The notes: generated by a model not told the origin, from the sequence alone. DNA of 64,000 bases from Nitrosopumilaceae archaeon (GCA_965203465.1 CBDBCR010000001.1:736001-800000), one strand, 5' to 3'; positions 1-64,000 are shown, counted from the first letter of the stretch. Program-made: numbers and translations.

Positions 1-417
1 CCTAAGTGTGGACTCAGGTCGATTTGACTGGCGTGCCTAGGCTGCTCCGGTTTGGCATGCACGGTGCCGTTGCGCGCGGGCTCTGGCTCCGCTGCGCGGC
101 GAAACGGGATTCCGAGCCGCCGCCCGGCGGCGAAACGGCCCAACTGCGGCCGGGGCCGGAGAACGGCCTCTGTTTGCGGCGCGCGTTTGCGCCGTGGACG
201 GATGCGCGTCAGGCGGCGGCGCCCGAAAAGGCCACCGGGCCTGCATCTGCCCGCCCGTGCCGGGCGGATCGCCGGCTCGGGCCGCGGATGTATGTGACAA
301 GTGGATGCGAATCCTAGGCACGGATCGATACGCTATTGGGCAAGCCGCCCCCGGGTTTTACACGAATGGCGTACATGATCAAACACGCCAACTATAAATA
401 CGGGGTTCACGCCACCT

Positions 418-930
418 GTGTTTAGTTTGGAAGGAGATTGGTACGATGTTGCACAGATCTGCATGAACGGGCACGTTATAAACGATCGTGTAAAGTCAGA
501 CCCAGAATCCAACCACAAGTTTTGCCGAACGTGTGGAGAAAAAACGATAACTAATTGCACAGACTGCGACAAAGAGATCCAAGGGCGCCATCACATAAAA
601 AATGCATTCATAAATGTTGTCGGTCTTTTGCCCACAGCTCCGCCATATTGTGAAGGCTGCGGATTCCCGTATCCTTGGACAAAATCGCGAATGGCGGCGT
701 TGAAGAAATTGCTGGGCGAGTTGGAGATGGAAAAGGCAGAAAAGGCCAAACTGCGCGGGACTGTTAAAGATCTAGTGCGCGAAACGACTAGAACCGAACT
801 CGCGGCAAACCGCTTTAGGGTGATTTTCAACAAAATAAAACCCGAGCACAAGAAGATGGTTGAGAATATGGCAGTCAATGTAATCTGCGAACCAGCCAAG
901 AGGCTGATATTCGGAGAACTGGGCGCATAG
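418..930 (+). CDS. DUF2321-like Cys-rich (Zn-binding) protein
   Basis: Motifs YDVAQICMNGH, CRTCG, CTDC and PPYCEGCGFPYPWT match my recollection of DUF2321. TATAAATA at 393-400; the true start may be TTG 427. Confidence 0.75.
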   Translation: MFSLEGDWYDVAQICMNGHVINDRVKSDPESNHKFCRTCGEKTITNCTDCDKEIQGRHHIKNAFINVVGLLPTAPPYCEGCGFPYPWTKSRMAALKKLLGELEMEKAEKAKLRGTVKDLVRETTRTELAANRFRVIFNKIKPEHKKMVENMAVNVICEPAKRLIFGELGA

Positions 931-1094
931 TCCCGTGCGCGCTATCGGGACAACGGGCGCATGGCCACATAACCGCCGAAATAGGCCACAAGATCATGCA
1001 CGCAGACGCACGCTGGCCGTGGCGGGGGGAGCGAATGCGCGGCTAACCTGCCTAGGAAGACGGGCGCGGGGCCGCCGCCGGCGCGGGAGCGCGC

Positions 1095-2912
1095 TCACGG
1101 CAGGTTGTCTAGCAGAACGTGGCGGTCCAGCCACATGTTCCGGTGCTCGCACGAGGTCTCCGACGTCATTAGGCACGCGTAGCACGAGGCCCCGCTGTAG
1201 CCGCCGCTGCGGAATTCGGCGTCCCCGCAGAGCGGGTCCCCCGAGCACGAAGAGGCCTTTTCGAGCGCCGCGCGCAGTATCTTTTCCATGTGCGGTGCAA
1301 GGCCGATCAGCCCGCCCAGCGTGCCCTCGTTCCCCGGCTGGGTCGCGTACAGGAGCACGCCGCCCCTGCACCTGCCCCCGTCTCGCTCGAAATACACGCG
1401 CTCCCTTATGGAAGCGGGCGAATACCCCGCCTCCTCGCCTATGGCCCTTATCAGCAGGTGGGAAACGGTGTGCCACCACACGAACCCCGGATCCAGCTCG
1501 TCCCTAGAGCTGTCCGCGTCGCGGAACACGAACCCCGAATACTGCCCGGCGCCGGCCGCGCCGCCCGTCCACGCCCCGGCATGCGCGCCTTTTGCGCAAC
1601 CCGACCACCCGCAGTCCTTGTCCAGGCGCACGAATACGCCCTCCCCGAAAAATTCCACGCCCGGAAACCAGAGGCCGGATCCTTGTCGGCTGTGGCCTAT
1701 CCGGACCAGCTTGGGGGGCGCCGACCCGACGCTTTCCGGCATGTCCCTGCGGAACCCCGTCTGGACGGTGACCGTCCTGAGCGTCTGGACGGGGGTGATC
1801 CTGAACGCCGTGCCTTTTTTGGTGCGCACGATTCCGATCTCGCGCGGCTCGATCTCGAAAATGATCTTGGCCTTGGGCCTTTCGGCCTCCTGGGGAGGGG
1901 CACCGTGCACGGACGCCTTTACGAGCTCGTGGAATTCGTCCATTATGAGGTCGTGGTACGGGCGGGGCCGGATTTTCCCGTGCTCTTCGACGGCCTGGCG
2001 TATCTCGCTCCAGTCCGACTCCCGGAACTCGTCGAGCACGTCCTTGCGTATTTTTCCGGCGGAGTGGAGTTTTTCCAGCACTTTCATCATTTTCCCCTTG
2101 GATCTGGCCGGCTGGAACATCAGGGCCGTCTGAATGTCGCTGTTTTGCAGGTGCAGGTTCAGGCTGGTGTTGGTAGATCGTATGGACAGCAGGGTCCGGG
2201 TCTCGGGCAGCCTGAGGTTGGAGGCGCGCCTGGTGATCACCTTTGCCTTTCTTTTACACGCCTCGCTGGAGCGCTCGGATCCCCCGTATTCCCTCTGCGG
2301 ATGCCTTCCGCGGCAGGGCCATTCGGAATAGTATATCCTGCCGAACTGCTGGGTCGTGCCGCACCGCGGGCATTCGAGCACCACGTCGCTCATGGTGCTC
2401 CCGCGCCGGTGCCATCTGACCGCGTCCCCCGAAAGCCCCGGGTGGAGCGATCCGGTCTTGCCCGCGCAGGCTGCCCCGCGGTGGACCATCCCGAACCAGT
2501 TGATCTCGTCCAAATGGCCGTCCCCGCACGCCATCACGAACCCGACTGCCGCCCTGCCGCCTCCGGTCTCCGCGTCCTTGCACACGGGGCACAGATCTTC
2601 CCTGTAGATCAGCGATCCTCCGCCGTGGTTCTGGTTGGGGCAGATCTTCCAGACTGGAAACGGCGCGGTGCGGTATACGTCCCCCTCGTGCCCGAGCTCG
2701 GGATTGGTCGGGAGCCTGTATATCTTGGCGCCGTCTAGCAGGCCCTCGGACATCCTCTTGTCGTCTATGCGGTAGTCCTCCGGCCGGAAGCCGGACGGAT
2801 GAAAGAGCCCGATCCCCGCGTCCGGTATAAGCCGGGGGCCGTCCCTGCCCTCCAGAATCGCGCCCGGGCCGTACACGAGTATGAACTGCGAGGGCCTGAT
2901 CTTCTGGGTCAT
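1095..2912 (-). CDS. drmB: DISARM DrmB-like DUF1998 protein (copy 1)
   Basis: Starts MTQKIRPSQFILVYGPGA at ATG 2912, in an ATGA overlap with the drmA stop. Contains CGDGHLD, HTVSHLLIR, SIRERVY, GTLGGL and the C-terminal four-Cys motif CSGDPLC..SCYAC..SETSCEHRN..LDR. Confidence 0.9.
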   Translation of the reverse strand: MTQKIRPSQFILVYGPGAILEGRDGPRLIPDAGIGLFHPSGFRPEDYRIDDKRMSEGLLDGAKIYRLPTNPELGHEGDVYRTAPFPVWKICPNQNHGGGSLIYREDLCPVCKDAETGGGRAAVGFVMACGDGHLDEINWFGMVHRGAACAGKTGSLHPGLSGDAVRWHRRGSTMSDVVLECPRCGTTQQFGRIYYSEWPCRGRHPQREYGGSERSSEACKRKAKVITRRASNLRLPETRTLLSIRSTNTSLNLHLQNSDIQTALMFQPARSKGKMMKVLEKLHSAGKIRKDVLDEFRESDWSEIRQAVEEHGKIRPRPYHDLIMDEFHELVKASVHGAPPQEAERPKAKIIFEIEPREIGIVRTKKGTAFRITPVQTLRTVTVQTGFRRDMPESVGSAPPKLVRIGHSRQGSGLWFPGVEFFGEGVFVRLDKDCGWSGCAKGAHAGAWTGGAAGAGQYSGFVFRDADSSRDELDPGFVWWHTVSHLLIRAIGEEAGYSPASIRERVYFERDGGRCRGGVLLYATQPGNEGTLGGLIGLAPHMEKILRAALEKASSCSGDPLCGDAEFRSGGYSGASCYACLMTSETSCEHRNMWLDRHVLLDNLP

Positions 2913-5900
2913 GTCTGGAAGCCGGTCTCCTCTTCTATGTTCCTGAGGGACTGCGGGGCGTTGCGGTACACGACTGCGGCGTTCGAATGCTCGTGCCTCG
3001 GATCCCCCAGCACCACCGCCTTTTTCGGGGCGCCGTATTCGACGTACGCCAGGTCCGGATCCCGCTCTGCGCTGCTCCTCCACCGCTCTATCGCCCTCCG
3101 CGCGCCCTTTTCCGTCTCGCCCTCCGCGGGCCTTCTGGAGCCGGGCTGCTTTTGCGATCTGGCCTCCAGAATGCGCGGAACCGCGCCGACTTCCGGGGCG
3201 CCGAAGTCCCGGCCCATTTTGGAGGCGTTTTTGCCCGCCCATTCCTGGGATGCCTCGCGGGCGTTCCTCAGTATGCCGACCATGACCGGCCCCTCCGCCC
3301 GCTCCCTGACCCGCTTGGCGAACGGGAACACGGTGGGCGGCTCGACGAACCTGTGGAGCTGGCGGTGGTGCCTGACGAAAAACTCGTAATGGTTCAGATC
3401 GCGCGGCTTTGAGGCCTGGTGCAGCGTGACCACTATCGCGCCGCTTTTCCTGCCCACCCTGCCGGTGGCCTGTATGTAGGCAGACGAGGTCTTGGGCTGG
3501 CCGTTGACTATCATGGCCCCGAGCCTCTGCACGTCCACGCCGGTGCCGAACATGGAGGTGGTGAACAGCGCGTCCAGTGCGTCTTCGGATCCGGGGTGTT
3601 GCTTGCCCAGCAGATCCAGTATCGACGGCAGGTTGGTAGAAGGCGTCCTTCCGGACAGCTCTTGGCACCTCTCTTCCCTGACGACCCGGGCCTCCGATCC
3701 GGAACGCTCTGCCAAGTGGCGCATCCACTCGGGGATCTCTTGCCTGTACAGCGCCCGCGCGCCCGCCAGCTCCCTTACCGTGTTAAAGTACCCTATCACG
3801 GTCCAGAACCGGTCCGCGCCCAGTTCGCCGGCGCTCTGGGTCAGCCTGGACCATATCCTGACGACCGGCGTGAGCGCGCCGCGGCCCGGGGCGCAGATTC
3901 CGACGTGCAGACGCCCGGCTTCCGCGTCTTGGAGCGGGTGGGCCGGCGTTTCCCGGACGAAGAACCTGTCGTCGGCGTCCAGCCCCTTGGGCGGGAACAC
4001 CGCGATGCCCCTGGCGAACAGGGCCTTTACGTGGTCGCCCGAGCGCTTGGCGGTGGCCGTCGACGCGACGTACTTTACCCGGCCGTCGGCGGAGCACAGG
4101 TGATCCACGGCAGACTCGTATATGCCCACCATGCTGCCCAGCGGGCCGTCGAGCAGGTGGAGTTCGTCCTGGATCATGAGATCGGGCGGCCGTATCCTCC
4201 GCGCCAGCTTTGCGTGGTTCTTTTCCCTGCCGCCCGCCGGGCTCGGATGCGCGACCGACCTCCTGTGGTAGCCCTTGACGTTGTGGTGGTAGTCGACGTT
4301 GCCGAACAGCGAGCCGCTCTGGGGCTCGAATGGGATCCGGGCCAGTTTGTCCACGGTCGAGACGATCATGGTGGGCAGGATCCTGTACAGCTGCTCGTCT
4401 ACGGTGAACGCCGGGATGGGTATGCGGTCCGAAAGGCTGCGCTCTATGGCGAACGCTCCGTTGACGTCCATCATGCAGTTGCCGTCCATGCTCCGGACGC
4501 CGCGCACGGCCTCTTCGGTGTCTGCGCAGTCGGGCACCCTGCCGTGGACCCTGCCCAGGGGCGCCCCTCCGGCCCATTTCGCGACCAGCCGGCAGCCGGG
4601 GTTCGGGCAGAATATCTCAAAGTCGTATTCCCTTCTCTTCCCGTCCTTGGCATAGTCCCGTATAAAGTACCCCGGCCGAGACGCGCTGGCCGGCGCGAGC
4701 CTTGCGGGGGTGCCGTTTTCCCCCAGGCGCTTCCGTATCCTGGACCAGAGCCCGTCCAGATCGCTGCCCCGGATCCTCGAATCGGAGTGGAGCCCGACGG
4801 ACAGGGTGAACACGCCTTCGACCGCGTTCTTGGTGACGCGGGACTTTGTGATTTTCACGTATGGCGCCTCGATCCCGGACAGGCCCGCCGCGTTCAGTCC
4901 CCGGGCCGCGGTGCGCACCACGTAGTGTATCTCGGCGTCTTCGAGCCCCATCTTGGGCGTGGCCAGCACGGATCCGCACGCGGGGCATTCGAGTATCTGG
5001 GCCGGCTCGCCGTCGTTTTCGTGCTCGCCGGCGTGCTTGAGGATCTCCAGGGCTCCGGGCACCGTGCTCCCCCCGAACCACGTGTCGTCCAGCTTGTTGG
5101 GCGTCACGGTGCTGCCCACCCAGAGCCCCACCGAAAAGGGCGCGGTGCCCCACAAAAACCCCTCGTCGCCCCGCCGGCCCCGGGGCCTCCAGCCGACGCG
5201 GCCCCCGCTCAGCCCGTCCACCCTGAGGCGCTCCATGGCCGTAAACAGCGCCGCGGTCCTCCTGAACTGCTGTATGGTCAACAGCCGCAGGGTGTACCTG
5301 CTTATCACCGAGACGCCCTCCCCCGAGCGCGCCCACGTGTGGCTTTTTGCCGCCCGGAGCCGCCTGTATGCAGAGACCATGGCCACCAGGAACAGGTAAG
5401 CCTCGGTCTTGCCTCCCCCGGTGGGAACCCAGAGCAGATCGCACGTGCCCCTGTCTTCGGACTTGCGGTTCAGGATGGATTCGGCGCTCATCAGTATGAA
5501 GCCTAGCTGGAACGGCCTGAATTCCATGCCCTTCCGCCCGGCCCATTCGGCCTGCTCGTCGATGGCGCGGCTTGCAAAACAGAACGCCAGCCTGGCGTCG
5601 TCGTCCTCGCACACCGTCTCTATCCCGAGCTTTATGCGCCTGTGAGCTTCTTGCGCCGCGCGTATGATCTCCGACTTTACGTCGCGCCGGACTCGGCAGC
5701 CGCGCAGCTCGTCTATCCACCGCCCGTACTCGGAGTCGAACGGCTCCAGGTGGCGCCTGAGGGCGGCCTTGTCGTACTCTTGCGCGTATTCGCCCGGTTT
5801 CAGCAGGGGCCGGTTTTTCCCGCGCCATTCAAAGTCCGGCGACATGACGTTGTGCATGGGCACGAATTCTGTCCTCGCGTCGCAGGCGGCAAACTTGGCG

Positions 5901-6742
5901 CGCTGTTTTGCGGGCAGGATCTCGCGGTCGGCCCACGCGAATCCTGGCTGCGATGCGCATTCGGGGGAGCCCGGATGGTCCGTCTCGGGGTCGACGCCCT
6001 TCCAAACGGCGGACGTCATGTGGCCCCTGGCCAGGGATTCCCTGTTTCTGTACAGCACCTCGTCCTCGCTTTCGTCCTTTGAAGCCGCTTCGGCGCCCCG
6101 GCCCGGGACGATCTTCGTGCCCGCGCCGCACACGATCCTGATCTGGGGCTGGAACACGTGGTGGTCGGATCCCGCCTTTTTCCCGGGGGGGACTTTGATC
6201 CTGTTGACCACGTGCATGCTCACGGAGCGCGCCCCGGGGCCCCGGCCCACGCGCACGTGCACCGAAATCTCGCCGTCCCCGCCCGCCGCGTTTCCGTCAG
6301 AATCAAACCACCTCGTCTCTTTGCCCTTTCCGCCCACGCGGAAAATGGCGCACTTTGGAGACCTCGTCCATTGCCCGGCGTCCGGATCCTGCCTGTACCT
6401 GGCCCAAGTAACGCACGCGTCGATCTTGGGGACCCCCGACGACGAGATGGAGAACGTAATGCCCATCGTAGACGGGATCTTTTTTGGATCGAGGGCCGGC
6501 GACAGCATGGAAGACGGCGAGATCCCGGGTTCGGCGTCCTCGTCCCCCTCCCTCTTTTCCGCGGTGCCGGCGAGATCCGAGTCTGATCCGGGCTCTTCGT
6601 CGCGGCGCTCCGCCTCGGCGCCTACGGGCGCCAGTATGCCCGTGATGTATTCGACTATGGGCTTGTCTGCCAGGGTTTCCCGCGGCCCGCCGCGCGGGCC
6701 CAGGAGGTTCTTGACCAGATCGCAGACCAAAACTTCCCTCAA
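2909..6742 (-). CDS. drmA: DISARM DrmA-like SF2 helicase (copy 1)
   Basis: Walker A PTGGGKTEAY, SRYTLRLLTIQQF, DELH, STAT, GVDV and QATGRVGR; 1277 aa; translationally coupled to the DUF1998 gene. Confidence 0.9.
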   Translation of the reverse strand: MREVLVCDLVKNLLGPRGGPRETLADKPIVEYITGILAPVGAEAERRDEEPGSDSDLAGTAEKREGDEDAEPGISPSSMLSPALDPKKIPSTMGITFSISSSGVPKIDACVTWARYRQDPDAGQWTRSPKCAIFRVGGKGKETRWFDSDGNAAGGDGEISVHVRVGRGPGARSVSMHVVNRIKVPPGKKAGSDHHVFQPQIRIVCGAGTKIVPGRGAEAASKDESEDEVLYRNRESLARGHMTSAVWKGVDPETDHPGSPECASQPGFAWADREILPAKQRAKFAACDARTEFVPMHNVMSPDFEWRGKNRPLLKPGEYAQEYDKAALRRHLEPFDSEYGRWIDELRGCRVRRDVKSEIIRAAQEAHRRIKLGIETVCEDDDARLAFCFASRAIDEQAEWAGRKGMEFRPFQLGFILMSAESILNRKSEDRGTCDLLWVPTGGGKTEAYLFLVAMVSAYRRLRAAKSHTWARSGEGVSVISRYTLRLLTIQQFRRTAALFTAMERLRVDGLSGGRVGWRPRGRRGDEGFLWGTAPFSVGLWVGSTVTPNKLDDTWFGGSTVPGALEILKHAGEHENDGEPAQILECPACGSVLATPKMGLEDAEIHYVVRTAARGLNAAGLSGIEAPYVKITKSRVTKNAVEGVFTLSVGLHSDSRIRGSDLDGLWSRIRKRLGENGTPARLAPASASRPGYFIRDYAKDGKRREYDFEIFCPNPGCRLVAKWAGGAPLGRVHGRVPDCADTEEAVRGVRSMDGNCMMDVNGAFAIERSLSDRIPIPAFTVDEQLYRILPTMIVSTVDKLARIPFEPQSGSLFGNVDYHHNVKGYHRRSVAHPSPAGGREKNHAKLARRIRPPDLMIQDELHLLDGPLGSMVGIYESAVDHLCSADGRVKYVASTATAKRSGDHVKALFARGIAVFPPKGLDADDRFFVRETPAHPLQDAEAGRLHVGICAPGRGALTPVVRIWSRLTQSAGELGADRFWTVIGYFNTVRELAGARALYRQEIPEWMRHLAERSGSEARVVREERCQELSGRTPSTNLPSILDLLGKQHPGSEDALDALFTTSMFGTGVDVQRLGAMIVNGQPKTSSAYIQATGRVGRKSGAIVVTLHQASKPRDLNHYEFFVRHHRQLHRFVEPPTVFPFAKRVRERAEGPVMVGILRNAREASQEWAGKNASKMGRDFGAPEVGAVPRILEARSQKQPGSRRPAEGETEKGARRAIERWRSSAERDPDLAYVEYGAPKKAVVLGDPRHEHSNAAVVYRNAPQSLRNIEEETGFQT

Positions 6743-6767
6743 GGCGTGCGCCTTGGAGCGGGCCGAC

Positions 6768-6774
6768 TTTATAA
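6768..6774 (-). promoter_or_regulatory. Archaeal TATA box for drmA-1
   Basis: TTATAAA on the minus strand, 25 nt upstream of the TTG start at 6742. Confidence 0.6.
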
Positions 6775-7237
6775 TGTTGCATCCGGGGCCCGGTAAGCGG
6801 TCAGGTCAGTGGATAGCCTAGTCACGAAAAAGCGCCGCGTGTAGATCGGGCCGTGCCTAAACGCAAGCCCGGCCTGGCCGGTTACGGGGCCCGAGAGTTG
6901 CCCAACCCCCGTGGCCGGGGTCGCCTCGCGCCACCCTACGTCATCCGTACCTAATTTCCGGGCGTCAAGCGCGCCACGGCGTCGGCGACGGCCCCGCATC
7001 CAAGGTTAGGCGGCAGACTGCTTGGTGTGCGCGTGAGTCACGTCTGCCGACAAGTTCCAAGAGCGGAATGGCGCTTTATGGCCGCCTGCAAAAGCCGCCC
7101 GCGTCGGGCGGCGCCGCATCGAGTGTTCTTTGGCCCCTGCGGGCGGCTCCGCCTGCCGCCGAGCCCCCAAAACGACGGAATCCGCCGCTTTGGGAGATTT
7201 ACGGGGGAATTATGCGGCGACCCCCTACGGTTATCTC

Positions 7238-7244
7238 TTTATTT
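7238..7244 (+). promoter_or_regulatory. Putative TATA box of the five-gene operon
   Basis: TTTATTT about 21 nt upstream of in-frame GTG 7266. Confidence 0.45.
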
Positions 7245-7265
7245 GCGTGCCGGGGGCCCCCGAGT

Positions 7266-9158
7266 GTGGGTAGGCCGTATTCGAAAGAACTGGACATGGT
7301 GCCCCTGACCTACGCGTGGGCAAACCGCGCCCCGATCGGCGATCTTGGGGCGCTGGTAAACAGGTGCGCCAATGCTCCGCTGTACGCCGTAGGCTCCGGC
7401 GGATCTTTTACCGCCGCGACGTTCGCTTCCGCACTGCACCAGCGGGGGGGCAAGATCTCCAGGTGCATGACGCCACTGGAGTTTGTCTGGCACCCGAGCC
7501 TTGACGGCGACGCCTGCGTGGCCATAGTCACGGCCGGCGGCAACAACAAGGACATACTGGCGTCCTTCGACAAGGCGGCCGCGTCTGCGCCGCTGACGGG
7601 CGTAGTCTCTACAAGCGCGGAGAGCAGGCTGGTCAGAAGGGCGGGCGGCGTCAAGAACGTGCTTGTCCACGCCGCGTGCCCTCCCTCCGGCAGGGACGGG
7701 TTTCTTGCCACGAACTCGCTGATCGCCACGATGCTCTGGCTGTCCCGCGCGTACATAGAGGGGCTCTCGCTCCCGTACGAGATTCCAAAATTTGCGAGGC
7801 TTGCTTCCTGCGGGCCCGGCGCGTTCGAAAAGGCGCGCGGCAAAAAAACGCTAGTCGTGCTGCACGATGACTGGGGCAAGACGGCCGCGGTCGACGCAGA
7901 ATCAAAGATGGTGGAAGCCGGCCTGGCCAACGTCCAGATTTCGGACTACCGCAACTTTGCCCACGGCAGGCACAACTGGCTGGACAAGGCTTCAAGCGAG
8001 ACCTGCGTCGTGGCGATGATCACGCCGCAGTGCCTCGGCCTGGCCGACAGGACGATAGGGTTCGTTCCGGCCGACGTGCCGGTCGTTCGCCTGGCGACGG
8101 ACTTGGACGGTCCTGCGGCGGCGATAGACCTGACCCTCCAGGTGTTCCGCATGGTGGAGTTTTTCGGCGCCGTCCGGGGGATCGATCCTGGGCGGCCCGG
8201 CGTCAAGGACTTTGGACGCCGGATCTACGGCATCGGCGTGCCGAACTTGTGCGAGGACGACCTGGCCGACTTTGAAAGGCTGGCGCTGCGCCGAAAGTTC
8301 GGCAGCGCCGGATCCAAAGCCAAGTCGCGCCAAAAGTCGCTTGGCCGTTTCGTCTCCAAGATGCTCCGGCAGGAGTTTGGAGCGGTCGTATTCGACTACG
8401 ACGGGACGCTCTGCGACGACGGCCGGCGGTTTGAAGGGCCCTCCCCCGAGATCGGATCCATGCTGGCAGGACTGGTCAGGCGCGGGGTGTACGTGGGGGT
8501 GGCGACCGGCCGGGGGGAATCGGTCCGCACGCAACTAGCAAGGCTCCTCCCCGGCAAATACCACGCAGGCGTGCTAATCGGATACCACAACGGCTCCCAG
8601 ATGGGCGGCCTTGCGGACCGCAACGTGCCAGACCCGCACCTGCCTCCAGACGAAGCGCTGCATTCGGCCTTTGAGGCGCTCCAGGCCCGCGGGTTTGAAA
8701 AAAACGGCGCCTCGGCTGGGCCTGCGCAGATATCTCTCAGATTGCCCAACCCGGACGCGCGGCAAGTGCAGCGCCTCGTGGAAGAGTCGGGCGTGGCAGG
8801 TGTCAGGGCGGTCGAATCTGGGCATTCGGTGGACCTGCTTGCTCCGGGGGTATCCAAACTCTCCCTGCTCTGCCACATCAAGGAGCGGTTGCCGAAGGGG
8901 CGCAAGATCCTATGTGTCGGAGACAGGGGCCGGTGGCCCGGCAACGACCACGAACTCCTGGGGACGGAGTACTCTCTCAGCGTCGACGAGGCGTCCGAAG
9001 ACCCATCGAGGTGCTGGAACCTGCTCCCTGCCCACAAGCGCGGCGCGGCAGGAACTTTGCATTATATGGGATGGTTTGGTGTGCGCGACGGCTTTGTCAA
9101 GCTCGAAAAAAATCTCGCAGATATGCGCGGCTCGAATGCCGCTGGAAGGAGACGATGA
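7266..9158 (+). CDS. Tandem SIS (GlmS isomerase-like) domains fused to a HAD-IIB phosphatase/phosphomutase
   Basis: SIS motifs: LYAVGSGGS, TAGGNNKD, GFLATNS, DAESKMVEAG..NFAHG. HAD motifs: VFDYDGTL, VATGR, VSK, CVGDRGRWPGND. Start placed at GTG 7266 (MGRPYSKEL) from TATA spacing; the ORF track starts at 7068. Confidence 0.8.
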   Translation: MGRPYSKELDMVPLTYAWANRAPIGDLGALVNRCANAPLYAVGSGGSFTAATFASALHQRGGKISRCMTPLEFVWHPSLDGDACVAIVTAGGNNKDILASFDKAAASAPLTGVVSTSAESRLVRRAGGVKNVLVHAACPPSGRDGFLATNSLIATMLWLSRAYIEGLSLPYEIPKFARLASCGPGAFEKARGKKTLVVLHDDWGKTAAVDAESKMVEAGLANVQISDYRNFAHGRHNWLDKASSETCVVAMITPQCLGLADRTIGFVPADVPVVRLATDLDGPAAAIDLTLQVFRMVEFFGAVRGIDPGRPGVKDFGRRIYGIGVPNLCEDDLADFERLALRRKFGSAGSKAKSRQKSLGRFVSKMLRQEFGAVVFDYDGTLCDDGRRFEGPSPEIGSMLAGLVRRGVYVGVATGRGESVRTQLARLLPGKYHAGVLIGYHNGSQMGGLADRNVPDPHLPPDEALHSAFEALQARGFEKNGASAGPAQISLRLPNPDARQVQRLVEESGVAGVRAVESGHSVDLLAPGVSKLSLLCHIKERLPKGRKILCVGDRGRWPGNDHELLGTEYSLSVDEASEDPSRCWNLLPAHKRGAAGTLHYMGWFGVRDGFVKLEKNLADMRGSNAAGRRR

Positions 9159-10237
9159 TCGACATACGTGAGACCATCTTGGCCCACGTGCTGGGATGGG
9201 AAGAAGACATAGGAGACGAGTACTACGATCTACAAGCGCTGGGAAACTCCGGCTACGACGATTACATGCAGTTCAGGCCCGGGATGAGGTTCGTGGCCAG
9301 CCTGGCAATGTGGCTAAAGCAGTTTCCGCCCGAGAAACGCACGGCCGCATACGAGTTTGTCAAAAAGCACGTCTTGTGTATCACGCGGGCACAAATGGAG
9401 CAGCTCGTGTCCGTAGCGTATCCGGACTATGTAATACCCATCCTCGCCAAGCAGATTGCGGGCGACGAGTCCAACAGCCTGCGCCGATGGGACGTAACCA
9501 AGACGCTCCGCTCTCGAGAGTTCGACATGCTGCACAAACGATGCCTGTTCATGGGCATGAGCGACGGATCCCACATCGACGAATTCAGGCGGAGCGGCGA
9601 CAAGATAGACCACGAGCAGGTGACAAGAACGCATGAAATAAACAGGGCCAGGGCAGACACGTTGCGCAGAAAACTGGAGAAGAGAACGAATTCGTCTGGA
9701 CAAAAAACATATTTCCAAAACGTCTTTCTGCTGGACGATTTTTCCGCCACGGGTACAAGCTACATAACCGAGGACGGGCAGTCTGGCAAGATCGCAGCTT
9801 TCCACAAAGCCATAACGTCTCCAGAAGACCCGCTGCACGGCTTGGTCGACCTTAAAGATTTGAAAGTTCACGTGATCCTGTACGTCGCCACGGAGCGGGC
9901 CGTTGGAACCATACGCAGCAATGGCGAAAAATTGTTTGGCGCCGTCCGGTTTTCGGTTACTGCCATACACACCATACCCGACTCTGTCAAGTTCGACGAA
10001 TCCGCAAATCCCGAATTTGCAGAACTGGTGCGTAATGAGTGTTTCGGGTACGAGAACATACTAGACGAGCACATGACCGCCGAAAACTCGCCTCAGCCGT
10101 GGCTCGGCTTTGGAAGTTGCGGCCTTCCGCTCGTGTTGTACCACAACACACCCAACAACTCTCTGCCCATCCTGTATAGGAACGACGAAAAGACCAAGTT
10201 TAAGGGGCTGTTTCCAAGGGTCAGGAGGCACCAGTGA
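9155..10237 (+). CDS. Phosphoribosyltransferase-fold protein (PRTase-CE-like)
   Basis: PRPP-binding loop VFLLDDFSATGTS and C-terminal LGFGSCGLPLVLYHNTPNNSLPIL..GLFPR. ATGA overlap with the upstream gene and GGAG upstream of the start. Confidence 0.75.
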   Translation: MIDIRETILAHVLGWEEDIGDEYYDLQALGNSGYDDYMQFRPGMRFVASLAMWLKQFPPEKRTAAYEFVKKHVLCITRAQMEQLVSVAYPDYVIPILAKQIAGDESNSLRRWDVTKTLRSREFDMLHKRCLFMGMSDGSHIDEFRRSGDKIDHEQVTRTHEINRARADTLRRKLEKRTNSSGQKTYFQNVFLLDDFSATGTSYITEDGQSGKIAAFHKAITSPEDPLHGLVDLKDLKVHVILYVATERAVGTIRSNGEKLFGAVRFSVTAIHTIPDSVKFDESANPEFAELVRNECFGYENILDEHMTAENSPQPWLGFGSCGLPLVLYHNTPNNSLPILYRNDEKTKFKGLFPRVRRHQ

Positions 10238-12153
10238 TGGCCCCCCGGAACCTCTTCCGCGTGCGCACAGCAGAATATTTGGACGATTACGCGTTTTTGA
10301 AATTGTTTGGCGCCGAAGCATTGGATATATTCAACGCCGATAAAGTTTGGGCACAGATGCAAATAATTAGAAGCTCGCGCGGAGGAGGCAAAACATCGTT
10401 GTTGCGGATTTTTTCCCCGCGTTCTTTAAACCAGATAAAAAACCAAGCGACGTCCCTAAAACCGCTTGTAGACAAACTGGTGGAACTCGGCGTGCTTTCG
10501 GACACACACGAGATCAACATGCTGGGAGTCTCACTCTCGCTGTTTGGAAACTATTCCCTCTTGGAGCATCTGGGCTTTGAGCGGCCACGGCAACAACGTC
10601 TGTTCTTCGCGCTGTTGGCAAGCAAGATCGTCATATCTGCCCTCCGGAGCGTGTGCGAGTTGAAGAAGGCCAAGTTTCCGGACGATCTAATCCGCATACG
10701 CATAGACCGTCCGCCCGATCCGAACATACGCGAATGCGTCCCAGTTCCGTGTGACGGACAACGGCTGTACGAATGGGCGGCGGAAATAGAAAACCGCGTG
10801 TATGCCATCATAGAACAACAGTCGGATTCGGACAAGGATCTGGGCGGGTACGAGACGCTTTCCCTCATACACCTGATCCAGTCTTCCAACCTGTCTTATG
10901 ACGGCAAACGCGTAGCTGAAAAGACGTTGCTGATGTTGGACGACGCACATTGTCTTACTCCTACACAAAGGAAACATCTTGCGCGCGCTTTAACCAACCT
11001 GCGGGTGCCGTTGATATGGGTAGCCGAGAGGCTCGAAGCTTTGAATCCGGAAGACATGCTCTCGCCCGACGGAACCGACGGGAGAGAATGGGGGCCGTCC
11101 TTGATAGTAGAGCAGTTTTGGCGACATAAACGCCGTCGTTCAAAGTTCGTTTCCTTCCTGAAGGCAATATCCAACAAACGCGCAAGTTCGGGAGACTCGG
11201 ACGTGGATTTTTCTGGCATGCTGACTGACGCACTCACACAACATGAGCGTTTCGAAGAAGCGATAGAACAGGAATCCAAACGCATAACTCGAGCGTTCGG
11301 CACAAACCCGCAGTACAAAGAGTGGTTTTCCAACTGCCAAAATTGTAGCGGGAGTCAGTCAGAGAGGGCCATGCAGTGGAGGCTGTTGGAGATAAACATA
11401 GAAAGGCTAAAACACCACAAACAGCAGCTGCTTTTCCCCAACGATCCCTTAGCTGTCGGTCTGCAGACCACGTCTCCGTCTACTAGGCACGTGGCAAATT
11501 TTTACATACGCAAAAAATACAACATTCCGCACTATTATGGTTTCGACAGCCTTGCACGCTTGTCCTCCTCCAACGTGCAGCAGTTTCTTTATTTGGCGGG
11601 TGGCCTTTTTGACCAGATCACGAACGCCCGCATAGCCGGCAGGCCTGTCGAACTATCTCCAAAAAAGCAGGACGAAATACTCACACAGGCGGCGGCCCGG
11701 CGCTGGGACGACATAATACGAATCATAGACGATCAAGCTCTAGAAAACTTTGTAGACAACATGGCCGACTTTTGCACCAAAGAGACGGATCTTCCCAACG
11801 CTCCGTACGACAGCGTTACCGGAATAGCAATATCGACAGAGAATCTCAGGCTCCTGCAAAACCTCCCCCCAAACGGCCATTCTCAACACAGACGGCTGGC
11901 CAGCATTCTGTCCACCTGCTTTGCCCACAACATACTGGAGCCCAGACCGTACGCCAAGCAGGGATCTCCGGGAACCACTCATCTGGTAATGTATCTCAAT
12001 CGACTCTTTTGCATACGCTACAAACTACCGCTTGCGTACGGAGGATGGAGGGAAAAGTCGCTTTCCGATCTGCTGGTTTTCTCACAGACCCGATCCAGCA
12101 GGATCCCGCTCCTAGATCACGTTCAAAGCGAACTGGGGGCGAGCTCCGCGTGA
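10234..12153 (+). CDS. ORC/CDC6-like P-loop ATPase
   Basis: Walker A variant IIRSSRGGGKTSLL, Walker B LLMLDDAH, and a helical/winged-helix-like C-terminus ending YLNRLFCIRYKLPLAYGGW. GTGA overlap with the PRTase gene. Confidence 0.75.
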   Translation: MMAPRNLFRVRTAEYLDDYAFLKLFGAEALDIFNADKVWAQMQIIRSSRGGGKTSLLRIFSPRSLNQIKNQATSLKPLVDKLVELGVLSDTHEINMLGVSLSLFGNYSLLEHLGFERPRQQRLFFALLASKIVISALRSVCELKKAKFPDDLIRIRIDRPPDPNIRECVPVPCDGQRLYEWAAEIENRVYAIIEQQSDSDKDLGGYETLSLIHLIQSSNLSYDGKRVAEKTLLMLDDAHCLTPTQRKHLARALTNLRVPLIWVAERLEALNPEDMLSPDGTDGREWGPSLIVEQFWRHKRRRSKFVSFLKAISNKRASSGDSDVDFSGMLTDALTQHERFEEAIEQESKRITRAFGTNPQYKEWFSNCQNCSGSQSERAMQWRLLEINIERLKHHKQQLLFPNDPLAVGLQTTSPSTRHVANFYIRKKYNIPHYYGFDSLARLSSSNVQQFLYLAGGLFDQITNARIAGRPVELSPKKQDEILTQAAARRWDDIIRIIDDQALENFVDNMADFCTKETDLPNAPYDSVTGIAISTENLRLLQNLPPNGHSQHRRLASILSTCFAHNILEPRPYAKQGSPGTTHLVMYLNRLFCIRYKLPLAYGGWREKSLSDLLVFSQTRSSRIPLLDHVQSELGASSA

Positions 12154-13238
12154 CGGACTACGTTCGGCGTTATTTCGCGCCCAGCGGCCCTGATTTTGAG
12201 GGGTTTTGGAAGGAATACTTGAAGACAGAGCGCCGGATCATGTTCGTGACTGGGCTGGGATTTGATCCGAGATCATTTGACTGCCTCAAAAAAATCATAG
12301 CGTGCAACACCAAATCCACGATCGATTACAGGATCGTCGAATACGACTATTTTATCCAGAACGGCAAGATGAGGGACATGTATGAAAATAACCGGAACGA
12401 ACTGGAAGAAATGGGGTTGCCACAGGCGTCCAAACAACCTATACGCATGCAGGGTGACGAGAACATGACATCCACCGACGCCATCAGGTCAGTTACAGGC
12501 GAAGATCTCTGCACGCATTCTGACATCGTCGTCGACGTCACCTCGATGCCGGTGGGGGCTTATTTCCCGATGATTAAAAGCATCTTGTCCATGATCAAAC
12601 GGTCCGCAGACCCCAAAGTCAGAAAAACCAACCTGCACATAACCGTATCTGAAAACCCCCGCATGGACGCGTCAATACAGGAAACCACCAAAAACGAGAA
12701 ATCCGCGCACATGCACAGGTTTAGCCAGAGTCTTGAAAAAGAGACGATGCGCGGCGTGCCAAAGGTATGGATTCCGGTGCTTGGCGCCAACCAAAAAGAC
12801 CAGTTTGGCAAAATAAAATCCCAGATCACCCCCGCCGAAACCATCCCTGTGCTTCCAATGCCGTCGTCTGATCCGTATGAATCCAGAGACATACTCTTGG
12901 AATACAGCGCGCTTTTCGACGATCTCCAGATCGAGCAAAGAAACGTGGCCTATTCGGACGAACAAAACCCGTCGGAGACGTGCGCAAAAATAATGGCGAT
13001 CGCCAGAGACTACGATCGCCTGTGCGCCACAATGAGAAGATGCGTCGTAGTGATCTCCCCGCTCGCAAACAAGCTGCGTTGCATAGGGTGCCTGATGGCA
13101 GCATGCGACCTGCTTGACGAGGGCATAGATCTAGCAGTCGCATACGTGCCCAACCAATCATACAGCATCAAAGACACTTTTACGAAAAGCCCCAGCACAC
13201 TTTGCACGATATGGCTTGCCGGTGAGTGCTATGAGTGA
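12150..13238 (+). CDS. Hypothetical alpha/beta protein, possibly tandem CARF-like Rossmann domains
   Basis: GTGA overlap with the ATPase stop; 362 aa; motifs FVTGLGFDPR, IVVDVTSMP, WIPVLG and VVISPLANK. The fold call is inference. Confidence 0.6.
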   Translation: MTDYVRRYFAPSGPDFEGFWKEYLKTERRIMFVTGLGFDPRSFDCLKKIIACNTKSTIDYRIVEYDYFIQNGKMRDMYENNRNELEEMGLPQASKQPIRMQGDENMTSTDAIRSVTGEDLCTHSDIVVDVTSMPVGAYFPMIKSILSMIKRSADPKVRKTNLHITVSENPRMDASIQETTKNEKSAHMHRFSQSLEKETMRGVPKVWIPVLGANQKDQFGKIKSQITPAETIPVLPMPSSDPYESRDILLEYSALFDDLQIEQRNVAYSDEQNPSETCAKIMAIARDYDRLCATMRRCVVVISPLANKLRCIGCLMAACDLLDEGIDLAVAYVPNQSYSIKDTFTKSPSTLCTIWLAGECYE

Positions 13239-14235
13239 CGCCGCTAGGCCCGCATGCGTCGGGACGGGTCTGGTGGTACTCGACGCGATTTATGACGCAA
13301 GAGGCGCAGGCCCCAAGTTCTTGGCGGGAGGCTCGTGTGCCAACGTGCTCACGATACTGTCGTACCTGGGATGGGATTCGTACCCGGTGGCGCGACTCGG
13401 AGGCGATCTAGAAGGGAGGCGCGTGATCGCGGACATGAAATCGTGGGGTGTGCACATGGAGTTTGTGCAGACCGAGACTGAATTGGCCACCCCTCGGATC
13501 ATAGAGCAGGTGGGGAGGGGAGGGCGCAAGACGCACAGGTTCCGTTTCACGTGCGACCACGGCCGCCGGCTCCCCCGGCGGAGGCCGTACACCCTCCGGG
13601 CGGCCGGCGAGGCGCTGGCCCGGCTGCCGGCGGCCGGCGTGTTTTACTTTGACCGGGCGGGTCCGGGCGTGCTAAAGATGGCCCTGCGCATGAAGGCCGG
13701 CGGGGCCGTCGTGTTCTTTGAGCCCCACAAGCCCTCAGGCGGCGCGATCTTTGAAAGGTGCCTGCGGGCAGCCGACATAGTCAAGCACTGCGGCGACGCC
13801 ACGGGCAACCCGCAGGTTCCGTTGGAGATACAGACGCTGGGAGGGGACGGCCTGCGGTACAGGACGCGCGGGACGGACTGGGTGAGCATGCATGCCTTTC
13901 CCGTCCGTGACTTGGTAGACACGGCCGGATCGGGCGACTGGCTGTCGGCGGGCCTGATCCACCGCATGTTCGGCGGCGGCTCGTCCAGAATTCCCGCCCG
14001 GCGCGGCATCGAGTCCGCACTCAGATTTGGGGAAGCGTTGGCCGCAGCAAACTGCAGCTTTGTAGGCGGTCGCGGGATGATGTATTCCGTAACGCGGGAT
14101 CGGGCGCTCGGACTGGCAGAAAAGATAGCGTCTAGCCGGATGGCGGTACCCGTCGGCACCAGCACGCTGCGGGCAGGCCGGGCACCCGGATGCAGGGTAT
14201 GCCTATGCGGGACGGCCGACGGGTACCGCCGCTAG
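13231..14235 (+). CDS. PfkB/ribokinase-family carbohydrate kinase
   Basis: GTGLVVLD, AGGSCANV, LGGDLEG, TLGGDG and the anion-hole motif DTAGSGD; overlaps the preceding stop by 8 nt. Confidence 0.85.
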   Translation: MSDAARPACVGTGLVVLDAIYDARGAGPKFLAGGSCANVLTILSYLGWDSYPVARLGGDLEGRRVIADMKSWGVHMEFVQTETELATPRIIEQVGRGGRKTHRFRFTCDHGRRLPRRRPYTLRAAGEALARLPAAGVFYFDRAGPGVLKMALRMKAGGAVVFFEPHKPSGGAIFERCLRAADIVKHCGDATGNPQVPLEIQTLGGDGLRYRTRGTDWVSMHAFPVRDLVDTAGSGDWLSAGLIHRMFGGGSSRIPARRGIESALRFGEALAAANCSFVGGRGMMYSVTRDRALGLAEKIASSRMAVPVGTSTLRAGRAPGCRVCLCGTADGYRR

Positions 14236-14806
14236 GCCCATTCTGGCGTACAGTGCGAATTCCCACCGCGCCGCATGCCGTAAGCACAGGATTTTCGCAA
14301 ATCTGCCCTATCCGGCTGGCAGGCGTTCACGCTGTTTGGGCCTGCTTACGCATACTAACCACACGTGCCAGAATGCTGCATTCAGGCGGCCGGCGCGATG
14401 TGAGCCCGCCCTCGCCGGATCCACCCATCCGGCCCAAAAGCCCGATCCGGGCCGAAAAGCGGCAGCCGCGGAACCTATATCCGAAAACGGCCCGCCCCGG
14501 GCGGCGCCCGGGAAGGAGCGCGCCCGGGCCCCGGTGCCGCATAGGCGACGGCGCAACCGTGGGACTTGGCGTCTATTGCCAACGACCTGACCGCGTGCGA
14601 CGCGCAGGCGCGGCAGAGGGACGCCGGCGCCAAACGGCCAACGAGAGGGGCACGGAGAGGCTCTCGGCCACGGTCTCGTCCGCCCACACGCGCAAGATCA
14701 GGGCGTAGTCGTACCGGACGCTATCTGCAAGCCGCGATCCGGCAGCCTCGGCCTAGCGCGCCTTGTGCGGCCAAACGTTAACATGTTTGGCGCGGCGGGT
14801 GCCGGC

Positions 14807-17800
14807 ATGGATCCCGGAAGCCCGGATGCGCGCCCGGGCCTGTTCCGCCCGGACGAGCCGGCCCCGAGCGTCCGGCAGGACAGGTTCGGCCACGGGGACT
14901 TTGTGGAGTTGCTAAAGTACGTGATCCGCAACGGCGAGGCGCCCCTCAACATAGCCCTCTACGGAAAGTGGGGGGTCGGAAAGTCGAGCATCCTGAAGTT
15001 TTTCCGCACGGAGGTGTCCAGGGACAAGAACCTGAACGACAAGTTCGTCTTCGTGCCCATAGACGTGTGGAAGCTTTCGCCCCGCATACTAAAGCAGGAG
15101 TTTCTGGACGCCCTGAACCAAGAGCTGGGGTCGCTGACCGACGAGGAAATGAACGAGAGGCTCTGGCACCACAAGGAAGAGACCTCTGACCGGAGCGCGT
15201 CGTTGAGAAAAAGATACGCTCTTGCGACTGCGGGCGGCGTTGGGTTATTTGCGGCTTTGGCGGCTGCGAGCCAATATTTTCCCACATATTTTGAAAATCA
15301 TCCGTGGATGTCCTCCTCGTTTCTGATAAGCGTGGTTCCGTTTTTTGTGGCCATGTTGCAGGAGCTTGGAAGACTTTCCAAAAGCGTGGCCAAGTCTAGA
15401 AAGACAATCATCCCGAGGATCGAGTCATACGCGCAGTTCCGAAAACTGTTCGAGGACATAGTCAACGCCAAGAGCGGCAAAAAGCCGATAATCGCCATAG
15501 ACAACCTGGACAGGTGCGACAGCGAATCGGTGGTGGCGATACTGGGCATGATCAAGACGTTCCTGGACGATCCCAAATGCTTCTTTGTCGTGGCCTGCGA
15601 CCAAGACGCGATAATCAAGCACCTGCAGGTAAAGAAGGGGCTGTTCGATCAGAGGTACGCCAAAGAGTTCCTGGGCAAGTTTTTCCAGGTTTCCCTGTAC
15701 ATACCGGACCAGATAAAGGGGCAGCTCTACGAGTACGCCAAATCCCAACTCGGTGCGTTCGAGCCCGATATAGAGTTTGATCCGAACGTGGCCGACATTT
15801 TCGCGAATGCCGGGACCCGGAACCCCAGGAAAATCCGGCAGTTTGTGTACAATTTCGCCATAGCGTACAGGATGGCATCCATCAAGGAAAACGCGGGCGC
15901 CATCGCCAAAGGCACGGTCACCGGGAACGCGCCGTTCCTTGCCAAGATCACGGTGCTCAGGGAAGACTGGCCGGATTTCTTTCAAAAGTTGGAGAAAAAG
16001 CCTGCTCTTTTGAAAAGAATCCAAGAATTCATAGACGGCAGCTCCGAGCACGATTACGACGAAATCTTGAAGCACAACGAAGGCTTGGAGAATTTTCTCA
16101 GATCTACCCGCACGGTAAAATCCGCACAGATTCTGGCCTTTGTGAATCTGAACCAGGAATCGTTCGAGGCCTCGCTGTCGAAACTGGACAGGCTGATTGT
16201 CGCGGTAAACCAGGACGATGCAGAATCCGTGAAGGAAATCGTGCTGGAAGACCCGGAAAAACAGCACGAATATGTCCTGAAATTGTGCAGCTTGGTACAA
16301 GAGTACGTAGAAAATGGAAGAAACTTGGTTGCAGGCAACGCGCTCGGCGTGCTGGTCGACATGCATGGCGTTGTAAACGAAGAATCCAAGGAAAAGATCA
16401 TAGAACTGCTTGACCGGTTCATGGCCGGCAGCGACATGCTCAAAAATCTGCGGACGTTTGATGTCGACGCCCTGTTTTCAATCACGCCCTCTCTGGATTC
16501 AGACACCAAGGAGCGAATCTATCTGGAATACTCGGAAAGCTTGTCCGTGCCGGACGGCGAGTTTTTGATCCTCAAGAAACTCATAGGCAAGGCCCCGTTG
16601 GTCAGCTCTCTTGTCTGCGACAACATAGACCGCAAACTGGGATCGTGGGCGCAAAAAAACGAGAATCTGTTTTATGACATGACGGCGCTGCTGATTGCAA
16701 GTGACGTGCACGCAAAATTCATCAAAGACGACATACTGAGGGGAATAATAGGCGCCGCCAAATCCGGAAAAGACAAATGGACAGAGAGGTACTTGGAGCT
16801 GAAGTATCTTGCCAGGGAAAACGTCAAACGGGCGTTTGTCGAAAGGATGCTTTCGTCAGTCGTGGCAAAGAAAGGAGAAAGTATGCCTGCCGATCACAGA
16901 AAAAAATACGAAACGCTCGGAAAAATGTCCCCGGATGACTTTACGGCAGACGCCGCCAAACACGCGTACGATGTATTGAAAGGTCCGGCTAGGCACTATG
17001 CGGACGCGGGCGACAAGGCACTGGCGGCAGGGATCATCCTGAAGATATACGCAAAACTGGATCCTGCCGACAGGGAAGAGTTTGCGGCCGACGTCTTTGC
17101 CCCGCTGCTAGGACAGAGCGGCCCGCAGAACCTCGCCCCCCTAGCAGAGGTCGTCCGCAAGGAAGGCATCCGGATTCTCGAGCTCGAGGCCGCCGCGGAC
17201 GCTGTCTTTTCCCTGCTGCGAAACGCGCCCTCGCGCGAGTCGGTCGATCTCATGTACGCAGGCGTGCCGGAAGGCAAGTGGGCGGACGTGGAAGAAAAAA
17301 TAGTCCAGATACACGATGCGGACTTCGGCAAGGTCGAGGTTCTTGCGTCCGCGTTCGAGCTGTCTGCCCGCGCGCCCGAAGAGCTGAGGGCGAAGGCTCT
17401 TGGCAGGATGGCACAATCCTGCCAAAGCTTTAGCTGGGTGCAGCAATCGTCAATCCACCGAAAGCTGTCCAAAGCGCTGGGATCTGAAAGCGGTCTTATG
17501 GGCGCGTTCGCCGACGGTCTGTCGTTCGGGCTCGTATCAAACGACCGCTCGGAGATCGACGCGTATCTGGAACTCGCGGGGGAGTGTCTTGGAAAAGTTG
17601 CGGAAACAAAGCGCAGGGAGATATTTTCCGCGCTCTTTGACAAGCTGCAGCAGTATCCCCCGCCAAAGAAAGACCGGAGCATGTTGAAATTCCTGATGTC
17701 TAAAAACAAGAGCATGGATCAGGGCGAGAAGGGGCAATTGGGAGGCGTCGTGATCAAAATCCTACGGACAAACAACAGTTCACTGATAGGGGAAATTCTG

Positions 17801-17935
17801 GACGAGTTTAGCAACCTGGACTTGGGGGACAACAAAGAGCCCGCGTACGAGCTTGTCCGCAAACTGTGCGAGTCTCACGACCAAGACGTCAAGAGCAAGG
17901 CTCTGGAGATCGTGGAAGGGCACGGCCTTCACTAG
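14807..17935 (+). CDS. KAP-family P-loop NTPase with 2-TM insert and long helical C-terminus
   Basis: DRFGH, IALYGKWGVGKSS, two hydrophobic segments, IDNLDRC, FLGKFFQ and NPRKIRQF. Start uncertain (14765, 14783 or 14807). Confidence 0.85.
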   Translation: MDPGSPDARPGLFRPDEPAPSVRQDRFGHGDFVELLKYVIRNGEAPLNIALYGKWGVGKSSILKFFRTEVSRDKNLNDKFVFVPIDVWKLSPRILKQEFLDALNQELGSLTDEEMNERLWHHKEETSDRSASLRKRYALATAGGVGLFAALAAASQYFPTYFENHPWMSSSFLISVVPFFVAMLQELGRLSKSVAKSRKTIIPRIESYAQFRKLFEDIVNAKSGKKPIIAIDNLDRCDSESVVAILGMIKTFLDDPKCFFVVACDQDAIIKHLQVKKGLFDQRYAKEFLGKFFQVSLYIPDQIKGQLYEYAKSQLGAFEPDIEFDPNVADIFANAGTRNPRKIRQFVYNFAIAYRMASIKENAGAIAKGTVTGNAPFLAKITVLREDWPDFFQKLEKKPALLKRIQEFIDGSSEHDYDEILKHNEGLENFLRSTRTVKSAQILAFVNLNQESFEASLSKLDRLIVAVNQDDAESVKEIVLEDPEKQHEYVLKLCSLVQEYVENGRNLVAGNALGVLVDMHGVVNEESKEKIIELLDRFMAGSDMLKNLRTFDVDALFSITPSLDSDTKERIYLEYSESLSVPDGEFLILKKLIGKAPLVSSLVCDNIDRKLGSWAQKNENLFYDMTALLIASDVHAKFIKDDILRGIIGAAKSGKDKWTERYLELKYLARENVKRAFVERMLSSVVAKKGESMPADHRKKYETLGKMSPDDFTADAAKHAYDVLKGPARHYADAGDKALAAGIILKIYAKLDPADREEFAADVFAPLLGQSGPQNLAPLAEVVRKEGIRILELEAAADAVFSLLRNAPSRESVDLMYAGVPEGKWADVEEKIVQIHDADFGKVEVLASAFELSARAPEELRAKALGRMAQSCQSFSWVQQSSIHRKLSKALGSESGLMGAFADGLSFGLVSNDRSEIDAYLELAGECLGKVAETKRREIFSALFDKLQQYPPPKKDRSMLKFLMSKNKSMDQGEKGQLGGVVIKILRTNNSSLIGEILDEFSNLDLGDNKEPAYELVRKLCESHDQDVKSKALEIVEGHGLH

Positions 17936-18168
17936 AACAGGCGCAAACGCACAGGCTCACGTCTGCAAAACGGCGGATCGGCCGCCTGCGCGGGTCGGCG
18001 AACGGGCCGAGAGGCGGCTGCCTGGCCGGGCAGCGCCCGCAACCCGCGCCGCGGCGGGAGGCGGGTAGATTCACCGCCGGCAAACTACACGTGCCGCGCA
18101 AGAGCGCACCACCCCCGCCCTCCGGCAAAACCAACAGTATTATTGCCGCCCCGGACGGCGCGCTCCGC

Positions 18169-18681
18169 ATGGAATACGGCGACTTTTCCGTGGTAAAGGA
18201 CACCTAGGTGGGCGAGGGCACGGTAATACGGGGCCACTGCAACATCTTCGGCTCCAAGATAGGCAGGGACTGCAAGATAGGCCCCATGGCCTACCTCGAG
18301 CCCGGATCCAGCATGGGCGACCGGAGCACGCTGCGCCCCGGGTGCCACATAGGCGACGGCGTCACGATAGGAAACGACGTGTTCGTGGGGCCCGGCGTCT
18401 ATACGACCAACGACCTGTACCCCGCGCCGCTACACGTGCCGCCGCTAAAGACCGACATATGCGACGGGGCCGTGATAGGGGCAGGCGCCATACTGCTGCC
18501 CGTCCGCATAGGGTGCAAGGCGTTCGTGGCCGCCGGCGCGGTGGTCACGCGCGACGTGCCAGATTACGCCGTCGTGGCCGGCTCGCCGGCAAAGGTAATC
18601 GGCAGCACAAAGGATACAGCCTTTGTCGAAAAGCAGAGGATGCGGGACGCCGGCAAGGATCCGAGGGGCCCTACGTCCTAG
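18169..18681 (+). pseudogene. Hexapeptide-repeat sugar N-acetyltransferase (WbpD/WxcM-like) interrupted by an in-frame TAG at codon 13
   Basis: Reads MEYGDFSVVKDT*VGEGTVI..IGNDVFVGPGVYTTND..VAAGAVVTRDVPDYAVVAGSPAKVI. TAG at 18205-18207; TATTATT 24 nt upstream of ATG 18169. Confidence 0.7.
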
Positions 18682-20326
18682 GGACCATCTGCAGGGCGCG
18701 GTAGTAGGGGTACCCGTTGGGCAGCTCAAAGTCGGTCGCGACCACGTCCAAGCCGTTCCTTTCGGCGGCCGATTCGACGAACCACGCCTGCAGGCACTGG
18801 TTGGCCAGCGGTATCTGCGAGGCGTCCATGTCCGATATACAGTCGAACTTTTCGGGGTACGTGTATATCACAAAGGCCACGTCGGTCCTTACAAGATCCA
18901 CGTCCTCGGCTGCCAGCGCCGCCCCGCGCCAATCAGGATCGAAGCCGGTCCCGTTGTCGGCCCCTATCCGGACCTTTACGGGCACGTGCCTCCCGTCCAT
19001 CTCGAAGAACAGGCTGCGCGTCCAAAAGTCCATCTCGACCGGCGCCAAACCTTGCTCGGACAGGTAAGCGTCGAGGGCCCCCACGGCGTGCGCGTACTGC
19101 GAGTAGGGCTGGCCCGCAAGGTGGGAATACCCGTCGGACACCACCGGCGCCTGCACGGCGACGACCGCCGCTACCATGCAGGCGGCCACGGCCCCTCCGC
19201 GCAGGGCGCGCCCGCGCGAGATCCTCGCCGCGATCCCGTCCAGGCTGCCCCCTATCAGCATGAATACAAAGGGCACCATTATCCCCAGCTGCATTATGGA
19301 GAGGAACGAGACGGTGAACGTGCTGGCCACAAACATGACCGACAGCAATACGAGCAGCCCCGCCGCCCGCCTCCAGTTCTCTTTTTTCCCGGCCACCCAA
19401 AAGAGCGCGAACCCAAAGCCGGCCGCGGCCAGCACCAAAAAGGTCGGATCGAAGGGCTGCCAGCCGTCCAGATTCGCAAAGGTGAACCCGTGGTGCGGCT
19501 TTGCCAGTATCTCGAACAGGTGGTACGCCCGCACCGCGAGGTTGTGCGCCAGGTCGAAGTTGTCCGAGGCCAGGGTGGCGCTGTCCCCCGATACGGTGCG
19601 CAAAATCAGGGCCGTCGGCGACCCCTCCGGGGACATGACGTGCTGCACGGCCAGCGGGACGGCCCCTACCGCCGACGCGCAGAGCGCCCACGCGAGCCGC
19701 ATCCTGGAAGGGGCGCGGTTTCTGAAGGCCGCCGCCCAGAGGGGCGCTGCGGCCAAAACCCCCAGCACGAACCACGCCGTGAACAGGTACGCCCACAGCA
19801 TCACGAATACGACAGAGAGCGCCGCCCACAAATTCCACAGGCTCCGGCCCCTGAGGAACCTCATGCCAAAGTAAACGGCGCACAGCGCCAGCGCCAATAC
19901 AATCCAGTCGTACGTCATGCTCTGACGGGAATAGAATATGACCAGCGGGAACGCCGAAAACAGGGATACGGCGATGCCGGCCGCGCGCGCCGAAAAGAGC
20001 TCCCGGGTGGCAAAGTACAGCGATATCTGTATCAATATGGTGGAAAACAGGCTGTACGCCCTTATGGCCTCGGCGCTCGGGCCCAGCGCCCACTGGAAGG
20101 GCAGCGACGCGTACGCGCCCAGCGCCCCTATGTACGGGCCGTAAAAGACCGGAAACGGCCCCAGGTAGTTGCGGTGGGCCGGCTGCACGACGTACGCCTC
20201 GTACGCCCCGCCCGGCTCTAGCATGGGCAGGGCCATGAACGGCAGCGAGGTCTCGTCGGGCTGCAGGGGCGGCAGGCCGAAATGGACAGCGTGCAGGCCG
20301 GCCATCGCGCACGCGGCGGCCGCCAA
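18671..20326 (-). CDS. GT-C (ArnT/PMT, GT39-like) polytopic membrane glycosyltransferase
   Basis: Acidic PDE motif after TM1, FATRELFS..AGIAVSLFSAFP and many TM helices. TATA spacing points to an in-frame ACG at 20353 as a possible original start. Confidence 0.7.
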   Translation of the reverse strand: MAAAACAMAGLHAVHFGLPPLQPDETSLPFMALPMLEPGGAYEAYVVQPAHRNYLGPFPVFYGPYIGALGAYASLPFQWALGPSAEAIRAYSLFSTILIQISLYFATRELFSARAAGIAVSLFSAFPLVIFYSRQSMTYDWIVLALALCAVYFGMRFLRGRSLWNLWAALSVVFVMLWAYLFTAWFVLGVLAAAPLWAAAFRNRAPSRMRLAWALCASAVGAVPLAVQHVMSPEGSPTALILRTVSGDSATLASDNFDLAHNLAVRAYHLFEILAKPHHGFTFANLDGWQPFDPTFLVLAAAGFGFALFWVAGKKENWRRAAGLLVLLSVMFVASTFTVSFLSIMQLGIMVPFVFMLIGGSLDGIAARISRGRALRGGAVAACMVAAVVAVQAPVVSDGYSHLAGQPYSQYAHAVGALDAYLSEQGLAPVEMDFWTRSLFFEMDGRHVPVKVRIGADNGTGFDPDWRGAALAAEDVDLVRTDVAFVIYTYPEKFDCISDMDASQIPLANQCLQAWFVESAAERNGLDVVATDFELPNGYPYYRALQMVPRT

Positions 20327-20457
20327 AAACGCGGCCTCTTTTTTGGATACCGTGTCCGGCGGGGCCCCGCCGGCGCTTTATAACTCTCCGTCGCGGCGCC
20401 TTTGTTCTTGCGCCCGCGGGGGGCTTTGGCCTCCCGGACGGACTCCCGTACTCCGCT

Positions 20458-21408
20458 TCAGTTCGCGCCCTGGCCGTCTTTGGGCCGCCCGCCCGAGAGT
20501 TTTTTGAGGAACACGATGCCGGCCCCGGTCAGAAACCACGTAAACGACACCCTGTACATCAGGGCGAAGAGCAGCGCCTGCGCGTATCCTATGCCGTACA
20601 GGCCCGTCAGGATACCGATCTGGCCGCCCTCGGCCACGAACAGGCCGCCGGGCACGAACGAAAGAGCCGCCACGATTACCGAGACCGAGATAGCAAAGAC
20701 GGCCTCCGCAAAGGCAAGGTCGATGCCGAGGCCCAGCATCAGCACGTATGCGCCGGCCATGTCCATCAGCGGCACGGCCGTGCCCATGCCGGCCGATATA
20801 GCGAAGAACCTCGGGCGGGTCAGCTCTGACAGAGTAGTGCTCGATTCGGCCGCGTCTGGCGCGAACTTTGAGAGGAACCTTATCCTGCCTATCCGGGCCA
20901 GCATGCGCTCGACGAGGTTCTTTCTGCGCGAGACGATCAGGGCCGCGGCTATAAGCGAGGCGGGCAGCGCCAACAGCGCCGGCTCGGAATCCGAATAAGT
21001 CATGCTCGCCGCTAGCAGCACCGACAGGCCCACCAGATCGTAGAACCGCTCCAGCAATACGAGCGGGACGGTCCTCGACTTTGCGGTGCCGAATTTTTCC
21101 TTTATGAATATGGAAATGACCGCCTCGCCCATCCGCGCCGGCGTGACCAGGAACGAGAGGCCCGCCACGTAGTATCTGGCCGTGTCCTTGTAGGAGATGC
21201 CGGGCACCATGGTGCGCAGCCACAGGTGGTAGCGCAGTACCCGCACGGCCACGGACGCGGAAAATATCCCCAGCACCAAGGGCAGGTAGTGCCACTGAAA
21301 CCCCTCCAAGCCGCCTGCCAGCTGCGGCCAGTCGCCCGCCAGTATCAGGACGCTGTATATGGCGACGCTGGCGGCGGCTATCTTCCAGAGGTGTTTGGAG
21401 ACGTCCAC
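20458..21408 (-). CDS. Lysylphosphatidylglycerol-synthase TM (UPF0104) flippase-like protein
   Basis: TPARMGE, LERFYD and VPGGLFVAEG; GTG start about 22 nt downstream of TATTTAT. Confidence 0.8.
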   Translation of the reverse strand: MDVSKHLWKIAAASVAIYSVLILAGDWPQLAGGLEGFQWHYLPLVLGIFSASVAVRVLRYHLWLRTMVPGISYKDTARYYVAGLSFLVTPARMGEAVISIFIKEKFGTAKSRTVPLVLLERFYDLVGLSVLLAASMTYSDSEPALLALPASLIAAALIVSRRKNLVERMLARIGRIRFLSKFAPDAAESSTTLSELTRPRFFAISAGMGTAVPLMDMAGAYVLMLGLGIDLAFAEAVFAISVSVIVAALSFVPGGLFVAEGGQIGILTGLYGIGYAQALLFALMYRVSFTWFLTGAGIVFLKKLSGGRPKDGQGAN

Positions 21409-21509
21409 TCGCCGGAGCCGGACTGCTGGTGATAAATACCGGCGCGTCCGGGGCCCCCTGCAAGGTCCGGCTCCGGCGCGAGCAAAGCGGTTCCTGCCGG
21501 GCGCGCGCA

Positions 21510-21532
21510 AATTACACGCCGCTGGACAAGAG
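21510..21532 (+). repeat. Left copy of 23-bp direct repeat AATTACACGCCGCTGGACAAGAG
   Basis: Identical to 24734-24756; extends to 33 bp with 2 mismatches (21500-21532 vs 24724-24756). Confidence 0.85.
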
Positions 21533-21820
21533 GGGGTTGCCGCATAATTCCCCAGAATGACGGATTCCGGCGCATCCGGGGCCCGGTGCCCGCAGGGGGG
21601 CCGCGCAGATCAGTTTTTCCCCGACTCGTGCCTGAACCACGTCCAGCTCACGCAGATTTGGAAGAACAGCCTAACGCTAACTCTATAAACGCCGGATCCA
21701 ACTGCGTCCATGCGAGACGGGCAAGATCTGCGCCCGAGTTCCAGAAACGGAGCCCGGGCCGCTCAGGCAATGCCGACTGCAAGGGGCGACAGGGCGCCGG
21801 AGAATGGAGCGTGATCGACG

Positions 21821-23551
21821 TTGGAACTTGTAGCCGTCTCTTTTGAAAACTACAAGAGCTTCAAGGAGCGCATCGAATTGGACCTCGGCCGGATCACCTA
21901 CCTGATCGGCCCAAACGGCGCCGGCAAGTCAAACGTCTTTGCGGGCATAAATTTCATTTCGGCGATGGTTCAAAAGGAGGATCGTCCGAGCTTGGATGAT
22001 TGCTTTGACGGGATGCAAGATGCGGCCACAACCTTTTCGTTCACGGTGAAATTGTCCGAAGACGAACGGCGCAGACTTGGGAAGGATCGCGGTCATGGCG
22101 AAATCGTGACTCCAGACAACAGTGCGTTGAAGCTTCTAAAACACGAAGTGTCGTTTCAAAACAACCGGCAGATACGACAAAAACTTTTACTGTCGGATGC
22201 TGGCGGAACGCTACGGCTCGTGCAAGATCTGCGTATCGACGATGATGTGTACAAGCTAGACGACCGTGTAGGTGGAAGCATGGGTCTGAAGGCCGAGTAC
22301 ACCCTGAAACTGAACCAAGAAGATTTAGCCGCCCTGCCTATTCAGGATTTTATTACTGCTTTTGACCAATCTTTATACCGCCTCATGACTGCCCTGTTCT
22401 CTTCTCTAAGATTGGTGGGAGAGCGTAAAAAATTCCCAGGCAGTGCGTCCGTGAGCCAAGACGACGAAGTTTCATCGGACGGCGATAATCTACCAAACCA
22501 ACTAATGACCGTGTTCAATGATCGATCCCAAATTCAAAAATTTAGCAGCAAACTCAACCACCTTTCTTCGGGGGCGATTGACGGAATCGATTCAAAATTG
22601 CAAGGAACAAAAGCCGTGATAGAATTACAAGAAAAATGGAGAAAGAGCACCACCGACCCTTCTGAGATCAGCAGCGGACACCACCAGCAGGTCATCCTGT
22701 TGTCTTTTTTGGCTCGGTTCAAAGAACCGCTCGTCATGATCGAGGAGCCAGAGCTACACCTGCACGCATCGGTTCAAAAAAACCTGCTCGATTTCATACG
22801 TGACCATCTTCCCGACAAGCAAGTGATCATAGCTACGCATTCCCCGATATTCGTAAACGTCTCGGAGACCGAATCGACGTTCCTGCTGTCTAAAGACGAA
22901 CGGGGATCGCACGCGACTCCGATTTCCAAGTCCAACGCTAATTTGATCCGGCTGCGCATGGGGATCGACCACTCAGACATCCTCGGCGGCGGACACCTGC
23001 TGTGCGTGGAGGGCCTGTCGGAAAAGACAGCAATACCGGCGCTTGCGCGCAGGCTGGGGTACGAGGCGGGTCCGTCCCCTTGGATACTGGACCTCGAGGG
23101 GTACGGCAACACAAAACACTTAGAGCTGCTGCTCAAATACTTGGGTATGGAGGACAAGAAGTTCTTCATCCTTTTGGACAAGAACGGCAAAGCTCGAGCT
23201 CATGTAGAACAGCTCTTAAAAAAAGACAAGTTTACGGAAGATCAGTGCTATTTTTTGGAGGGCAATTTCGAGGACCTGTTTCCAAGCAGCATGCTGGCCG
23301 AATGCAGCAGGCAGCTTGCCAAAGAACGCGGCGTCGCGCTAGAGCTGTCCGGGGAAGAGCTGGAGCGGCGCAGGAAGGAAGGCAGCGTTACGGACGTGCT
23401 CGAAGAAGCGTGGCAAAGGCGCGCGCCGGGGCACGGCTATCCAAAGAAGGATCTTGCAGCACTCTTGGCCCGGGAGCCGGGAGAGGTGCCGGAAAAAGCG
23501 GCAGAGGCCGTGGGCAAGGTCATGGCCGGGCTCGGGATATCGAGGGCATAG
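21821..23551 (+). CDS. OLD-family ATP-dependent nuclease (ABC ATPase + TOPRIM)
   Basis: GPNGAGKSN, ISSG, MIEEPELHLH, IATHSP; TOPRIM LCVEGLSE, LLDKN and NFED. Confidence 0.85.
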   Translation: MELVAVSFENYKSFKERIELDLGRITYLIGPNGAGKSNVFAGINFISAMVQKEDRPSLDDCFDGMQDAATTFSFTVKLSEDERRRLGKDRGHGEIVTPDNSALKLLKHEVSFQNNRQIRQKLLLSDAGGTLRLVQDLRIDDDVYKLDDRVGGSMGLKAEYTLKLNQEDLAALPIQDFITAFDQSLYRLMTALFSSLRLVGERKKFPGSASVSQDDEVSSDGDNLPNQLMTVFNDRSQIQKFSSKLNHLSSGAIDGIDSKLQGTKAVIELQEKWRKSTTDPSEISSGHHQQVILLSFLARFKEPLVMIEEPELHLHASVQKNLLDFIRDHLPDKQVIIATHSPIFVNVSETESTFLLSKDERGSHATPISKSNANLIRLRMGIDHSDILGGGHLLCVEGLSEKTAIPALARRLGYEAGPSPWILDLEGYGNTKHLELLLKYLGMEDKKFFILLDKNGKARAHVEQLLKKDKFTEDQCYFLEGNFEDLFPSSMLAECSRQLAKERGVALELSGEELERRRKEGSVTDVLEEAWQRRAPGHGYPKKDLAALLAREPGEVPEKAAEAVGKVMAGLGISRA

Positions 23552-23565
23552 CGGGGCCCCCGGCG

Positions 23566-24516
23566 CTAGTCCGTCGGCTCGGCCGGATCAGTAAACGGCT
23601 CCAGCCGTATCTTCAAATTCTTGGTGTATTCGGCCTTGTCCGGGTACATGCTGGCCATCATGTAGTGTCTGCCCAAGTCATTCGCGGCGATCCCTAGAAA
23701 CTGTTCGGTTTTCTCCCAGAGCCCGAGCTCCTTCAAAGGCCCGCTCTGGGCGTTGGCCAGCAAAAACAGGCTGAAGAAAGACAGATGGGTGGCAAAATCC
23801 ACGAAGCGCTCCGTCAGCACCGGATCGCGCCGGATCTGAAACTTCCCGAACGGGTTTGCGTGGGAGCTGGAGTTGAGATGCGCGTACAAGACCGCCTGGT
23901 CCTTGAGGGCCTTGTCGCTGTAGAGGCATCTGCGTACGCGCCCGGCCGAGTATTTTCTGCGGAGTTCGTCGAACTCGCCTGACGTGATCTTCCCGTCGAG
24001 AAGCTTTCGGGGTCCGGGCAACTGCAGAAACTCCTCGAACGGTTGTGGGCGTTTTTTGTGCGGGTTCTCTGACACCCATTGGGAATGAAGGTCTATCAAC
24101 TCGAAGTGATTGACGGCTTGCGGGCGCCTCATGAGATAGAACGACTTTTGGATGGACTCGGCCACGGGGCGCATCAGGCACTTGCATGCGGCGACAAGGT
24201 CCTGTTCAAGGGCCTGCACCGCCGGAAGCAGGTAGCTTGCGTTATGGCCGAGCGTGAACAGGACGTAGTTTTCTGCCCGGATCTGGCCGGAACCGTCTTG
24301 CGCGCGACCGCTTTTGGTCCCGGCAAGGTTCGGGTTCGATGCCCTGTCGCGCAGGTATAATTGAAAGCCGAGCAGGCGCTCAAAGAGGCCGCCCGGTTGG
24401 ATGCCCTGCCTCCCGAATTCGAGCCTGTTTTTTTCCAGCGATCCCGCAAAATCGACAAAGGCGCCGAGCGCAAAGGCGCGCAGGTCTTGTGCGGAGCGGC
24501 AGTCCGGCAAATCCAT
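23566..24516 (-). CDS. Hypothetical helical protein, DUF5677/HEPN-like
   Basis: Pattern CLMRPVAES...LYAHLNSSSHANP (R-x-x-x-E ... Y-x-x-L-x-x-x-x-H). Confidence 0.5.
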   Translation of the reverse strand: MDLPDCRSAQDLRAFALGAFVDFAGSLEKNRLEFGRQGIQPGGLFERLLGFQLYLRDRASNPNLAGTKSGRAQDGSGQIRAENYVLFTLGHNASYLLPAVQALEQDLVAACKCLMRPVAESIQKSFYLMRRPQAVNHFELIDLHSQWVSENPHKKRPQPFEEFLQLPGPRKLLDGKITSGEFDELRRKYSAGRVRRCLYSDKALKDQAVLYAHLNSSSHANPFGKFQIRRDPVLTERFVDFATHLSFFSLFLLANAQSGPLKELGLWEKTEQFLGIAANDLGRHYMMASMYPDKAEYTKNLKIRLEPFTDPAEPTD

Positions 24517-24733
24517 GCCCGGCTGCAGCAGCCGCCCGACTAAAGGCGTTATGCGCGATCCCCAGTCGACCGTCTTGCGCGACAATTGGAACAATCGGCT
24601 AGGCGCGCCGGCCTTGCAGGCTGCCCGCGCCGGGCATCTTGGCCGGACAGACTCCGCCGAAAGTGGATGCCGAAGTCGCCACGCTCCGTGCATTGTGCTT
24701 TAGGACCGGGCGGCGCCCTAGCCGGCGCGCGAG

Positions 24734-24756
24734 AATTACACGCCGCTGGACAAGAG
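24734..24756 (+). repeat. Right copy of the 23-bp direct repeat
   Basis: Identical to 21510-21532; lies just upstream of the PKS TATA box (TTTATA 24763-24768). Confidence 0.85.
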
Positions 24757-24793
24757 ACAATATTTATACGCATTTGGCCGGCGCCTGCGACGT

Positions 24794-25918
24794 ATGGAAG
24801 GCGCGGGCATAAGCGGCATAGAGTTCGGGTATCCGGAGCACAAGTACTCTACTGCCGAGATGTTCGACATTCTGGGGCCAAAGCTGTCCGACGGGGTGCG
24901 GCAGAACGTGCAGCAGCTGGGCGTGGAAAACAGGTACTTTGTGAGGCCCATGGAAAGCTATCTCGGGAACGGCCGCGCGGACAGGCGCGACGGCGAGCCC
25001 ATATCCGATCTCTCGGCCGAGGTGGCAAAAAGGTGCCTCGCGAACCTGGGGCTCGACCCTTCGGACATAACGTGCCTGGTGGCCGCCTCGGAGAACAGCG
25101 ACTACCTCAGCCCGGGGCTGAGCGCCGTGCTGGTGCGCAGGATAGGGCTGTCCAATTTCGTCCCGCACTTTAACCTGCAGGGGATGGCCTGCTCTACCTT
25201 TCCCAAGGTGCTGGAGCTGGGCAAGAGCCTGGCGCGGAAAGAAAGTGACAAGGTCCTGGTGGTGATCTCGGGGTGCAACTCGGGCTGGTACCTGCCGCAC
25301 CTGGGCGACGGCACGGCCGTCGTGAACCCCAAGGAGATGGGGGACTTGCCGGATCGCGAAAAGCGGATCAAAAAGTGGGTGTCCACCATGTTTTCGTTCC
25401 TGTTCGGGGACGGCGTGGTGGCGTTCGTGCTCTCCGGCGGCGCGCCCATAAGGGTGGGCCGGGGCGAGCACGCCGTCAACTTCGACCAGCAAGACTACCT
25501 AAAGGCGTGCGTGCGGCTCAGGCCCAACCTGCCCGACAAGTCCTACGAGTACGAGCTGACCGCCGGCAGCCGGGTGATCGACCTGGCCCTGGACTACTCC
25601 AAAAAGGTGGTCGGAAAGTTCCTTGGCGGCGAGTTCGACGAGGGGCGCTCGCGCGAGTACATGGGGGGCATGGACAAGGTGATGATCCACACGGGCAGCA
25701 TGAAGATACTCGATGGGTTCAAGAGGGTTTACAGCCTGCGGGACGGCCAGCTCCGGGAATCGTACGAGACGCTGCGCGACTACGGGAACCTGACCGGCTG
25801 CAGCATCCCCACGGTCATGCGGAAGGCGTTCGTGGAGAACGGCGGGGCCCGCAGGGGCGTGCTGGTCGGCATAACGATGGGGTTCGGACTGGATGTCGTC
25901 GAAGTCGAAAAGGACTGA
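24794..25918 (+). CDS. Type III polyketide synthase / KAS III-like condensing enzyme
   Basis: Cys-His-Asn triad contexts GMACS, IHTGS and YGNLTG; also LFGDG and MGFG. Confidence 0.8.
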   Translation: MEGAGISGIEFGYPEHKYSTAEMFDILGPKLSDGVRQNVQQLGVENRYFVRPMESYLGNGRADRRDGEPISDLSAEVAKRCLANLGLDPSDITCLVAASENSDYLSPGLSAVLVRRIGLSNFVPHFNLQGMACSTFPKVLELGKSLARKESDKVLVVISGCNSGWYLPHLGDGTAVVNPKEMGDLPDREKRIKKWVSTMFSFLFGDGVVAFVLSGGAPIRVGRGEHAVNFDQQDYLKACVRLRPNLPDKSYEYELTAGSRVIDLALDYSKKVVGKFLGGEFDEGRSREYMGGMDKVMIHTGSMKILDGFKRVYSLRDGQLRESYETLRDYGNLTGCSIPTVMRKAFVENGGARRGVLVGITMGFGLDVVEVEKD

Positions 25919-26636
25919 GCCAAAGACCGCGATAATCACCGGCGCGTCGGGGGGCTTGGGCGCGCGGCTCGCGGTATCCCTGGCGGGGGCAGGTCTCAAC
26001 CTGGTGCTGACCTACAACAAGAACGGGGGCGCGGCCGCCAAGCTCTGCAAAGAGCTGCCCGGCGAAGCCGAGGCGGTGCGCGCGGACGCGTCGAGGTACG
26101 GCGACGCGCAAAAGGCAGTCCGGCTCGCGGCCAGGCGCTTCGGCGGGGCCGACGTTCTGATCAACAACGCCGGCATCCACGACGACAGTCCGGTGATCAG
26201 GATGTCCGCCAAGCAGTGGGATTCGGTGATCGCGACCAACCTAAAGGGGGCGTTCAACTTTACCAAGGCCGTATTGCCCGGCATGAAGGCGCGCGGGTTC
26301 GGCCGCATAGTCAACGTCTCGTCGTTCACGGCCTTTTCGGGCACCGCCGGCGCTGCAAACTACGCCGCCTCCAAGGCGGGCATCGTGGGCCTGACAAAGT
26401 CGGCGGCCCGCGAGGTGGCAAGGTACGGCATCACCGTCAACTCGGTCTCGCCGGGGTACTTTGACGCCGGGATGTTTTACCACCTGGACCAAAAGGCGCG
26501 GGAGTCCATAGTCGGCAGGATACCGGCCGGCAGGCTCGGCAGGCCCGAAGAGCTGTCCGAGCTGGTGCTCGTGTTGATCTCGTGCGGGTACATCACGGGG
26601 CAGGACTTTGTGCTGGACGGCGGGTTTTCGGCGTAG
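25893..26636 (+). CDS. fabG: 3-oxoacyl-(ACP/CoA) reductase, classical SDR
   Basis: TGASGGLG, NNAG, NVSS, YAASKAG, GRLGRPEE and ITGQDFVLDGG. Confidence 0.85.
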   Translation: MSSKSKRTEPKTAIITGASGGLGARLAVSLAGAGLNLVLTYNKNGGAAAKLCKELPGEAEAVRADASRYGDAQKAVRLAARRFGGADVLINNAGIHDDSPVIRMSAKQWDSVIATNLKGAFNFTKAVLPGMKARGFGRIVNVSSFTAFSGTAGAANYAASKAGIVGLTKSAAREVARYGITVNSVSPGYFDAGMFYHLDQKARESIVGRIPAGRLGRPEELSELVLVLISCGYITGQDFVLDGGFSA

Positions 26637-26688
26637 GCGGCGCGGCCGGCAGAGCTTTTGTCAGATGCGCGTGAACAGTTCCGAATTC

Positions 26689-27288
26689 TCAGAGTTTGCG
26701 GAAATTCCTGAGCATGCTCGATATGGACGGATCCGGGAATTCGTCGGGCGGATAAGTCAGCACTTTCGTGAACAGTGGTTTTGTCACCTTCAGAACCAGG
26801 GCCAGAACCGCCATGCCTGCCAAATTGTTGAACAGCCTGAAGAATGCGGAGACGAGGCGCCCTTTGGGGCGCATGACGAGTATTATGACGTCCCGCGTCA
26901 TGTCGGGCGTATATCGTATCCGGAAGATTGGGCGAAACCCGAAAAAGTCGTGAAGCTTTATCGCCCTAGTGTTCTCTGGATTCCGCGACCCCGAAATGAA
27001 CGAGTAGCCCCTCTTGTCCGCCTCCTTGAGCATTTCTCCAAGGAGCCTTTTGCCCACTCCTTTTCCTTGGCACCTGTCGGCTATCTGGAGCGACGGCACG
27101 TTAAAGAGCCCGCCCACGCCGCACGCGCCGATGATCTCTTCCCCGTCTTCCTCCAGCACCAGAAACTTGCACGATTCCAAACTGCCCATCTGCTTGGAAA
27201 TGCCAGACTCTCTCATCCTGTCGATGATCTCTGCGTCGGTGTCCGCCGTTCTCACGGTGCCAAAACTCAGAGATCTGGATTTAAACAT
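26689..27288 (-). CDS. GNAT-family acyltransferase
   Basis: Acyl-CoA-binding motif CQGKGVGKRLL and NTRAIKLHDFFGF. Confidence 0.75.
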   Translation of the reverse strand: MFKSRSLSFGTVRTADTDAEIIDRMRESGISKQMGSLESCKFLVLEEDGEEIIGACGVGGLFNVPSLQIADRCQGKGVGKRLLGEMLKEADKRGYSFISGSRNPENTRAIKLHDFFGFRPIFRIRYTPDMTRDVIILVMRPKGRLVSAFFRLFNNLAGMAVLALVLKVTKPLFTKVLTYPPDEFPDPSISSMLRNFRKL

Positions 27289-27316
27289 ATGTTTGAACTT
27301 GCGAAAGGCGCTTTGT

Positions 27317-27705
27317 TTACATGAACGTCTCTGAGTACCTCAGGTGGCGCCCCACCATGGCTGGCACGCCGCAGACCTCTACCGCGCGCGCAGGATCCGC
27401 GCATTAGGCCCCGTCCATGCCCAGCGACTTTTCGACGAATACGCCCACCCCGGCCTCCGCGCAGGACTTGGCGATGGCCGCGTGCGAGCGCACCGGCGTG
27501 GCGATATACGCCGCGTCTATGCCGGGCAGCATGTCGCGGTAGTCGCGGTGCACCGGCGCCTTGGCCACGCTCTTGAGTATGCCCGAGACGGGCCGCTCCG
27601 GCTCTGCGAATCCTGTCATCTCCGATCCGTCCAGCGAGTTGAGCATCGCCGTGCGCAGTAGCCCCATCTTGCCCGTGCCTATCACACCCACCCTGATCCG
27701 CCCAA
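27317..27705 (-). pseudogene. Gfo/Idh/MocA oxidoreductase remnant
   Basis: IRVGVIGTGKMG..DAAYIATP..H..VFVEKS (EKP motif eroded). An internal TAA at 27404-27406 is followed by in-frame ..PAMVGRHLRYSETF and a second stop; the C-terminal domain is absent. Confidence 0.75.
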
Positions 27706-27826
27706 CGCGACCGGGGCTGGCGGGGGCGGCGACGATGCAGTTGGCGGCTCGTCAGGTTCCAAACCTGCAAGTGCCGCATGGACGCACGACAGGCGGGTTT
27801 AAAAGGGCGCGATTGTGCCGACCATC

Positions 27827-30800
27827 GTGCGCGAGCTGTTCGTCACCGATCTTGCAAAAAGCCTGCTGGGCCCGCGCGACGGCCCGCACGAAGAACTGGC
27901 GCAATCCCAGTCGCCGTTTTACGAGTACGTGACTGGAATGCTGGCGCCGGAAGGTCAGGATCAGAGCGAAAACCGCCAAGAATTGGCGGGAGGCGGCCAC
28001 CTGCCGGCAGACGCCCCGATTTCGCACAAAGACGACGAAGGCGCCGACAGCGGCGAGGATCTGTCGCCGGGCACGGCTTCCCCCTCAATCGATCCATCGA
28101 GAATTCCGTCATCCATGGGGTTGTCGTTTTACGTATCCGCAGAGCAGGACGGGCCAAGGTTCGACGTGTGCCTGACGTGGGCCAAATACGTAAAAAACGA
28201 CGAAGGGTGGAAGAGGTGCCCGCGCCGCGCGGTCGCCTCTTCCATGGGGCTGGACGAAAAATTCAGCTACGACATGGAAGGCCGCCTGACTACAGCCGAT
28301 GCGGAAGTCGAGCTTTCTTCAAAACACACCCCGATAGGAAAAGGCAAATACCACGTGAGCATGTTTATGAAGAACGTGTCGAGCGAAAAGAAAAAAGAGC
28401 AGACTATTTTTCAGGCCCAGATTCGAGTCGTGTGCGCGCCGGGAACCGCGTTAATACCGGCAGAAGATTCCCACCACGCCCAAGCAAGCGATCCGGAAGA
28501 CGCGTTCGCGTACAGGAAAAAACCGAGCTACGGCAAGGGCCACATGACCTCGGTCGTGTGGTCTAGAATAGACCCGGAGCAGGTGCCTCCGGACATCCCG
28601 CAAGAGTACTCGCGGTGCGCCGCGCAGCCGCCGTTTGCGTGGGCCGACGAATCGCTGCTGGAGCCGGGCGACGCCGAAAAATTCAGAAAACCCCACATCA
28701 GGACGGAGTTTCTTCCAATGCTGTCCGTCCCGTCTCCCGAGACCGGCTGGGACGGCCGTTTAGGCCAGTCCCCCGTCCTTAAGGCCGCAGATCTGGCCGA
28801 AATGTACGATCCAGACAAGCTGCGCGAGGCCCTGTCCCCAGTTTCCGACGAATACAAAAAGTGGATAGGCCGCATGGACGCAGAAAAGGACGGGCAAAAC
28901 GACGCGCATGTATCCAGAATACAGGAGGAGTGCAGGGCGGTTCTTTCAAGAATCGAGGGCGGCATAGAGAGGCTCGCAAGCGACGAGAACGCCAGGCTCG
29001 CGTTCTGCTTTGCCAACAAGGCAGTCGACCTGGCCTACCGGTGGCCGAAAACTCAGGCGGCGCGCGACGGCATGGAGTACAGGCCGTTCCAGCTGGCCTT
29101 TGCGCTCATGTCGCTCGACTCTGTAATAGACCCGTCGTCTCCCCACCGCGACACGTGCGACATGCTGTGGGTTCCCACGGCCGCGGGCAAGACGGAGGCG
29201 TACCTCGTGCTGGCCGCGCTTTCGATGGCCCACAGGAGGCTGAGAGAGACCGAGGAGGGCAAGTCCGGCGCCGGCGTCGACGTGCTGAGCAGGTACACGC
29301 TGCGCCTTTTGACCATGCAGCAGTTCAAGAGGACGCTCAAGATGATCTGCGCCGCAGAATCGTTGAGGGTGGACAACCTGCCCGCGGGCGCCGGGGCGCC
29401 CGTAGGGTGGCGGCCGCCGGGCTGTTGCAACGAACGAGACTTTCTGTGGGGATCGGCGCCGTTTTCGCTGGGCCTCTGGGTGGGCGGCACCGTCACACCC
29501 AACCGCCTGAAAGACGGCGGGCGGAACAGCCGGATAAAGGGGGCCATTTCTATACTCCAGTCGGGCCGCGCGGGAGAGAACGGAGATCCGGCCCAAGTGA
29601 TCACCTGCCCGGCGTGCGATGGCCTGATGGCCGTGATCGAAAAGGGGCTCGCCGCGTCCAAAAAACACGTCCTGCCGTGGGTGGTCAAGACCGACGCCGA
29701 CCTTGCGAGCCTCCGGGCCGTGCCGATCGGGCGCGGCGACGTGGGAACCGACTCGTTCAACGTGGATTTTGACGAGCTGCCCAACGCCAAATACAAGATC
29801 TTGCGCGCAGAGTTTTCGCTCTCGTACCCTGCCGGCAGCGTAAAAGTAGATTCCATCTGGAAGGCGGTCTCAGAGGCGTTCGAGTCGCGCGGCATGCGCT
29901 TGGAACTGGCGTGCATGTCGCCTGCGCGCCCCGGCTACTTTGCCAGAAGGTACGCGGCCGCCATGTCGGGGCTGCAAGAGTACGATTTTGACGTGGTCTG
30001 CCCGGGCAAGGACTGCCCGTTGGGCTCGGACTGGATGGGCGGTGCAGAGTACGGCCGGGTGGCAGACACTGCCCCTAGCCCGGCACTGCCGCCGGCAGAG
30101 CCGGGCGAGGCCGAATGGAGCGACGGCAACCGTCCGATCGAGGCGCTGCCGTGCTTTGCCAAGTCCGCACACGTATCGTGCCGCGTGCCGATCACCGCCA
30201 TGACAGTCGACGATCAGATATATCGACACGCGCCGACCGTGGTGATCGCCACGGTGGACAAGTTCGCGCGGCTCCCGTTCGAGCCGCAGGCCGGAATCCT
30301 GTTCGGCAACGCCGAGTGGCTCCACCACCTCCACGGGTACTACAGGCTGGCAAAAGAACACCCAAATCCGCACGGCCGGCCCGAGCGCCTGTACGACAAG
30401 GTGCCCCTGACGCGGAGGCTGGCCCCGCCGTCGCTCATAATACAGGACGAACTTCACCTCATCGAGGGGCCGCTCGGTAGCCTCGTGGGGCTGTACGAGG
30501 CCTGCATCGACTTTCTCTCGTCGGGCAAGGCAGCCAGGGCGAAATACGTGGCCGCTACGGCCACCACAAAGAACGGGAAAGACCAGGTAAGGTCGCTCTT
30601 TGACAGGGATCTGCAGGTGTTCCCGCCGGCGGGGCCGGACGTGTCGAACAGGTTTTTCGTGCGCGAGGCGCAATACGCGCATCCGGCGCTTGACGCCGAG
30701 GCCGGGCGCCTCTACATGGGAATGCTCGCGCCGGGCGGGGGCACCCTGACCCCGCTGGTCCGGGCATGGGCCAGGATGGCGCAGACCGGGCACTTAGCCA

Positions 30801-31714
30801 GAAAGTCCGGCGCGCCCGACATTGACGACTTTTGGACGGTGACCGGCTACTTTAACACGATCAGGGATCTGGCCGGCGCCAGGGCGCTGTACATGCAGGA
30901 CATCCCCGTATGGATACGGCAGATAGACCCCGACGATCCCAGGAACATACCGGACACGAGGGTTGAAGAGCTGTCGGGGCGCATGAAGTCGTCAGAAATA
31001 CCGGCCACGCTTGAGATTCTGGAGCGCGAATTCGCCGCCGACGGGTTGCTGACCACGTCGATGTTCGGGACCGGGGTGGACATAAGCCGGATAGGCGCCA
31101 TGGTGGTGGTCGGGCAGCCAAAGACCTCCTCGTCGTACATACAGTCCACCGGGCGCGTGGGCAGGAAGCGAGGCGGCCTCGTGCTCGTGTTTTACCGAGC
31201 CTCGCGGCCGCGCGACCTGAGCCACTACGAGTATTTCGGACGCAACCATGTCCAGCTCCACCGGACCGTCGAGCCGCCCACCGTGAGCCCGTTTTCAAGC
31301 GGAACCATGGACAGGTGCCTGGGCCCGGTGATGGTGGGCATGCTCAGAAACAAGCGTCGGCGCGGCGGCGCGGACTGGGTACTCGACGAGTCCGCCTCGC
31401 TGCCAGCCTCAATGCCAGCCTCGGGGGAGGCTGACGTGGAGGAGGTGATAGGCTACCTCACAGACCGCTCGCAGTCGCAGCCGGACGGCGCTCGGCCCGA
31501 CCGCGCCGACGTGGAAGGCAGGGCCAGAGCCTGCATGAAACGCTGGAAAGAGATCGCCGCGGGCGGCAGCATCGAGTACGTAGAGTACAACAGGGCGGAT
31601 TCCGCTGTCGTGCTGGGAGACCACCTGCACGAGTCACGCGGCATGGGCGTGGTGTTCGACAGCGCGCCGCAGTCGCTGCGCGACGTAGAGGGGGAGGCGG
31701 GATTCGGGGGTTGA
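27827..31714 (+). CDS. drmA: DISARM DrmA-like SF2 helicase (copy 2)
   Basis: PTAAGKTEAY, SRYTLRLLTMQQF, IQDELH, ATAT and QSTGRVGR. GTG 27827 gives MRELFVTDL, matching copy 1 (MREVLVCDL), and lies 22 nt after TTTAAAA; the ORF track starts at 27815. Confidence 0.9.
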   Translation: MRELFVTDLAKSLLGPRDGPHEELAQSQSPFYEYVTGMLAPEGQDQSENRQELAGGGHLPADAPISHKDDEGADSGEDLSPGTASPSIDPSRIPSSMGLSFYVSAEQDGPRFDVCLTWAKYVKNDEGWKRCPRRAVASSMGLDEKFSYDMEGRLTTADAEVELSSKHTPIGKGKYHVSMFMKNVSSEKKKEQTIFQAQIRVVCAPGTALIPAEDSHHAQASDPEDAFAYRKKPSYGKGHMTSVVWSRIDPEQVPPDIPQEYSRCAAQPPFAWADESLLEPGDAEKFRKPHIRTEFLPMLSVPSPETGWDGRLGQSPVLKAADLAEMYDPDKLREALSPVSDEYKKWIGRMDAEKDGQNDAHVSRIQEECRAVLSRIEGGIERLASDENARLAFCFANKAVDLAYRWPKTQAARDGMEYRPFQLAFALMSLDSVIDPSSPHRDTCDMLWVPTAAGKTEAYLVLAALSMAHRRLRETEEGKSGAGVDVLSRYTLRLLTMQQFKRTLKMICAAESLRVDNLPAGAGAPVGWRPPGCCNERDFLWGSAPFSLGLWVGGTVTPNRLKDGGRNSRIKGAISILQSGRAGENGDPAQVITCPACDGLMAVIEKGLAASKKHVLPWVVKTDADLASLRAVPIGRGDVGTDSFNVDFDELPNAKYKILRAEFSLSYPAGSVKVDSIWKAVSEAFESRGMRLELACMSPARPGYFARRYAAAMSGLQEYDFDVVCPGKDCPLGSDWMGGAEYGRVADTAPSPALPPAEPGEAEWSDGNRPIEALPCFAKSAHVSCRVPITAMTVDDQIYRHAPTVVIATVDKFARLPFEPQAGILFGNAEWLHHLHGYYRLAKEHPNPHGRPERLYDKVPLTRRLAPPSLIIQDELHLIEGPLGSLVGLYEACIDFLSSGKAARAKYVAATATTKNGKDQVRSLFDRDLQVFPPAGPDVSNRFFVREAQYAHPALDAEAGRLYMGMLAPGGGTLTPLVRAWARMAQTGHLARKSGAPDIDDFWTVTGYFNTIRDLAGARALYMQDIPVWIRQIDPDDPRNIPDTRVEELSGRMKSSEIPATLEILEREFAADGLLTTSMFGTGVDISRIGAMVVVGQPKTSSSYIQSTGRVGRKRGGLVLVFYRASRPRDLSHYEYFGRNHVQLHRTVEPPTVSPFSSGTMDRCLGPVMVGMLRNKRRRGGADWVLDESASLPASMPASGEADVEEVIGYLTDRSQSQPDGARPDRADVEGRARACMKRWKEIAAGGSIEYVEYNRADSAVVLGDHLHESRGMGVVFDSAPQSLRDVEGEAGFGG

Positions 31715-33573
31715 CCGAAGGGATAAGGCCCTCGCAGTTCGTGACCGTGTACGGGCCTGGCACGATACTCGAGACGACAAGCGGCCCCGTCGTGATACCG
31801 ACCCCGGATACGGGGCTTTTTGCTGGTCAAACGGATCTCTTGCCCGCAGACTACTCCGTGGACAGGGTACTCGAGCGCATGGTATCTGAGATACACAGCA
31901 AGGACGGCGCCGACCGCAACATCGGGATATTCCGGGTTCCGGTCAACGCCGAACTCGGGCTAGAATCCGAACGCGTCATATACAAGACGATTCCGTTCTC
32001 CAAGTGGCGGCTCTGCCTCAGGCAGGACGACCACAAAGGCAGGCTGCCGGAAAGCCTGCGCGCGGACAAGATCGACATACTCCACGAAGGCGACCGCTGC
32101 CCCGTGTGCACGCACAGCAGCGGCGGAAAGAACGCGATAAGGTTCGTTTCGGTGTGCAACGACGGGCACCTTGACGACGTTGACTGGAATTTCGCCGTGC
32201 ACGGCGGCCCGTGCGAAAAAGGCGGGCAGCGTCGGCACTTCCTTTGGCACAGAACCGGCGTCGCGCTCAGGCGGATAGACATAACGTGCCCGGCCTGCAA
32301 AAAGCAGGCGAACTTTGGGGATCATTTCTACAAGGAACAGAGGTGTTCGGGCAGAAATCCGGAGAGGGAGTCCCTCGGCTCGGGCCCGCACAGGCACAAG
32401 TGCCCCAAAAAGTCCAGGATCATGCAGCGACAAGCGGCCAACATCAGGGTTCCGCAGGTGGAGACGTATCTGGCAATCCATCCTGACCGCACGAGGCTCG
32501 ACAACCTGGCAAGATCGTCTGGAATAGGCATGGCCGGTCTGATGGCATCCAGACGCCCAGGCGGGCTCGCCAACGACGGCAATTTCAGAGAGTTCATCTC
32601 GGCCATGGAAGGCTCGGTTCCTGCTAGCACGATAGCCGAGTTTCAAAGGGCCGAAAGGGAAGAAGTGATACGCGTAGTCAACGACGTAAACTCCGATCAG
32701 CCGAAAACATACACCGCGATGCTTGGCCGCGAGTACGGCGTGTTCGTGCGCGCGTCCAAACACGGCGCTCCCCCAGAATCGGGCGCCGGCAGCGGCCCTC
32801 CGTCGTTCGAGGTGCGCAGGCAAAGCGTGTTCCCCGTGCCCGCTAGGCACGGACGCAGGTTCACGGTAGTGCCGGTGCAGACCTTGGAGGCCGTCACGGT
32901 GCAGTTCGGCTTCCGGCGCATCGTCCCCTCGTCGGCGCCGGCCGGCAGCACGCCGGCAGAAGAGGATCCGAGCCAGCTGGTCGACGTGGGATTTCCCGAC
33001 GCCGGGAACAAACGATGGTACCCCGGGACACTGCTGCGCGGAGAAGGCATTTTCATAACGTTGGACGGCGCGGATCTGGCCCTTTCGAGAGATGCCTCGC
33101 AGGCTTGGAAACGGGGCGCCGGGGAAGCCAAATATCCCGATTACCTGTTTAGGGATCAGGACGCGTCCCGCGACGAGCTGGAACCGGAGTTCGTCTGGTG
33201 GCACACTCTGTCCCACATGCTGGTCAGATCCATAGGCGAGCTTGCCGGGTATTCGGCGGCCTCAATCAGGGAGCGGGTGTACTGCGGGCGCGGGATGAAG
33301 CCCGGCGGGATACTGCTGTACGCGACGCAGCCGGGCACGGGCGGTACGCTCGGGGGGCTGGTGGGCCTCGCCCCGCGCATCGGCTCGTTCATCGCCAGGG
33401 CCGAAGAGCAGGCGTACACGTGCTCTGGCGATCCGGTCTGCGAACAGGACAAATTCGCGCCCGGCAGGGTGATCGGCTCGTGCTGCTACGGGTGCCTCCT
33501 GAACCCAGAGACTTCCTGCGAGCACAGGAACATGTGGCTGGACAGGACGATAGTGGGCGAAGACCCCCCTTGA
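31711..33573 (+). CDS. drmB: DISARM DrmB-like DUF1998 protein (copy 2)
   Basis: IRPSQFVTVYGPG, CNDGHLDD, HTLSHML and CSGDPVC..CCYGC..ETSCEHRNMWLDR; 4-nt overlap with drmA-2. Confidence 0.9.
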   Translation: MTEGIRPSQFVTVYGPGTILETTSGPVVIPTPDTGLFAGQTDLLPADYSVDRVLERMVSEIHSKDGADRNIGIFRVPVNAELGLESERVIYKTIPFSKWRLCLRQDDHKGRLPESLRADKIDILHEGDRCPVCTHSSGGKNAIRFVSVCNDGHLDDVDWNFAVHGGPCEKGGQRRHFLWHRTGVALRRIDITCPACKKQANFGDHFYKEQRCSGRNPERESLGSGPHRHKCPKKSRIMQRQAANIRVPQVETYLAIHPDRTRLDNLARSSGIGMAGLMASRRPGGLANDGNFREFISAMEGSVPASTIAEFQRAEREEVIRVVNDVNSDQPKTYTAMLGREYGVFVRASKHGAPPESGAGSGPPSFEVRRQSVFPVPARHGRRFTVVPVQTLEAVTVQFGFRRIVPSSAPAGSTPAEEDPSQLVDVGFPDAGNKRWYPGTLLRGEGIFITLDGADLALSRDASQAWKRGAGEAKYPDYLFRDQDASRDELEPEFVWWHTLSHMLVRSIGELAGYSAASIRERVYCGRGMKPGGILLYATQPGTGGTLGGLVGLAPRIGSFIARAEEQAYTCSGDPVCEQDKFAPGRVIGSCCYGCLLNPETSCEHRNMWLDRTIVGEDPP

Positions 33574-33594
33574 CCGGGCCCTGATCCGGCGGGC

Positions 33595-35868
33595 CTACGC
33601 CGGCCTCAGAATCCTGCTTCCGTTCCGGCAGATCAGACCTTCGTCCTCCATGCGGTTCAGCGCCCTTCTGGCGCACTCTAGCCTGTCCATTTCGCCCTGC
33701 ATGCCGGCCTCGCCCAGAATTTTCACCAGCGCGTCGATCATCTGCCCGTCGTCCATCCCGTCCTGTGAGGCCAGCGCTTCCATTGCGGCCTTTTTGGCCA
33801 CCCTGTCCATCTGTTCGCCCCTTTTGGACTCTAGGTCGCTGCTGTGCGAGAACAGGCCTTCTTGGATCCGGGCCACGGCGCCGGTGCGCACTAGGGATTC
33901 TAGCGCCCCGCGCACATCTTCCCTGCGGACGGCCCCCACGCCGATCATGGCTGTAACCTCGTCTTCCGACATGATCTTTTGCTTTTCGCGCTCGAACAGA
34001 TCCCGCACGCGCGCCTCCACGGTGTACTCCCAAGAGCCGCCGTCGCGCCTTACAGGGCTGTCCTGAGCCTTGGACATCTCGGAGAGCAGCAGATTCGTCG
34101 TACAGGCGCTTGCCCCCGCGCTTTCCGCTATCCCGGCCGCGGTCGACGAATGGGACACGCCGCCCATGGCTTTCAGGATCCTCCGCTCAAAGTCCTCGAG
34201 CATGCAAGCCAAATCGCACTCCTCGGCCTCCCGGCGCTGTCCTATCCAGTACACCTCCGTTGTACGCCCCCCTATCCGGGCCCGGCGGTACTCGCCCAGC
34301 GCCCCGCTCCGGAGCAGAAACAGCGCCAAGGACGGCGGGATTCCGCGATCGAGCAGCGAGTCGGGGCTCAGGACGGCGGGCAGTTCTTTGTCAATGCGGC
34401 CTGCCTTCCTTTTGCATATCTCTTTGGCCACGTCTCTGCCTTTTGCGGTCAAGTTCCAACCCTCGGCCTTTTCCACGAGACCAAAGCCGCGCAGGCGAGC
34501 CATCTTTCTGCCGTAGCGGTCAGGTTCCATGCCGAGCGACCGGGCCGCCGCCTCTTCGCTGTACTCTGAGCGCGCGTCCGCCTGCATCACGAAATCGGTC
34601 AGCAGAGCGCCCAGCGCCTTGTATTTTCTGGAAGTGATCACGCCTGCAAGCCCGCTGATGCCGCTTTTTCGCCGGTCGATCACCTGCTCTTCGGTGATCT
34701 GGACCGCGTTGAGTTTTTTCCTAGCTTGGCAGATGCCGCCGTGCGCGTCGAGAAAATGCGTGCCGACCTCGCCGCGCGCCCGGCGGCGGGCGTACGCGAC
34801 GCTCCCACTTTCTGCAGAGATGCACGGCAGCTCCAAGAGCCGCCCGCGAAGGCCTTCCGGGATCTCGCCTGCCTGGACGCTCCCCCTGAGCCGCACCCTG
34901 CCGCACGCCTCCTGCAGGCGCAAAACGCCCAGATCGCCGTCGGCCTCGATGCAGTACAGCGCAGGATCTTCGGGCACGTTGCCCGGATCCCTGTCGGGCT
35001 CGTACCACTGAGCGCCGAGCAGCCTGGCCGTCTTGCGCTCGAAATCGAAGTGCGGCGCTCCGGAAAGCTCTGCGATCTGGTTTTCTGCAACCATCTTGAC
35101 TAGGTGCTCGCCCTCCAGCGATTTGACGTGGACGGCGGGCCCGCTCACCATCTCTATCTTTCCGAATGTGACGAACGGTGCTGCCAGGCGCTGCCGTGTC
35201 TCGGCTCCAGCGAACGGCACTTCGCAAAAGTTCTCCATCTCCAGCGACCGGCCCAGCGACCTTATGTCATCGAGAGCAGTGTACAGAAAGTCAAACTCCG
35301 ACAGGCGTATCCTGCGCCCCGACCGACGCACTTTCCCGCCCGTTTGGTGGATCCTGTTGGCCAGCGGCACGGGTTGACATTTCTCGAGCACGCGGTACCC
35401 GTGGCCGCGTAGATCTTTGCTTTCGGCAGAGACCCTCACCGACATGGGGGCCTGGAGGCCAGGGACGACCGCCGACATTATGGTCCTTTGGGTTTTGTAT
35501 TCCTTGTCGTAGTGCGGCATCTGAGCAAACACGAGCGCCTCGAAACTGGCGGATCTGGTCCTCATATCGGACAGTTTCAAGCGCATCTTCGCTGCTGCCC
35601 GGACGGGCTCCAAGAACACGGCGCGGTACGCTTCGTCGTCCTTTGCAAGCGCGGATATACCGGACAGCCATCTGCACAGGCCTTCCATGGAATTCCGGGC
35701 CAGCTCGTCCCCCCGGTACTCGCTACGACCGATTTTGTCAGGGGTCTTTTCTATTATGCTGCGCGAGTTTGCGGTAGTTCTGAGCGCGTTGTACATGTTT
35801 GTCAGCATCGTGCGCAGGTTAGCCTCTTGCAGGAGGTACTCGCCCTTTCGGCCGTTACTGCGCGGCAT
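33595..35868 (-). CDS. Hypothetical protein with several C-terminal winged-helix-like repeats
   Basis: 757 aa; repeated helix-turn-helix plus wing patterns such as ARLRGFGLVEKAEGWNLTAKG, ALESLVRTGAVARI and ALNRMEDEGLICRNG. Confidence 0.6.
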   Translation of the reverse strand: MPRSNGRKGEYLLQEANLRTMLTNMYNALRTTANSRSIIEKTPDKIGRSEYRGDELARNSMEGLCRWLSGISALAKDDEAYRAVFLEPVRAAAKMRLKLSDMRTRSASFEALVFAQMPHYDKEYKTQRTIMSAVVPGLQAPMSVRVSAESKDLRGHGYRVLEKCQPVPLANRIHQTGGKVRRSGRRIRLSEFDFLYTALDDIRSLGRSLEMENFCEVPFAGAETRQRLAAPFVTFGKIEMVSGPAVHVKSLEGEHLVKMVAENQIAELSGAPHFDFERKTARLLGAQWYEPDRDPGNVPEDPALYCIEADGDLGVLRLQEACGRVRLRGSVQAGEIPEGLRGRLLELPCISAESGSVAYARRRARGEVGTHFLDAHGGICQARKKLNAVQITEEQVIDRRKSGISGLAGVITSRKYKALGALLTDFVMQADARSEYSEEAAARSLGMEPDRYGRKMARLRGFGLVEKAEGWNLTAKGRDVAKEICKRKAGRIDKELPAVLSPDSLLDRGIPPSLALFLLRSGALGEYRRARIGGRTTEVYWIGQRREAEECDLACMLEDFERRILKAMGGVSHSSTAAGIAESAGASACTTNLLLSEMSKAQDSPVRRDGGSWEYTVEARVRDLFEREKQKIMSEDEVTAMIGVGAVRREDVRGALESLVRTGAVARIQEGLFSHSSDLESKRGEQMDRVAKKAAMEALASQDGMDDGQMIDALVKILGEAGMQGEMDRLECARRALNRMEDEGLICRNGSRILRPA

Positions 35869-36277
35869 GGGACTTCTCCCGACATCTCTTGTACCCGTTC
35901 TTTGGGCTGATCAGGCACTGCGCTTTCCGCCGTGAACATCCGCGCTGCGCCGGCCCGCACGGGCGCCCGCGACGGATTCCCGTCCGTCCCAGGCGCAAGC
36001 GCGTTTTTTCTGCCAACGAAGTGCTAGTCGCACCATCCGTTTATACTTTTATTGTGTAGATTTAGCCGTAGTCAAGCGCGGAGCAGGCATTGCGTCGGCG
36101 CCGCGCCCTCTGCGACGGTCTTCACGGCCCGGCCGATTCGTGCTCCCGTCTCTGCATTCGGGGCGTATGGGGCGGATCTGACAGGGGCGGGTCCCCATCA
36201 CGCCGACCGTCTGAATCGCCACATTCTTGCACATGCAGTTACTACGCTCATCCAGACTCTTATAACCGGCCGCGCGC

Positions 36278-38515
36278 ATGCAGAATCCGTTGGAGTCGCC
36301 GGAACGCATAATGCAGGACGAGTTGTCCAAAGGACTATCCAAGTATTCCGAGAACGCAAAAGAAGCTTATTTGGGGGCGCTACATGCGCTACGGCAAAAA
36401 GAATACCCCGATCGGATCGTGCATTTTGCGCAGTCCCTGCGGGAAGTGGTAGATCAGCTGGCCAGATTCAGCCAATTTCCAGAATGCGAAAAGCCACGAG
36501 GCAAGACAAGAAAGGAATGCCTACAAAAAACGTTTGAGCTGTTTGGCTACCAAGAGCCACTGGATCACCTGTTGGATGGGTTAGCAGACATGTATGCTCG
36601 CCTGAGCCAAGTGGCACATCACAACGAGAAAATGCCCGATGCCGAGGCTCACAGTGTCCTGTCGGAGGTGGAGTCGATATTGGACCAGATAATTATCCCG
36701 CAGTTTGGGATAGACACGGGAACAGACGAGATGCTCAAAGGGCCCCCATCTTTGGATCGTGCACAACGGATCGTCGATTCTCAGACGCGCCCGGCAAACC
36801 CGCCTTATCTAATTGCCAACCTGGATCCTATTTGGCTGCCACACATGAAAGAGGCGGGATTTTTTGAAAATCCGCCACCCGTGGACAGAAACCAAGAGTC
36901 TCGGGCTTACAGACCATGGTTGCCGGCCTCATATCTGTTGAGATGCGTAAAGACACACGGCAAGGATGTAGCCGGAATCATCCTGTCGTGCAAGTTCGCA
37001 GGCCAACCACACCCTATGGCCTGCATCGACTTTCTCAGATGCGCAACCTGCATGACAACGGAAGACATGGAGAAGGTGGCCAGAAAGGCACTGGATGAAA
37101 ATTGGGCTCGTTTCGTAGTGTGGGACTCGTTTGCGACCAAATACGTCGAGGTTGCAGAAAAACTCTACCTGGACGGAAGATACGCCGTTTCTGCCTGCAT
37201 GTTGCTGCGCGCGTTAAGGCTGGAATTGTCCGAGCCCTGGCGCACGGCGCCCGATGCTGCCGTAACCGAACTACGCGAACTTGCGGCGCCGATAGGCGAG
37301 CACCGGTTCCAAACGACCATGCGCAAAATGCCCGCGCTGGCGCGGAAAAACCCGATGCCGATAATAAAACTGCTGGACTGCCTTTTCTACGAATCGGTCG
37401 TACTGGACAACCGGAGGAACGGCCGGGACAGCGGCTACGACGACGGAGGACACTGGCGCATGGCGGTAGAAGACGCTATACGAAGCCCCCCGGTCAGCAT
37501 ACAGTGGATGCTGGTCAGCCGGCTCAGGGACTGCGTAGTTGAAGCGGTGCGAGACGGAAACACGGAAGTGCTAAAGATCCTTTACGTTAGGGATCACAGC
37601 ATGTACCGCCGGCTGGAGCTTCACACGTATGCAGAGTTTCTAGACAAATTCGGCAAAGAGGCCGGGTTGTCCGCGCTGTGGTACTGCGACCGCCCGTGCG
37701 TGCATCACGAGCACTACCGACTTTTGGAAACGGCGTTTTCCAGACTGCCCGCCTGCATAAAGGAGAAAATAATAGAACGCATAGACGGGGGTTTTGATCC
37801 AGACCTTTTCGAATCGATAAAACTGGCACGGGGCGAGGCCAGAGCGACGGCTTGGGAAAAACGTTGGAAGCTCTGTCTCTGGGAGCCCATAAAACCCCAT
37901 TTGGACCAGAACCATACGAGCATGTACGAAAACCTGATCAAAGAGACGGGCAGGCCGGCATCCCCAGAGTACCACCCGTACATGGGGATCTTTGACGAGG
38001 GGCCGGATCCGGCCATGTTTGACGGCAAGGGGCTCAAAGAAGTCTTCGAAATCGTGAAAAAATACGAGCCTCCAGAGCCCTTCGTGTTCCACAAAGACGC
38101 GGCAGAGGGGTTTGCGGTATACGTAAAGGACAACCCGCTGGAATGCTCGCAGAAGGCACTCGACCTCGCATCGGCCCCTTTGCGCATCCAGTACGAGCTG
38201 TTTAGAGGCCTGCGCGATGCAGTCAGGAACGACGTACGCATAGAGTGGAAGGGCGCGCTGTCTCTGATCGACCAAGTCGTGGAGTCCGGCGTCCAAAACA
38301 CAACTTCGGGCCGCCGGTCGTCTCGAGCGATGGGGACGGACCAACGGCCGACCTACATCTACAGCCCGCTTTCGCCGCTCTTGTCGCTGGTAGAAGAGGG
38401 ACTGAAAAGAGACTCTCTGGGGTTTGGTTTGAAAGAAAGTATGCAAGGCGTTTTAGAAAAAATCGTAAAAATAGGTGACGCTTCTACGGAATCACAATAT
38501 CCGGACAAAATATGA
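36278..38515 (+). CDS. HEPN-like N-terminus plus long alpha-helical region (5' part of a probably split gene)
   Basis: AYLGAL..PDRIVHFAQSLREV..RLSQVAHH and WLPHMKEAGFFENPP; ends at a TGA in frame with the next ORF. Confidence 0.6.
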   Translation: MQNPLESPERIMQDELSKGLSKYSENAKEAYLGALHALRQKEYPDRIVHFAQSLREVVDQLARFSQFPECEKPRGKTRKECLQKTFELFGYQEPLDHLLDGLADMYARLSQVAHHNEKMPDAEAHSVLSEVESILDQIIIPQFGIDTGTDEMLKGPPSLDRAQRIVDSQTRPANPPYLIANLDPIWLPHMKEAGFFENPPPVDRNQESRAYRPWLPASYLLRCVKTHGKDVAGIILSCKFAGQPHPMACIDFLRCATCMTTEDMEKVARKALDENWARFVVWDSFATKYVEVAEKLYLDGRYAVSACMLLRALRLELSEPWRTAPDAAVTELRELAAPIGEHRFQTTMRKMPALARKNPMPIIKLLDCLFYESVVLDNRRNGRDSGYDDGGHWRMAVEDAIRSPPVSIQWMLVSRLRDCVVEAVRDGNTEVLKILYVRDHSMYRRLELHTYAEFLDKFGKEAGLSALWYCDRPCVHHEHYRLLETAFSRLPACIKEKIIERIDGGFDPDLFESIKLARGEARATAWEKRWKLCLWEPIKPHLDQNHTSMYENLIKETGRPASPEYHPYMGIFDEGPDPAMFDGKGLKEVFEIVKKYEPPEPFVFHKDAAEGFAVYVKDNPLECSQKALDLASAPLRIQYELFRGLRDAVRNDVRIEWKGALSLIDQVVESGVQNTTSGRRSSRAMGTDQRPTYIYSPLSPLLSLVEEGLKRDSLGFGLKESMQGVLEKIVKIGDASTESQYPDKI

Positions 38516-38524
38516 TCACTGGAG

Positions 38525-39451
38525 ATGTCGCGCGCCAACCTCAACGGCATGTCATTCTACGCGGTTTTTCAATACGCCGCGTGGTGCCATAAACACGGTG
38601 AAAAGCAGGCCATGGCCTTCGATGCAAAGCAGTTCTTTGACGATTATCTGGGCGGGCAAGGCCACACGGCCTCCCGGCACGCGGTCTTGGGGGCCTGTTT
38701 GCCCGGTTTTCACCGCCTTGACCGAGAGTGGGCTAGATCGCTGCCACAAAGAGTAACGTCTTCCAAAGAGAGAAAGATCGCGTTCTGGGACGGATACGTT
38801 TCTGGCAGACAAATGTACGCGCACGTGTTTGGTGAACTTTGGAAGTGGTATGACGAGTTCGCCAACAAAGGGATTGCGCGCGATCTGGATATGGCGCAGA
38901 TCCACGAGTCTACGATAGCCCACGTCATGCTGGCGTACTTTTACGGTCTGGAGCACGCAGATGACATAGTAGAAAAGCTGCTCAGACTAAGAGACTGCAA
39001 ATCGATGGCACGCTGCGTGCAGCAGACCGGTTTTATTCTGCGTGGCAAAGGCGACGATCCGAATTTTGACAGAAAAAAACTGGCCAACCTTTGGAAGCAT
39101 GCCGCTTTCGAAAACCATGATCTCGGCATGTGGTTCACGAACACCCCGATGGACAGAAAAACTTCCATAGGCCTGTACCGGGATCACATGACGCGGAACC
39201 GGGGCAAGATCCAGATTGCCTACGACACGGTACGCGAGCTTGACGAGTACGCCAAAGATTTCCCGGAGGAGGTCGCCGAGTGCCTAGAGGTGCTTATAGA
39301 CGGATACGCAGAGGGTGACGTGCCCAAAGAATTTTGCGAGGTTTTTGATGTGGTGTACAAGTCAGAAGATCCACACGTCAAGGCCACGTGCAACAAGGTG
39401 GTGGTAAAGGCGGCTAGGCTGAAACTGAATTGGAGGTATCGGGTCAGGTGA
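38525..39451 (+). CDS. Alpha-helical repeat protein (probable 3' part of the preceding gene)
   Basis: Same frame as 36278-38515, separated by TGA plus three sense codons. Confidence 0.55.
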   Translation: MSRANLNGMSFYAVFQYAAWCHKHGEKQAMAFDAKQFFDDYLGGQGHTASRHAVLGACLPGFHRLDREWARSLPQRVTSSKERKIAFWDGYVSGRQMYAHVFGELWKWYDEFANKGIARDLDMAQIHESTIAHVMLAYFYGLEHADDIVEKLLRLRDCKSMARCVQQTGFILRGKGDDPNFDRKKLANLWKHAAFENHDLGMWFTNTPMDRKTSIGLYRDHMTRNRGKIQIAYDTVRELDEYAKDFPEEVAECLEVLIDGYAEGDVPKEFCEVFDVVYKSEDPHVKATCNKVVVKAARLKLNWRYRVR

Positions 39452-39851
39452 CCGCGAGGGTTTAGTCAGGTCCAGGCGCCCGTGCGGCCGGGATCCGAAA
39501 CCCGCCGTCCTTTGGCTCGCACTACGCGCCGAACCTACCGCCGGGCTGAGCCGACTCTCGGGGAAACCGCGCAGGCCTAGCCGCTTGCCCTGCCGCCCCG
39601 GCCCGGCGCCTGCGTGCTCTGCTACGCGCAACGTCCCAGCCCGTCCCGAGCCGTCTTGTCGGAGCACCGGCTCAGTCAAGCAGCCATGGTTCGGCACCAC
39701 TACGCATATGGCCGCCCGAAAATCAGATCAGGCCGGCCCGCCCACCTGTCCGTAGCAGTCTGGATACTTCTGGCGCGCCCATCTCTAACAGGGGCGCACG
39801 AGCCGGACGGACCCTGAACACTATAAAAACCGCCTAGAACGCCGCCGCGCG

Positions 39852-42326
39852 ATGCGCGTGCAGTCTTGGACGAACGTCGGAGCAAAGTCCGTATTTTGCT
39901 TCTTCGCCTTAGTGTTCCTGGCCTCCAGCGGCGGCCACACCGACCACTGGGACGGCAAGATATACTACCTGATATCCGAATCCATAGTGCAGAACGGCTC
40001 GCTGGAGCTCCGCCGGGATCTCCCGTCGGCAAGCGTGATCGATTTCGACGTAGACTTGGTAATGGCGCAATCTTACGAGCTTCAGAACCCCGGCGAGACT
40101 GTGTGCCTGAACGGATGGGACTTTGACGCCAGAACGTGCAATCCGCACGAGCTGCAGGACGACTGGGCCGATCCAGCGCTGCCCGACGCCATCTACACCA
40201 CGGTGCCGCCCCTGCTCCCCCTCTTGGGGGCGCCGCTGTACGCGACAGAGCGGCTGGCAGGGATGCCCGGCCAGCTGGCCCCGTTCCTCCTGAACCCGCT
40301 TATACTGGCCGGCACGGCCGCGGTGCTGTTCCGGCTGTCCGACGAGATATTCCGCTCCAGAGCAAAGGCGTTCGTGCTGGCCCTGGCGTTCGGCGTGTGC
40401 TCTTTTGCGTGGCCCTACGGGGACACGTTCCTGCTGCAGCCCATAGCGGGCCTGTTGCTGGTATTGGCGGTCTATCTGGCGTACACAAGTTCGGGGCGGG
40501 GCGGCATCCTGCTTCCCGCGCTGGCGGGGGCCGCGGCGGTGGGCGTCATATTCGGCCACAGCGCCAGCGTCATATTCGTCCCCGGACTGGTCGCTTTCTT
40601 TGCGCTGTCCAACCGCGACCGGAAAAAGCTCGGCGCGTTCTTCTCCGGTTTTGCGGCAGTCGCGGCGATACAGCTGTGGCTCAACCAGTTCCGGTTCGGC
40701 GACATGCTGGATTTTGGCTACGGCCACCACTCGGGGCTGGAGACGCACGCCTATACGGACGGCCTGCTGGGCCTCATATTCAGCCCGGGGTTCGGCCTGC
40801 TGGTCAACATGCCTCTCCTGATATTGGCCCCGGCGGGCGCCTACCTTCTGTGGAAAAAGCACAGGGCGCTTGCGGCGCTGGTGGGGTACGTTTTTGCCGT
40901 CTCGCTCGTGTACTTTGGGACGCTGGAGAGCCCCGTGTGGCACGGGTTCGGCGGGTGGGGCCCGAGGTACCTGGTGCCTATAATACCCGTCTTGGTGTTG
41001 CCCCTCGGGTTTTTCCTGGACGGGGCAGCCGGGCGGCTCGCGAGGGCCTCGTTCGCGGCGCTTGCCGCCGCCGGCTTTTTCGTCAACCTGATGGGGACCC
41101 TGGTATGGTACCAGCTCGGTTATACCTACGGATGGAATTCGCTCCGGGCCGACGGCGTGCCGCTCGAGATGCAGATGGACCTGTTCCAGTGGGCGCCGCA
41201 GTACGCCCCCGCGTCGCTCCACTGGAACGTGCTGACTTTGGGATACTGGGATCTCATACAGCCGGCGCCGGGGCAGGCGTACTGGCCCGCGTGCGTGCCC
41301 GACGTGCTGCTGCACTGCAGTTTCGGCCTCTGGATAGTCCCCGCGCTGGTAGCCGTGGCCGCTGCCGGATTTTGGATCTCGACTACTCTCTGGGCGGGCA
41401 GCCCGAGGCGCGCGCTCGCGGCGGCCAGGCAGCGTTTGCTCGGCAGGAGCGCATACGCGGCGGCCGTCCTGGTCCAAAGCCGCCGCGCGCGCACCGCGGG
41501 CTCGGGCCGCAACCGATATTTAGGCTCGGGATCCGGCCCGGCCGTGGACGAATTCTACAGCCCCGTGCCGGACCCCGCCAAAATACCCAGGGAGTTTTTC
41601 GACTCCGAGACCACGTCCATAGACTGGAACGTGGATGTCCAAAAGGAGACGCTCGCGCAGCTCGCCCAATTCGGCCCCGCCTACGAGCCGATCGAAAAGA
41701 ACGACATGTTCGGGTGGCACGACGCGCCGGTGTATTATGCGATGGTGCGCCGCTTCAGGCCGTCCAAGATAATCGAGATAGGCGGGGGCCACTCCACGAA
41801 AGTCTCGGTTGCTGCCTGCCGCGACAACGGTTCGGGGAGCATAACCGTGGTAGATCCGTTCATCGACGATCAGTTCCGGCGCCAGCTGCCCGGCGTCGAG
41901 ATAGTCAAAAAGCCGGTCCAAGAGATTGGGACGGAGTTCTTTGAAGGGTTGCGCGAAAACGACATCCTGTTCATAGATTCTACGCACATCTGCAAGACGT
42001 ACTCTGACGTAAACTATTTGATACTGGAGGTGCTCCCGCGGCTCGGGCCGGGCGTGCTGGTCCACTTTCACGACATCCAGCTGCCCAAGCCGTACCCTCT
42101 CGAGTGGATGGAAAAGTACAAGCTATTCTTCAACGAGCAATATATACTGCAGGCGTTCCTGTACAAAAACGCAGACTTTGAGATAGTCGTGGCCCTAAAG
42201 TACATGGGTACAAAGCACCCCGACCTGCTCAGGGCCATACACACCTCGGAGCCGCCCGGCGGCGGCAGTTTTTGGATCAGAAAAGTTCAGGGCGAGACGC
42301 CGCGCAGCGGCAAGGACCCGTTGTAG
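39852..42326 (+). CDS. GT-C-type membrane protein fused to a class I SAM methyltransferase
   Basis: Polytopic N-terminus (WDGKIYY, GLLGLIFSPGFGL, GWGPRYLVP); C-terminal IIEIGGGHST, ILFIDSTH and VHFHDI. TATAAAAA 22 nt upstream. Confidence 0.75.
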   Translation: MRVQSWTNVGAKSVFCFFALVFLASSGGHTDHWDGKIYYLISESIVQNGSLELRRDLPSASVIDFDVDLVMAQSYELQNPGETVCLNGWDFDARTCNPHELQDDWADPALPDAIYTTVPPLLPLLGAPLYATERLAGMPGQLAPFLLNPLILAGTAAVLFRLSDEIFRSRAKAFVLALAFGVCSFAWPYGDTFLLQPIAGLLLVLAVYLAYTSSGRGGILLPALAGAAAVGVIFGHSASVIFVPGLVAFFALSNRDRKKLGAFFSGFAAVAAIQLWLNQFRFGDMLDFGYGHHSGLETHAYTDGLLGLIFSPGFGLLVNMPLLILAPAGAYLLWKKHRALAALVGYVFAVSLVYFGTLESPVWHGFGGWGPRYLVPIIPVLVLPLGFFLDGAAGRLARASFAALAAAGFFVNLMGTLVWYQLGYTYGWNSLRADGVPLEMQMDLFQWAPQYAPASLHWNVLTLGYWDLIQPAPGQAYWPACVPDVLLHCSFGLWIVPALVAVAAAGFWISTTLWAGSPRRALAAARQRLLGRSAYAAAVLVQSRRARTAGSGRNRYLGSGSGPAVDEFYSPVPDPAKIPREFFDSETTSIDWNVDVQKETLAQLAQFGPAYEPIEKNDMFGWHDAPVYYAMVRRFRPSKIIEIGGGHSTKVSVAACRDNGSGSITVVDPFIDDQFRRQLPGVEIVKKPVQEIGTEFFEGLRENDILFIDSTHICKTYSDVNYLILEVLPRLGPGVLVHFHDIQLPKPYPLEWMEKYKLFFNEQYILQAFLYKNADFEIVVALKYMGTKHPDLLRAIHTSEPPGGGSFWIRKVQGETPRSGKDPL

Positions 42327-45300
42327 GACCTAGATCTGCCGGTGCGCCGGACCAGCCGGCCGTCCTCGGCGCGCCGGGCCAGCGTCTTTCGAAGCGAGGC
42401 CAGGTTCCACGCGACGGCCCGGCGGCGCGCGCGGCTGGCCCCGAAGTCGCCGCGCCGCAGATCCCGAATCAGCATGCCGGCCGTCTCGGCCGCGTACGAA
42501 AAAAACAGCGGCGCCATGTACCGCGCGTCGAAGTTTTTCAGCGCGAACCTGAGCCGGCTCCTCTCCATATAGTGCAGCTTTTGGTCGGCGCCCACCGACG
42601 GCGAGACCTTGTGCCAGGCCTCGGCCTCGGGCACGTACAGCAAGCCGTAGCCTGCGCGTATCATCCGGGCGCACCAGTCCGTCTCGTCAAAGTACAGAAA
42701 ATACCCCGGGTCCATCGCCCCGACCCGGTCTATGGCCTCCTTGCGGACCAGCATGGCCGCCCCGCTCAGATAATCCACCAGGGCGCGCGGCTCGTCGCCG
42801 TAAAAGTTGAGCGGCTTTGACGAGAACGGCGCCACCTTGGGCCACGTGCAGAATACGGATTTCCGGTCCGGCCCCCCCTCGCCCAGGTAGAATATTTTGC
42901 CCGAAGCTGCGGCCAGCGAGGCGTCCCCCTCCAGCTCCTCCAGGAGCGTCTCGGTCCAGCGCGGCGAGGCCAGCGCGTCGGGGTTCAACAAGGCCACGTA
43001 CCTGCCCCGGGCCCGACGCATGCCTATATTGTTGGCCTCGGCGAAGCCGGCGTTGCCGTGGTTGCAGACGAGCTGCACGTCCGGGAACTTTTCGCGCACG
43101 ATGCGCGCCGTCTCGTCAGAGGACGCGTTGTCCACCACGACGGTCTCTGTGTTGGGGTGCGACTGGCCCTCTATGGACCTCAGGCACGCCTCGATGTACC
43201 GCGCAGAGTTCCAGGTCACGACGATAAAGGAGACGAGCGGCTCGGGCCGCGCGGGCCGGACCCTGCCCGTCTCCGCGAGGCCCTCCAGGCTTTTGCGCAG
43301 CTCTGCGAACCTGTCGTCCCACGTGTTGCGCCCCGCGAACTCTTTTCTCTTTTCGGCCGCGCCCGGATCTTCGGACACGGCCTCGTCCAGCTTTGCCGCA
43401 AAGTCCTCCTTCGACGAGGCAAGGTAGCACAGCTCCGACATGGGGCGCAGCTCGGGCATGTCGGTGGCCACGACCGGCTTGCCGGCCGCCAGGTACTCGT
43501 ATATCTTGACGGGGTGGGTGGCCCGTATGAGCTCGGTGTCCTTGAACGGTATGATGCACGCGTCGAAGCAGTGCAGGTAGGCGGGCAGCTCGGCGTACGG
43601 CTTTTCGCCGGGCAGCTCCACGTTGGGCAGATCCAGCGCCGAGACGTCGGCGCCGAACGAGTGGCCTATCAGGACGAACGTGTACCCGGGCCGCCGCTCG
43701 GCCAGATACCGGACGAGATCCGCGTCGAACCAGTCCGAGATGGCCCCGAAATACCCCACCACCGGGCGCGCGCGCCCCGACAGGGGCGCCTCGGCCGGCG
43801 CGGCCCCAAAGTGCCCCGGGTCGCCCGCGTTGGGCAGCATCAGGGCGTTGCCGCGCCGCGAGCACTTTTCGTACAGCGCCCCAGATGTGGCCAGCACCAG
43901 GTCGGCCTCTTTTGCCAGCTTGCGCTCCTCGCCTGCCCGGGCCGAAGAGACGTTGGAAAACTGCGCAAAGTCGTCGAGCACGTCGAATACCACGGGGCAG
44001 CCCAGTCTTTCCTTGAGGCGGCTTGCAAGCGGCTGCCAGGCCGGAAACGAGACGAACAGTATAGGATCCAGGTCCAGGCGGGCCGCGGCTGCCAAAAACG
44101 CCGATTCCAGCCTGTCCAGATCCTTTCCGGAGATCCTGTCGGCGTATATGCCGAGGGGCGCGCAGTCCAGCTCCAGGCCGTAGATGCCCCCTTCCAGCTC
44201 CGAGGCGCGGCAGAACCGGTTCACGGGGCCCAGCTTTGGCCGCACCACGAAGACCCGGTGGCCGTCGGCCGCAAAGCGCCTCATGAGATGGTTGGTGCGC
44301 TGTATCCTAAAGCCCCACTCGGTTATGGGCATGCACACGACGTCCTTTTTGGCGGTCGGCTCCGGGCCGGCAAACCCCGGCGCCGCGCCGGGGGCCTGGG
44401 GGGCGGCCCGCCTCGCCAAGCGGTACAGCGGCAGGACTTTGCCCAGCGTGGAATCGTACCTGCGCAAAAGCCGGAACGTCAGGCTCTGCTGCATGGCGCG
44501 CAGCTCCCCGGACTGCTCGTCGTAGGCCCGGCGCAGCTCTGCGTTCTTTGCTTCCAGCTCGGCGCGCTCTCTGTGGGCGCGGGCGCCCAACGCCAGCGCG
44601 TCCTGCGCGCTGCCCGAGGCTGCCAGGGACAGCGCCCAGTGCCAGGGACCCCCGTACTCTGGCCTCGAGCCCCCGTCCGAGAAGGTCGGCAGCACCACGT
44701 ACTGCACGCCCGCGGCACGCAGGCGCGCGGCAGCCTCGCCAAGCAGCCGGGCCCGCGGGTAGAACAGTTTTTCCGCGCCGGGGCACGATATGCGGTCGGG
44801 GTCCGCGCCGTGCTCCATGTGGGCAGACAGGTAGTCCCCGAACTGCCCGCCAGCCCTTTCGTACAGGCACAGGACCAGCAGGAATTCGGAAGGCAATACG
44901 TGCGCCCATCTGCCGGCCCCGGCCAGGGCCGAGGCGCACTCCATGAATTTTCCGGGCGACCAGTCCCGGACGAAGACTGCCTGGCCGAACAGGGTGCCCG
45001 ACGCGCCGCCGGGGTACTCTATTACGGAGGCTATCTTTTTTCTCAGCTCCTCTATGATTCCGAGGTGCACGCCCAGCGAGTCGGCCCAGAGGCCCAGCAG
45101 CCTGGAGCGACGAGCGCCATCTTCCAGCCCGAACCAGTCTTTGCGCAGGTTCCGCACGTCTTTTTCGAACTCCGGGGCGAGCTCGGCGCCGCAGGCGCGC
45201 AGTATCCTGAGCGTGTAGGTGGTAGAGTACAGGTGCGAGAGCGCGGAGCGCGCCTCCATCTTTCCGGAGGCAAACGAGTCCGGATACCTGCCCATGACCC

Positions 45301-46987
45301 CCAAGAGGGCGTACGTCTCGACGGCCGTGAACAGGTGCGACTTCCAGTCCGGCTCTGATCCCATGCCCGAGACCGGCCAGATCTGTCCTATGCGGTCCAG
45401 CATCTCTTCGGGGACCATGAACGGCCTGTGCGCGCAGAGGTACTTTTCGGAGCTGTTTAGCATCCTGTCCCAGGCCGCGTCGTCGAGCGGGGGCAGGCGC
45501 GTCTTGCCCCTCACCGATATCACCAGATCCAAATCAGATATGCCCGGCGCCGAGACGCTCCCCTGCGAGAGCACGGAGACGTTGCCGTGCGCCTCCAGTT
45601 TTGCTGATACGGACTTTTTGACGGCCTCGTAGTCTTGCCTGGATTTGGGGACCGGCTCGTCTGTCCACTCGAAGGCCGACTGCACGTGGGGCATGTCCGG
45701 GCTCCGGGAGACCAGCCTTGCCGCAAAGCGCGCGGCGAGCTCGCGCAGCTGGCCCGCCAGAGGCCCGAGCTCCGATGCGAGCTCGGGCGGCGGGGGCGCG
45801 TCGAGCGCGCGGCGCTTGTACGAAAGGAGCCAGTCCTTGCCGCCCGGCGGCGGGGCGGCGCCGTACGCGTTGCGGGTTCTGATGCGGCTGCACCGCCCCA
45901 GGGCGGGCAGCTTTTCGCCCCCGAACATCTTTGATACCGCGGCAAAAGAGTCGCGCTTGTACGTGTACTTGCCCTCGGACATGAGAAGCAAGGAGGGCAG
46001 CAGTATGGCCATCTGGACGCGGCGCTTTGCCGAATGCACCGACTCTTTTTCAAAGCCGCCGGCGCCGAGCATGCCGTGGAGGATCTGGTGCATTATGGTC
46101 AGCTCGTCGAATTTGGAGTCGCGCACGCAAAACTCCAGATCGCCGCCCGATACGGTCTTTGAGAATTTGAGCAGCTCGAGCGGGAAAAAGTGCTGCGGGT
46201 AAAACCGCGCGTCCTGGGCAGACGCCAGCATGAGTCCGTGGTGCTGGAACGGGTCCACCCGGAAAAAGTGCTCCCAGGATTCCAGCAGGACCTCCCTCAA
46301 CTCCAGGATCTTTTCGGCCGAAGAGCACACTTCGGCCTTTAGCACGGCGAACGCGTCCAGGTCCGAGCAGCCCTCCACGTAGTCTCTGGTGGCGAGGCTG
46401 CCGTGCAATACCAGCAGGTCGAACGCGGACGGGGCCTTTTCCTGGAGGTGCGCAAAAAGAGAGGCCGCGTGCCTGCCGGGCCCGTCTCCGTCCGGCTCCC
46501 ACGCGGGGGGAGCCGCGGCCTTTTCGGGCCTGCCCCGCCCCTCTGTCATGGACGGCAGTACGGAGTAGAACCTAGCTACGGCGCCGGCGACCTCTTTTAC
46601 GTCGGCCCCGCCGCGCAAAGACGAGACGTCCTCCAAGACTTTGGACAGCGCAGGGTTTTCCGGCACCAGTTTTTCGAGGTAGAACTCGAGCATCGAGCAG
46701 TCCAGCTCGGCCGCGTCGAACCTGCCGGGATGGTCCCCCATGGCCCCGTTGAGGCCGTAGTCGTAGCCGTTTACTATGGATTCGAGCCAGTACCGGAACC
46801 TGTTCTGGACCTGCCCGAGGGCAGTCTCTTCGGGATCAAAGCCGTACGCCCTCATCACGTCGCCGTACTCTGCGCCCGTCCTTTCCAGGTGGGCCGGCAG
46901 GTTGAGGAACGGCGAGGCCTCCATTATGCGGCGCGACATGTCGGGGTTGCGCTTTAGCAGGTGGTAGAATACGTCGGATCTGTCCAT
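42287..46987 (-). CDS. 1566-aa multidomain glycosyltransferase: two Pol-beta-like NTase domains, coiled coil, GT4-like and GT2 domains
   Basis: NTase-like LHGS..SDLD and QGS..SDLD; GT-B domain QRTNHL..VGYFGAI..PVKIYEYLAAGKPVV; GT2 domain VSFIVVTWNS..VVDNASSD..LLNPDA..FLYFDETDW. Confidence 0.8.
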   Translation of the reverse strand: MDRSDVFYHLLKRNPDMSRRIMEASPFLNLPAHLERTGAEYGDVMRAYGFDPEETALGQVQNRFRYWLESIVNGYDYGLNGAMGDHPGRFDAAELDCSMLEFYLEKLVPENPALSKVLEDVSSLRGGADVKEVAGAVARFYSVLPSMTEGRGRPEKAAAPPAWEPDGDGPGRHAASLFAHLQEKAPSAFDLLVLHGSLATRDYVEGCSDLDAFAVLKAEVCSSAEKILELREVLLESWEHFFRVDPFQHHGLMLASAQDARFYPQHFFPLELLKFSKTVSGGDLEFCVRDSKFDELTIMHQILHGMLGAGGFEKESVHSAKRRVQMAILLPSLLLMSEGKYTYKRDSFAAVSKMFGGEKLPALGRCSRIRTRNAYGAAPPPGGKDWLLSYKRRALDAPPPPELASELGPLAGQLRELAARFAARLVSRSPDMPHVQSAFEWTDEPVPKSRQDYEAVKKSVSAKLEAHGNVSVLSQGSVSAPGISDLDLVISVRGKTRLPPLDDAAWDRMLNSSEKYLCAHRPFMVPEEMLDRIGQIWPVSGMGSEPDWKSHLFTAVETYALLGVMGRYPDSFASGKMEARSALSHLYSTTYTLRILRACGAELAPEFEKDVRNLRKDWFGLEDGARRSRLLGLWADSLGVHLGIIEELRKKIASVIEYPGGASGTLFGQAVFVRDWSPGKFMECASALAGAGRWAHVLPSEFLLVLCLYERAGGQFGDYLSAHMEHGADPDRISCPGAEKLFYPRARLLGEAAARLRAAGVQYVVLPTFSDGGSRPEYGGPWHWALSLAASGSAQDALALGARAHRERAELEAKNAELRRAYDEQSGELRAMQQSLTFRLLRRYDSTLGKVLPLYRLARRAAPQAPGAAPGFAGPEPTAKKDVVCMPITEWGFRIQRTNHLMRRFAADGHRVFVVRPKLGPVNRFCRASELEGGIYGLELDCAPLGIYADRISGKDLDRLESAFLAAAARLDLDPILFVSFPAWQPLASRLKERLGCPVVFDVLDDFAQFSNVSSARAGEERKLAKEADLVLATSGALYEKCSRRGNALMLPNAGDPGHFGAAPAEAPLSGRARPVVGYFGAISDWFDADLVRYLAERRPGYTFVLIGHSFGADVSALDLPNVELPGEKPYAELPAYLHCFDACIIPFKDTELIRATHPVKIYEYLAAGKPVVATDMPELRPMSELCYLASSKEDFAAKLDEAVSEDPGAAEKRKEFAGRNTWDDRFAELRKSLEGLAETGRVRPARPEPLVSFIVVTWNSARYIEACLRSIEGQSHPNTETVVVDNASSDETARIVREKFPDVQLVCNHGNAGFAEANNIGMRRARGRYVALLNPDALASPRWTETLLEELEGDASLAAASGKIFYLGEGGPDRKSVFCTWPKVAPFSSKPLNFYGDEPRALVDYLSGAAMLVRKEAIDRVGAMDPGYFLYFDETDWCARMIRAGYGLLYVPEAEAWHKVSPSVGADQKLHYMERSRLRFALKNFDARYMAPLFFSYAAETAGMLIRDLRRGDFGASRARRRAVAWNLASLRKTLARRAEDGRLVRRTGRSRSYNGSLPLRGVSP

Positions 46988-47273
46988 TCAGCCCGCCGCC
47001 CGGATCCCGCATGGGGTGCTTTGTGAAAAGTGCGCCGGCTCCATGTGACAGGACGGGGCGGCGGGCGCGCCAAGCGATATAGACGTTGCGAGGGGGCCGC
47101 AGTCAACAAAGGCGCCGCGTTCGGATCCGAAAATCGATCGCCCGAGCTCTCGGATTTCGCCAGAGGTGCATTTAATCCGAGTCTGGCATGTCCGCCGAAT
47201 CGCGCGCGGCCGGGCGCGGGCGACTTTGGTCAAAGGCCGGCGCAAGGCCGGCAGACGCCGATTACACGCGCCC

Positions 47274-48161
47274 CTAAAAGGTGTCCAGCCGAGTCTGGGT
47301 CTCGTATTTGAATATTAAATCTTCGCACATCTTTTTTAGGCTCTGCAGGGTGGGCGTGCGGTGCTCTGTGGTTTCAAGTTTTGACACCTGGCTCTGCAGA
47401 TCTGGGTTTTGGAGCAGCAGTGACTTTAGTGTTTTGCCGATCCTGGCGGCAAGTTCTCTGCGGTGATTGGCAGAGATCCGATCGGCGTGCTTGTGTGTGA
47501 TCTTGAGTATTTTTTCAAGGGTGTCGGGATCGTCCATCTTGAACTGCCTGTCCGGCGAACTAAAGACGTGTGTAATCAGCCCGCGCAAGACGTACGGGAT
47601 CACCACGTAGTCTTTATCCTCGTGAGAAAACGGATAGAGATACGTGGGTTCGCGGGTGCCCTCGAGCGGTATCTTGTCAAGGCCACCGTCGAGATCGTCG
47701 CGGCCGAGGCTCCCGTCCACCGTGATGCAGTCCCGGCCGAACGTAATGAACGGAAACGAGGTGCCGCGCTTCAAACTGTCGTGGTTTTCCGACTTGTCCA
47801 CGTAGCACACGGTGTGCCCGAATCTGTTCCGGTCATGGATTGTGACGTGGTGCAGTAAATCTTCCGGTGTGAGTTGCCCGTACCTGCCATCCTGCTTTGG
47901 GTCGATGCTGTTTCCTCCCTTGCATTCGGCCACGATGGCGTGAACCGTCCTGTTGGATACGGAAACTACGTCCGGCACTGCCTTTTGCGCAGACTGCAGG
48001 CTGACCGACTGTTCTATCAGTTGTACTTTATACCCCAATTTTGCGAGGACGTTGGGCCAATGTTTCGTGTCCACGCAGAGTCCCATAAACATGTTTACCA
48101 GCCGGGTATGCGTTCCCGCGACCAAGTCAGGCCACCTGTGCGCACCTGTCTTTTGCGTCAT
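47274..48161 (-). CDS. Hypothetical protein with a PD-(D/E)xK-like motif
   Basis: VPDVVSVSNRTVHAIVAECKGG; overlaps the 3' end of the upstream IS-disrupted gene. Confidence 0.6.
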   Translation of the reverse strand: MTQKTGAHRWPDLVAGTHTRLVNMFMGLCVDTKHWPNVLAKLGYKVQLIEQSVSLQSAQKAVPDVVSVSNRTVHAIVAECKGGNSIDPKQDGRYGQLTPEDLLHHVTIHDRNRFGHTVCYVDKSENHDSLKRGTSFPFITFGRDCITVDGSLGRDDLDGGLDKIPLEGTREPTYLYPFSHEDKDYVVIPYVLRGLITHVFSSPDRQFKMDDPDTLEKILKITHKHADRISANHRRELAARIGKTLKSLLLQNPDLQSQVSKLETTEHRTPTLQSLKKMCEDLIFKYETQTRLDTF

Positions 48162-49109
48162 GGTGCATCTGGAGGTTGGTGAGCAGCCTCAGTATGGTGT
48201 TCCCGCAGTTGCCCTTGTCTAGGTATACGCGCATCATGTCGTCGGCTATCTCAAAATCCAATGGGCTGCCGGTGTGCAGATCGATCGCCATGACACCAAA
48301 GTAGCCGTCGGCGATCGATGTTTTTATCCCCCACAGGTTGAACGGCGCCGTCGAACTGAACATCCTCGAAATAAACGCGTCTATGTTCTCTATGCCGTTG
48401 GGGAATTCAAAGTCGAACGGCCTTCCGTCAAACAAATCCAGCCCGTCCACGCGCCGGGTTCCCATGCGCAAGCTCTCGACGCTTTTTACCGACTCTGAAT
48501 AGCGTTTGCGGCACATCTCTATCAAGGCCAGGTGGTCATCTACCGACTTGCCGCGTTTTAGCGCAAAATGCCCGTTGTGGTGAACTTCGTCCTGCGCGTA
48601 GCCGTGCGCGGAAGATGCGGCGCCCCGCATTATCCGCACCATGCTGTTCGCGCACGTCCTGCTTATCTGCGGATCTTTCAGGACCAGCGTTTTCATCTTG
48701 GCCGCTATGGAGCCGCTGATGGTCAGCTTCAGATCTTCGATGTTTGCATCGTCGTCTTCGTCTGATCTCAGGTAGCTATCCGAATATGACACGCCAAAGC
48801 CGTGGAAACTGTTGCCCGGCATTCCCACGATGCTCTCCAGCATATCTGAATGAAGCCACGCATAGTCGAACGCGTGGCGCGTGTCGCGCGTGAGTTTTGC
48901 CATGATCCTGGCCGTATCGTCCGATTTTTCGTTCGTGTGCAGGACGAAGAACCTGGGATCGGTCTTGTCCAGGAAGAACTCGTACGATTTATCCTCCCAC
49001 ACGTTCAGGATTTTTAGGTGGTCCAGCCCGGTGTCCCTTATTTTGCACTGCATGCCGGACGCCTTGAATTCGCTTTCGAGTTCCTTGTCGGACTCCAGTA
49101 TGTACGATT

Positions 49110-50705
49110 GTAACTGTTCACGTCGTTTAGGCCCGTTTACGCGTACGGCAGCAGCTCCTTCACGTAGTCCAGGCCCTGGTTCTTCCAGGTGGCGATGCAC
49201 GTGAAGATGTTGCCGTAGATCTCCATGCTCTCCTCCGCCCTGAGGCTGCCGCGGATCTTGCGGTGGATGACTATCTCGCGCAGGCCGCGCTCGGCCGCGT
49301 TGTTGGTCGGCTGTATGCGCGGGTCCAGCACGAACGCGAACAGGTCGTCGGCCGCGCCTTCCAGCTTGCCGAGGAACGGCCGCGAGACCGAGCTGCCCCA
49401 GTTGTCGTCTATGATGCGCCGCACGCAGCCCAGCAGCGCCGCGCGGACGCGGCCGCGCCTGGCCTTGCTCATGCGCTTTCCGGACGCGCCGCGCGCGGTC
49501 TCGAAGACGCCGCGCAGCCTCTCGAGTATGTCGCGCGCGGCCGCGCTGTCGGGGTGCGCCCGGAGCAGGTACCTGGCCTCGCGCAGGATGTGCGCCCAGC
49601 AGCGCTGGCGCCTCCACCCGTTGTACGACCTCCACCCGTCGCAGACGATCACTCCCCTGAATCCGGGCAGCACGTCGCGCAGCACGTCGCGCCCCCTGCT
49701 CGGGCGCACCACGAACAGCGAGTTGCCCGTCAGGGGGTCGAGGAAGATCCACACCCAGACGAGCTCGCCGTTGAGTTTGAACGACGTCTCGTCGATGTGC
49801 AGCACGCCGGCGCGCTGCATGGCCAGGATCATGGCCTCGACGAACGGCTTCATGTTGCGCCCCGTCCTGGCCAGCACGTTGCTTACCGTGCCTACGGAGA
49901 CCGCCAGGCCGTCGCGGCCCATCCTGCGGGCGTTCATCCTGTGCGTCAGGCGGTCGTCGAAGTTGCTCACGACGCGCCCGCACGCGTTGCGGCCCAGCTC
50001 GCCGGCGCTCGGCAGGCCGGCGTCGGGCTCCATGCCCTTTTGGCCGCACCGACAGCATTCGTAGACGTTTATCGTGTGGCGCGTGGTGACCGGCTCCGCG
50101 GGGGGAGGAGACTCCGTGACGTTGCGGGTCTTTTGCCCGGTGTTCTTTATGCTGTCGGACCCGCAGTTGGGGCACTCGCTCATCGTGTGCTCCTCGAACT
50201 CGGTGGGCTCGGGCTTGCTGGTCTTGCCCGGGTGTCCCTTTTGCGCGCCCTGCTTCCTGCCGGACTTGGGCCTGTCCCTGTTCTTTTTGGCGGCGATCAT
50301 TTTCTGGGTGTACGTCATCTTGGACGACGGAGTGTGCGCGTTGTCGTGGATCTTGTTGATCTTTTCCAGCTCCTTCACCCTGCGGGCGAGCCGCGCCGAC
50401 CTGTCGTCGGCCTTCAGCCTGGCCGCTCTTTGGTCTTCCAGCTCCTGCTTGGTCAACGCCAGCTCCGCCTCGGCGCGCAGCTTGTCGCGCTCGGCCCGGT
50501 CGGCCCTGTCCGTCTCGACGTTCAGCCGCATCTTGACCTGCTGCAGCTCGGTCCTTGCCCCCTTGAACTTGTGCTTCCACTCGGCGCACTTGCGGGTCGC
50601 TTCCCTGCAATCCAACGGCTGGCGTAAAACGTACTAGTATTTAGATCGCTGCTGTCAAAAAAATTCACCAAGGGGTGAAAATTCAGGCACGACGTGAACA
50701 GTTAC
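49110..50705 (-). mobile_element. IS66-family insertion sequence, single-ORF (ISBst12-like), 1596 bp
   Basis: Perfect 17-bp terminal inverted repeats GTAACTGTTCACGTCGT (49110-49126 and 50689-50705); 8-bp target duplication GTACGATT (49102-49109 and 50706-50713). Confidence 0.95.
49137..50615 (-). CDS. tnpC: IS66 DDE transposase
   Basis: N-terminal coiled coil, HTPSS, GAQKGHPG, CPNCG..CCRCG zinc finger, LHIDET, VCDGW, QRCWAHILR and PTNNAAERGLR. Confidence 0.95.
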   Translation of the reverse strand: MDCREATRKCAEWKHKFKGARTELQQVKMRLNVETDRADRAERDKLRAEAELALTKQELEDQRAARLKADDRSARLARRVKELEKINKIHDNAHTPSSKMTYTQKMIAAKKNRDRPKSGRKQGAQKGHPGKTSKPEPTEFEEHTMSECPNCGSDSIKNTGQKTRNVTESPPPAEPVTTRHTINVYECCRCGQKGMEPDAGLPSAGELGRNACGRVVSNFDDRLTHRMNARRMGRDGLAVSVGTVSNVLARTGRNMKPFVEAMILAMQRAGVLHIDETSFKLNGELVWVWIFLDPLTGNSLFVVRPSRGRDVLRDVLPGFRGVIVCDGWRSYNGWRRQRCWAHILREARYLLRAHPDSAAARDILERLRGVFETARGASGKRMSKARRGRVRAALLGCVRRIIDDNWGSSVSRPFLGKLEGAADDLFAFVLDPRIQPTNNAAERGLREIVIHRKIRGSLRAEESMEIYGNIFTCIATWKNQGLDYVKELLPYA

Positions 50706-51150
50706 GTACGATTTTAGCTCGCGCAGGCGGCCGGACGATGCGTTTTCTGGGTCGGATCTAGGGGGCAGAATCATGTCCTCCAGCACATCCATGAACCCTT
50801 GCTGCGTCTTGACCTGTGGCAGACGCTCACCCTTCTCTGCCAACGGCCGAAGCCCGGATTCGGTGTGTAAAAGTGTTTATTGGTCGGCCGGCCCGACGTA
50901 TCCGCCCGCCCCCTATGTCCTGCGCCTGAGACGGGCTGACGCCTGCCCACAGCGCGGCCGGGTAGGCGCTGGAGCCGGCCGTTGTCCCGCCCCGTCTTGG
51001 GGCTCTACCGCGGCGGCAGGTTGCGCGACGGCACCCGCGTGCCCGACGGCGCCTTCATCAGCGTGAAGATGCGCGCGCTGGACGCGTCGCCAGATCCACG
51101 GCGGTATTACTCACTGCTTGAATCGCTGGAGGACGTGATAACGGTGCGCA

Positions 51151-51456
51151 TCATTTAGAGGCGGCCAGCACCCGTTTCCACTTCTCCGCGGCCGCCTTTT
51201 GGGCCAGTGCCCACGAGTACTCTTCAATCTCTTTGTTCTTGACGCGGCAGGCCGCGAGCTTTTCCTCGTCGGTCATGTACTCACAGGCGTGCTGCCAAGT
51301 GATCCTGAGGACCTCGTCCGAAGCCTCCGTTCTGAGCTCGTCCGGTATGGTCGGGCCGCTAAGCGGAATAGAGGCGAATATCAAGTGTGCCTTTCGCTCC
51401 GCGACTTTTTTCCAGGCCTCAAAGTATTCGGCGGATCTGGCTTTCCTGTCGCTCAC
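51151..51456 (-). CDS. Small hypothetical protein, possibly frameshifted from ATG 51523
   Basis: Helical 101-aa ORF; TTTATA lies about 22 nt upstream of the out-of-frame ATG 51523, with a G7 run at 51502-51508 between them. Confidence 0.4.
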   Translation of the reverse strand: MSDRKARSAEYFEAWKKVAERKAHLIFASIPLSGPTIPDELRTEASDEVLRITWQHACEYMTDEEKLAACRVKNKEIEEYSWALAQKAAAEKWKRVLAASK

Positions 51457-51592
51457 CTCCCACGGGGTGTTGATGGCGCTCTCTACAGTGTTGGCAAACT
51501 CGGGGGGGCTCGGCCTTCTGCATGGCTTACCCCTAGATTTGAGAGTATAAATCTCAAACGCTGTTCACTAGACACGGGCCTTTCCCGGCCGC

Positions 51593-52588
51593 CTACACGT
51601 CCACCTGGGACCTTTCGCCCAGCAGGAACCTGCGCGGCTTGCCGCCGCCGCGGATCTCCGAGCCCTGCGCTATTATGCTGCCCGATATGGTACCGCCGTC
51701 CTCCAAGGTGCAGCCGTCCATGATTATCGAATCGGATATGGAGCACCCAGATATGCGGCACCCGTCCCCCACCGAGACGTTGGGGCCAAGCGCCGACGAG
51801 CTTATCTGGCAGCCGTCGCCCACCAGAACGGGGCCCTCCAGCTTGCAGTCCTCCGAGACGCGCGAGCCCCCCACCCGGACGCCGGATCCGAGCACGAGCC
51901 TGTTGGCGTCGATGACGTCGTCGGGGGTGCCCGTATCCTTCCACCAGCCGTCGACGAAGCCGTGCTCCAGTTTGCCGTTTTCCAATATACCCTGCAGGGC
52001 GTCGGTTATCTCCAGCTCGCCGCGCCCCGACGGGCGCAGCTTTTCTATTATGCCGAACACCGACGGCGTCAAGAGGTACACGCCGATGACTGCCAGGTCC
52101 GACGACGAATCGGCCGGCTTTTCGGCTATCCTCTCGATTCCGTCCGGGCCCAAGAAAGCGATGCCGAACCGCGACGGGTCCTCCACCCGGCACAGCAGTA
52201 TCTGGGCGTCGGGCCCCCCCTCGAACTTTTCTACGTACGGGCGCAGCCCGGCGCGCAGTATGTTGTCGCCCAGGTACACGACGAACCTGTCCGTGCCGAC
52301 GAACCCGCGGCACAGGCCGACCGCGTGGGCTATGCCCCTCGGGGAATCCTGCTCGACGTACGTTATGCCGACGCCGAACTTGCTCCCGTCCCCGTAGTAT
52401 TCGCGCACCCTGCCGCTGTGGGTACCGCCTATTACCACGGCTATGTCGGTGATGCCCGCGTCCCGCAAATCTTCGAGGGCGTACTGCGACATGGGTTTGT
52501 TGGCGATGGGCAGCAGCTGCTTCGGTCCGGTGTGCGTCAGGGGCCGCAGGCGCGTGCCGTGGCCCGCGTGCAGTATTATGCCCTTCAC
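51593..52588 (-). CDS. rmlA: Glucose-1-phosphate thymidylyltransferase (long archaeal form)
   Basis: MKGIILHAGHGTRLRPLTHTGPKQLLPIANKP, YLGDN, PSGRGELEITDA, WWKDTG and a beta-helix tail; GTGA overlap with the upstream SDR. Confidence 0.92.
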   Translation of the reverse strand: MKGIILHAGHGTRLRPLTHTGPKQLLPIANKPMSQYALEDLRDAGITDIAVVIGGTHSGRVREYYGDGSKFGVGITYVEQDSPRGIAHAVGLCRGFVGTDRFVVYLGDNILRAGLRPYVEKFEGGPDAQILLCRVEDPSRFGIAFLGPDGIERIAEKPADSSSDLAVIGVYLLTPSVFGIIEKLRPSGRGELEITDALQGILENGKLEHGFVDGWWKDTGTPDDVIDANRLVLGSGVRVGGSRVSEDCKLEGPVLVGDGCQISSSALGPNVSVGDGCRISGCSISDSIIMDGCTLEDGGTISGSIIAQGSEIRGGGKPRRFLLGERSQVDV

Positions 52589-53601
52589 AGTATCCTGCCG
52601 CCCAGCGAGACCGACTCTGCTATCCTCTGCGACTCTAAAAGATGCGAATACCACTCTACGGTGCGGGTGCGCTTGGTGGCCTCGGTCTTGCCCGACTCTA
52701 GGGCCTTTGCTATCTCGGCTGCCCCGTGGCCCACGCCCAGCTGGGCCGAATAGCCCAGGCGCCTTATCTTGGCAAAGCTGATGCGGTACGAGCGCTTGTC
52801 GGGATCGCCGTACCACTCTTTTCTGAGCGGGGCCCCGGCGGCCTTGGCCACCTCCTTTGCCAGAGGCAGCACCTGCCAGTTGTTGTCGTCCGAGCCGGCG
52901 TTGAATATCTGCCCGCTTGTCTCGTCGGCCGGCGCCGACAGGACCGACAGGTACGCGGCGGACGCGTCGCTCACGTGTATGAACGGCCTCCACTGCCTGC
53001 CGTCCCTCATTATCTTAAGCTTGCCGCCGCCGGACAGGCCCAGGACCATCGCGTTGACCGCCAAATCGAAGCGCATGCGCGGCGAGAGCCCGAAGACGGT
53101 CGCGAAGCGCAGCGCCACCGGACAGAACTTCGGGCCGGCCAGTTTCAGCGCGGCCTCTTCTGCCATGCGGTTGGCCTTTGCGTACGTGGTCAGCGGGTTG
53201 ACCGGGGACTCTTCGTCCAATACGCCCTCCCTGAACCCGTATATGGAGCAGCTCGAGGCGAGCACGTACCTCTTTACGCCGTGCTTTTTGGCGAGGCGCG
53301 CCACGCGCGCCCTGCCGCGGTAGTTTATCTCCATGGTCTTTTCGGGGTCCAGCTCGCCGGACGGATCGTTGGAGAGCGCGGCCAGGTCCAGCACCGCGTC
53401 TGTCTTTGCCAGAATAGAGCCGTCGAACCAGCGCGTGTCGCCGCGCACCGTCCTGAGCCTGGGGTTTTTGGCCACGCCGGCCAGCGGCCCGGTCCCGAAA
53501 AAGAACCGGTCGAGAACCGTGACGCCGTGGCCGGCCCTGAGCAGGCGGCGCACCAGCACCGAGCCGATGTAGCCGGCCCCGCCGGTCACCAGTATTTTCA
53601 C
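52585..53601 (-). CDS. NAD-dependent nucleotide-sugar epimerase/dehydratase (extended SDR)
   Basis: TGGAGYIGS, LAALSNDP, ASSCSIYG, YAKAN and PRMRFDL. Confidence 0.88.
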   Translation of the reverse strand: MKILVTGGAGYIGSVLVRRLLRAGHGVTVLDRFFFGTGPLAGVAKNPRLRTVRGDTRWFDGSILAKTDAVLDLAALSNDPSGELDPEKTMEINYRGRARVARLAKKHGVKRYVLASSCSIYGFREGVLDEESPVNPLTTYAKANRMAEEAALKLAGPKFCPVALRFATVFGLSPRMRFDLAVNAMVLGLSGGGKLKIMRDGRQWRPFIHVSDASAAYLSVLSAPADETSGQIFNAGSDDNNWQVLPLAKEVAKAAGAPLRKEWYGDPDKRSYRISFAKIRRLGYSAQLGVGHGAAEIAKALESGKTEATKRTRTVEWYSHLLESQRIAESVSLGGRIL

Positions 53602-53638
53602 GGGGCGCGCCGGCGCCGGGCGGTTTTAATGTATTGCC

Positions 53639-54469
53639 TCACTTTACCCCAACCCAGGCAAGCTGCGCCCCCTGCCCCACGTGGCCCAGCCTCGCATCGT
53701 AGTATGCCAGGGCGTACGCGTCCGAAAAGCCCGCCTCCCGGCACATGTCCAAAAAGTCCCACCCGTAGTCGTAAAACACCAGCGAGCCCTTTTCGGAGAG
53801 CGGGTTGCCGTGGTACTGCTCGGGCAGCAGGTGCCTCACCGTATCTCCCTCCAGGCGCGCCCGCCGGACAGTCCTGCCTGTCGTCGAGCGGAAGAACGGA
53901 AACGTCGCCAGCATTTTGCCGCCCGGCCTCAGTATCCGGCAGCATTCTGACAAAGCTTCGCCGATGTCGGGCACGTGCTCGAATACGTCGCTCGAGACGG
54001 CCAGGTCGAACGTGCCGTCCGCAAAGGAGAGGCGCCCGGCGTCCTCGTGTCGCACGCCGTCCACTACCCGGCCGCCCGGGTACCCGGGCCCCAGGTACTC
54101 GCTGCCCGTCAGGCGGGCGCGGCGGCTCAAGAACGCGTACAGCTGCGTGACGTATTCGTACATGTACACGTCTCCCCCGTGCCGCATGACGTACGAGGCG
54201 ACGAACCGCTGCCTGTTGCTGAGGCCGCAGAGGGGGCAGGCCAGGTACTCGCGGTACACCGAATCGTAGTCGTCGCGCACGTTCTCTACGGAAAACTCCA
54301 CGTTTCGGCCGCACGGGCCGCACCTGCCGCGCACGCCCCACCGCTGTATTCCGCGGTGCCTCGAGGCCGCCCGCCACTCGGCCCTCCGCCTGCGCGCGCG
54401 GAGCGCAACGGACGCGGCGTAGAATTCGGCTGCCGACCTGCACTCTACAGTCCAGGCAGGCGTGCGCAA
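53639..54469 (-). CDS. Class I SAM methyltransferase with Cys-pair N-terminus
   Basis: CGPCG and CPLCG; FDLAVSSDVFEHVPD..RILRPGG. Confidence 0.8.
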   Translation of the reverse strand: MRTPAWTVECRSAAEFYAASVALRARRRRAEWRAASRHRGIQRWGVRGRCGPCGRNVEFSVENVRDDYDSVYREYLACPLCGLSNRQRFVASYVMRHGGDVYMYEYVTQLYAFLSRRARLTGSEYLGPGYPGGRVVDGVRHEDAGRLSFADGTFDLAVSSDVFEHVPDIGEALSECCRILRPGGKMLATFPFFRSTTGRTVRRARLEGDTVRHLLPEQYHGNPLSEKGSLVFYDYGWDFLDMCREAGFSDAYALAYYDARLGHVGQGAQLAWVGVK

Positions 54470-54470
54470 C

Positions 54471-55394
54471 CTATCTGCCGCCCAGCAGTTCGGGCGCCTC
54501 TCTTTCCACCTGGGTTTTCATGAGGGCCAGCGCCTCTTTGGTTCCCGGGTGGGACAGGCCGAGGCGCCGCATCTTTGAGGAATCCAGGCAGGAGCGCGCG
54601 GGCCTGGCCGCCTTTTGCGGGAACCGCGAAGAGTCGGTGGGCAAGACAAGATCCGGGTCGTGGCCGAATATGCCGGCGAGCCGGACCGCGAACTCGTGCC
54701 TGCTCTGGCAGTCGGGGCCGGCAAAGTGGAACGTGCCCGCCCCGGGCCCCCCCGCCAGTTTCAGCAGCGCGCCGGCCAGCGAATCCGCCAAGGTGGCCGT
54801 GGCAAACTGGTCGGTCACTATGCTCACCCGCTTTCCGGCGCTCAGCGACTTTAGCAGCCACAGGGCGAAATTGGCCCCCTTGCGCGAGCTGGACCGCTCG
54901 CCGGCGTTCTCGGCCGGCGCCCAGCCGTACACCACGCTGGTGCGAACCGCCGCGTCGCCCGGGCCCAGGAGCTTCTCCCCCGCCAGTTTGGACCTGCCGT
55001 AGGCGCTCAGCGGGGCCGCCCCGTCATCTTCCGAGTACGGCGAACCTTTGGCGCCGTCAAAGACGTAGTCGGTCGATATATGCACCAGCTTGCCCGGGCA
55101 CGCCCCGGCCAAGACGCCCACGGCCGACGCGTTGACCGCCTCCGATTCGGACACGTGCTCTTCGCAATAGTCCACGTCGTGCAGGGCCGACGTATTTACC
55201 ACCGCGTCGGGGGATATATCAGATACCAGTTTGCGCACCGCGGCCGAATCTGTCACGTCCAGTCTCGTGCACGGGAACCCCAAGCCGGCCCCGCGCGAGT
55301 TGTACGTGCCATATACGTCCGCGCCCGATTCCAGGGCCAGCTCTGCCACCTTGCGGCCGACCAGCCCGCTTGCGCCCACCACCAGCAGCTTCAC
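54471..55394 (-). CDS. rmlD: dTDP-4-dehydrorhamnose reductase family
   Basis: LVVGASGLVG, HISTDYVFDG, YGRSKLAGE and ARPARSCLD. Confidence 0.88.
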   Translation of the reverse strand: MKLLVVGASGLVGRKVAELALESGADVYGTYNSRGAGLGFPCTRLDVTDSAAVRKLVSDISPDAVVNTSALHDVDYCEEHVSESEAVNASAVGVLAGACPGKLVHISTDYVFDGAKGSPYSEDDGAAPLSAYGRSKLAGEKLLGPGDAAVRTSVVYGWAPAENAGERSSSRKGANFALWLLKSLSAGKRVSIVTDQFATATLADSLAGALLKLAGGPGAGTFHFAGPDCQSRHEFAVRLAGIFGHDPDLVLPTDSSRFPQKAARPARSCLDSSKMRRLGLSHPGTKEALALMKTQVEREAPELLGGR

Positions 55395-55467
55395 GCTCGG
55401 CCGGAGGCTGCGCGTCGTATATGTGCCTTGGCAAAGCGTGATAAGCGGGGGTGCGCGAAACGGCCGC

Positions 55468-56277
55468 GTGAAGAACGTCATGACCGTAGATTTGGAGGAC
55501 TGGTACTGCGATCTGCCGTTCCGCGAATGGGACGGCAGGGAGGACCGGCTCCAAGAGCCGACCAGGTACATGATGGATTTGTTCGAGAAGCGCGGGACCA
55601 GGGCGACGTTCTTCGCGGTGGGGTACGTCGCCGAAAGGTTCCCCGAGCTGCTCCGCGAGATACGCGACAGGGGCCACGAAATCGGCTCGCACACCTATTC
55701 GCACATCGACCTGAGGCGCGTCTCGGACGCCGAGCTCGAAAAAGACCTGGACAGGTCCGTAAGCGCCATAGAGGGCATAACGGGCCGCAAAGTGCTGGGC
55801 TTTCGCGCCCCGTTCTTTTCGGTCAGCAGGGCGCGCCCGGAGCAGTACGGGATCATACGGAAGCGGTTCGCCTACGATTCGAGCGTCTTTCCGGTCCGGG
55901 CCGGCCTGTACGGCATGCCCGGCGCGCCGCGGTTCATCTACCGGCCCGGGCCCGGCTCGTTCGGCGAGGGGGACGGCGAGTTCGTAGAGATGCCCCCGCT
56001 CACGCTGCGCCTGGCCGGGTTCAACCTGCCTGCCGGCGGCGGGTTTTATTTCAGGGCCCTGCCGTACCGCCTGACCCGCCGCGCCTTCAAAAAAGCCAAC
56101 GGGCAGGGCAGGCGGGCAGTATTCTACATACACCCCAAGGACCTGGATCCGGCCATGCCCAGGGTGCCCGGGTACGGGCGCCACTACTACTGGGGCAAAA
56201 AAGGCATACGGCGCAAGTTCGAGAGGCTCCTGTCGGATTTCGAGTTCGTCCCCGCGGCAGAGGCCCTGCCGCAATAG
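55468..56277 (+). CDS. Polysaccharide deacetylase (CE4, DUF3473-type)
   Basis: TVDLEDWY, ATFF, HEIGSHTYSH, GFRAP, YDSS, GGGFYFR and FYIHP. Confidence 0.88.
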   Translation: MKNVMTVDLEDWYCDLPFREWDGREDRLQEPTRYMMDLFEKRGTRATFFAVGYVAERFPELLREIRDRGHEIGSHTYSHIDLRRVSDAELEKDLDRSVSAIEGITGRKVLGFRAPFFSVSRARPEQYGIIRKRFAYDSSVFPVRAGLYGMPGAPRFIYRPGPGSFGEGDGEFVEMPPLTLRLAGFNLPAGGGFYFRALPYRLTRRAFKKANGQGRRAVFYIHPKDLDPAMPRVPGYGRHYYWGKKGIRRKFERLLSDFEFVPAAEALPQ

Positions 56278-56283
56278 CAAAAT

Positions 56284-57174
56284 ATGCGCGGCCGGGGCCC
56301 GGCACCCGTGGACGTGGTGCTGATTCCGGCGTACAACAACGAGTCGGCCATCGGCGGCGTGGTCAGGGCCTCGGCCCGGAGCGCCGACGAGGTCATCGTC
56401 TGCGACGACGGCTCGTCCGACAGGACGGCCGAGCGCGCCCAAGAGTGCGGCGCGCGGGTCCTGCGGCACGAAAAAAACATGGGCAAGGGGGCGGCCCTGC
56501 GCACGCTCTTTGCAGAGGCGGCCCGGGTGGGCGCCGAGCGCGCCTGCACCATCGACGGCGACGGCCAGTTCGACCCGTCCGAGATACCCCTGCTGCTAGC
56601 CGAGCAGGAAAGGTCTGGCGCCGACGTCGTGGTGGGCTACCGGTTCGACGACCGCGCCGAGATGCCAAAGTACAGGAGGCTCGGCAACAGGATATTCGAC
56701 AGGATGACCAGCATGGCCGCCGACGTGGGGGTGCGCGACACGCAGTCGGGGTTCCGCGTGTACTCTAAAAAAGCCGTCGGGCAGATAGGCTTCAAGTCCG
56801 ACGGCTTTGCGGCCGACTCTGAAATACTGATGGACGCCGCGCGCCGGGGGATGGGGATGGCCGAGCAAAAGATAACCGTCAGGTACCCGGCAGGCTCGCG
56901 GATCCACTCGCAGAACCCCATATCGCACGGCTACGGCATATTCTACACGCTGCTGGAGCACGTGGCCGTGCGCCACCCGCTCAAACTGCTCGGCATACCC
57001 GGCGTGGTGCTGTTCGCGCTCGGCGTCGGGTATTCGGTGGTGGTCATATCGATATTCAACGACATCGGGTACTTTTCCATACCCTCCACCCTGGTGGCGC
57101 TCGGCTCGCTGATGTGCGGCCTGACCCTGCTGCTGATGGCCGTGCTCTTGTACGCCATAAAGATCTCGCGCTAG
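56284..57174 (+). CDS. GT2 (DPM1-like) glycosyltransferase with C-terminal TM helices
   Basis: IPAYNNE, CDDGSSD, NMGKGAA, IDGDGQ and DTQSGFR; the start may be GTG 56308. Confidence 0.88.
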   Translation: MRGRGPAPVDVVLIPAYNNESAIGGVVRASARSADEVIVCDDGSSDRTAERAQECGARVLRHEKNMGKGAALRTLFAEAARVGAERACTIDGDGQFDPSEIPLLLAEQERSGADVVVGYRFDDRAEMPKYRRLGNRIFDRMTSMAADVGVRDTQSGFRVYSKKAVGQIGFKSDGFAADSEILMDAARRGMGMAEQKITVRYPAGSRIHSQNPISHGYGIFYTLLEHVAVRHPLKLLGIPGVVLFALGVGYSVVVISIFNDIGYFSIPSTLVALGSLMCGLTLLLMAVLLYAIKISR

Positions 57175-58085
57175 CGCGAGGCCGCGCGCAGGCAGGCCAG
57201 GCCGACTGCCGTAAAGAGGCCGGTGGCCACTGTGCGCAGCAGCACGGAGGCGGCAAACCCCTCGTCTTCGGGCACCCCCCGGAGCAGCAGCATGCCGGAC
57301 AGGCCGCCCTCGAATACCCCCAGGCCCGCGGGCACCATCGATACGGCCCCGATGAACGATGAGGCGTGGAATATGGCAGACAGGGTGGCAAAGTCCAAGC
57401 CCATGCCGAGCGAGCCGGCCAGCATGTAAAAGGCGGCTGCCTCCAAAAACACGACGCCTGCAGAGAGCGGCGCGGCGAGCGCGATGCCGCGCGGGCCCAG
57501 CAGGGAGCGGACCGTCCCCAGCGATTCCTCGGGGTCGGGGACCATGCGGCCGGCCCACCGGAGGCGCCTTGCGCGCCACAGCAGTTTCTCGAGAAGGCGG
57601 TGGTTGAGCACCAGCACCGAAAGGGCGGCGACTACCAGCAGCGGGGCCAGCGCGACCTCCTTTGGGACGTCGGCGAAGGCAAGAGCTACGGCTATGGCCG
57701 ACGCGCTGGCCAGCGCGTCGTGGAACCTTTCGACGAAGACGACGGCGGCAGTCCTGGATACGGGCACGCCGCAGTCCCTCTTTAGCAGCGGGGCGCGGAC
57801 CAGCTCGCCGACCCTGCCGGGCGAGAGCAGCATGGAGAACCCGGACAGAAAGTACAGGGAGCCGCGCCCGAACCCGACGGCGGCCCCGATCAGGCGCATG
57901 TAGGCGTGCCAGCGCACCGCGCGCAGAAACACGGCCGCGCACCACAGGAGCGCAAAGGCCAGGTACCCGCCCGGATCGGCCGAGAGCAGGTTGGAGGCGA
58001 CCTTTTGGGAATCGGAAAACACCGCCAGGACGGCGTACGCGGCCAGCGGGGCCGCGAGCAGCGGCAGCCATGAATATTTCGACAA
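57171..58085 (-). CDS. Second UPF0104 flippase-like membrane protein
   Basis: SPGRVGE, VERFHD and VPAGLGVFEG; paralog of 20458-21408. Confidence 0.8.
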   Translation of the reverse strand: MSKYSWLPLLAAPLAAYAVLAVFSDSQKVASNLLSADPGGYLAFALLWCAAVFLRAVRWHAYMRLIGAAVGFGRGSLYFLSGFSMLLSPGRVGELVRAPLLKRDCGVPVSRTAAVVFVERFHDALASASAIAVALAFADVPKEVALAPLLVVAALSVLVLNHRLLEKLLWRARRLRWAGRMVPDPEESLGTVRSLLGPRGIALAAPLSAGVVFLEAAAFYMLAGSLGMGLDFATLSAIFHASSFIGAVSMVPAGLGVFEGGLSGMLLLRGVPEDEGFAASVLLRTVATGLFTAVGLACLRAASR

Positions 58086-58156
58086 CCGGCGGCCGTATCC
58101 TGAGACGATTTAACCATAGCGCGGGTTTAATAGGCCGGTTGGGGCGGCCCCGCGGT

Positions 58157-58675
58157 TTGCGCGCCAGGGTGCTAGCGGTCTATCTTTTGGTGGCCCTCGC
58201 CGCCTCGGCCGGCGTGGTCGCCTACAAGGGGACGGAGGCCTACGACAGGCTGCCCGCGCCGGAGCCGACGGTGATACGCGACGTGCGCTCCGTCGACGCG
58301 GCGCCTGCCAGGACCTTCGAGGTGATGTCGGATCCGGACTCGTGGGCAAAGCTGCGCAGCGTGGAGAGCGCCCGGCTCGTGCCCGGTTCTCCGGCGTCCG
58401 TCGAGGTGGAGCTGCGCGAGTGGCTCGTCTCGGTCGATGTGCGCGCGGAATACGAGGCCCGGCCGCCCGAGTACCAGCAGCTGCGGGTGGTAGGCGGGTA
58501 CCTCGACGGGGCCACCATAACGCAGACCTTCGAGCCGGACGGTACGGGCACCGAGGTCTCGACGGTGGCAGAGCTGGACGTCCGCGCGTTCGCCATGGTG
58601 TCGGAGGCGCCCGAAGAGCTGGTGCGCGAGAGGCTCGGCGCTGCCTTGGCGGAGCTGGCCGCGATGGCCGGCTAG
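58157..58675 (+). CDS. Membrane-anchored SRPBCC/polyketide cyclase-fold protein
   Basis: N-terminal TM helix, then VDAAPARTFEVMSDPDSW..FEPDGTGTEV; TTTAATA 24 nt upstream. Confidence 0.65.
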   Translation: MRARVLAVYLLVALAASAGVVAYKGTEAYDRLPAPEPTVIRDVRSVDAAPARTFEVMSDPDSWAKLRSVESARLVPGSPASVEVELREWLVSVDVRAEYEARPPEYQQLRVVGGYLDGATITQTFEPDGTGTEVSTVAELDVRAFAMVSEAPEELVRERLGAALAELAAMAG

Positions 58676-58710
58676 TCAATCTATTTATTGCAACTTTGGC
58701 GCCGGGCCGC

Positions 58711-59520
58711 GTGCCTTTCGAGTTTCGGCCCCTCGAGATACCCGACGTGATATTGGTGGAGCCCAAGGCTTTCGGCGACGGCAGGGGGTTCTTTATGGAG
58801 ACGTACAAGGCTTCGGCTTTTGCGGACGGCGGGATACGGCGGCCCTTCGTTCAGGACAACTATTCGAGATCGGGGCGCGGCGTGCTGCGCGGCCTGCACT
58901 ACCAGAAAGAGCCGGCGGCCCAGGCAAAGCTGGTCTCGGTGGTGCGGGGGGAGATATTCGACGTGGCAGTGGACATACGGGCCGGCTCGCCCACGTACGG
59001 CAGGTGGGTGGGCCAGACGCTCTCCGAAGAGAACCGCCGCATGCTGTACGTGCCGCGCGGGTTCGCCCACGGGTTCTGCGTGACCGGCGAGGGGGCCGAC
59101 GTGCACTACAAGGTGGACAATGAATATTCTCCAGAGCACGACAGGGGGATAGCCTGGGACGATCCCGAGATCGGCATACGGTGGCCCGTCTCGGAGCCAG
59201 AGCTGTCCGGGAAGGATTCGGGCCACCCCGGGCTTGCCGGCGCGGACAACGAGTTCCGGTACGCGCCGCCGGGCGGCCTTGCGGGCCGGATCATCGAAGA
59301 GATAGAGGGCGTCGTAAAGGGCGACCACGCCGATTGGCGCGTCGGGATAGCCAAGGATCCGGAGCGGCGCCGGAAGGAGCTCGGCGAGCCGGATACTTGG
59401 CGGGCGTGGGACGCGGGGACCGAGGATGAGGCGCGCGCCATAGAGTGGCACTTTTTGGACAGGCGCATGCGCTCGGATCCGGGCGGGGGCGCCGGCTCGA
59501 GGCACGTGTACGTCTTTTAG
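58711..59520 (+). CDS. rmlC: dTDP-4-dehydrorhamnose 3,5-epimerase with a C-terminal extra domain
   Basis: FGDGRGFFME, QDNYS, VLRGLHYQ, FDVAVDIR, GFAHGF and IAWDDP; an extension of about 80 aa follows. Confidence 0.9.
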   Translation: MPFEFRPLEIPDVILVEPKAFGDGRGFFMETYKASAFADGGIRRPFVQDNYSRSGRGVLRGLHYQKEPAAQAKLVSVVRGEIFDVAVDIRAGSPTYGRWVGQTLSEENRRMLYVPRGFAHGFCVTGEGADVHYKVDNEYSPEHDRGIAWDDPEIGIRWPVSEPELSGKDSGHPGLAGADNEFRYAPPGGLAGRIIEEIEGVVKGDHADWRVGIAKDPERRRKELGEPDTWRAWDAGTEDEARAIEWHFLDRRMRSDPGGGAGSRHVYVF

Positions 59521-59954
59521 CGGGCAGATCCATGTGCGCGCGGGGATCCAAGCAGGCATTCGGGCGCTTTTTGAAGGGCGGCCAAGACGCTCTCGCACCG
59601 TGCACCGGATCGCGCGCGGCGGAGATGGTAGCGTCTGCCCGTAACCATTTGGTGCGCCCACTCCCGGTCGACGGTGTCTTGTAGTTGGCCCAAAAGTGTC
59701 CGAGCAGCTGGTGGATCTACGATAGCAGACGCGACCAAAGGAGGACAGAAGAGGCACCGCCAAGACACACCCACCGAATGCTGCTGAGCGCGTCCGTACA
59801 GGGCGTACTCTGCAGATCCGCCGGTTCGTGTCGAACACGATTGAGCGTGCGCATGCTGCCGCGCTGTGGATAAGGACAGAGTTTCGGAGGATTACGCGCG
59901 GCTTCCGGCTGACGCGCCGGGTGGCCTTGACCGGTTCGACGCAAAGCGCGTTTC

Positions 59955-60635
59955 TTACGGCCGCCTCGTCTTCTTGACGCATTCTTCAATGTCTTTGAAA
60001 AATTGGTCCGAATCGTATGCAAGATATTCGTAATGAGCCAATCCCTCCAAACCGCCGCAGATCTTTCTTGCCTTTGCCTTGTTCTTGGCATATGCGCCCT
60101 CGATGACCCTGATCAAATCCTGGGATTTGTCGCGATATACGTAAAACAACACATGCGGCAGAAGGTGCCCAGTTTGAGCTTCGAGAATCCACGCCTCTAC
60201 GAACGGGAGTATCTTTTCCAAGTTCCCTCCACCTATTTTTCTAAAAAGACTCTCCAGATTGCTCCCAATGGCATAGCTGTCTTTGATCAGTTGCTTTCCG
60301 ATCTCCATGCATTCGAGTGGATATTCTGGCGCGCAAAGCGAAAGTGTTGCGGCAATGTACTCTTTGACGAGGTGGTTTTTCGTCTTGTACAGCCACCCAC
60401 ATATCTGTACGGCGCATTTAGGATCCCGTCTGGACATGAGCGCGAGGTGATCCCTCACGTATCCTGCGATGCGCGGATCGTCCGTTTCGATCAGGTTCAG
60501 AATCTGCTCTCGCACCGTTGAAGATCCTTCCGACTTTTCGAACAGCGAGCGTATTGCGGCTTTTCTGCCCGGCAGTGTGCTAGACTCCGACAGTAGGGTC
60601 GCGAGATCTGGGTCTTTTAGATCCTCGGGTTTCAA
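59955..60635 (-). CDS. Hypothetical HEAT/ARM-like helical protein (possibly truncated)
   Basis: 226-aa AT-richer ORF with amphipathic helices; TTTATAA about 23 nt upstream of the TTG. Confidence 0.5.
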   Translation of the reverse strand: MKPEDLKDPDLATLLSESSTLPGRKAAIRSLFEKSEGSSTVREQILNLIETDDPRIAGYVRDHLALMSRRDPKCAVQICGWLYKTKNHLVKEYIAATLSLCAPEYPLECMEIGKQLIKDSYAIGSNLESLFRKIGGGNLEKILPFVEAWILEAQTGHLLPHVLFYVYRDKSQDLIRVIEGAYAKNKAKARKICGGLEGLAHYEYLAYDSDQFFKDIEECVKKTRRP

Positions 60636-61016
60636 TTATGCGGCTGTACGTGTGCATGTTATAAACACATCTCCTCGACCGACACGCTTCTACAGGTAAC
60701 TCAAAAGTTCCGCCGACGGGATGACAATTGCCGATCGCAGACGCGTACAGGCAGGTCGAAACGGCAGTACCCGAAAGGCGAGTACATCCGCCTGCGCGCA
60801 TTTGGGCGGCCTCTGCTTGGCCGCTGCTGCGATCGGAAAACCGGCCACGCAACCAAGGCATAAATGGCCAGAGCGTGGCGAAAACGCTTGGATGAAAAAC
60901 GCGCACGCTTGGGCGCGTTCGGGACTCGGCGCCGGTGCCACATTGCAGCAGACGCAGGGCCTCGCGGCGGCCTTCAGCCGCGCGAGGCGTCCCGGCGTTC
61001 GCTGGAGTTCTGAGGC

Positions 61017-61871
61017 ATGGCCGACGAGAGCCCCCGCTCCGATGCCGAGTGGTACCGAGTGGTCGCCGGAAAAAGCAGCGAGGCAGAAGACTATTTCCAA
61101 AAGTACGAAGAATACGGCAAAATACTCGAAGCGCTCGGATTCCAATACGGGCTTTTGGACAGCGCTTCGTATCTGCATTTTTACTACAAAAACAAAAAGA
61201 CCATAAACGTCCCGAACTATGGGCCGATAACAGTCGAAGCCAACCTCACTCCTCCGCGTCGCGCAAGCATGGCGTACACCAGCTATGTCAAGAATTTCTT
61301 CCGCCTGTGGAGCATACACAAATCCATCCTCGCGGGCATGCCGTACGTGCACCACGTATTCCGCGTCCTCGGCGAATCCGTGCTCGGCCAGTATTACATA
61401 GCCTGCTATGCAGACGAATTCAACAAAAAGACCGATCAGTTCATAGAGTGCGTCGAGAACGAATCCAGTTCGTCCGAACGCGTTTTGCATAGCACGCTGC
61501 ACAGGTGCCACAACGCCCATCTTGGAATAAAGCCGGTTTATCTGAGAAAAAAGCTGTACACCCCGCAAAAGGCGTCCAGAATGGGCAAGTTGTATTCTGC
61601 CTGGAGCGCCGAAGACGTCCATTTCAACCCGCGCGTGTGGCGCGACGAAGATCCCGAAGAGACGCTGTACGACATGTGGGCTTTTCTGAGCTTTTCCGTG
61701 CACAACGTAGTCTCGTTTGTGGAAACCTACAAGACAGTCGCGTCCAAAGAGACGATCGAGGACACAGTGGGCCCGTTCATGGAAAAGTTCAGGTACATGC
61801 TGACCGACTTTGAGCCGGATTTGATCCCAGACGTGCCCGAGCACGACTTTCTGTGGTCGCTTGGCCGCTAG
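61017..61871 (+). CDS. Hypothetical protein, DUF5677/HEPN-like
   Basis: VFRVLGES...LYSAWSAEDVHFNP, a pattern similar to 23566-24516. Confidence 0.5.
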   Translation: MADESPRSDAEWYRVVAGKSSEAEDYFQKYEEYGKILEALGFQYGLLDSASYLHFYYKNKKTINVPNYGPITVEANLTPPRRASMAYTSYVKNFFRLWSIHKSILAGMPYVHHVFRVLGESVLGQYYIACYADEFNKKTDQFIECVENESSSSERVLHSTLHRCHNAHLGIKPVYLRKKLYTPQKASRMGKLYSAWSAEDVHFNPRVWRDEDPEETLYDMWAFLSFSVHNVVSFVETYKTVASKETIEDTVGPFMEKFRYMLTDFEPDLIPDVPEHDFLWSLGR

Positions 61872-62138
61872 CGCGGGCCGTAGTTGAGCCCGGCGGCCGT
61901 AAAAGAGCCGCCCGGAACGCGCGCCAGGCCTGACCGGCGGACCTGCCCGCGGTCTCCAAACAGCCCCGCCGCCCGGATGCGCGGCGGCCTACCGGCTGCG
62001 CTCGGGGGGCCGACGGCTGCCGCGGGGGGCCGATCTCGAGGCGCCGGCCGGGATTTGGGCTCCCGATCTTGGCGGATCGGCCGATTGCGTACGGCTCCTC
62101 ATGTCGCAGGCACTTGCCGCGGAACGGCGCGCTTCGGC

Positions 62139-62816
62139 CTACGGCGTAAACAGCGCCAGGCAGACGGCCAGTACCATGAGGAATATGCCTCTGAGGAAAT
62201 GGCTCTGCGCGGCATCGACCCATTTGGCCTTCTTGAGCGAATGCAGCAGGCTGTTCTGGATGGCCACGAAGTGTTTGGCGGCCCACCGGAGAACGGCGCG
62301 GTCCTGCGGCAGGCTCTCGGCTAGATCGACAATCGTGGGAATGTGTTTAGGGGCCAGCTTGGTCGCTTTGTGGACAGCCAACGTCGTCATGAACAGCTCG
62401 GCCACCGCCCATGCCGTCATGGGCAACTTGATCGCCGCCCACGCCAGAAGCGGCGCCTCCGGGTTGCGCGGCCAGGCGAGCACGGCGTCGGACGCAAGCC
62501 CCAAGACGCCGAGCATAAGCGAGGCCATTATTCCGGCCCCGACGAACAGCTGCGATCCCTTGTTCTCGATGCGCTCGATTCTCCGGTCTTCGGCGGAATA
62601 CACGTTGTTGGCAATGCTCTCGATTACGGCCGGCTCCGCGCCAGATTGTTCCAAGCGGTCGCACCACTGCTCTTCTTCCGTTTGATCCTGATCTTCCCGG
62701 CCGTCGTCTGCGGGTGGCTCCCGGGCGGCAGCGTACTCGGCCGCCCGCCGGTCGATCTTTCGGTTTGCCGCCCACGCCGCCGCTATCGGCCAGACGAGTC
62801 CAAGTTTACCTACCAT
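62139..62816 (-). CDS. Small 3-TM membrane protein (Pycsar-effector/DUF5706-like topology)
   Basis: EDRRIERIENKG followed by two TMs, a loop, KKAKW and a final TM. Confidence 0.5.
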   Translation of the reverse strand: MVGKLGLVWPIAAAWAANRKIDRRAAEYAAAREPPADDGREDQDQTEEEQWCDRLEQSGAEPAVIESIANNVYSAEDRRIERIENKGSQLFVGAGIMASLMLGVLGLASDAVLAWPRNPEAPLLAWAAIKLPMTAWAVAELFMTTLAVHKATKLAPKHIPTIVDLAESLPQDRAVLRWAAKHFVAIQNSLLHSLKKAKWVDAAQSHFLRGIFLMVLAVCLALFTP

Positions 62817-63279
62817 TCCTTTCCACCAAGAGCTGCGCCGGGGCCTGTTCGGGCAGGTCGGGCCGGCGCAGCAGCCGGCCCAGCTCGCCGCCGGGGTTGA
62901 TCTCCGAATAGCCGTCTCCGCTTCGCCAAGTCCACAAAGGACGCACTCGCCTGTAACACGAACGCGGAGATTCCGCCCGAATCCATGTCGGCAGCCCGTG
63001 GCATGCGGGGCGCTTGCGGCGCGGGTTATGTAAAGACTCGGGCGGCCCCAAACGCGGCGCGGAAACCGGCCGCACAGACGCGCGTTTTTTCCGCAACAGC
63101 CGGCGCGATCCCAGATCCGCAGATCCTCGGGGGCCGGATCCGGCCGCGGCCGGCGCAGAAACGCCCGATCGCCAAGCTGGCGCCCCCTGCATCGGGCCCC
63201 CGCGCGCGGGTTTGCCCGGATCGCGTCATGGCTGCAACGTATTTTAGGCCTGCCGGACTCCGCGCTGCAGGAACCGGCC

Positions 63280-64000
63280 ATGGAGGCTCTACAGATCAGG
63301 CTGCACGACTGCTACGGGATACACTGCATGTCCCGCAGGTTCGAGCTGTCCGACACCAGGCACGTGGCCATATACGCCCCCAACGGCACGATGAAGTCGT
63401 CGCTCGCAAGGACGTTCAAGGACGCCAGCGAGGGCAGGGATTCCGAGGAAGTGGTGTGCAACAGAACCTCCAGCCGCGTGATAGAGGACGGGGACGGGAA
63501 GGCGGTGCCGCCAGACGGCATTCTGGTGATCGATCCGCTAAAGGACTCCCAGGATATCCACGCCGCGTCGCTGGGCATACTGGCCAACGAAAAGCTGCGA
63601 AGCCGATACGGGGCGGCCGTCGCGGGCCTCGTGTCTGACAAGGAAACGGTGATCAAAAAACTGGCCGGGCCGTCCGGCCTTGCCGGAAAAACCGAAGACG
63701 CGGTATTGCGCGATTTCGGCAAAGGCGGGGGCTTTACGGAATTTTTCGCCGTCCTCGAGCAGTGCCTCGATGCGCCCCCGGATGCGGATCTGTCGGACGT
63801 CAGGTACGTCGACGTGTTCAACGAAAAGGTCGTGCGGGCCCTGGAACAAGAGCACGTGAAGGAACAGCTGACTGCCTATCTGCGCAAATACAACGAGCTG
63901 GTGTCCCAGTCCGCGTATCTGAGCGCGCAGTTCGATCACGGCAGCGCGGACACGGTCAACAAGAAACTCTCCTCGACGGGGTTTTTCAAAGCCGGGCATT
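63280..64000 (+). CDS. RloC-like ABC/SMC-type ATPase (partial, runs off the window)
   Basis: Read directly from the sequence (absent from the ORF track): MEALQIRLHDCYGI..AIYAPNGTMKSSLARTF Walker A variant, followed by coiled-coil-like sequence. Confidence 0.7.
   Translation, partial: MEALQIRLHDCYGIHCMSRRFELSDTRHVAIYAPNGTMKSSLARTFKDASEGRDSEEVVCNRTSSRVIEDGDGKAVPPDGILVIDPLKDSQDIHAASLGILANEKLRSRYGAAVAGLVSDKETVIKKLAGPSGLAGKTEDAVLRDFGKGGGFTEFFAVLEQCLDAPPDADLSDVRYVDVFNEKVVRALEQEHVKEQLTAYLRKYNELVSQSAYLSAQFDHGSADTVNKKLSSTGFFKAGH

What the first reader, a model, noticed from the sequence alone, without database searches (positions are those of the whole stretch)
7266..14235. Candidate new defence operon: SIS-HAD / PRTase / ORC-CDC6-like ATPase / CARF-like / PfkB kinase
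Seen in sequence: five same-strand genes chained by overlaps (ATGA 9155, GTGA 10234, GTGA 12150, 8-nt overlap at 13231) behind one TATA-like box. The three middle genes are visibly more AT-rich than the flanks, and the operon sits between drmAB and a KAP NTPase. Established: PRTase-fold effectors paired with ORC/CDC6-like ATPases have been predicted computationally in nucleotide-targeting conflict systems (recalled, should be verified). I recognise no named, experimentally tested system that adds a sugar-phosphate isomerase/phosphatase and a ribokinase-family kinase. Inference: a sensor ATPase controls a PRTase that depletes nucleotides or makes an unusual (phospho)ribosyl signal, while the kinase and SIS-HAD build or erase the sugar-phosphate ligand.
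Basis: partly seen in the sequence, partly recalled or inferred. Interest (0 to 1): 0.92.

Follow-up and report, generated by a model that had tools for sequence, protein, structure and literature searches.

The report
Conserved five-gene PRTase–ATPase–CARF defence cassette
This archaeal defence island carries a five-gene cassette, found in the same gene order in many unrelated bacteria, that joins a predicted nucleotide-attacking enzyme, an ATPase–CARF sensor pair and two sugar-phosphate enzymes; it is probably an untested anti-virus system.

Summary
Five + strand genes at 7266-14235 overlap by 4, 4, 4 and 8 nt. They lie between drmA/drmB and a KAP NTPase. Genes 2-4 have 51-54% GC; genes 1 and 5 have 64-67%.

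- **Gene identities:** double-SIS + HAD-IIB fusion, PRTase-CE (PF24390), ORC-CDC6-like ATPase (PF24389), tandem CARF (best match Can1, Z 15.6) and a PfkB kinase.
- **Conservation:** all five genes occur in 10 of 12 fully flanked genome loci and in 35 of 36 long-enough metagenome loci. No other neighbour is conserved.
- **Rarity:** the CARF gene was found in 1 of 401 genomes sampled from the host's phylum.
- **Core:** effector–ATPase–CARF trios exist without the two outer genes. Their effector can be PRTase-CE or HD-CE.
- **Predicted contact:** ATPase with CARF, ipSAE 0.81, best control 0.00.

Best reading: an ATPase–CARF sensor controls a nucleotide-targeting PRTase, and SIS-HAD and the kinase process its ribose-phosphate substrate or product. 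The mechanism is inferred.

The core families come from Nicastro et al. 2023, which I could not read. Novelty is therefore moderate.

The parts
7238..7244 (+). TATA-like AT-rich box about 25 nt upstream of the first start codon. A leaderless or short-leader archaeal promoter is plausible.
   Evidence: Read directly. The genome is archaeal. Function not tested.
7266..9158 (+). Gene S: fusion of a double-SIS phosphosugar isomerase/deaminase-type domain (about residues 20-316) with a HAD-IIB sugar-phosphate phosphatase (about 370-615).
   Evidence: Profile against PDB: NagB-II 8eol 9.4e-6 over residues 20-316; HAD hits over 373-458. AF2 model pLDDT 90.3. Foldseek: NagB-II 8fdb 2e-13, TMt 0.71-0.76, then GlmS isomerase domains. 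TIGR01484 HAD-IIB 3.4e-8. K214/E217/H233 align with the K..E..HG motif of NagB-II. GSGGS, E217, H233 and the DxDxT motif (D377, D379, T381) are invariant in 29 sequences.
9155..10237 (+). Gene P: PRTase-CE ('conflict effector' phosphoribosyltransferase), the predicted effector.
   Evidence: PF24390 1.4e-21, 77.9 bits against a cut-off of 27. PADLOC PRTase_III-A models to 1e-13. The PRPP-loop residues L192, D194, D195, F196 and G200 are invariant in 11 sequences.
10234..12153 (+). Gene O: ORC-CDC6-like P-loop ATPase, the predicted sensor or switch.
   Evidence: PF24389 6.7e-24, 85 bits against a cut-off of 27. Walker A G50/G52/K53/T54 and Walker B D236/D237 are invariant. ESM Atlas neighbours are 'ORC-CDC6 family AAA ATPase' clusters, score 0.99. 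Predicted to bind gene C.
12150..13238 (+). Gene C: stand-alone tandem CARF protein (two CARF domains, no effector domain), the predicted ligand sensor.
   Evidence: PADLOC CARF6 model PDLC01910 4.7e-79. AF2 pLDDT 86.6, pTM 0.90. VIA-align: Can1 6sce_A Z 15.6, rmsd 3.3, 233 aligned residues over model 29-339; ranks 1-16 are all CARF proteins.
13231..14235 (+). Gene K: PfkB-family kinase, closest to fructokinase/ketohexokinase-type enzymes.
   Evidence: PF00294 5.4e-16. Profile against PDB: fructokinases 5.6e-12, ketohexokinases about 1e-10, ribokinase 2.5e-6, adenosine kinase 5e-5. D230, G233, G235 and D236 of the DTAGSGD motif are invariant. No NCBIfam equivalog reaches its cut-off; the best is 34 bits against 330.

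Best explanation
The five genes are one horizontally mobile conflict (probably anti-virus) cassette. It is built on a three-gene core: a PRTase-CE effector, an ORC/CDC6-like ATPase and a tandem CARF protein. The ATPase and the CARF protein form a sensor/switch complex that responds to an infection cue. The CARF part most likely binds a nucleotide-like ligand that does not come from Cas10. The complex then releases the PRTase, which attacks the nucleotide/PRPP pool at the ribose-base linkage. SIS-HAD (isomerise, then dephosphorylate a sugar phosphate) and the PfkB kinase are effector-associated enzymes. They process the ribose-phosphate side of the PRTase reaction, making depletion irreversible or resetting it. 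This parallels the way a HAD phosphatase augments Calcineurin-CE in the PUA-Cal-HAD system. Shown here: gene identities, folds, conservation of the cassette, modular core, mobility, and a predicted ATPase-CARF contact. Inferred: the defence role, the direction and substrate of the PRTase, the CARF ligand, and the roles of SIS-HAD and the kinase.
For: Cassette conservation:
- CARF anchor: 16 genome loci from Planctomycetota, Acidobacteriota, Chloroflexota, Pseudomonadota and Desulfitobacterium.
- 10 of the 12 loci with full flanks have all five genes, 9 of them in the same order.
- SIS-HAD anchor: 80 metagenome loci, all showing S-P-O-C-K as far as the contig reaches. 35 of 36 loci with at least 5600 nt after S have all five.
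- Four-nt overlaps recur in other phyla.

Modular core:
- In a Planctomycetota sample, other ORC-CDC6-like genes sit in trios with PRTase-CE (2.7e-50), HD-CE (5.7e-23 and 3.1e-24) or another first gene, plus a third gene.
- That third gene is homologous to the tandem CARF (hhalign 96.2%, E 2.7e-9, 269 columns).
- These trios show no SIS-HAD or kinase.

Sensor pair: predicted ATPase-CARF complex, ipSAE 0.81 (three runs 0.80-0.82), best of 3 controls 0.00. The mark was reached by 58 of 80 solved complexes and 2 of 110 mismatched pairs. Runs agree in at least 89% of contacts; partner pLDDT at least 82. No solved relative of the ATPase was found by sequence, so recall of a known complex is unlikely.

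Mobility and context:
- The CARF gene is in 1 of 401 genomes of the host's phylum.
- The cassette type is in 3 of 401 Planctomycetota genomes.
- In the window it lies between DrmA/DrmB, a KAP NTPase and an OLD/GajA-like ATPase.
- Flanks of metagenome loci are led by integrases (4), Eco57I methylases (3), M78 peptidases (3), S24 peptidases (3), PIN, RadC, type I R-M subunits and AbiV.

Nucleotide theme: variants replace or add nucleotide enzymes. NADAR ribosyl N-glycosidase genes stand in the two kinase-less loci (NADAR activity from PMC9503650, passages). A dCTP-deaminase/dUTPase-like gene lies between S and P in 4 loci.

No Cas10 was found in this 96.9%-complete genome.

Precedent: in the PUA-Cal-HAD preprint, HAD acts in sequence with Calcineurin-CE to collapse dNTP pools (10.64898/2026.01.15.699771, abstract and passages).
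Against: - There is no experimental evidence of any kind.
- In the 16 genome loci many neighbours are housekeeping genes: sigma-70, argininosuccinate synthase, a tRNA synthetase, P-type ATPases.
- Only 4 loci were found in 2.9 million viral contigs.
- The kinase looks like a ketose kinase rather than a nucleoside kinase. That does not fit a simple 'feed nucleosides into the sink' scheme.
- A kinase and a phosphatase in one operon can equally suggest a synthesis or reset cycle.
- The direction of the PRTase reaction cannot be read from sequence.
- No shared docking domain was found between PRTase-CE and HD-CE or the L111 first gene.
- The key paper (Nicastro et al. 2023) and the CARF classification (Makarova et al. 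2020) could not be read. They may assign other roles.
Confidence: 0.5

Rival explanations
1. Signal-making pathway. The kinase, SIS-HAD and the PRTase together build (and NADAR or HAD erase) an unusual (phospho)ribosyl or amino-sugar nucleotide. This molecule is the ligand of the tandem CARF, so the cassette carries its own second messenger and needs no Cas10 or CD-NTase. The true effector would then be the ATPase-CARF complex or the resulting metabolic drain.
For: The CARF protein has no effector domain and no Cas10 is in the genome. The enzyme set (kinase, GlmS/NagB-II-type isomerase, phosphatase, PRTase) looks like a small-molecule pathway. All catalytic motifs are conserved. As I recall it, the abstract of Nicastro et al. 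2023 mentions systems 'downstream of novel enzymes generating signaling nucleotides'; this is recalled, not read.
Against: Trios with the same ATPase-CARF pair but HD-CE or other effectors lack SIS-HAD and the kinase. The sensor therefore works without them. PRTase occupies the variable 'effector' slot of the trio. The kinase can be lost or replaced by NADAR while the other four genes are kept.
Confidence: 0.2
2. Writer/eraser pair. The PRTase phosphoribosylates a macromolecule or key metabolite (a DNA or RNA base, a protein, ATP or NAD). SIS-HAD plus the kinase, or NADAR in other variants, remove or detoxify the adduct. The logic resembles FrlD/FrlB (PfkB kinase plus double-SIS deglycase) acting on Amadori products, and so gives self-immunity or a reset.
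For: PfkB kinase plus a double-SIS enzyme is the pairing of the fructoselysine kinase/deglycase pathway (established knowledge, recalled). There is a weak NCBIfam hit of K to fructoselysine 6-kinase, 0.0025. K's nearest solved relatives are ketose kinases. NADAR, a ribosyl N-glycosidase, stands in the kinase-less variants. The SIS domain keeps the Glu/His of amino-sugar isomerases.
Against: No PRTase-CE substrate is known. The NCBIfam hit is far below its cut-off (17 bits against 247). Nothing in the sequence indicates nucleic-acid or protein binding by the PRTase. The idea rests on analogy only.
Confidence: 0.15
3. Housekeeping or niche sugar/nucleoside salvage operon with a regulatory ATPase, unrelated to defence. 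It would lie in the island by chance.
For: Three of the five proteins belong to ordinary metabolic superfamilies. Several bacterial loci have housekeeping neighbours.
Against: No transporter or catabolic neighbour is conserved and none leads the flank tallies. No curated NCBIfam enzyme model reaches its cut-off. The distribution is extremely patchy: 1 of 401 and 3 of 401 genomes. The core families are conflict-effector families, and homologous trios swap the effector for an HD phosphohydrolase. The window context is a defence island.
Confidence: 0.06

Closest known systems
Effector-CE / ORC-CDC6-like ATPase / CARF-like three-gene conflict systems (Pfam PF24390 PRTase-CE, PF24391 HD-CE, PF24389 ORC-CDC6-like). 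The 'CE' naming is traced by the PUA-Cal-HAD preprint to Nicastro, Burroughs, Iyer and Aravind, NAR 2023 (reference seen; paper not held).
   Same: Genes 2-4 match the two Pfam families above their cut-offs. They have the same order as the trios found in Planctomycetota, including a homologous third gene.
   Different: This cassette adds a SIS-HAD fusion upstream and a PfkB kinase downstream. Its ATPase is a divergent branch: 71-85 bits against 240-340 bits for the trio ATPases. I could not check whether the five-gene form is already described in that paper or its supplements.
PUA-Calcineurin-CE-HAD anti-phage system (bioRxiv 10.64898/2026.01.15.699771; abstract and passages read)
   Same: A 'conflict effector' aimed at nucleotides, coupled to a ligand-binding sensor and to a HAD phosphatase that acts in sequence with the effector.
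   Different: The effector (calcineurin-like phosphoesterase against PRTase), the sensor (PUA against ATPase + CARF) and the HAD class (type I cap against IIB fused to SIS) all differ. No kinase is present there. The analogy is functional, not homology of the whole system.
Can1 and other CARF effectors of type III CRISPR-Cas
   Same: Two CARF domains in one chain, as in Can1 (Z 15.6, 233 residues aligned).
   Different: There is no fused effector domain. There is no Cas10 in the genome and no CRISPR link in any locus examined. The predicted partner is an ATPase.
Type III-A retron PRTase effectors
   Same: The PRTase hits PADLOC PRTase_III-A models, 1e-13. PRTase-CE families are listed as the commonest partner of type III-A retrons in PMC13712802 (table passage).
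   Different: Pfam detected no reverse-transcriptase domain in any of the five proteins. The partners are entirely different.
FrlD/FrlB fructoselysine kinase/deglycase and GlmS/NagB-II amino-sugar isomerases
   Same: A PfkB kinase is paired with a double-SIS enzyme. The SIS fold and the Glu/His motif are shared with NagB-II and GlmS.
   Different: No curated model is reached. The SIS domain is fused to a HAD phosphatase, and the pair is embedded in a conflict cassette.

Membership tests
PRTase-CE / ORC-CDC6-like / CARF-like conflict trio | Effector gene matches PF24390 PRTase-CE above the gathering score | tested here: met
   77.9 bits against 27, residues 52-355 on profile positions 3-253 of 253
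PRTase-CE / ORC-CDC6-like / CARF-like conflict trio | Adjacent ATPase matches PF24389 ORC-CDC6-like above the gathering score, with intact Walker A and B | tested here: met
   85 bits against 27. G50/G52/K53/T54 and D236/D237 are invariant.
PRTase-CE / ORC-CDC6-like / CARF-like conflict trio | Third gene homologous to the third gene of prototype trios | tested here: met
   hhalign A1 against A8: probability 96.2%, E 2.7e-9, 269 columns
PRTase-CE / ORC-CDC6-like / CARF-like conflict trio | Definition and naming of the system as given by its authors | not testable with these tools
   Nicastro et al. 2023 is not held. Supplements are closed.
CARF superfamily | CARF Rossmann-like fold | tested here: met
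   Can1 Z 15.6; Csm6, Cam1, Can2, Card1 and Csa3 Z 9.7-13.1. PADLOC CARF6 4.7e-79.
CARF superfamily | Binding of a cyclic oligoadenylate or other nucleotide ligand | not testable with these tools
   S303 and K308 in the second domain are invariant and resemble the CARF [ST]..K motif as I recall it.
Type III CRISPR-Cas ancillary module | A Cas10 cyclase in the genome or locus to supply the ligand | tested here: not met
   No match to TIGR02577 (Cmr2) or TIGR02578 (Csm1) in the 96.9%-complete genome. Only these two models were tried.
Type III-A retron | Reverse transcriptase next to the PRTase | tested here: not met
   Pfam detected no RT domain in any of the five cassette proteins. The cassette's partners are SIS-HAD, ATPase, CARF and kinase in every locus. 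Non-coding msr/msd RNA was not searched.
Housekeeping sugar-catabolic operon (for example frl-like) | Curated enzyme models reached, and a conserved transporter or regulator nearby | tested here: not met
   The best NCBIfam hits are far below their cut-offs. No neighbour outside the cassette is conserved, apart from one MerR-type regulator cluster in 3 loci. No transporter is among the leading flank families.
DISARM (as an extra module of the adjacent drmAB) | Co-occurrence with drmA/drmB | tested here: not met
   Clustering of flank ORFs, with the window's own ORFs included, put no window flank gene in a cluster with any of the 16 genome loci.

The most novel reading that the evidence does not exclude
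The cassette is a self-contained CARF signalling pathway with no Cas10 or CD-NTase. Its own PfkB kinase, GlmS-type isomerase-phosphatase and PRTase would make and recycle a non-oligoadenylate (phospho)ribosyl or amino-sugar nucleotide. The tandem CARF-ATPase complex would read that molecule. This would be a new class of immune second messenger, made from sugar phosphates.
Probability: 0.18. Interest if true: 0.85.

Novelty: new variant of a known kind. Interest (0 to 1): 0.62.

Why it matters
If the cassette defends against viruses, it would be the first tested system of the ORC-like ATPase + CARF + 'conflict effector' class. It would also be the first in which sugar-phosphate enzymes (isomerase-phosphatase and kinase) work with a phosphoribosyltransferase effector. 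It would show what a CARF sensor does without a CRISPR cyclase, and what PRTase effectors do chemically. PRTase effectors are also used by type III-A retrons. The cassette is common: 534 confirmed relatives in one capped metagenome scan, spread across many phyla and one archaeon. A mechanism would therefore annotate many genomes. The strict gene order and conserved catalytic residues give clear mutants and measurable metabolites to test.

Tried and rejected
- **Insertion idea (rejected).** I first thought the low-GC trio had inserted into a native SIS-HAD/PfkB operon. All five genes travel together in other phyla. The GC step is still real and unusual (see Noticed in passing).
- **Foldseek on the whole CARF model.** It gave low-TM tandem-USP and transporter C-terminal-domain hits. 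The wide VIA search resolved the fold as CARF.
- **Profile searches against PDB.** PRTase gave 0 hits. The ATPase gave only P-loop noise at E about 0.5.
- **Shared docking domain.** hhalign of PRTase-CE against an HD-CE protein and against the L111 first gene found none, probability 0.2% or less.
- **Cyclase in the genome.** Only a sub-threshold SMODS-like match was found, 24 bits against a cut-off of 26.5.
- **Literature searches (10 used).**
  - 'PRTase-CE' found 1 paper, on retrons.
  - 'ORC-CDC6-like', 'ORC-like ATPase' and 'CARF-ORC' had 0 occurrences in the 15 papers listed of 77.
  - PRTase + CARF found 7 papers and CARF + phosphoribosyltransferase + defense found 9. None of the passages I read from five of them describes this cassette.
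  - 'CARF6' found nothing relevant.
  - CARF + ribokinase + phosphoribosyltransferase found 1 paper, on jumbo phages, not opened.
  - So I found no description or test of the five-gene cassette in the held library. The three most relevant papers are not held: Nicastro 2023, Makarova 2020 and Burroughs 2015.
- **Batch family scans.** I aligned unrelated flank ORFs only as a container, so that each member would be scanned, as the tool describes. One search held 116 of 119 listed ORFs; three L010 ORFs that duplicate L008 neighbours were dropped. One search held 149 of 197 flank ORFs: the first 150 in locus order, minus one 1,669-aa ORF of L070.
- **PADLOC hits in flanks.** These were largely generic protein-kinase matches (PD-T4-6) and I did not count them as defence.
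- **Subsets used for alignments.** A1 used 27 of 48 CARF hits and A2 used 11. A3 used 29 of the 150 listed SIS-HAD representatives.

Full report
**1. The observation**

The window comes from an archaeon. Its SSU rRNA scores 1442 bits on the archaeal model. The genome is 2.26 Mb with about 65% GC.

Five + strand ORFs run from 7266 to 14235 and translate without stops. Their junctions are:
- ATGA at 9155;
- GTGA at 10234;
- GTGA at 12150;
- an 8-nt ATGAGTGA overlap at 13231-13238.

The first gene most likely starts at GTG 7266, not ATG 7068. Full-length homologues align residue 1 to residue 1. A TTTATTT stretch lies about 25 nt upstream. That is the right place for an archaeal TATA box, but it was not tested.

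GC per gene is 0.642, 0.537, 0.520, 0.511 and 0.666.

Upstream, on the other strand, lie DrmA (PADLOC 1378 bits, full length) and DrmB (588 bits). Downstream lie a KAP NTPase and, further on, an OLD/GajA/AriA-like ATPase.

**2. The five proteins**

- **S (7266-9158).**
  - A profile of 29 homologues matches NagB-II/GlmS-type double-SIS isomerases over residues 20-316 (8eol, 9.4e-6). It matches HAD-IIB sugar phosphatases over residues 373 onward.
  - The AF2 model (pLDDT 90.3) matches NagB-II at Foldseek E 2e-13, TMt 0.71-0.76, followed by GlmS isomerase domains.
  - The K..E..HG motif of NagB-II aligns with K214, E217 and H233. E217, H233, the GSGGS loop and the DxDxT motif (D377, D379, T381) are invariant. 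The catalytic roles of the Glu and His are recalled from the GlmS literature.
- **P (9155-10237).** PRTase-CE, 77.9 bits against a cut-off of 27. The PRPP loop is invariant.
- **O (10234-12153).** ORC-CDC6-like ATPase, 85 bits against a cut-off of 27. Walker A and B are invariant.
- **C (12150-13238).**
  - No Pfam hit, but PADLOC's CARF6 model scores 4.7e-79.
  - The AF2 model (pLDDT 86.6) aligns best with Can1, a protein with two CARF domains in one chain (Z 15.6, rmsd 3.3, 233 residues). The next fifteen rows are all CARF proteins.
  - C has no effector domain.
- **K (13231-14235).** PfkB kinase (5.4e-16). Its nearest solved relatives are fructokinases and ketohexokinases (5.6e-12 to 1e-9), ahead of ribokinase (2.5e-6) and adenosine kinase (5e-5). 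No curated NCBIfam model is reached.

**3. Conservation**

*CARF anchor.* The CARF protein has only 48 relatives in the word-indexed 5.8-billion-protein set. A scan of one genome per species found 16 loci. They come from Planctomycetota, Acidobacteriota, Chloroflexota, Pseudomonadota and a Desulfitobacterium.

Of the 12 loci with sequence on both sides:
- 10 carry all five genes;
- 9 of those have the order S-P-O-C-K, and L007 has P-O-C-S-K;
- L018 and L020 lack the kinase and have a NADAR gene directly upstream of S (1.2e-27 and 9.1e-25).

L019 begins inside C and has no kinase after it; a transposase and an integrase follow. L015 looks degraded, with only fragments of S, O and C.

*SIS-HAD anchor.* S has 894 representatives at E ≤ 1e-30 in the 50%-identity library. 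Every one shows S-P-O-C-K in order as far as its contig reaches. Of the 36 loci with at least 5600 nt after S, 35 have all five genes; L091 lacks K. In 4 loci an extra dCTP-deaminase/dUTPase-like gene lies between S and P.

*Neighbours.* No other neighbour is conserved.
- Flanks of the 16 genome loci are mixed. They include housekeeping genes as well as BrxL, AbiEii and integrases.
- Flanks of the metagenome loci are led by integrases, R-M methylases and specificity subunits, M78 and S24 peptidases, PIN, RadC and AbiV.
- No sugar transporter or catabolic set recurs.

*Distribution.*
- The CARF gene is in 1 of 401 sampled genomes of the host's phylum.
- The cassette type is in 3 of 401 Planctomycetota genomes.
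- It occurs in 4 loci among 2.9 million viral contigs.

This is the pattern of a rare, mobile accessory module.

**4. A three-gene core**

In the Planctomycetota sample, PF24389 passes its cut-off in 15 of 401 genomes. The strongest matches are not in the five-gene cassette. They sit in trios:
- a first gene that is PRTase-CE (L112, 2.7e-50), HD-CE (L114 and L115) or a protein with a calcineurin-associated wHTH domain (L111);
- the ATPase;
- a third gene of about 320-340 residues.

An alignment of these third genes matches the tandem-CARF family at hhalign probability 96.2%, E 2.7e-9, over 269 columns. None of these trios shows S or K in its flanks. Cassette loci fetched with the same flank size do show them.

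So the constant part is ATPase + CARF. The first slot is a swappable effector. S and K occur only with one PRTase branch.

'CE' stands for 'conflict effector'. The PUA-Cal-HAD preprint attributes the Calcineurin-CE family to Nicastro et al. 2023. I could not read that paper. It may already describe the trio, and perhaps the five-gene form.

**5. Predicted contact**

The ATPase (residues 1-620) and the CARF protein were folded together. The median score was ipSAE 0.81 (runs 0.82, 0.80, 0.81). All three controls scored 0.00. The mark was reached by 58 of 80 solved complexes and 2 of 110 mismatched pairs. The runs agree in at least 89% of contacts, and the partner's pLDDT is at least 82.

The interface joins an insert in the ATPase domain (residues 101-138 and 183-196) to the first CARF domain and the linker (residues 103-109, 144-151 and 183-201). 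My own alignments were used, so the calibration holds only roughly. This supports binding; it does not show it.

**6. Mechanism**

Shown here: the fold and family of each protein, conserved catalytic residues, the cassette and its core, its mobility, and the absence of Cmr2 and Csm1 matches in the genome.

Inferred:
- ATPase + CARF sense an infection cue and control the PRTase.
- The PRTase acts on nucleotides or PRPP at the glycosidic linkage.
- S and K serve the PRTase reaction.

S and K are tied to PRTase and absent from the HD-CE trios. For that reason I place them with the effector chemistry rather than with the sensor.

The tested PUA-Cal-HAD system gives a precedent. Its HAD enzyme acts in sequence with a CE effector to drain dNTPs. 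The NADAR and dUTPase-like variants keep the theme on ribosyl and nucleotide chemistry.

The exact steps are open. One option is ribose-5-P to a ketose-P to a free ketose. Another is removal of Amadori-type phosphoribosylamine adducts. The kinase's likeness to ketose kinases fits a reset or recycling step at least as well as a feeding step.

The rivals are a self-made CARF ligand, a writer/eraser pair, and a housekeeping operon. They are scored in their own section.

**7. Mosaic composition**

In 50 other cassettes the outer genes (S, K) exceed the inner genes (P, O, C) in GC by a mean of 0.016 and a maximum of 0.058. In the window the gap is 0.131.

The window's S and K are both closest to loci L026 and L027 (47/43% and 45/44% identity, clearly above the rest). 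P, O and C have no such favourite. Similarity ranks across 51 loci correlate within P-O-C (0.60-0.80) and between S and K (0.56), but weakly across the two groups (0.15-0.45). These figures are descriptive, because the loci are not independent.

This fits a swap of the P-O-C core inside an older resident cassette, and it agrees with the modular picture above.

**8. Verdict**

The feature is real and strongly conserved. It is most likely a defence cassette whose core belongs to a computationally known kind. No description or experimental test of the five-gene form was found in the held library. The key paper could not be read, so I rate it a new variant of a known kind, with interest 0.62.

Noticed in passing
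window 9155-13238 against 7266-9158 and 13231-14235: The GC step inside the cassette is exceptional: outer minus inner is +0.131, against a mean of +0.016 and a maximum of +0.058 in 50 other cassettes. S and K share their nearest relatives (L026, L027), while P, O and C do not. This suggests the P-O-C core was exchanged by recombination.
   Followed up: partly
G000:C1:681769-685579 (L025 5770-9580), about 54 kb upstream of the window: A second PRTase-CE gene (119 bits) lies in a different trio: ParB_N protein, PRTase-CE, N6/N4 DNA methylase. A DDE transposase is nearby. It is probably another conflict system.
   Followed up: partly
window 1095-6742 (- strand): DISARM genes drmA (2909-6742, PADLOC 1378 bits) and drmB (match from residue 274 of the 1095-3728 ORF, so the true start is near 2909). 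The other DISARM genes were not looked for.
   Followed up: no
window 14765-17935 and 21821-23551: A 1056-aa KAP NTPase (PifA/QatA-like) and an OLD/GajA/AriA-like ABC-type ATPase. Both have low GC (about 0.50-0.53), like the cassette core. The ORFs between them (18623-20221, 20378-21463) have no family hit.
   Followed up: no
L018 4246-4881, L020 4351-4962; also L008 14453-15046 and 17270-17869: NADAR-domain genes stand directly upstream of SIS-HAD in the two kinase-less cassettes. Two more lie a few kb downstream of a complete cassette.
   Followed up: partly
L030, L031 3648-4268, L033 3990-4649, L044 4751-5401: A dCTP-deaminase/dUTPase-like gene is inserted between SIS-HAD and PRTase in 4 metagenome cassettes.
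   Followed up: partly
window 13231-14235 (PfkB kinase): C108 is nearly invariant and aligns with a consensus CPxCG; the window has H at the second Cys position. A C-terminal CxxC (C321, C324) is also conserved. Together they suggest a zinc site not typical of PfkB kinases.
   Followed up: no
G000:C1:631866-632285 (L024): A weak SMODS-like (CD-NTase) match, 24 bits, below the 26.5 cut-off, in a 592-aa frame.
   Followed up: no
window 418-930: A DUF2321 protein with a double zinc ribbon (2.3e-46) lies at the edge of the island.
   Followed up: no
L015 1514-5814: A cassette with only fragments of SIS-HAD (residues 381-609), ATPase (5-194) and CARF (116-362). It is either decaying or misassembled.
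   Followed up: no
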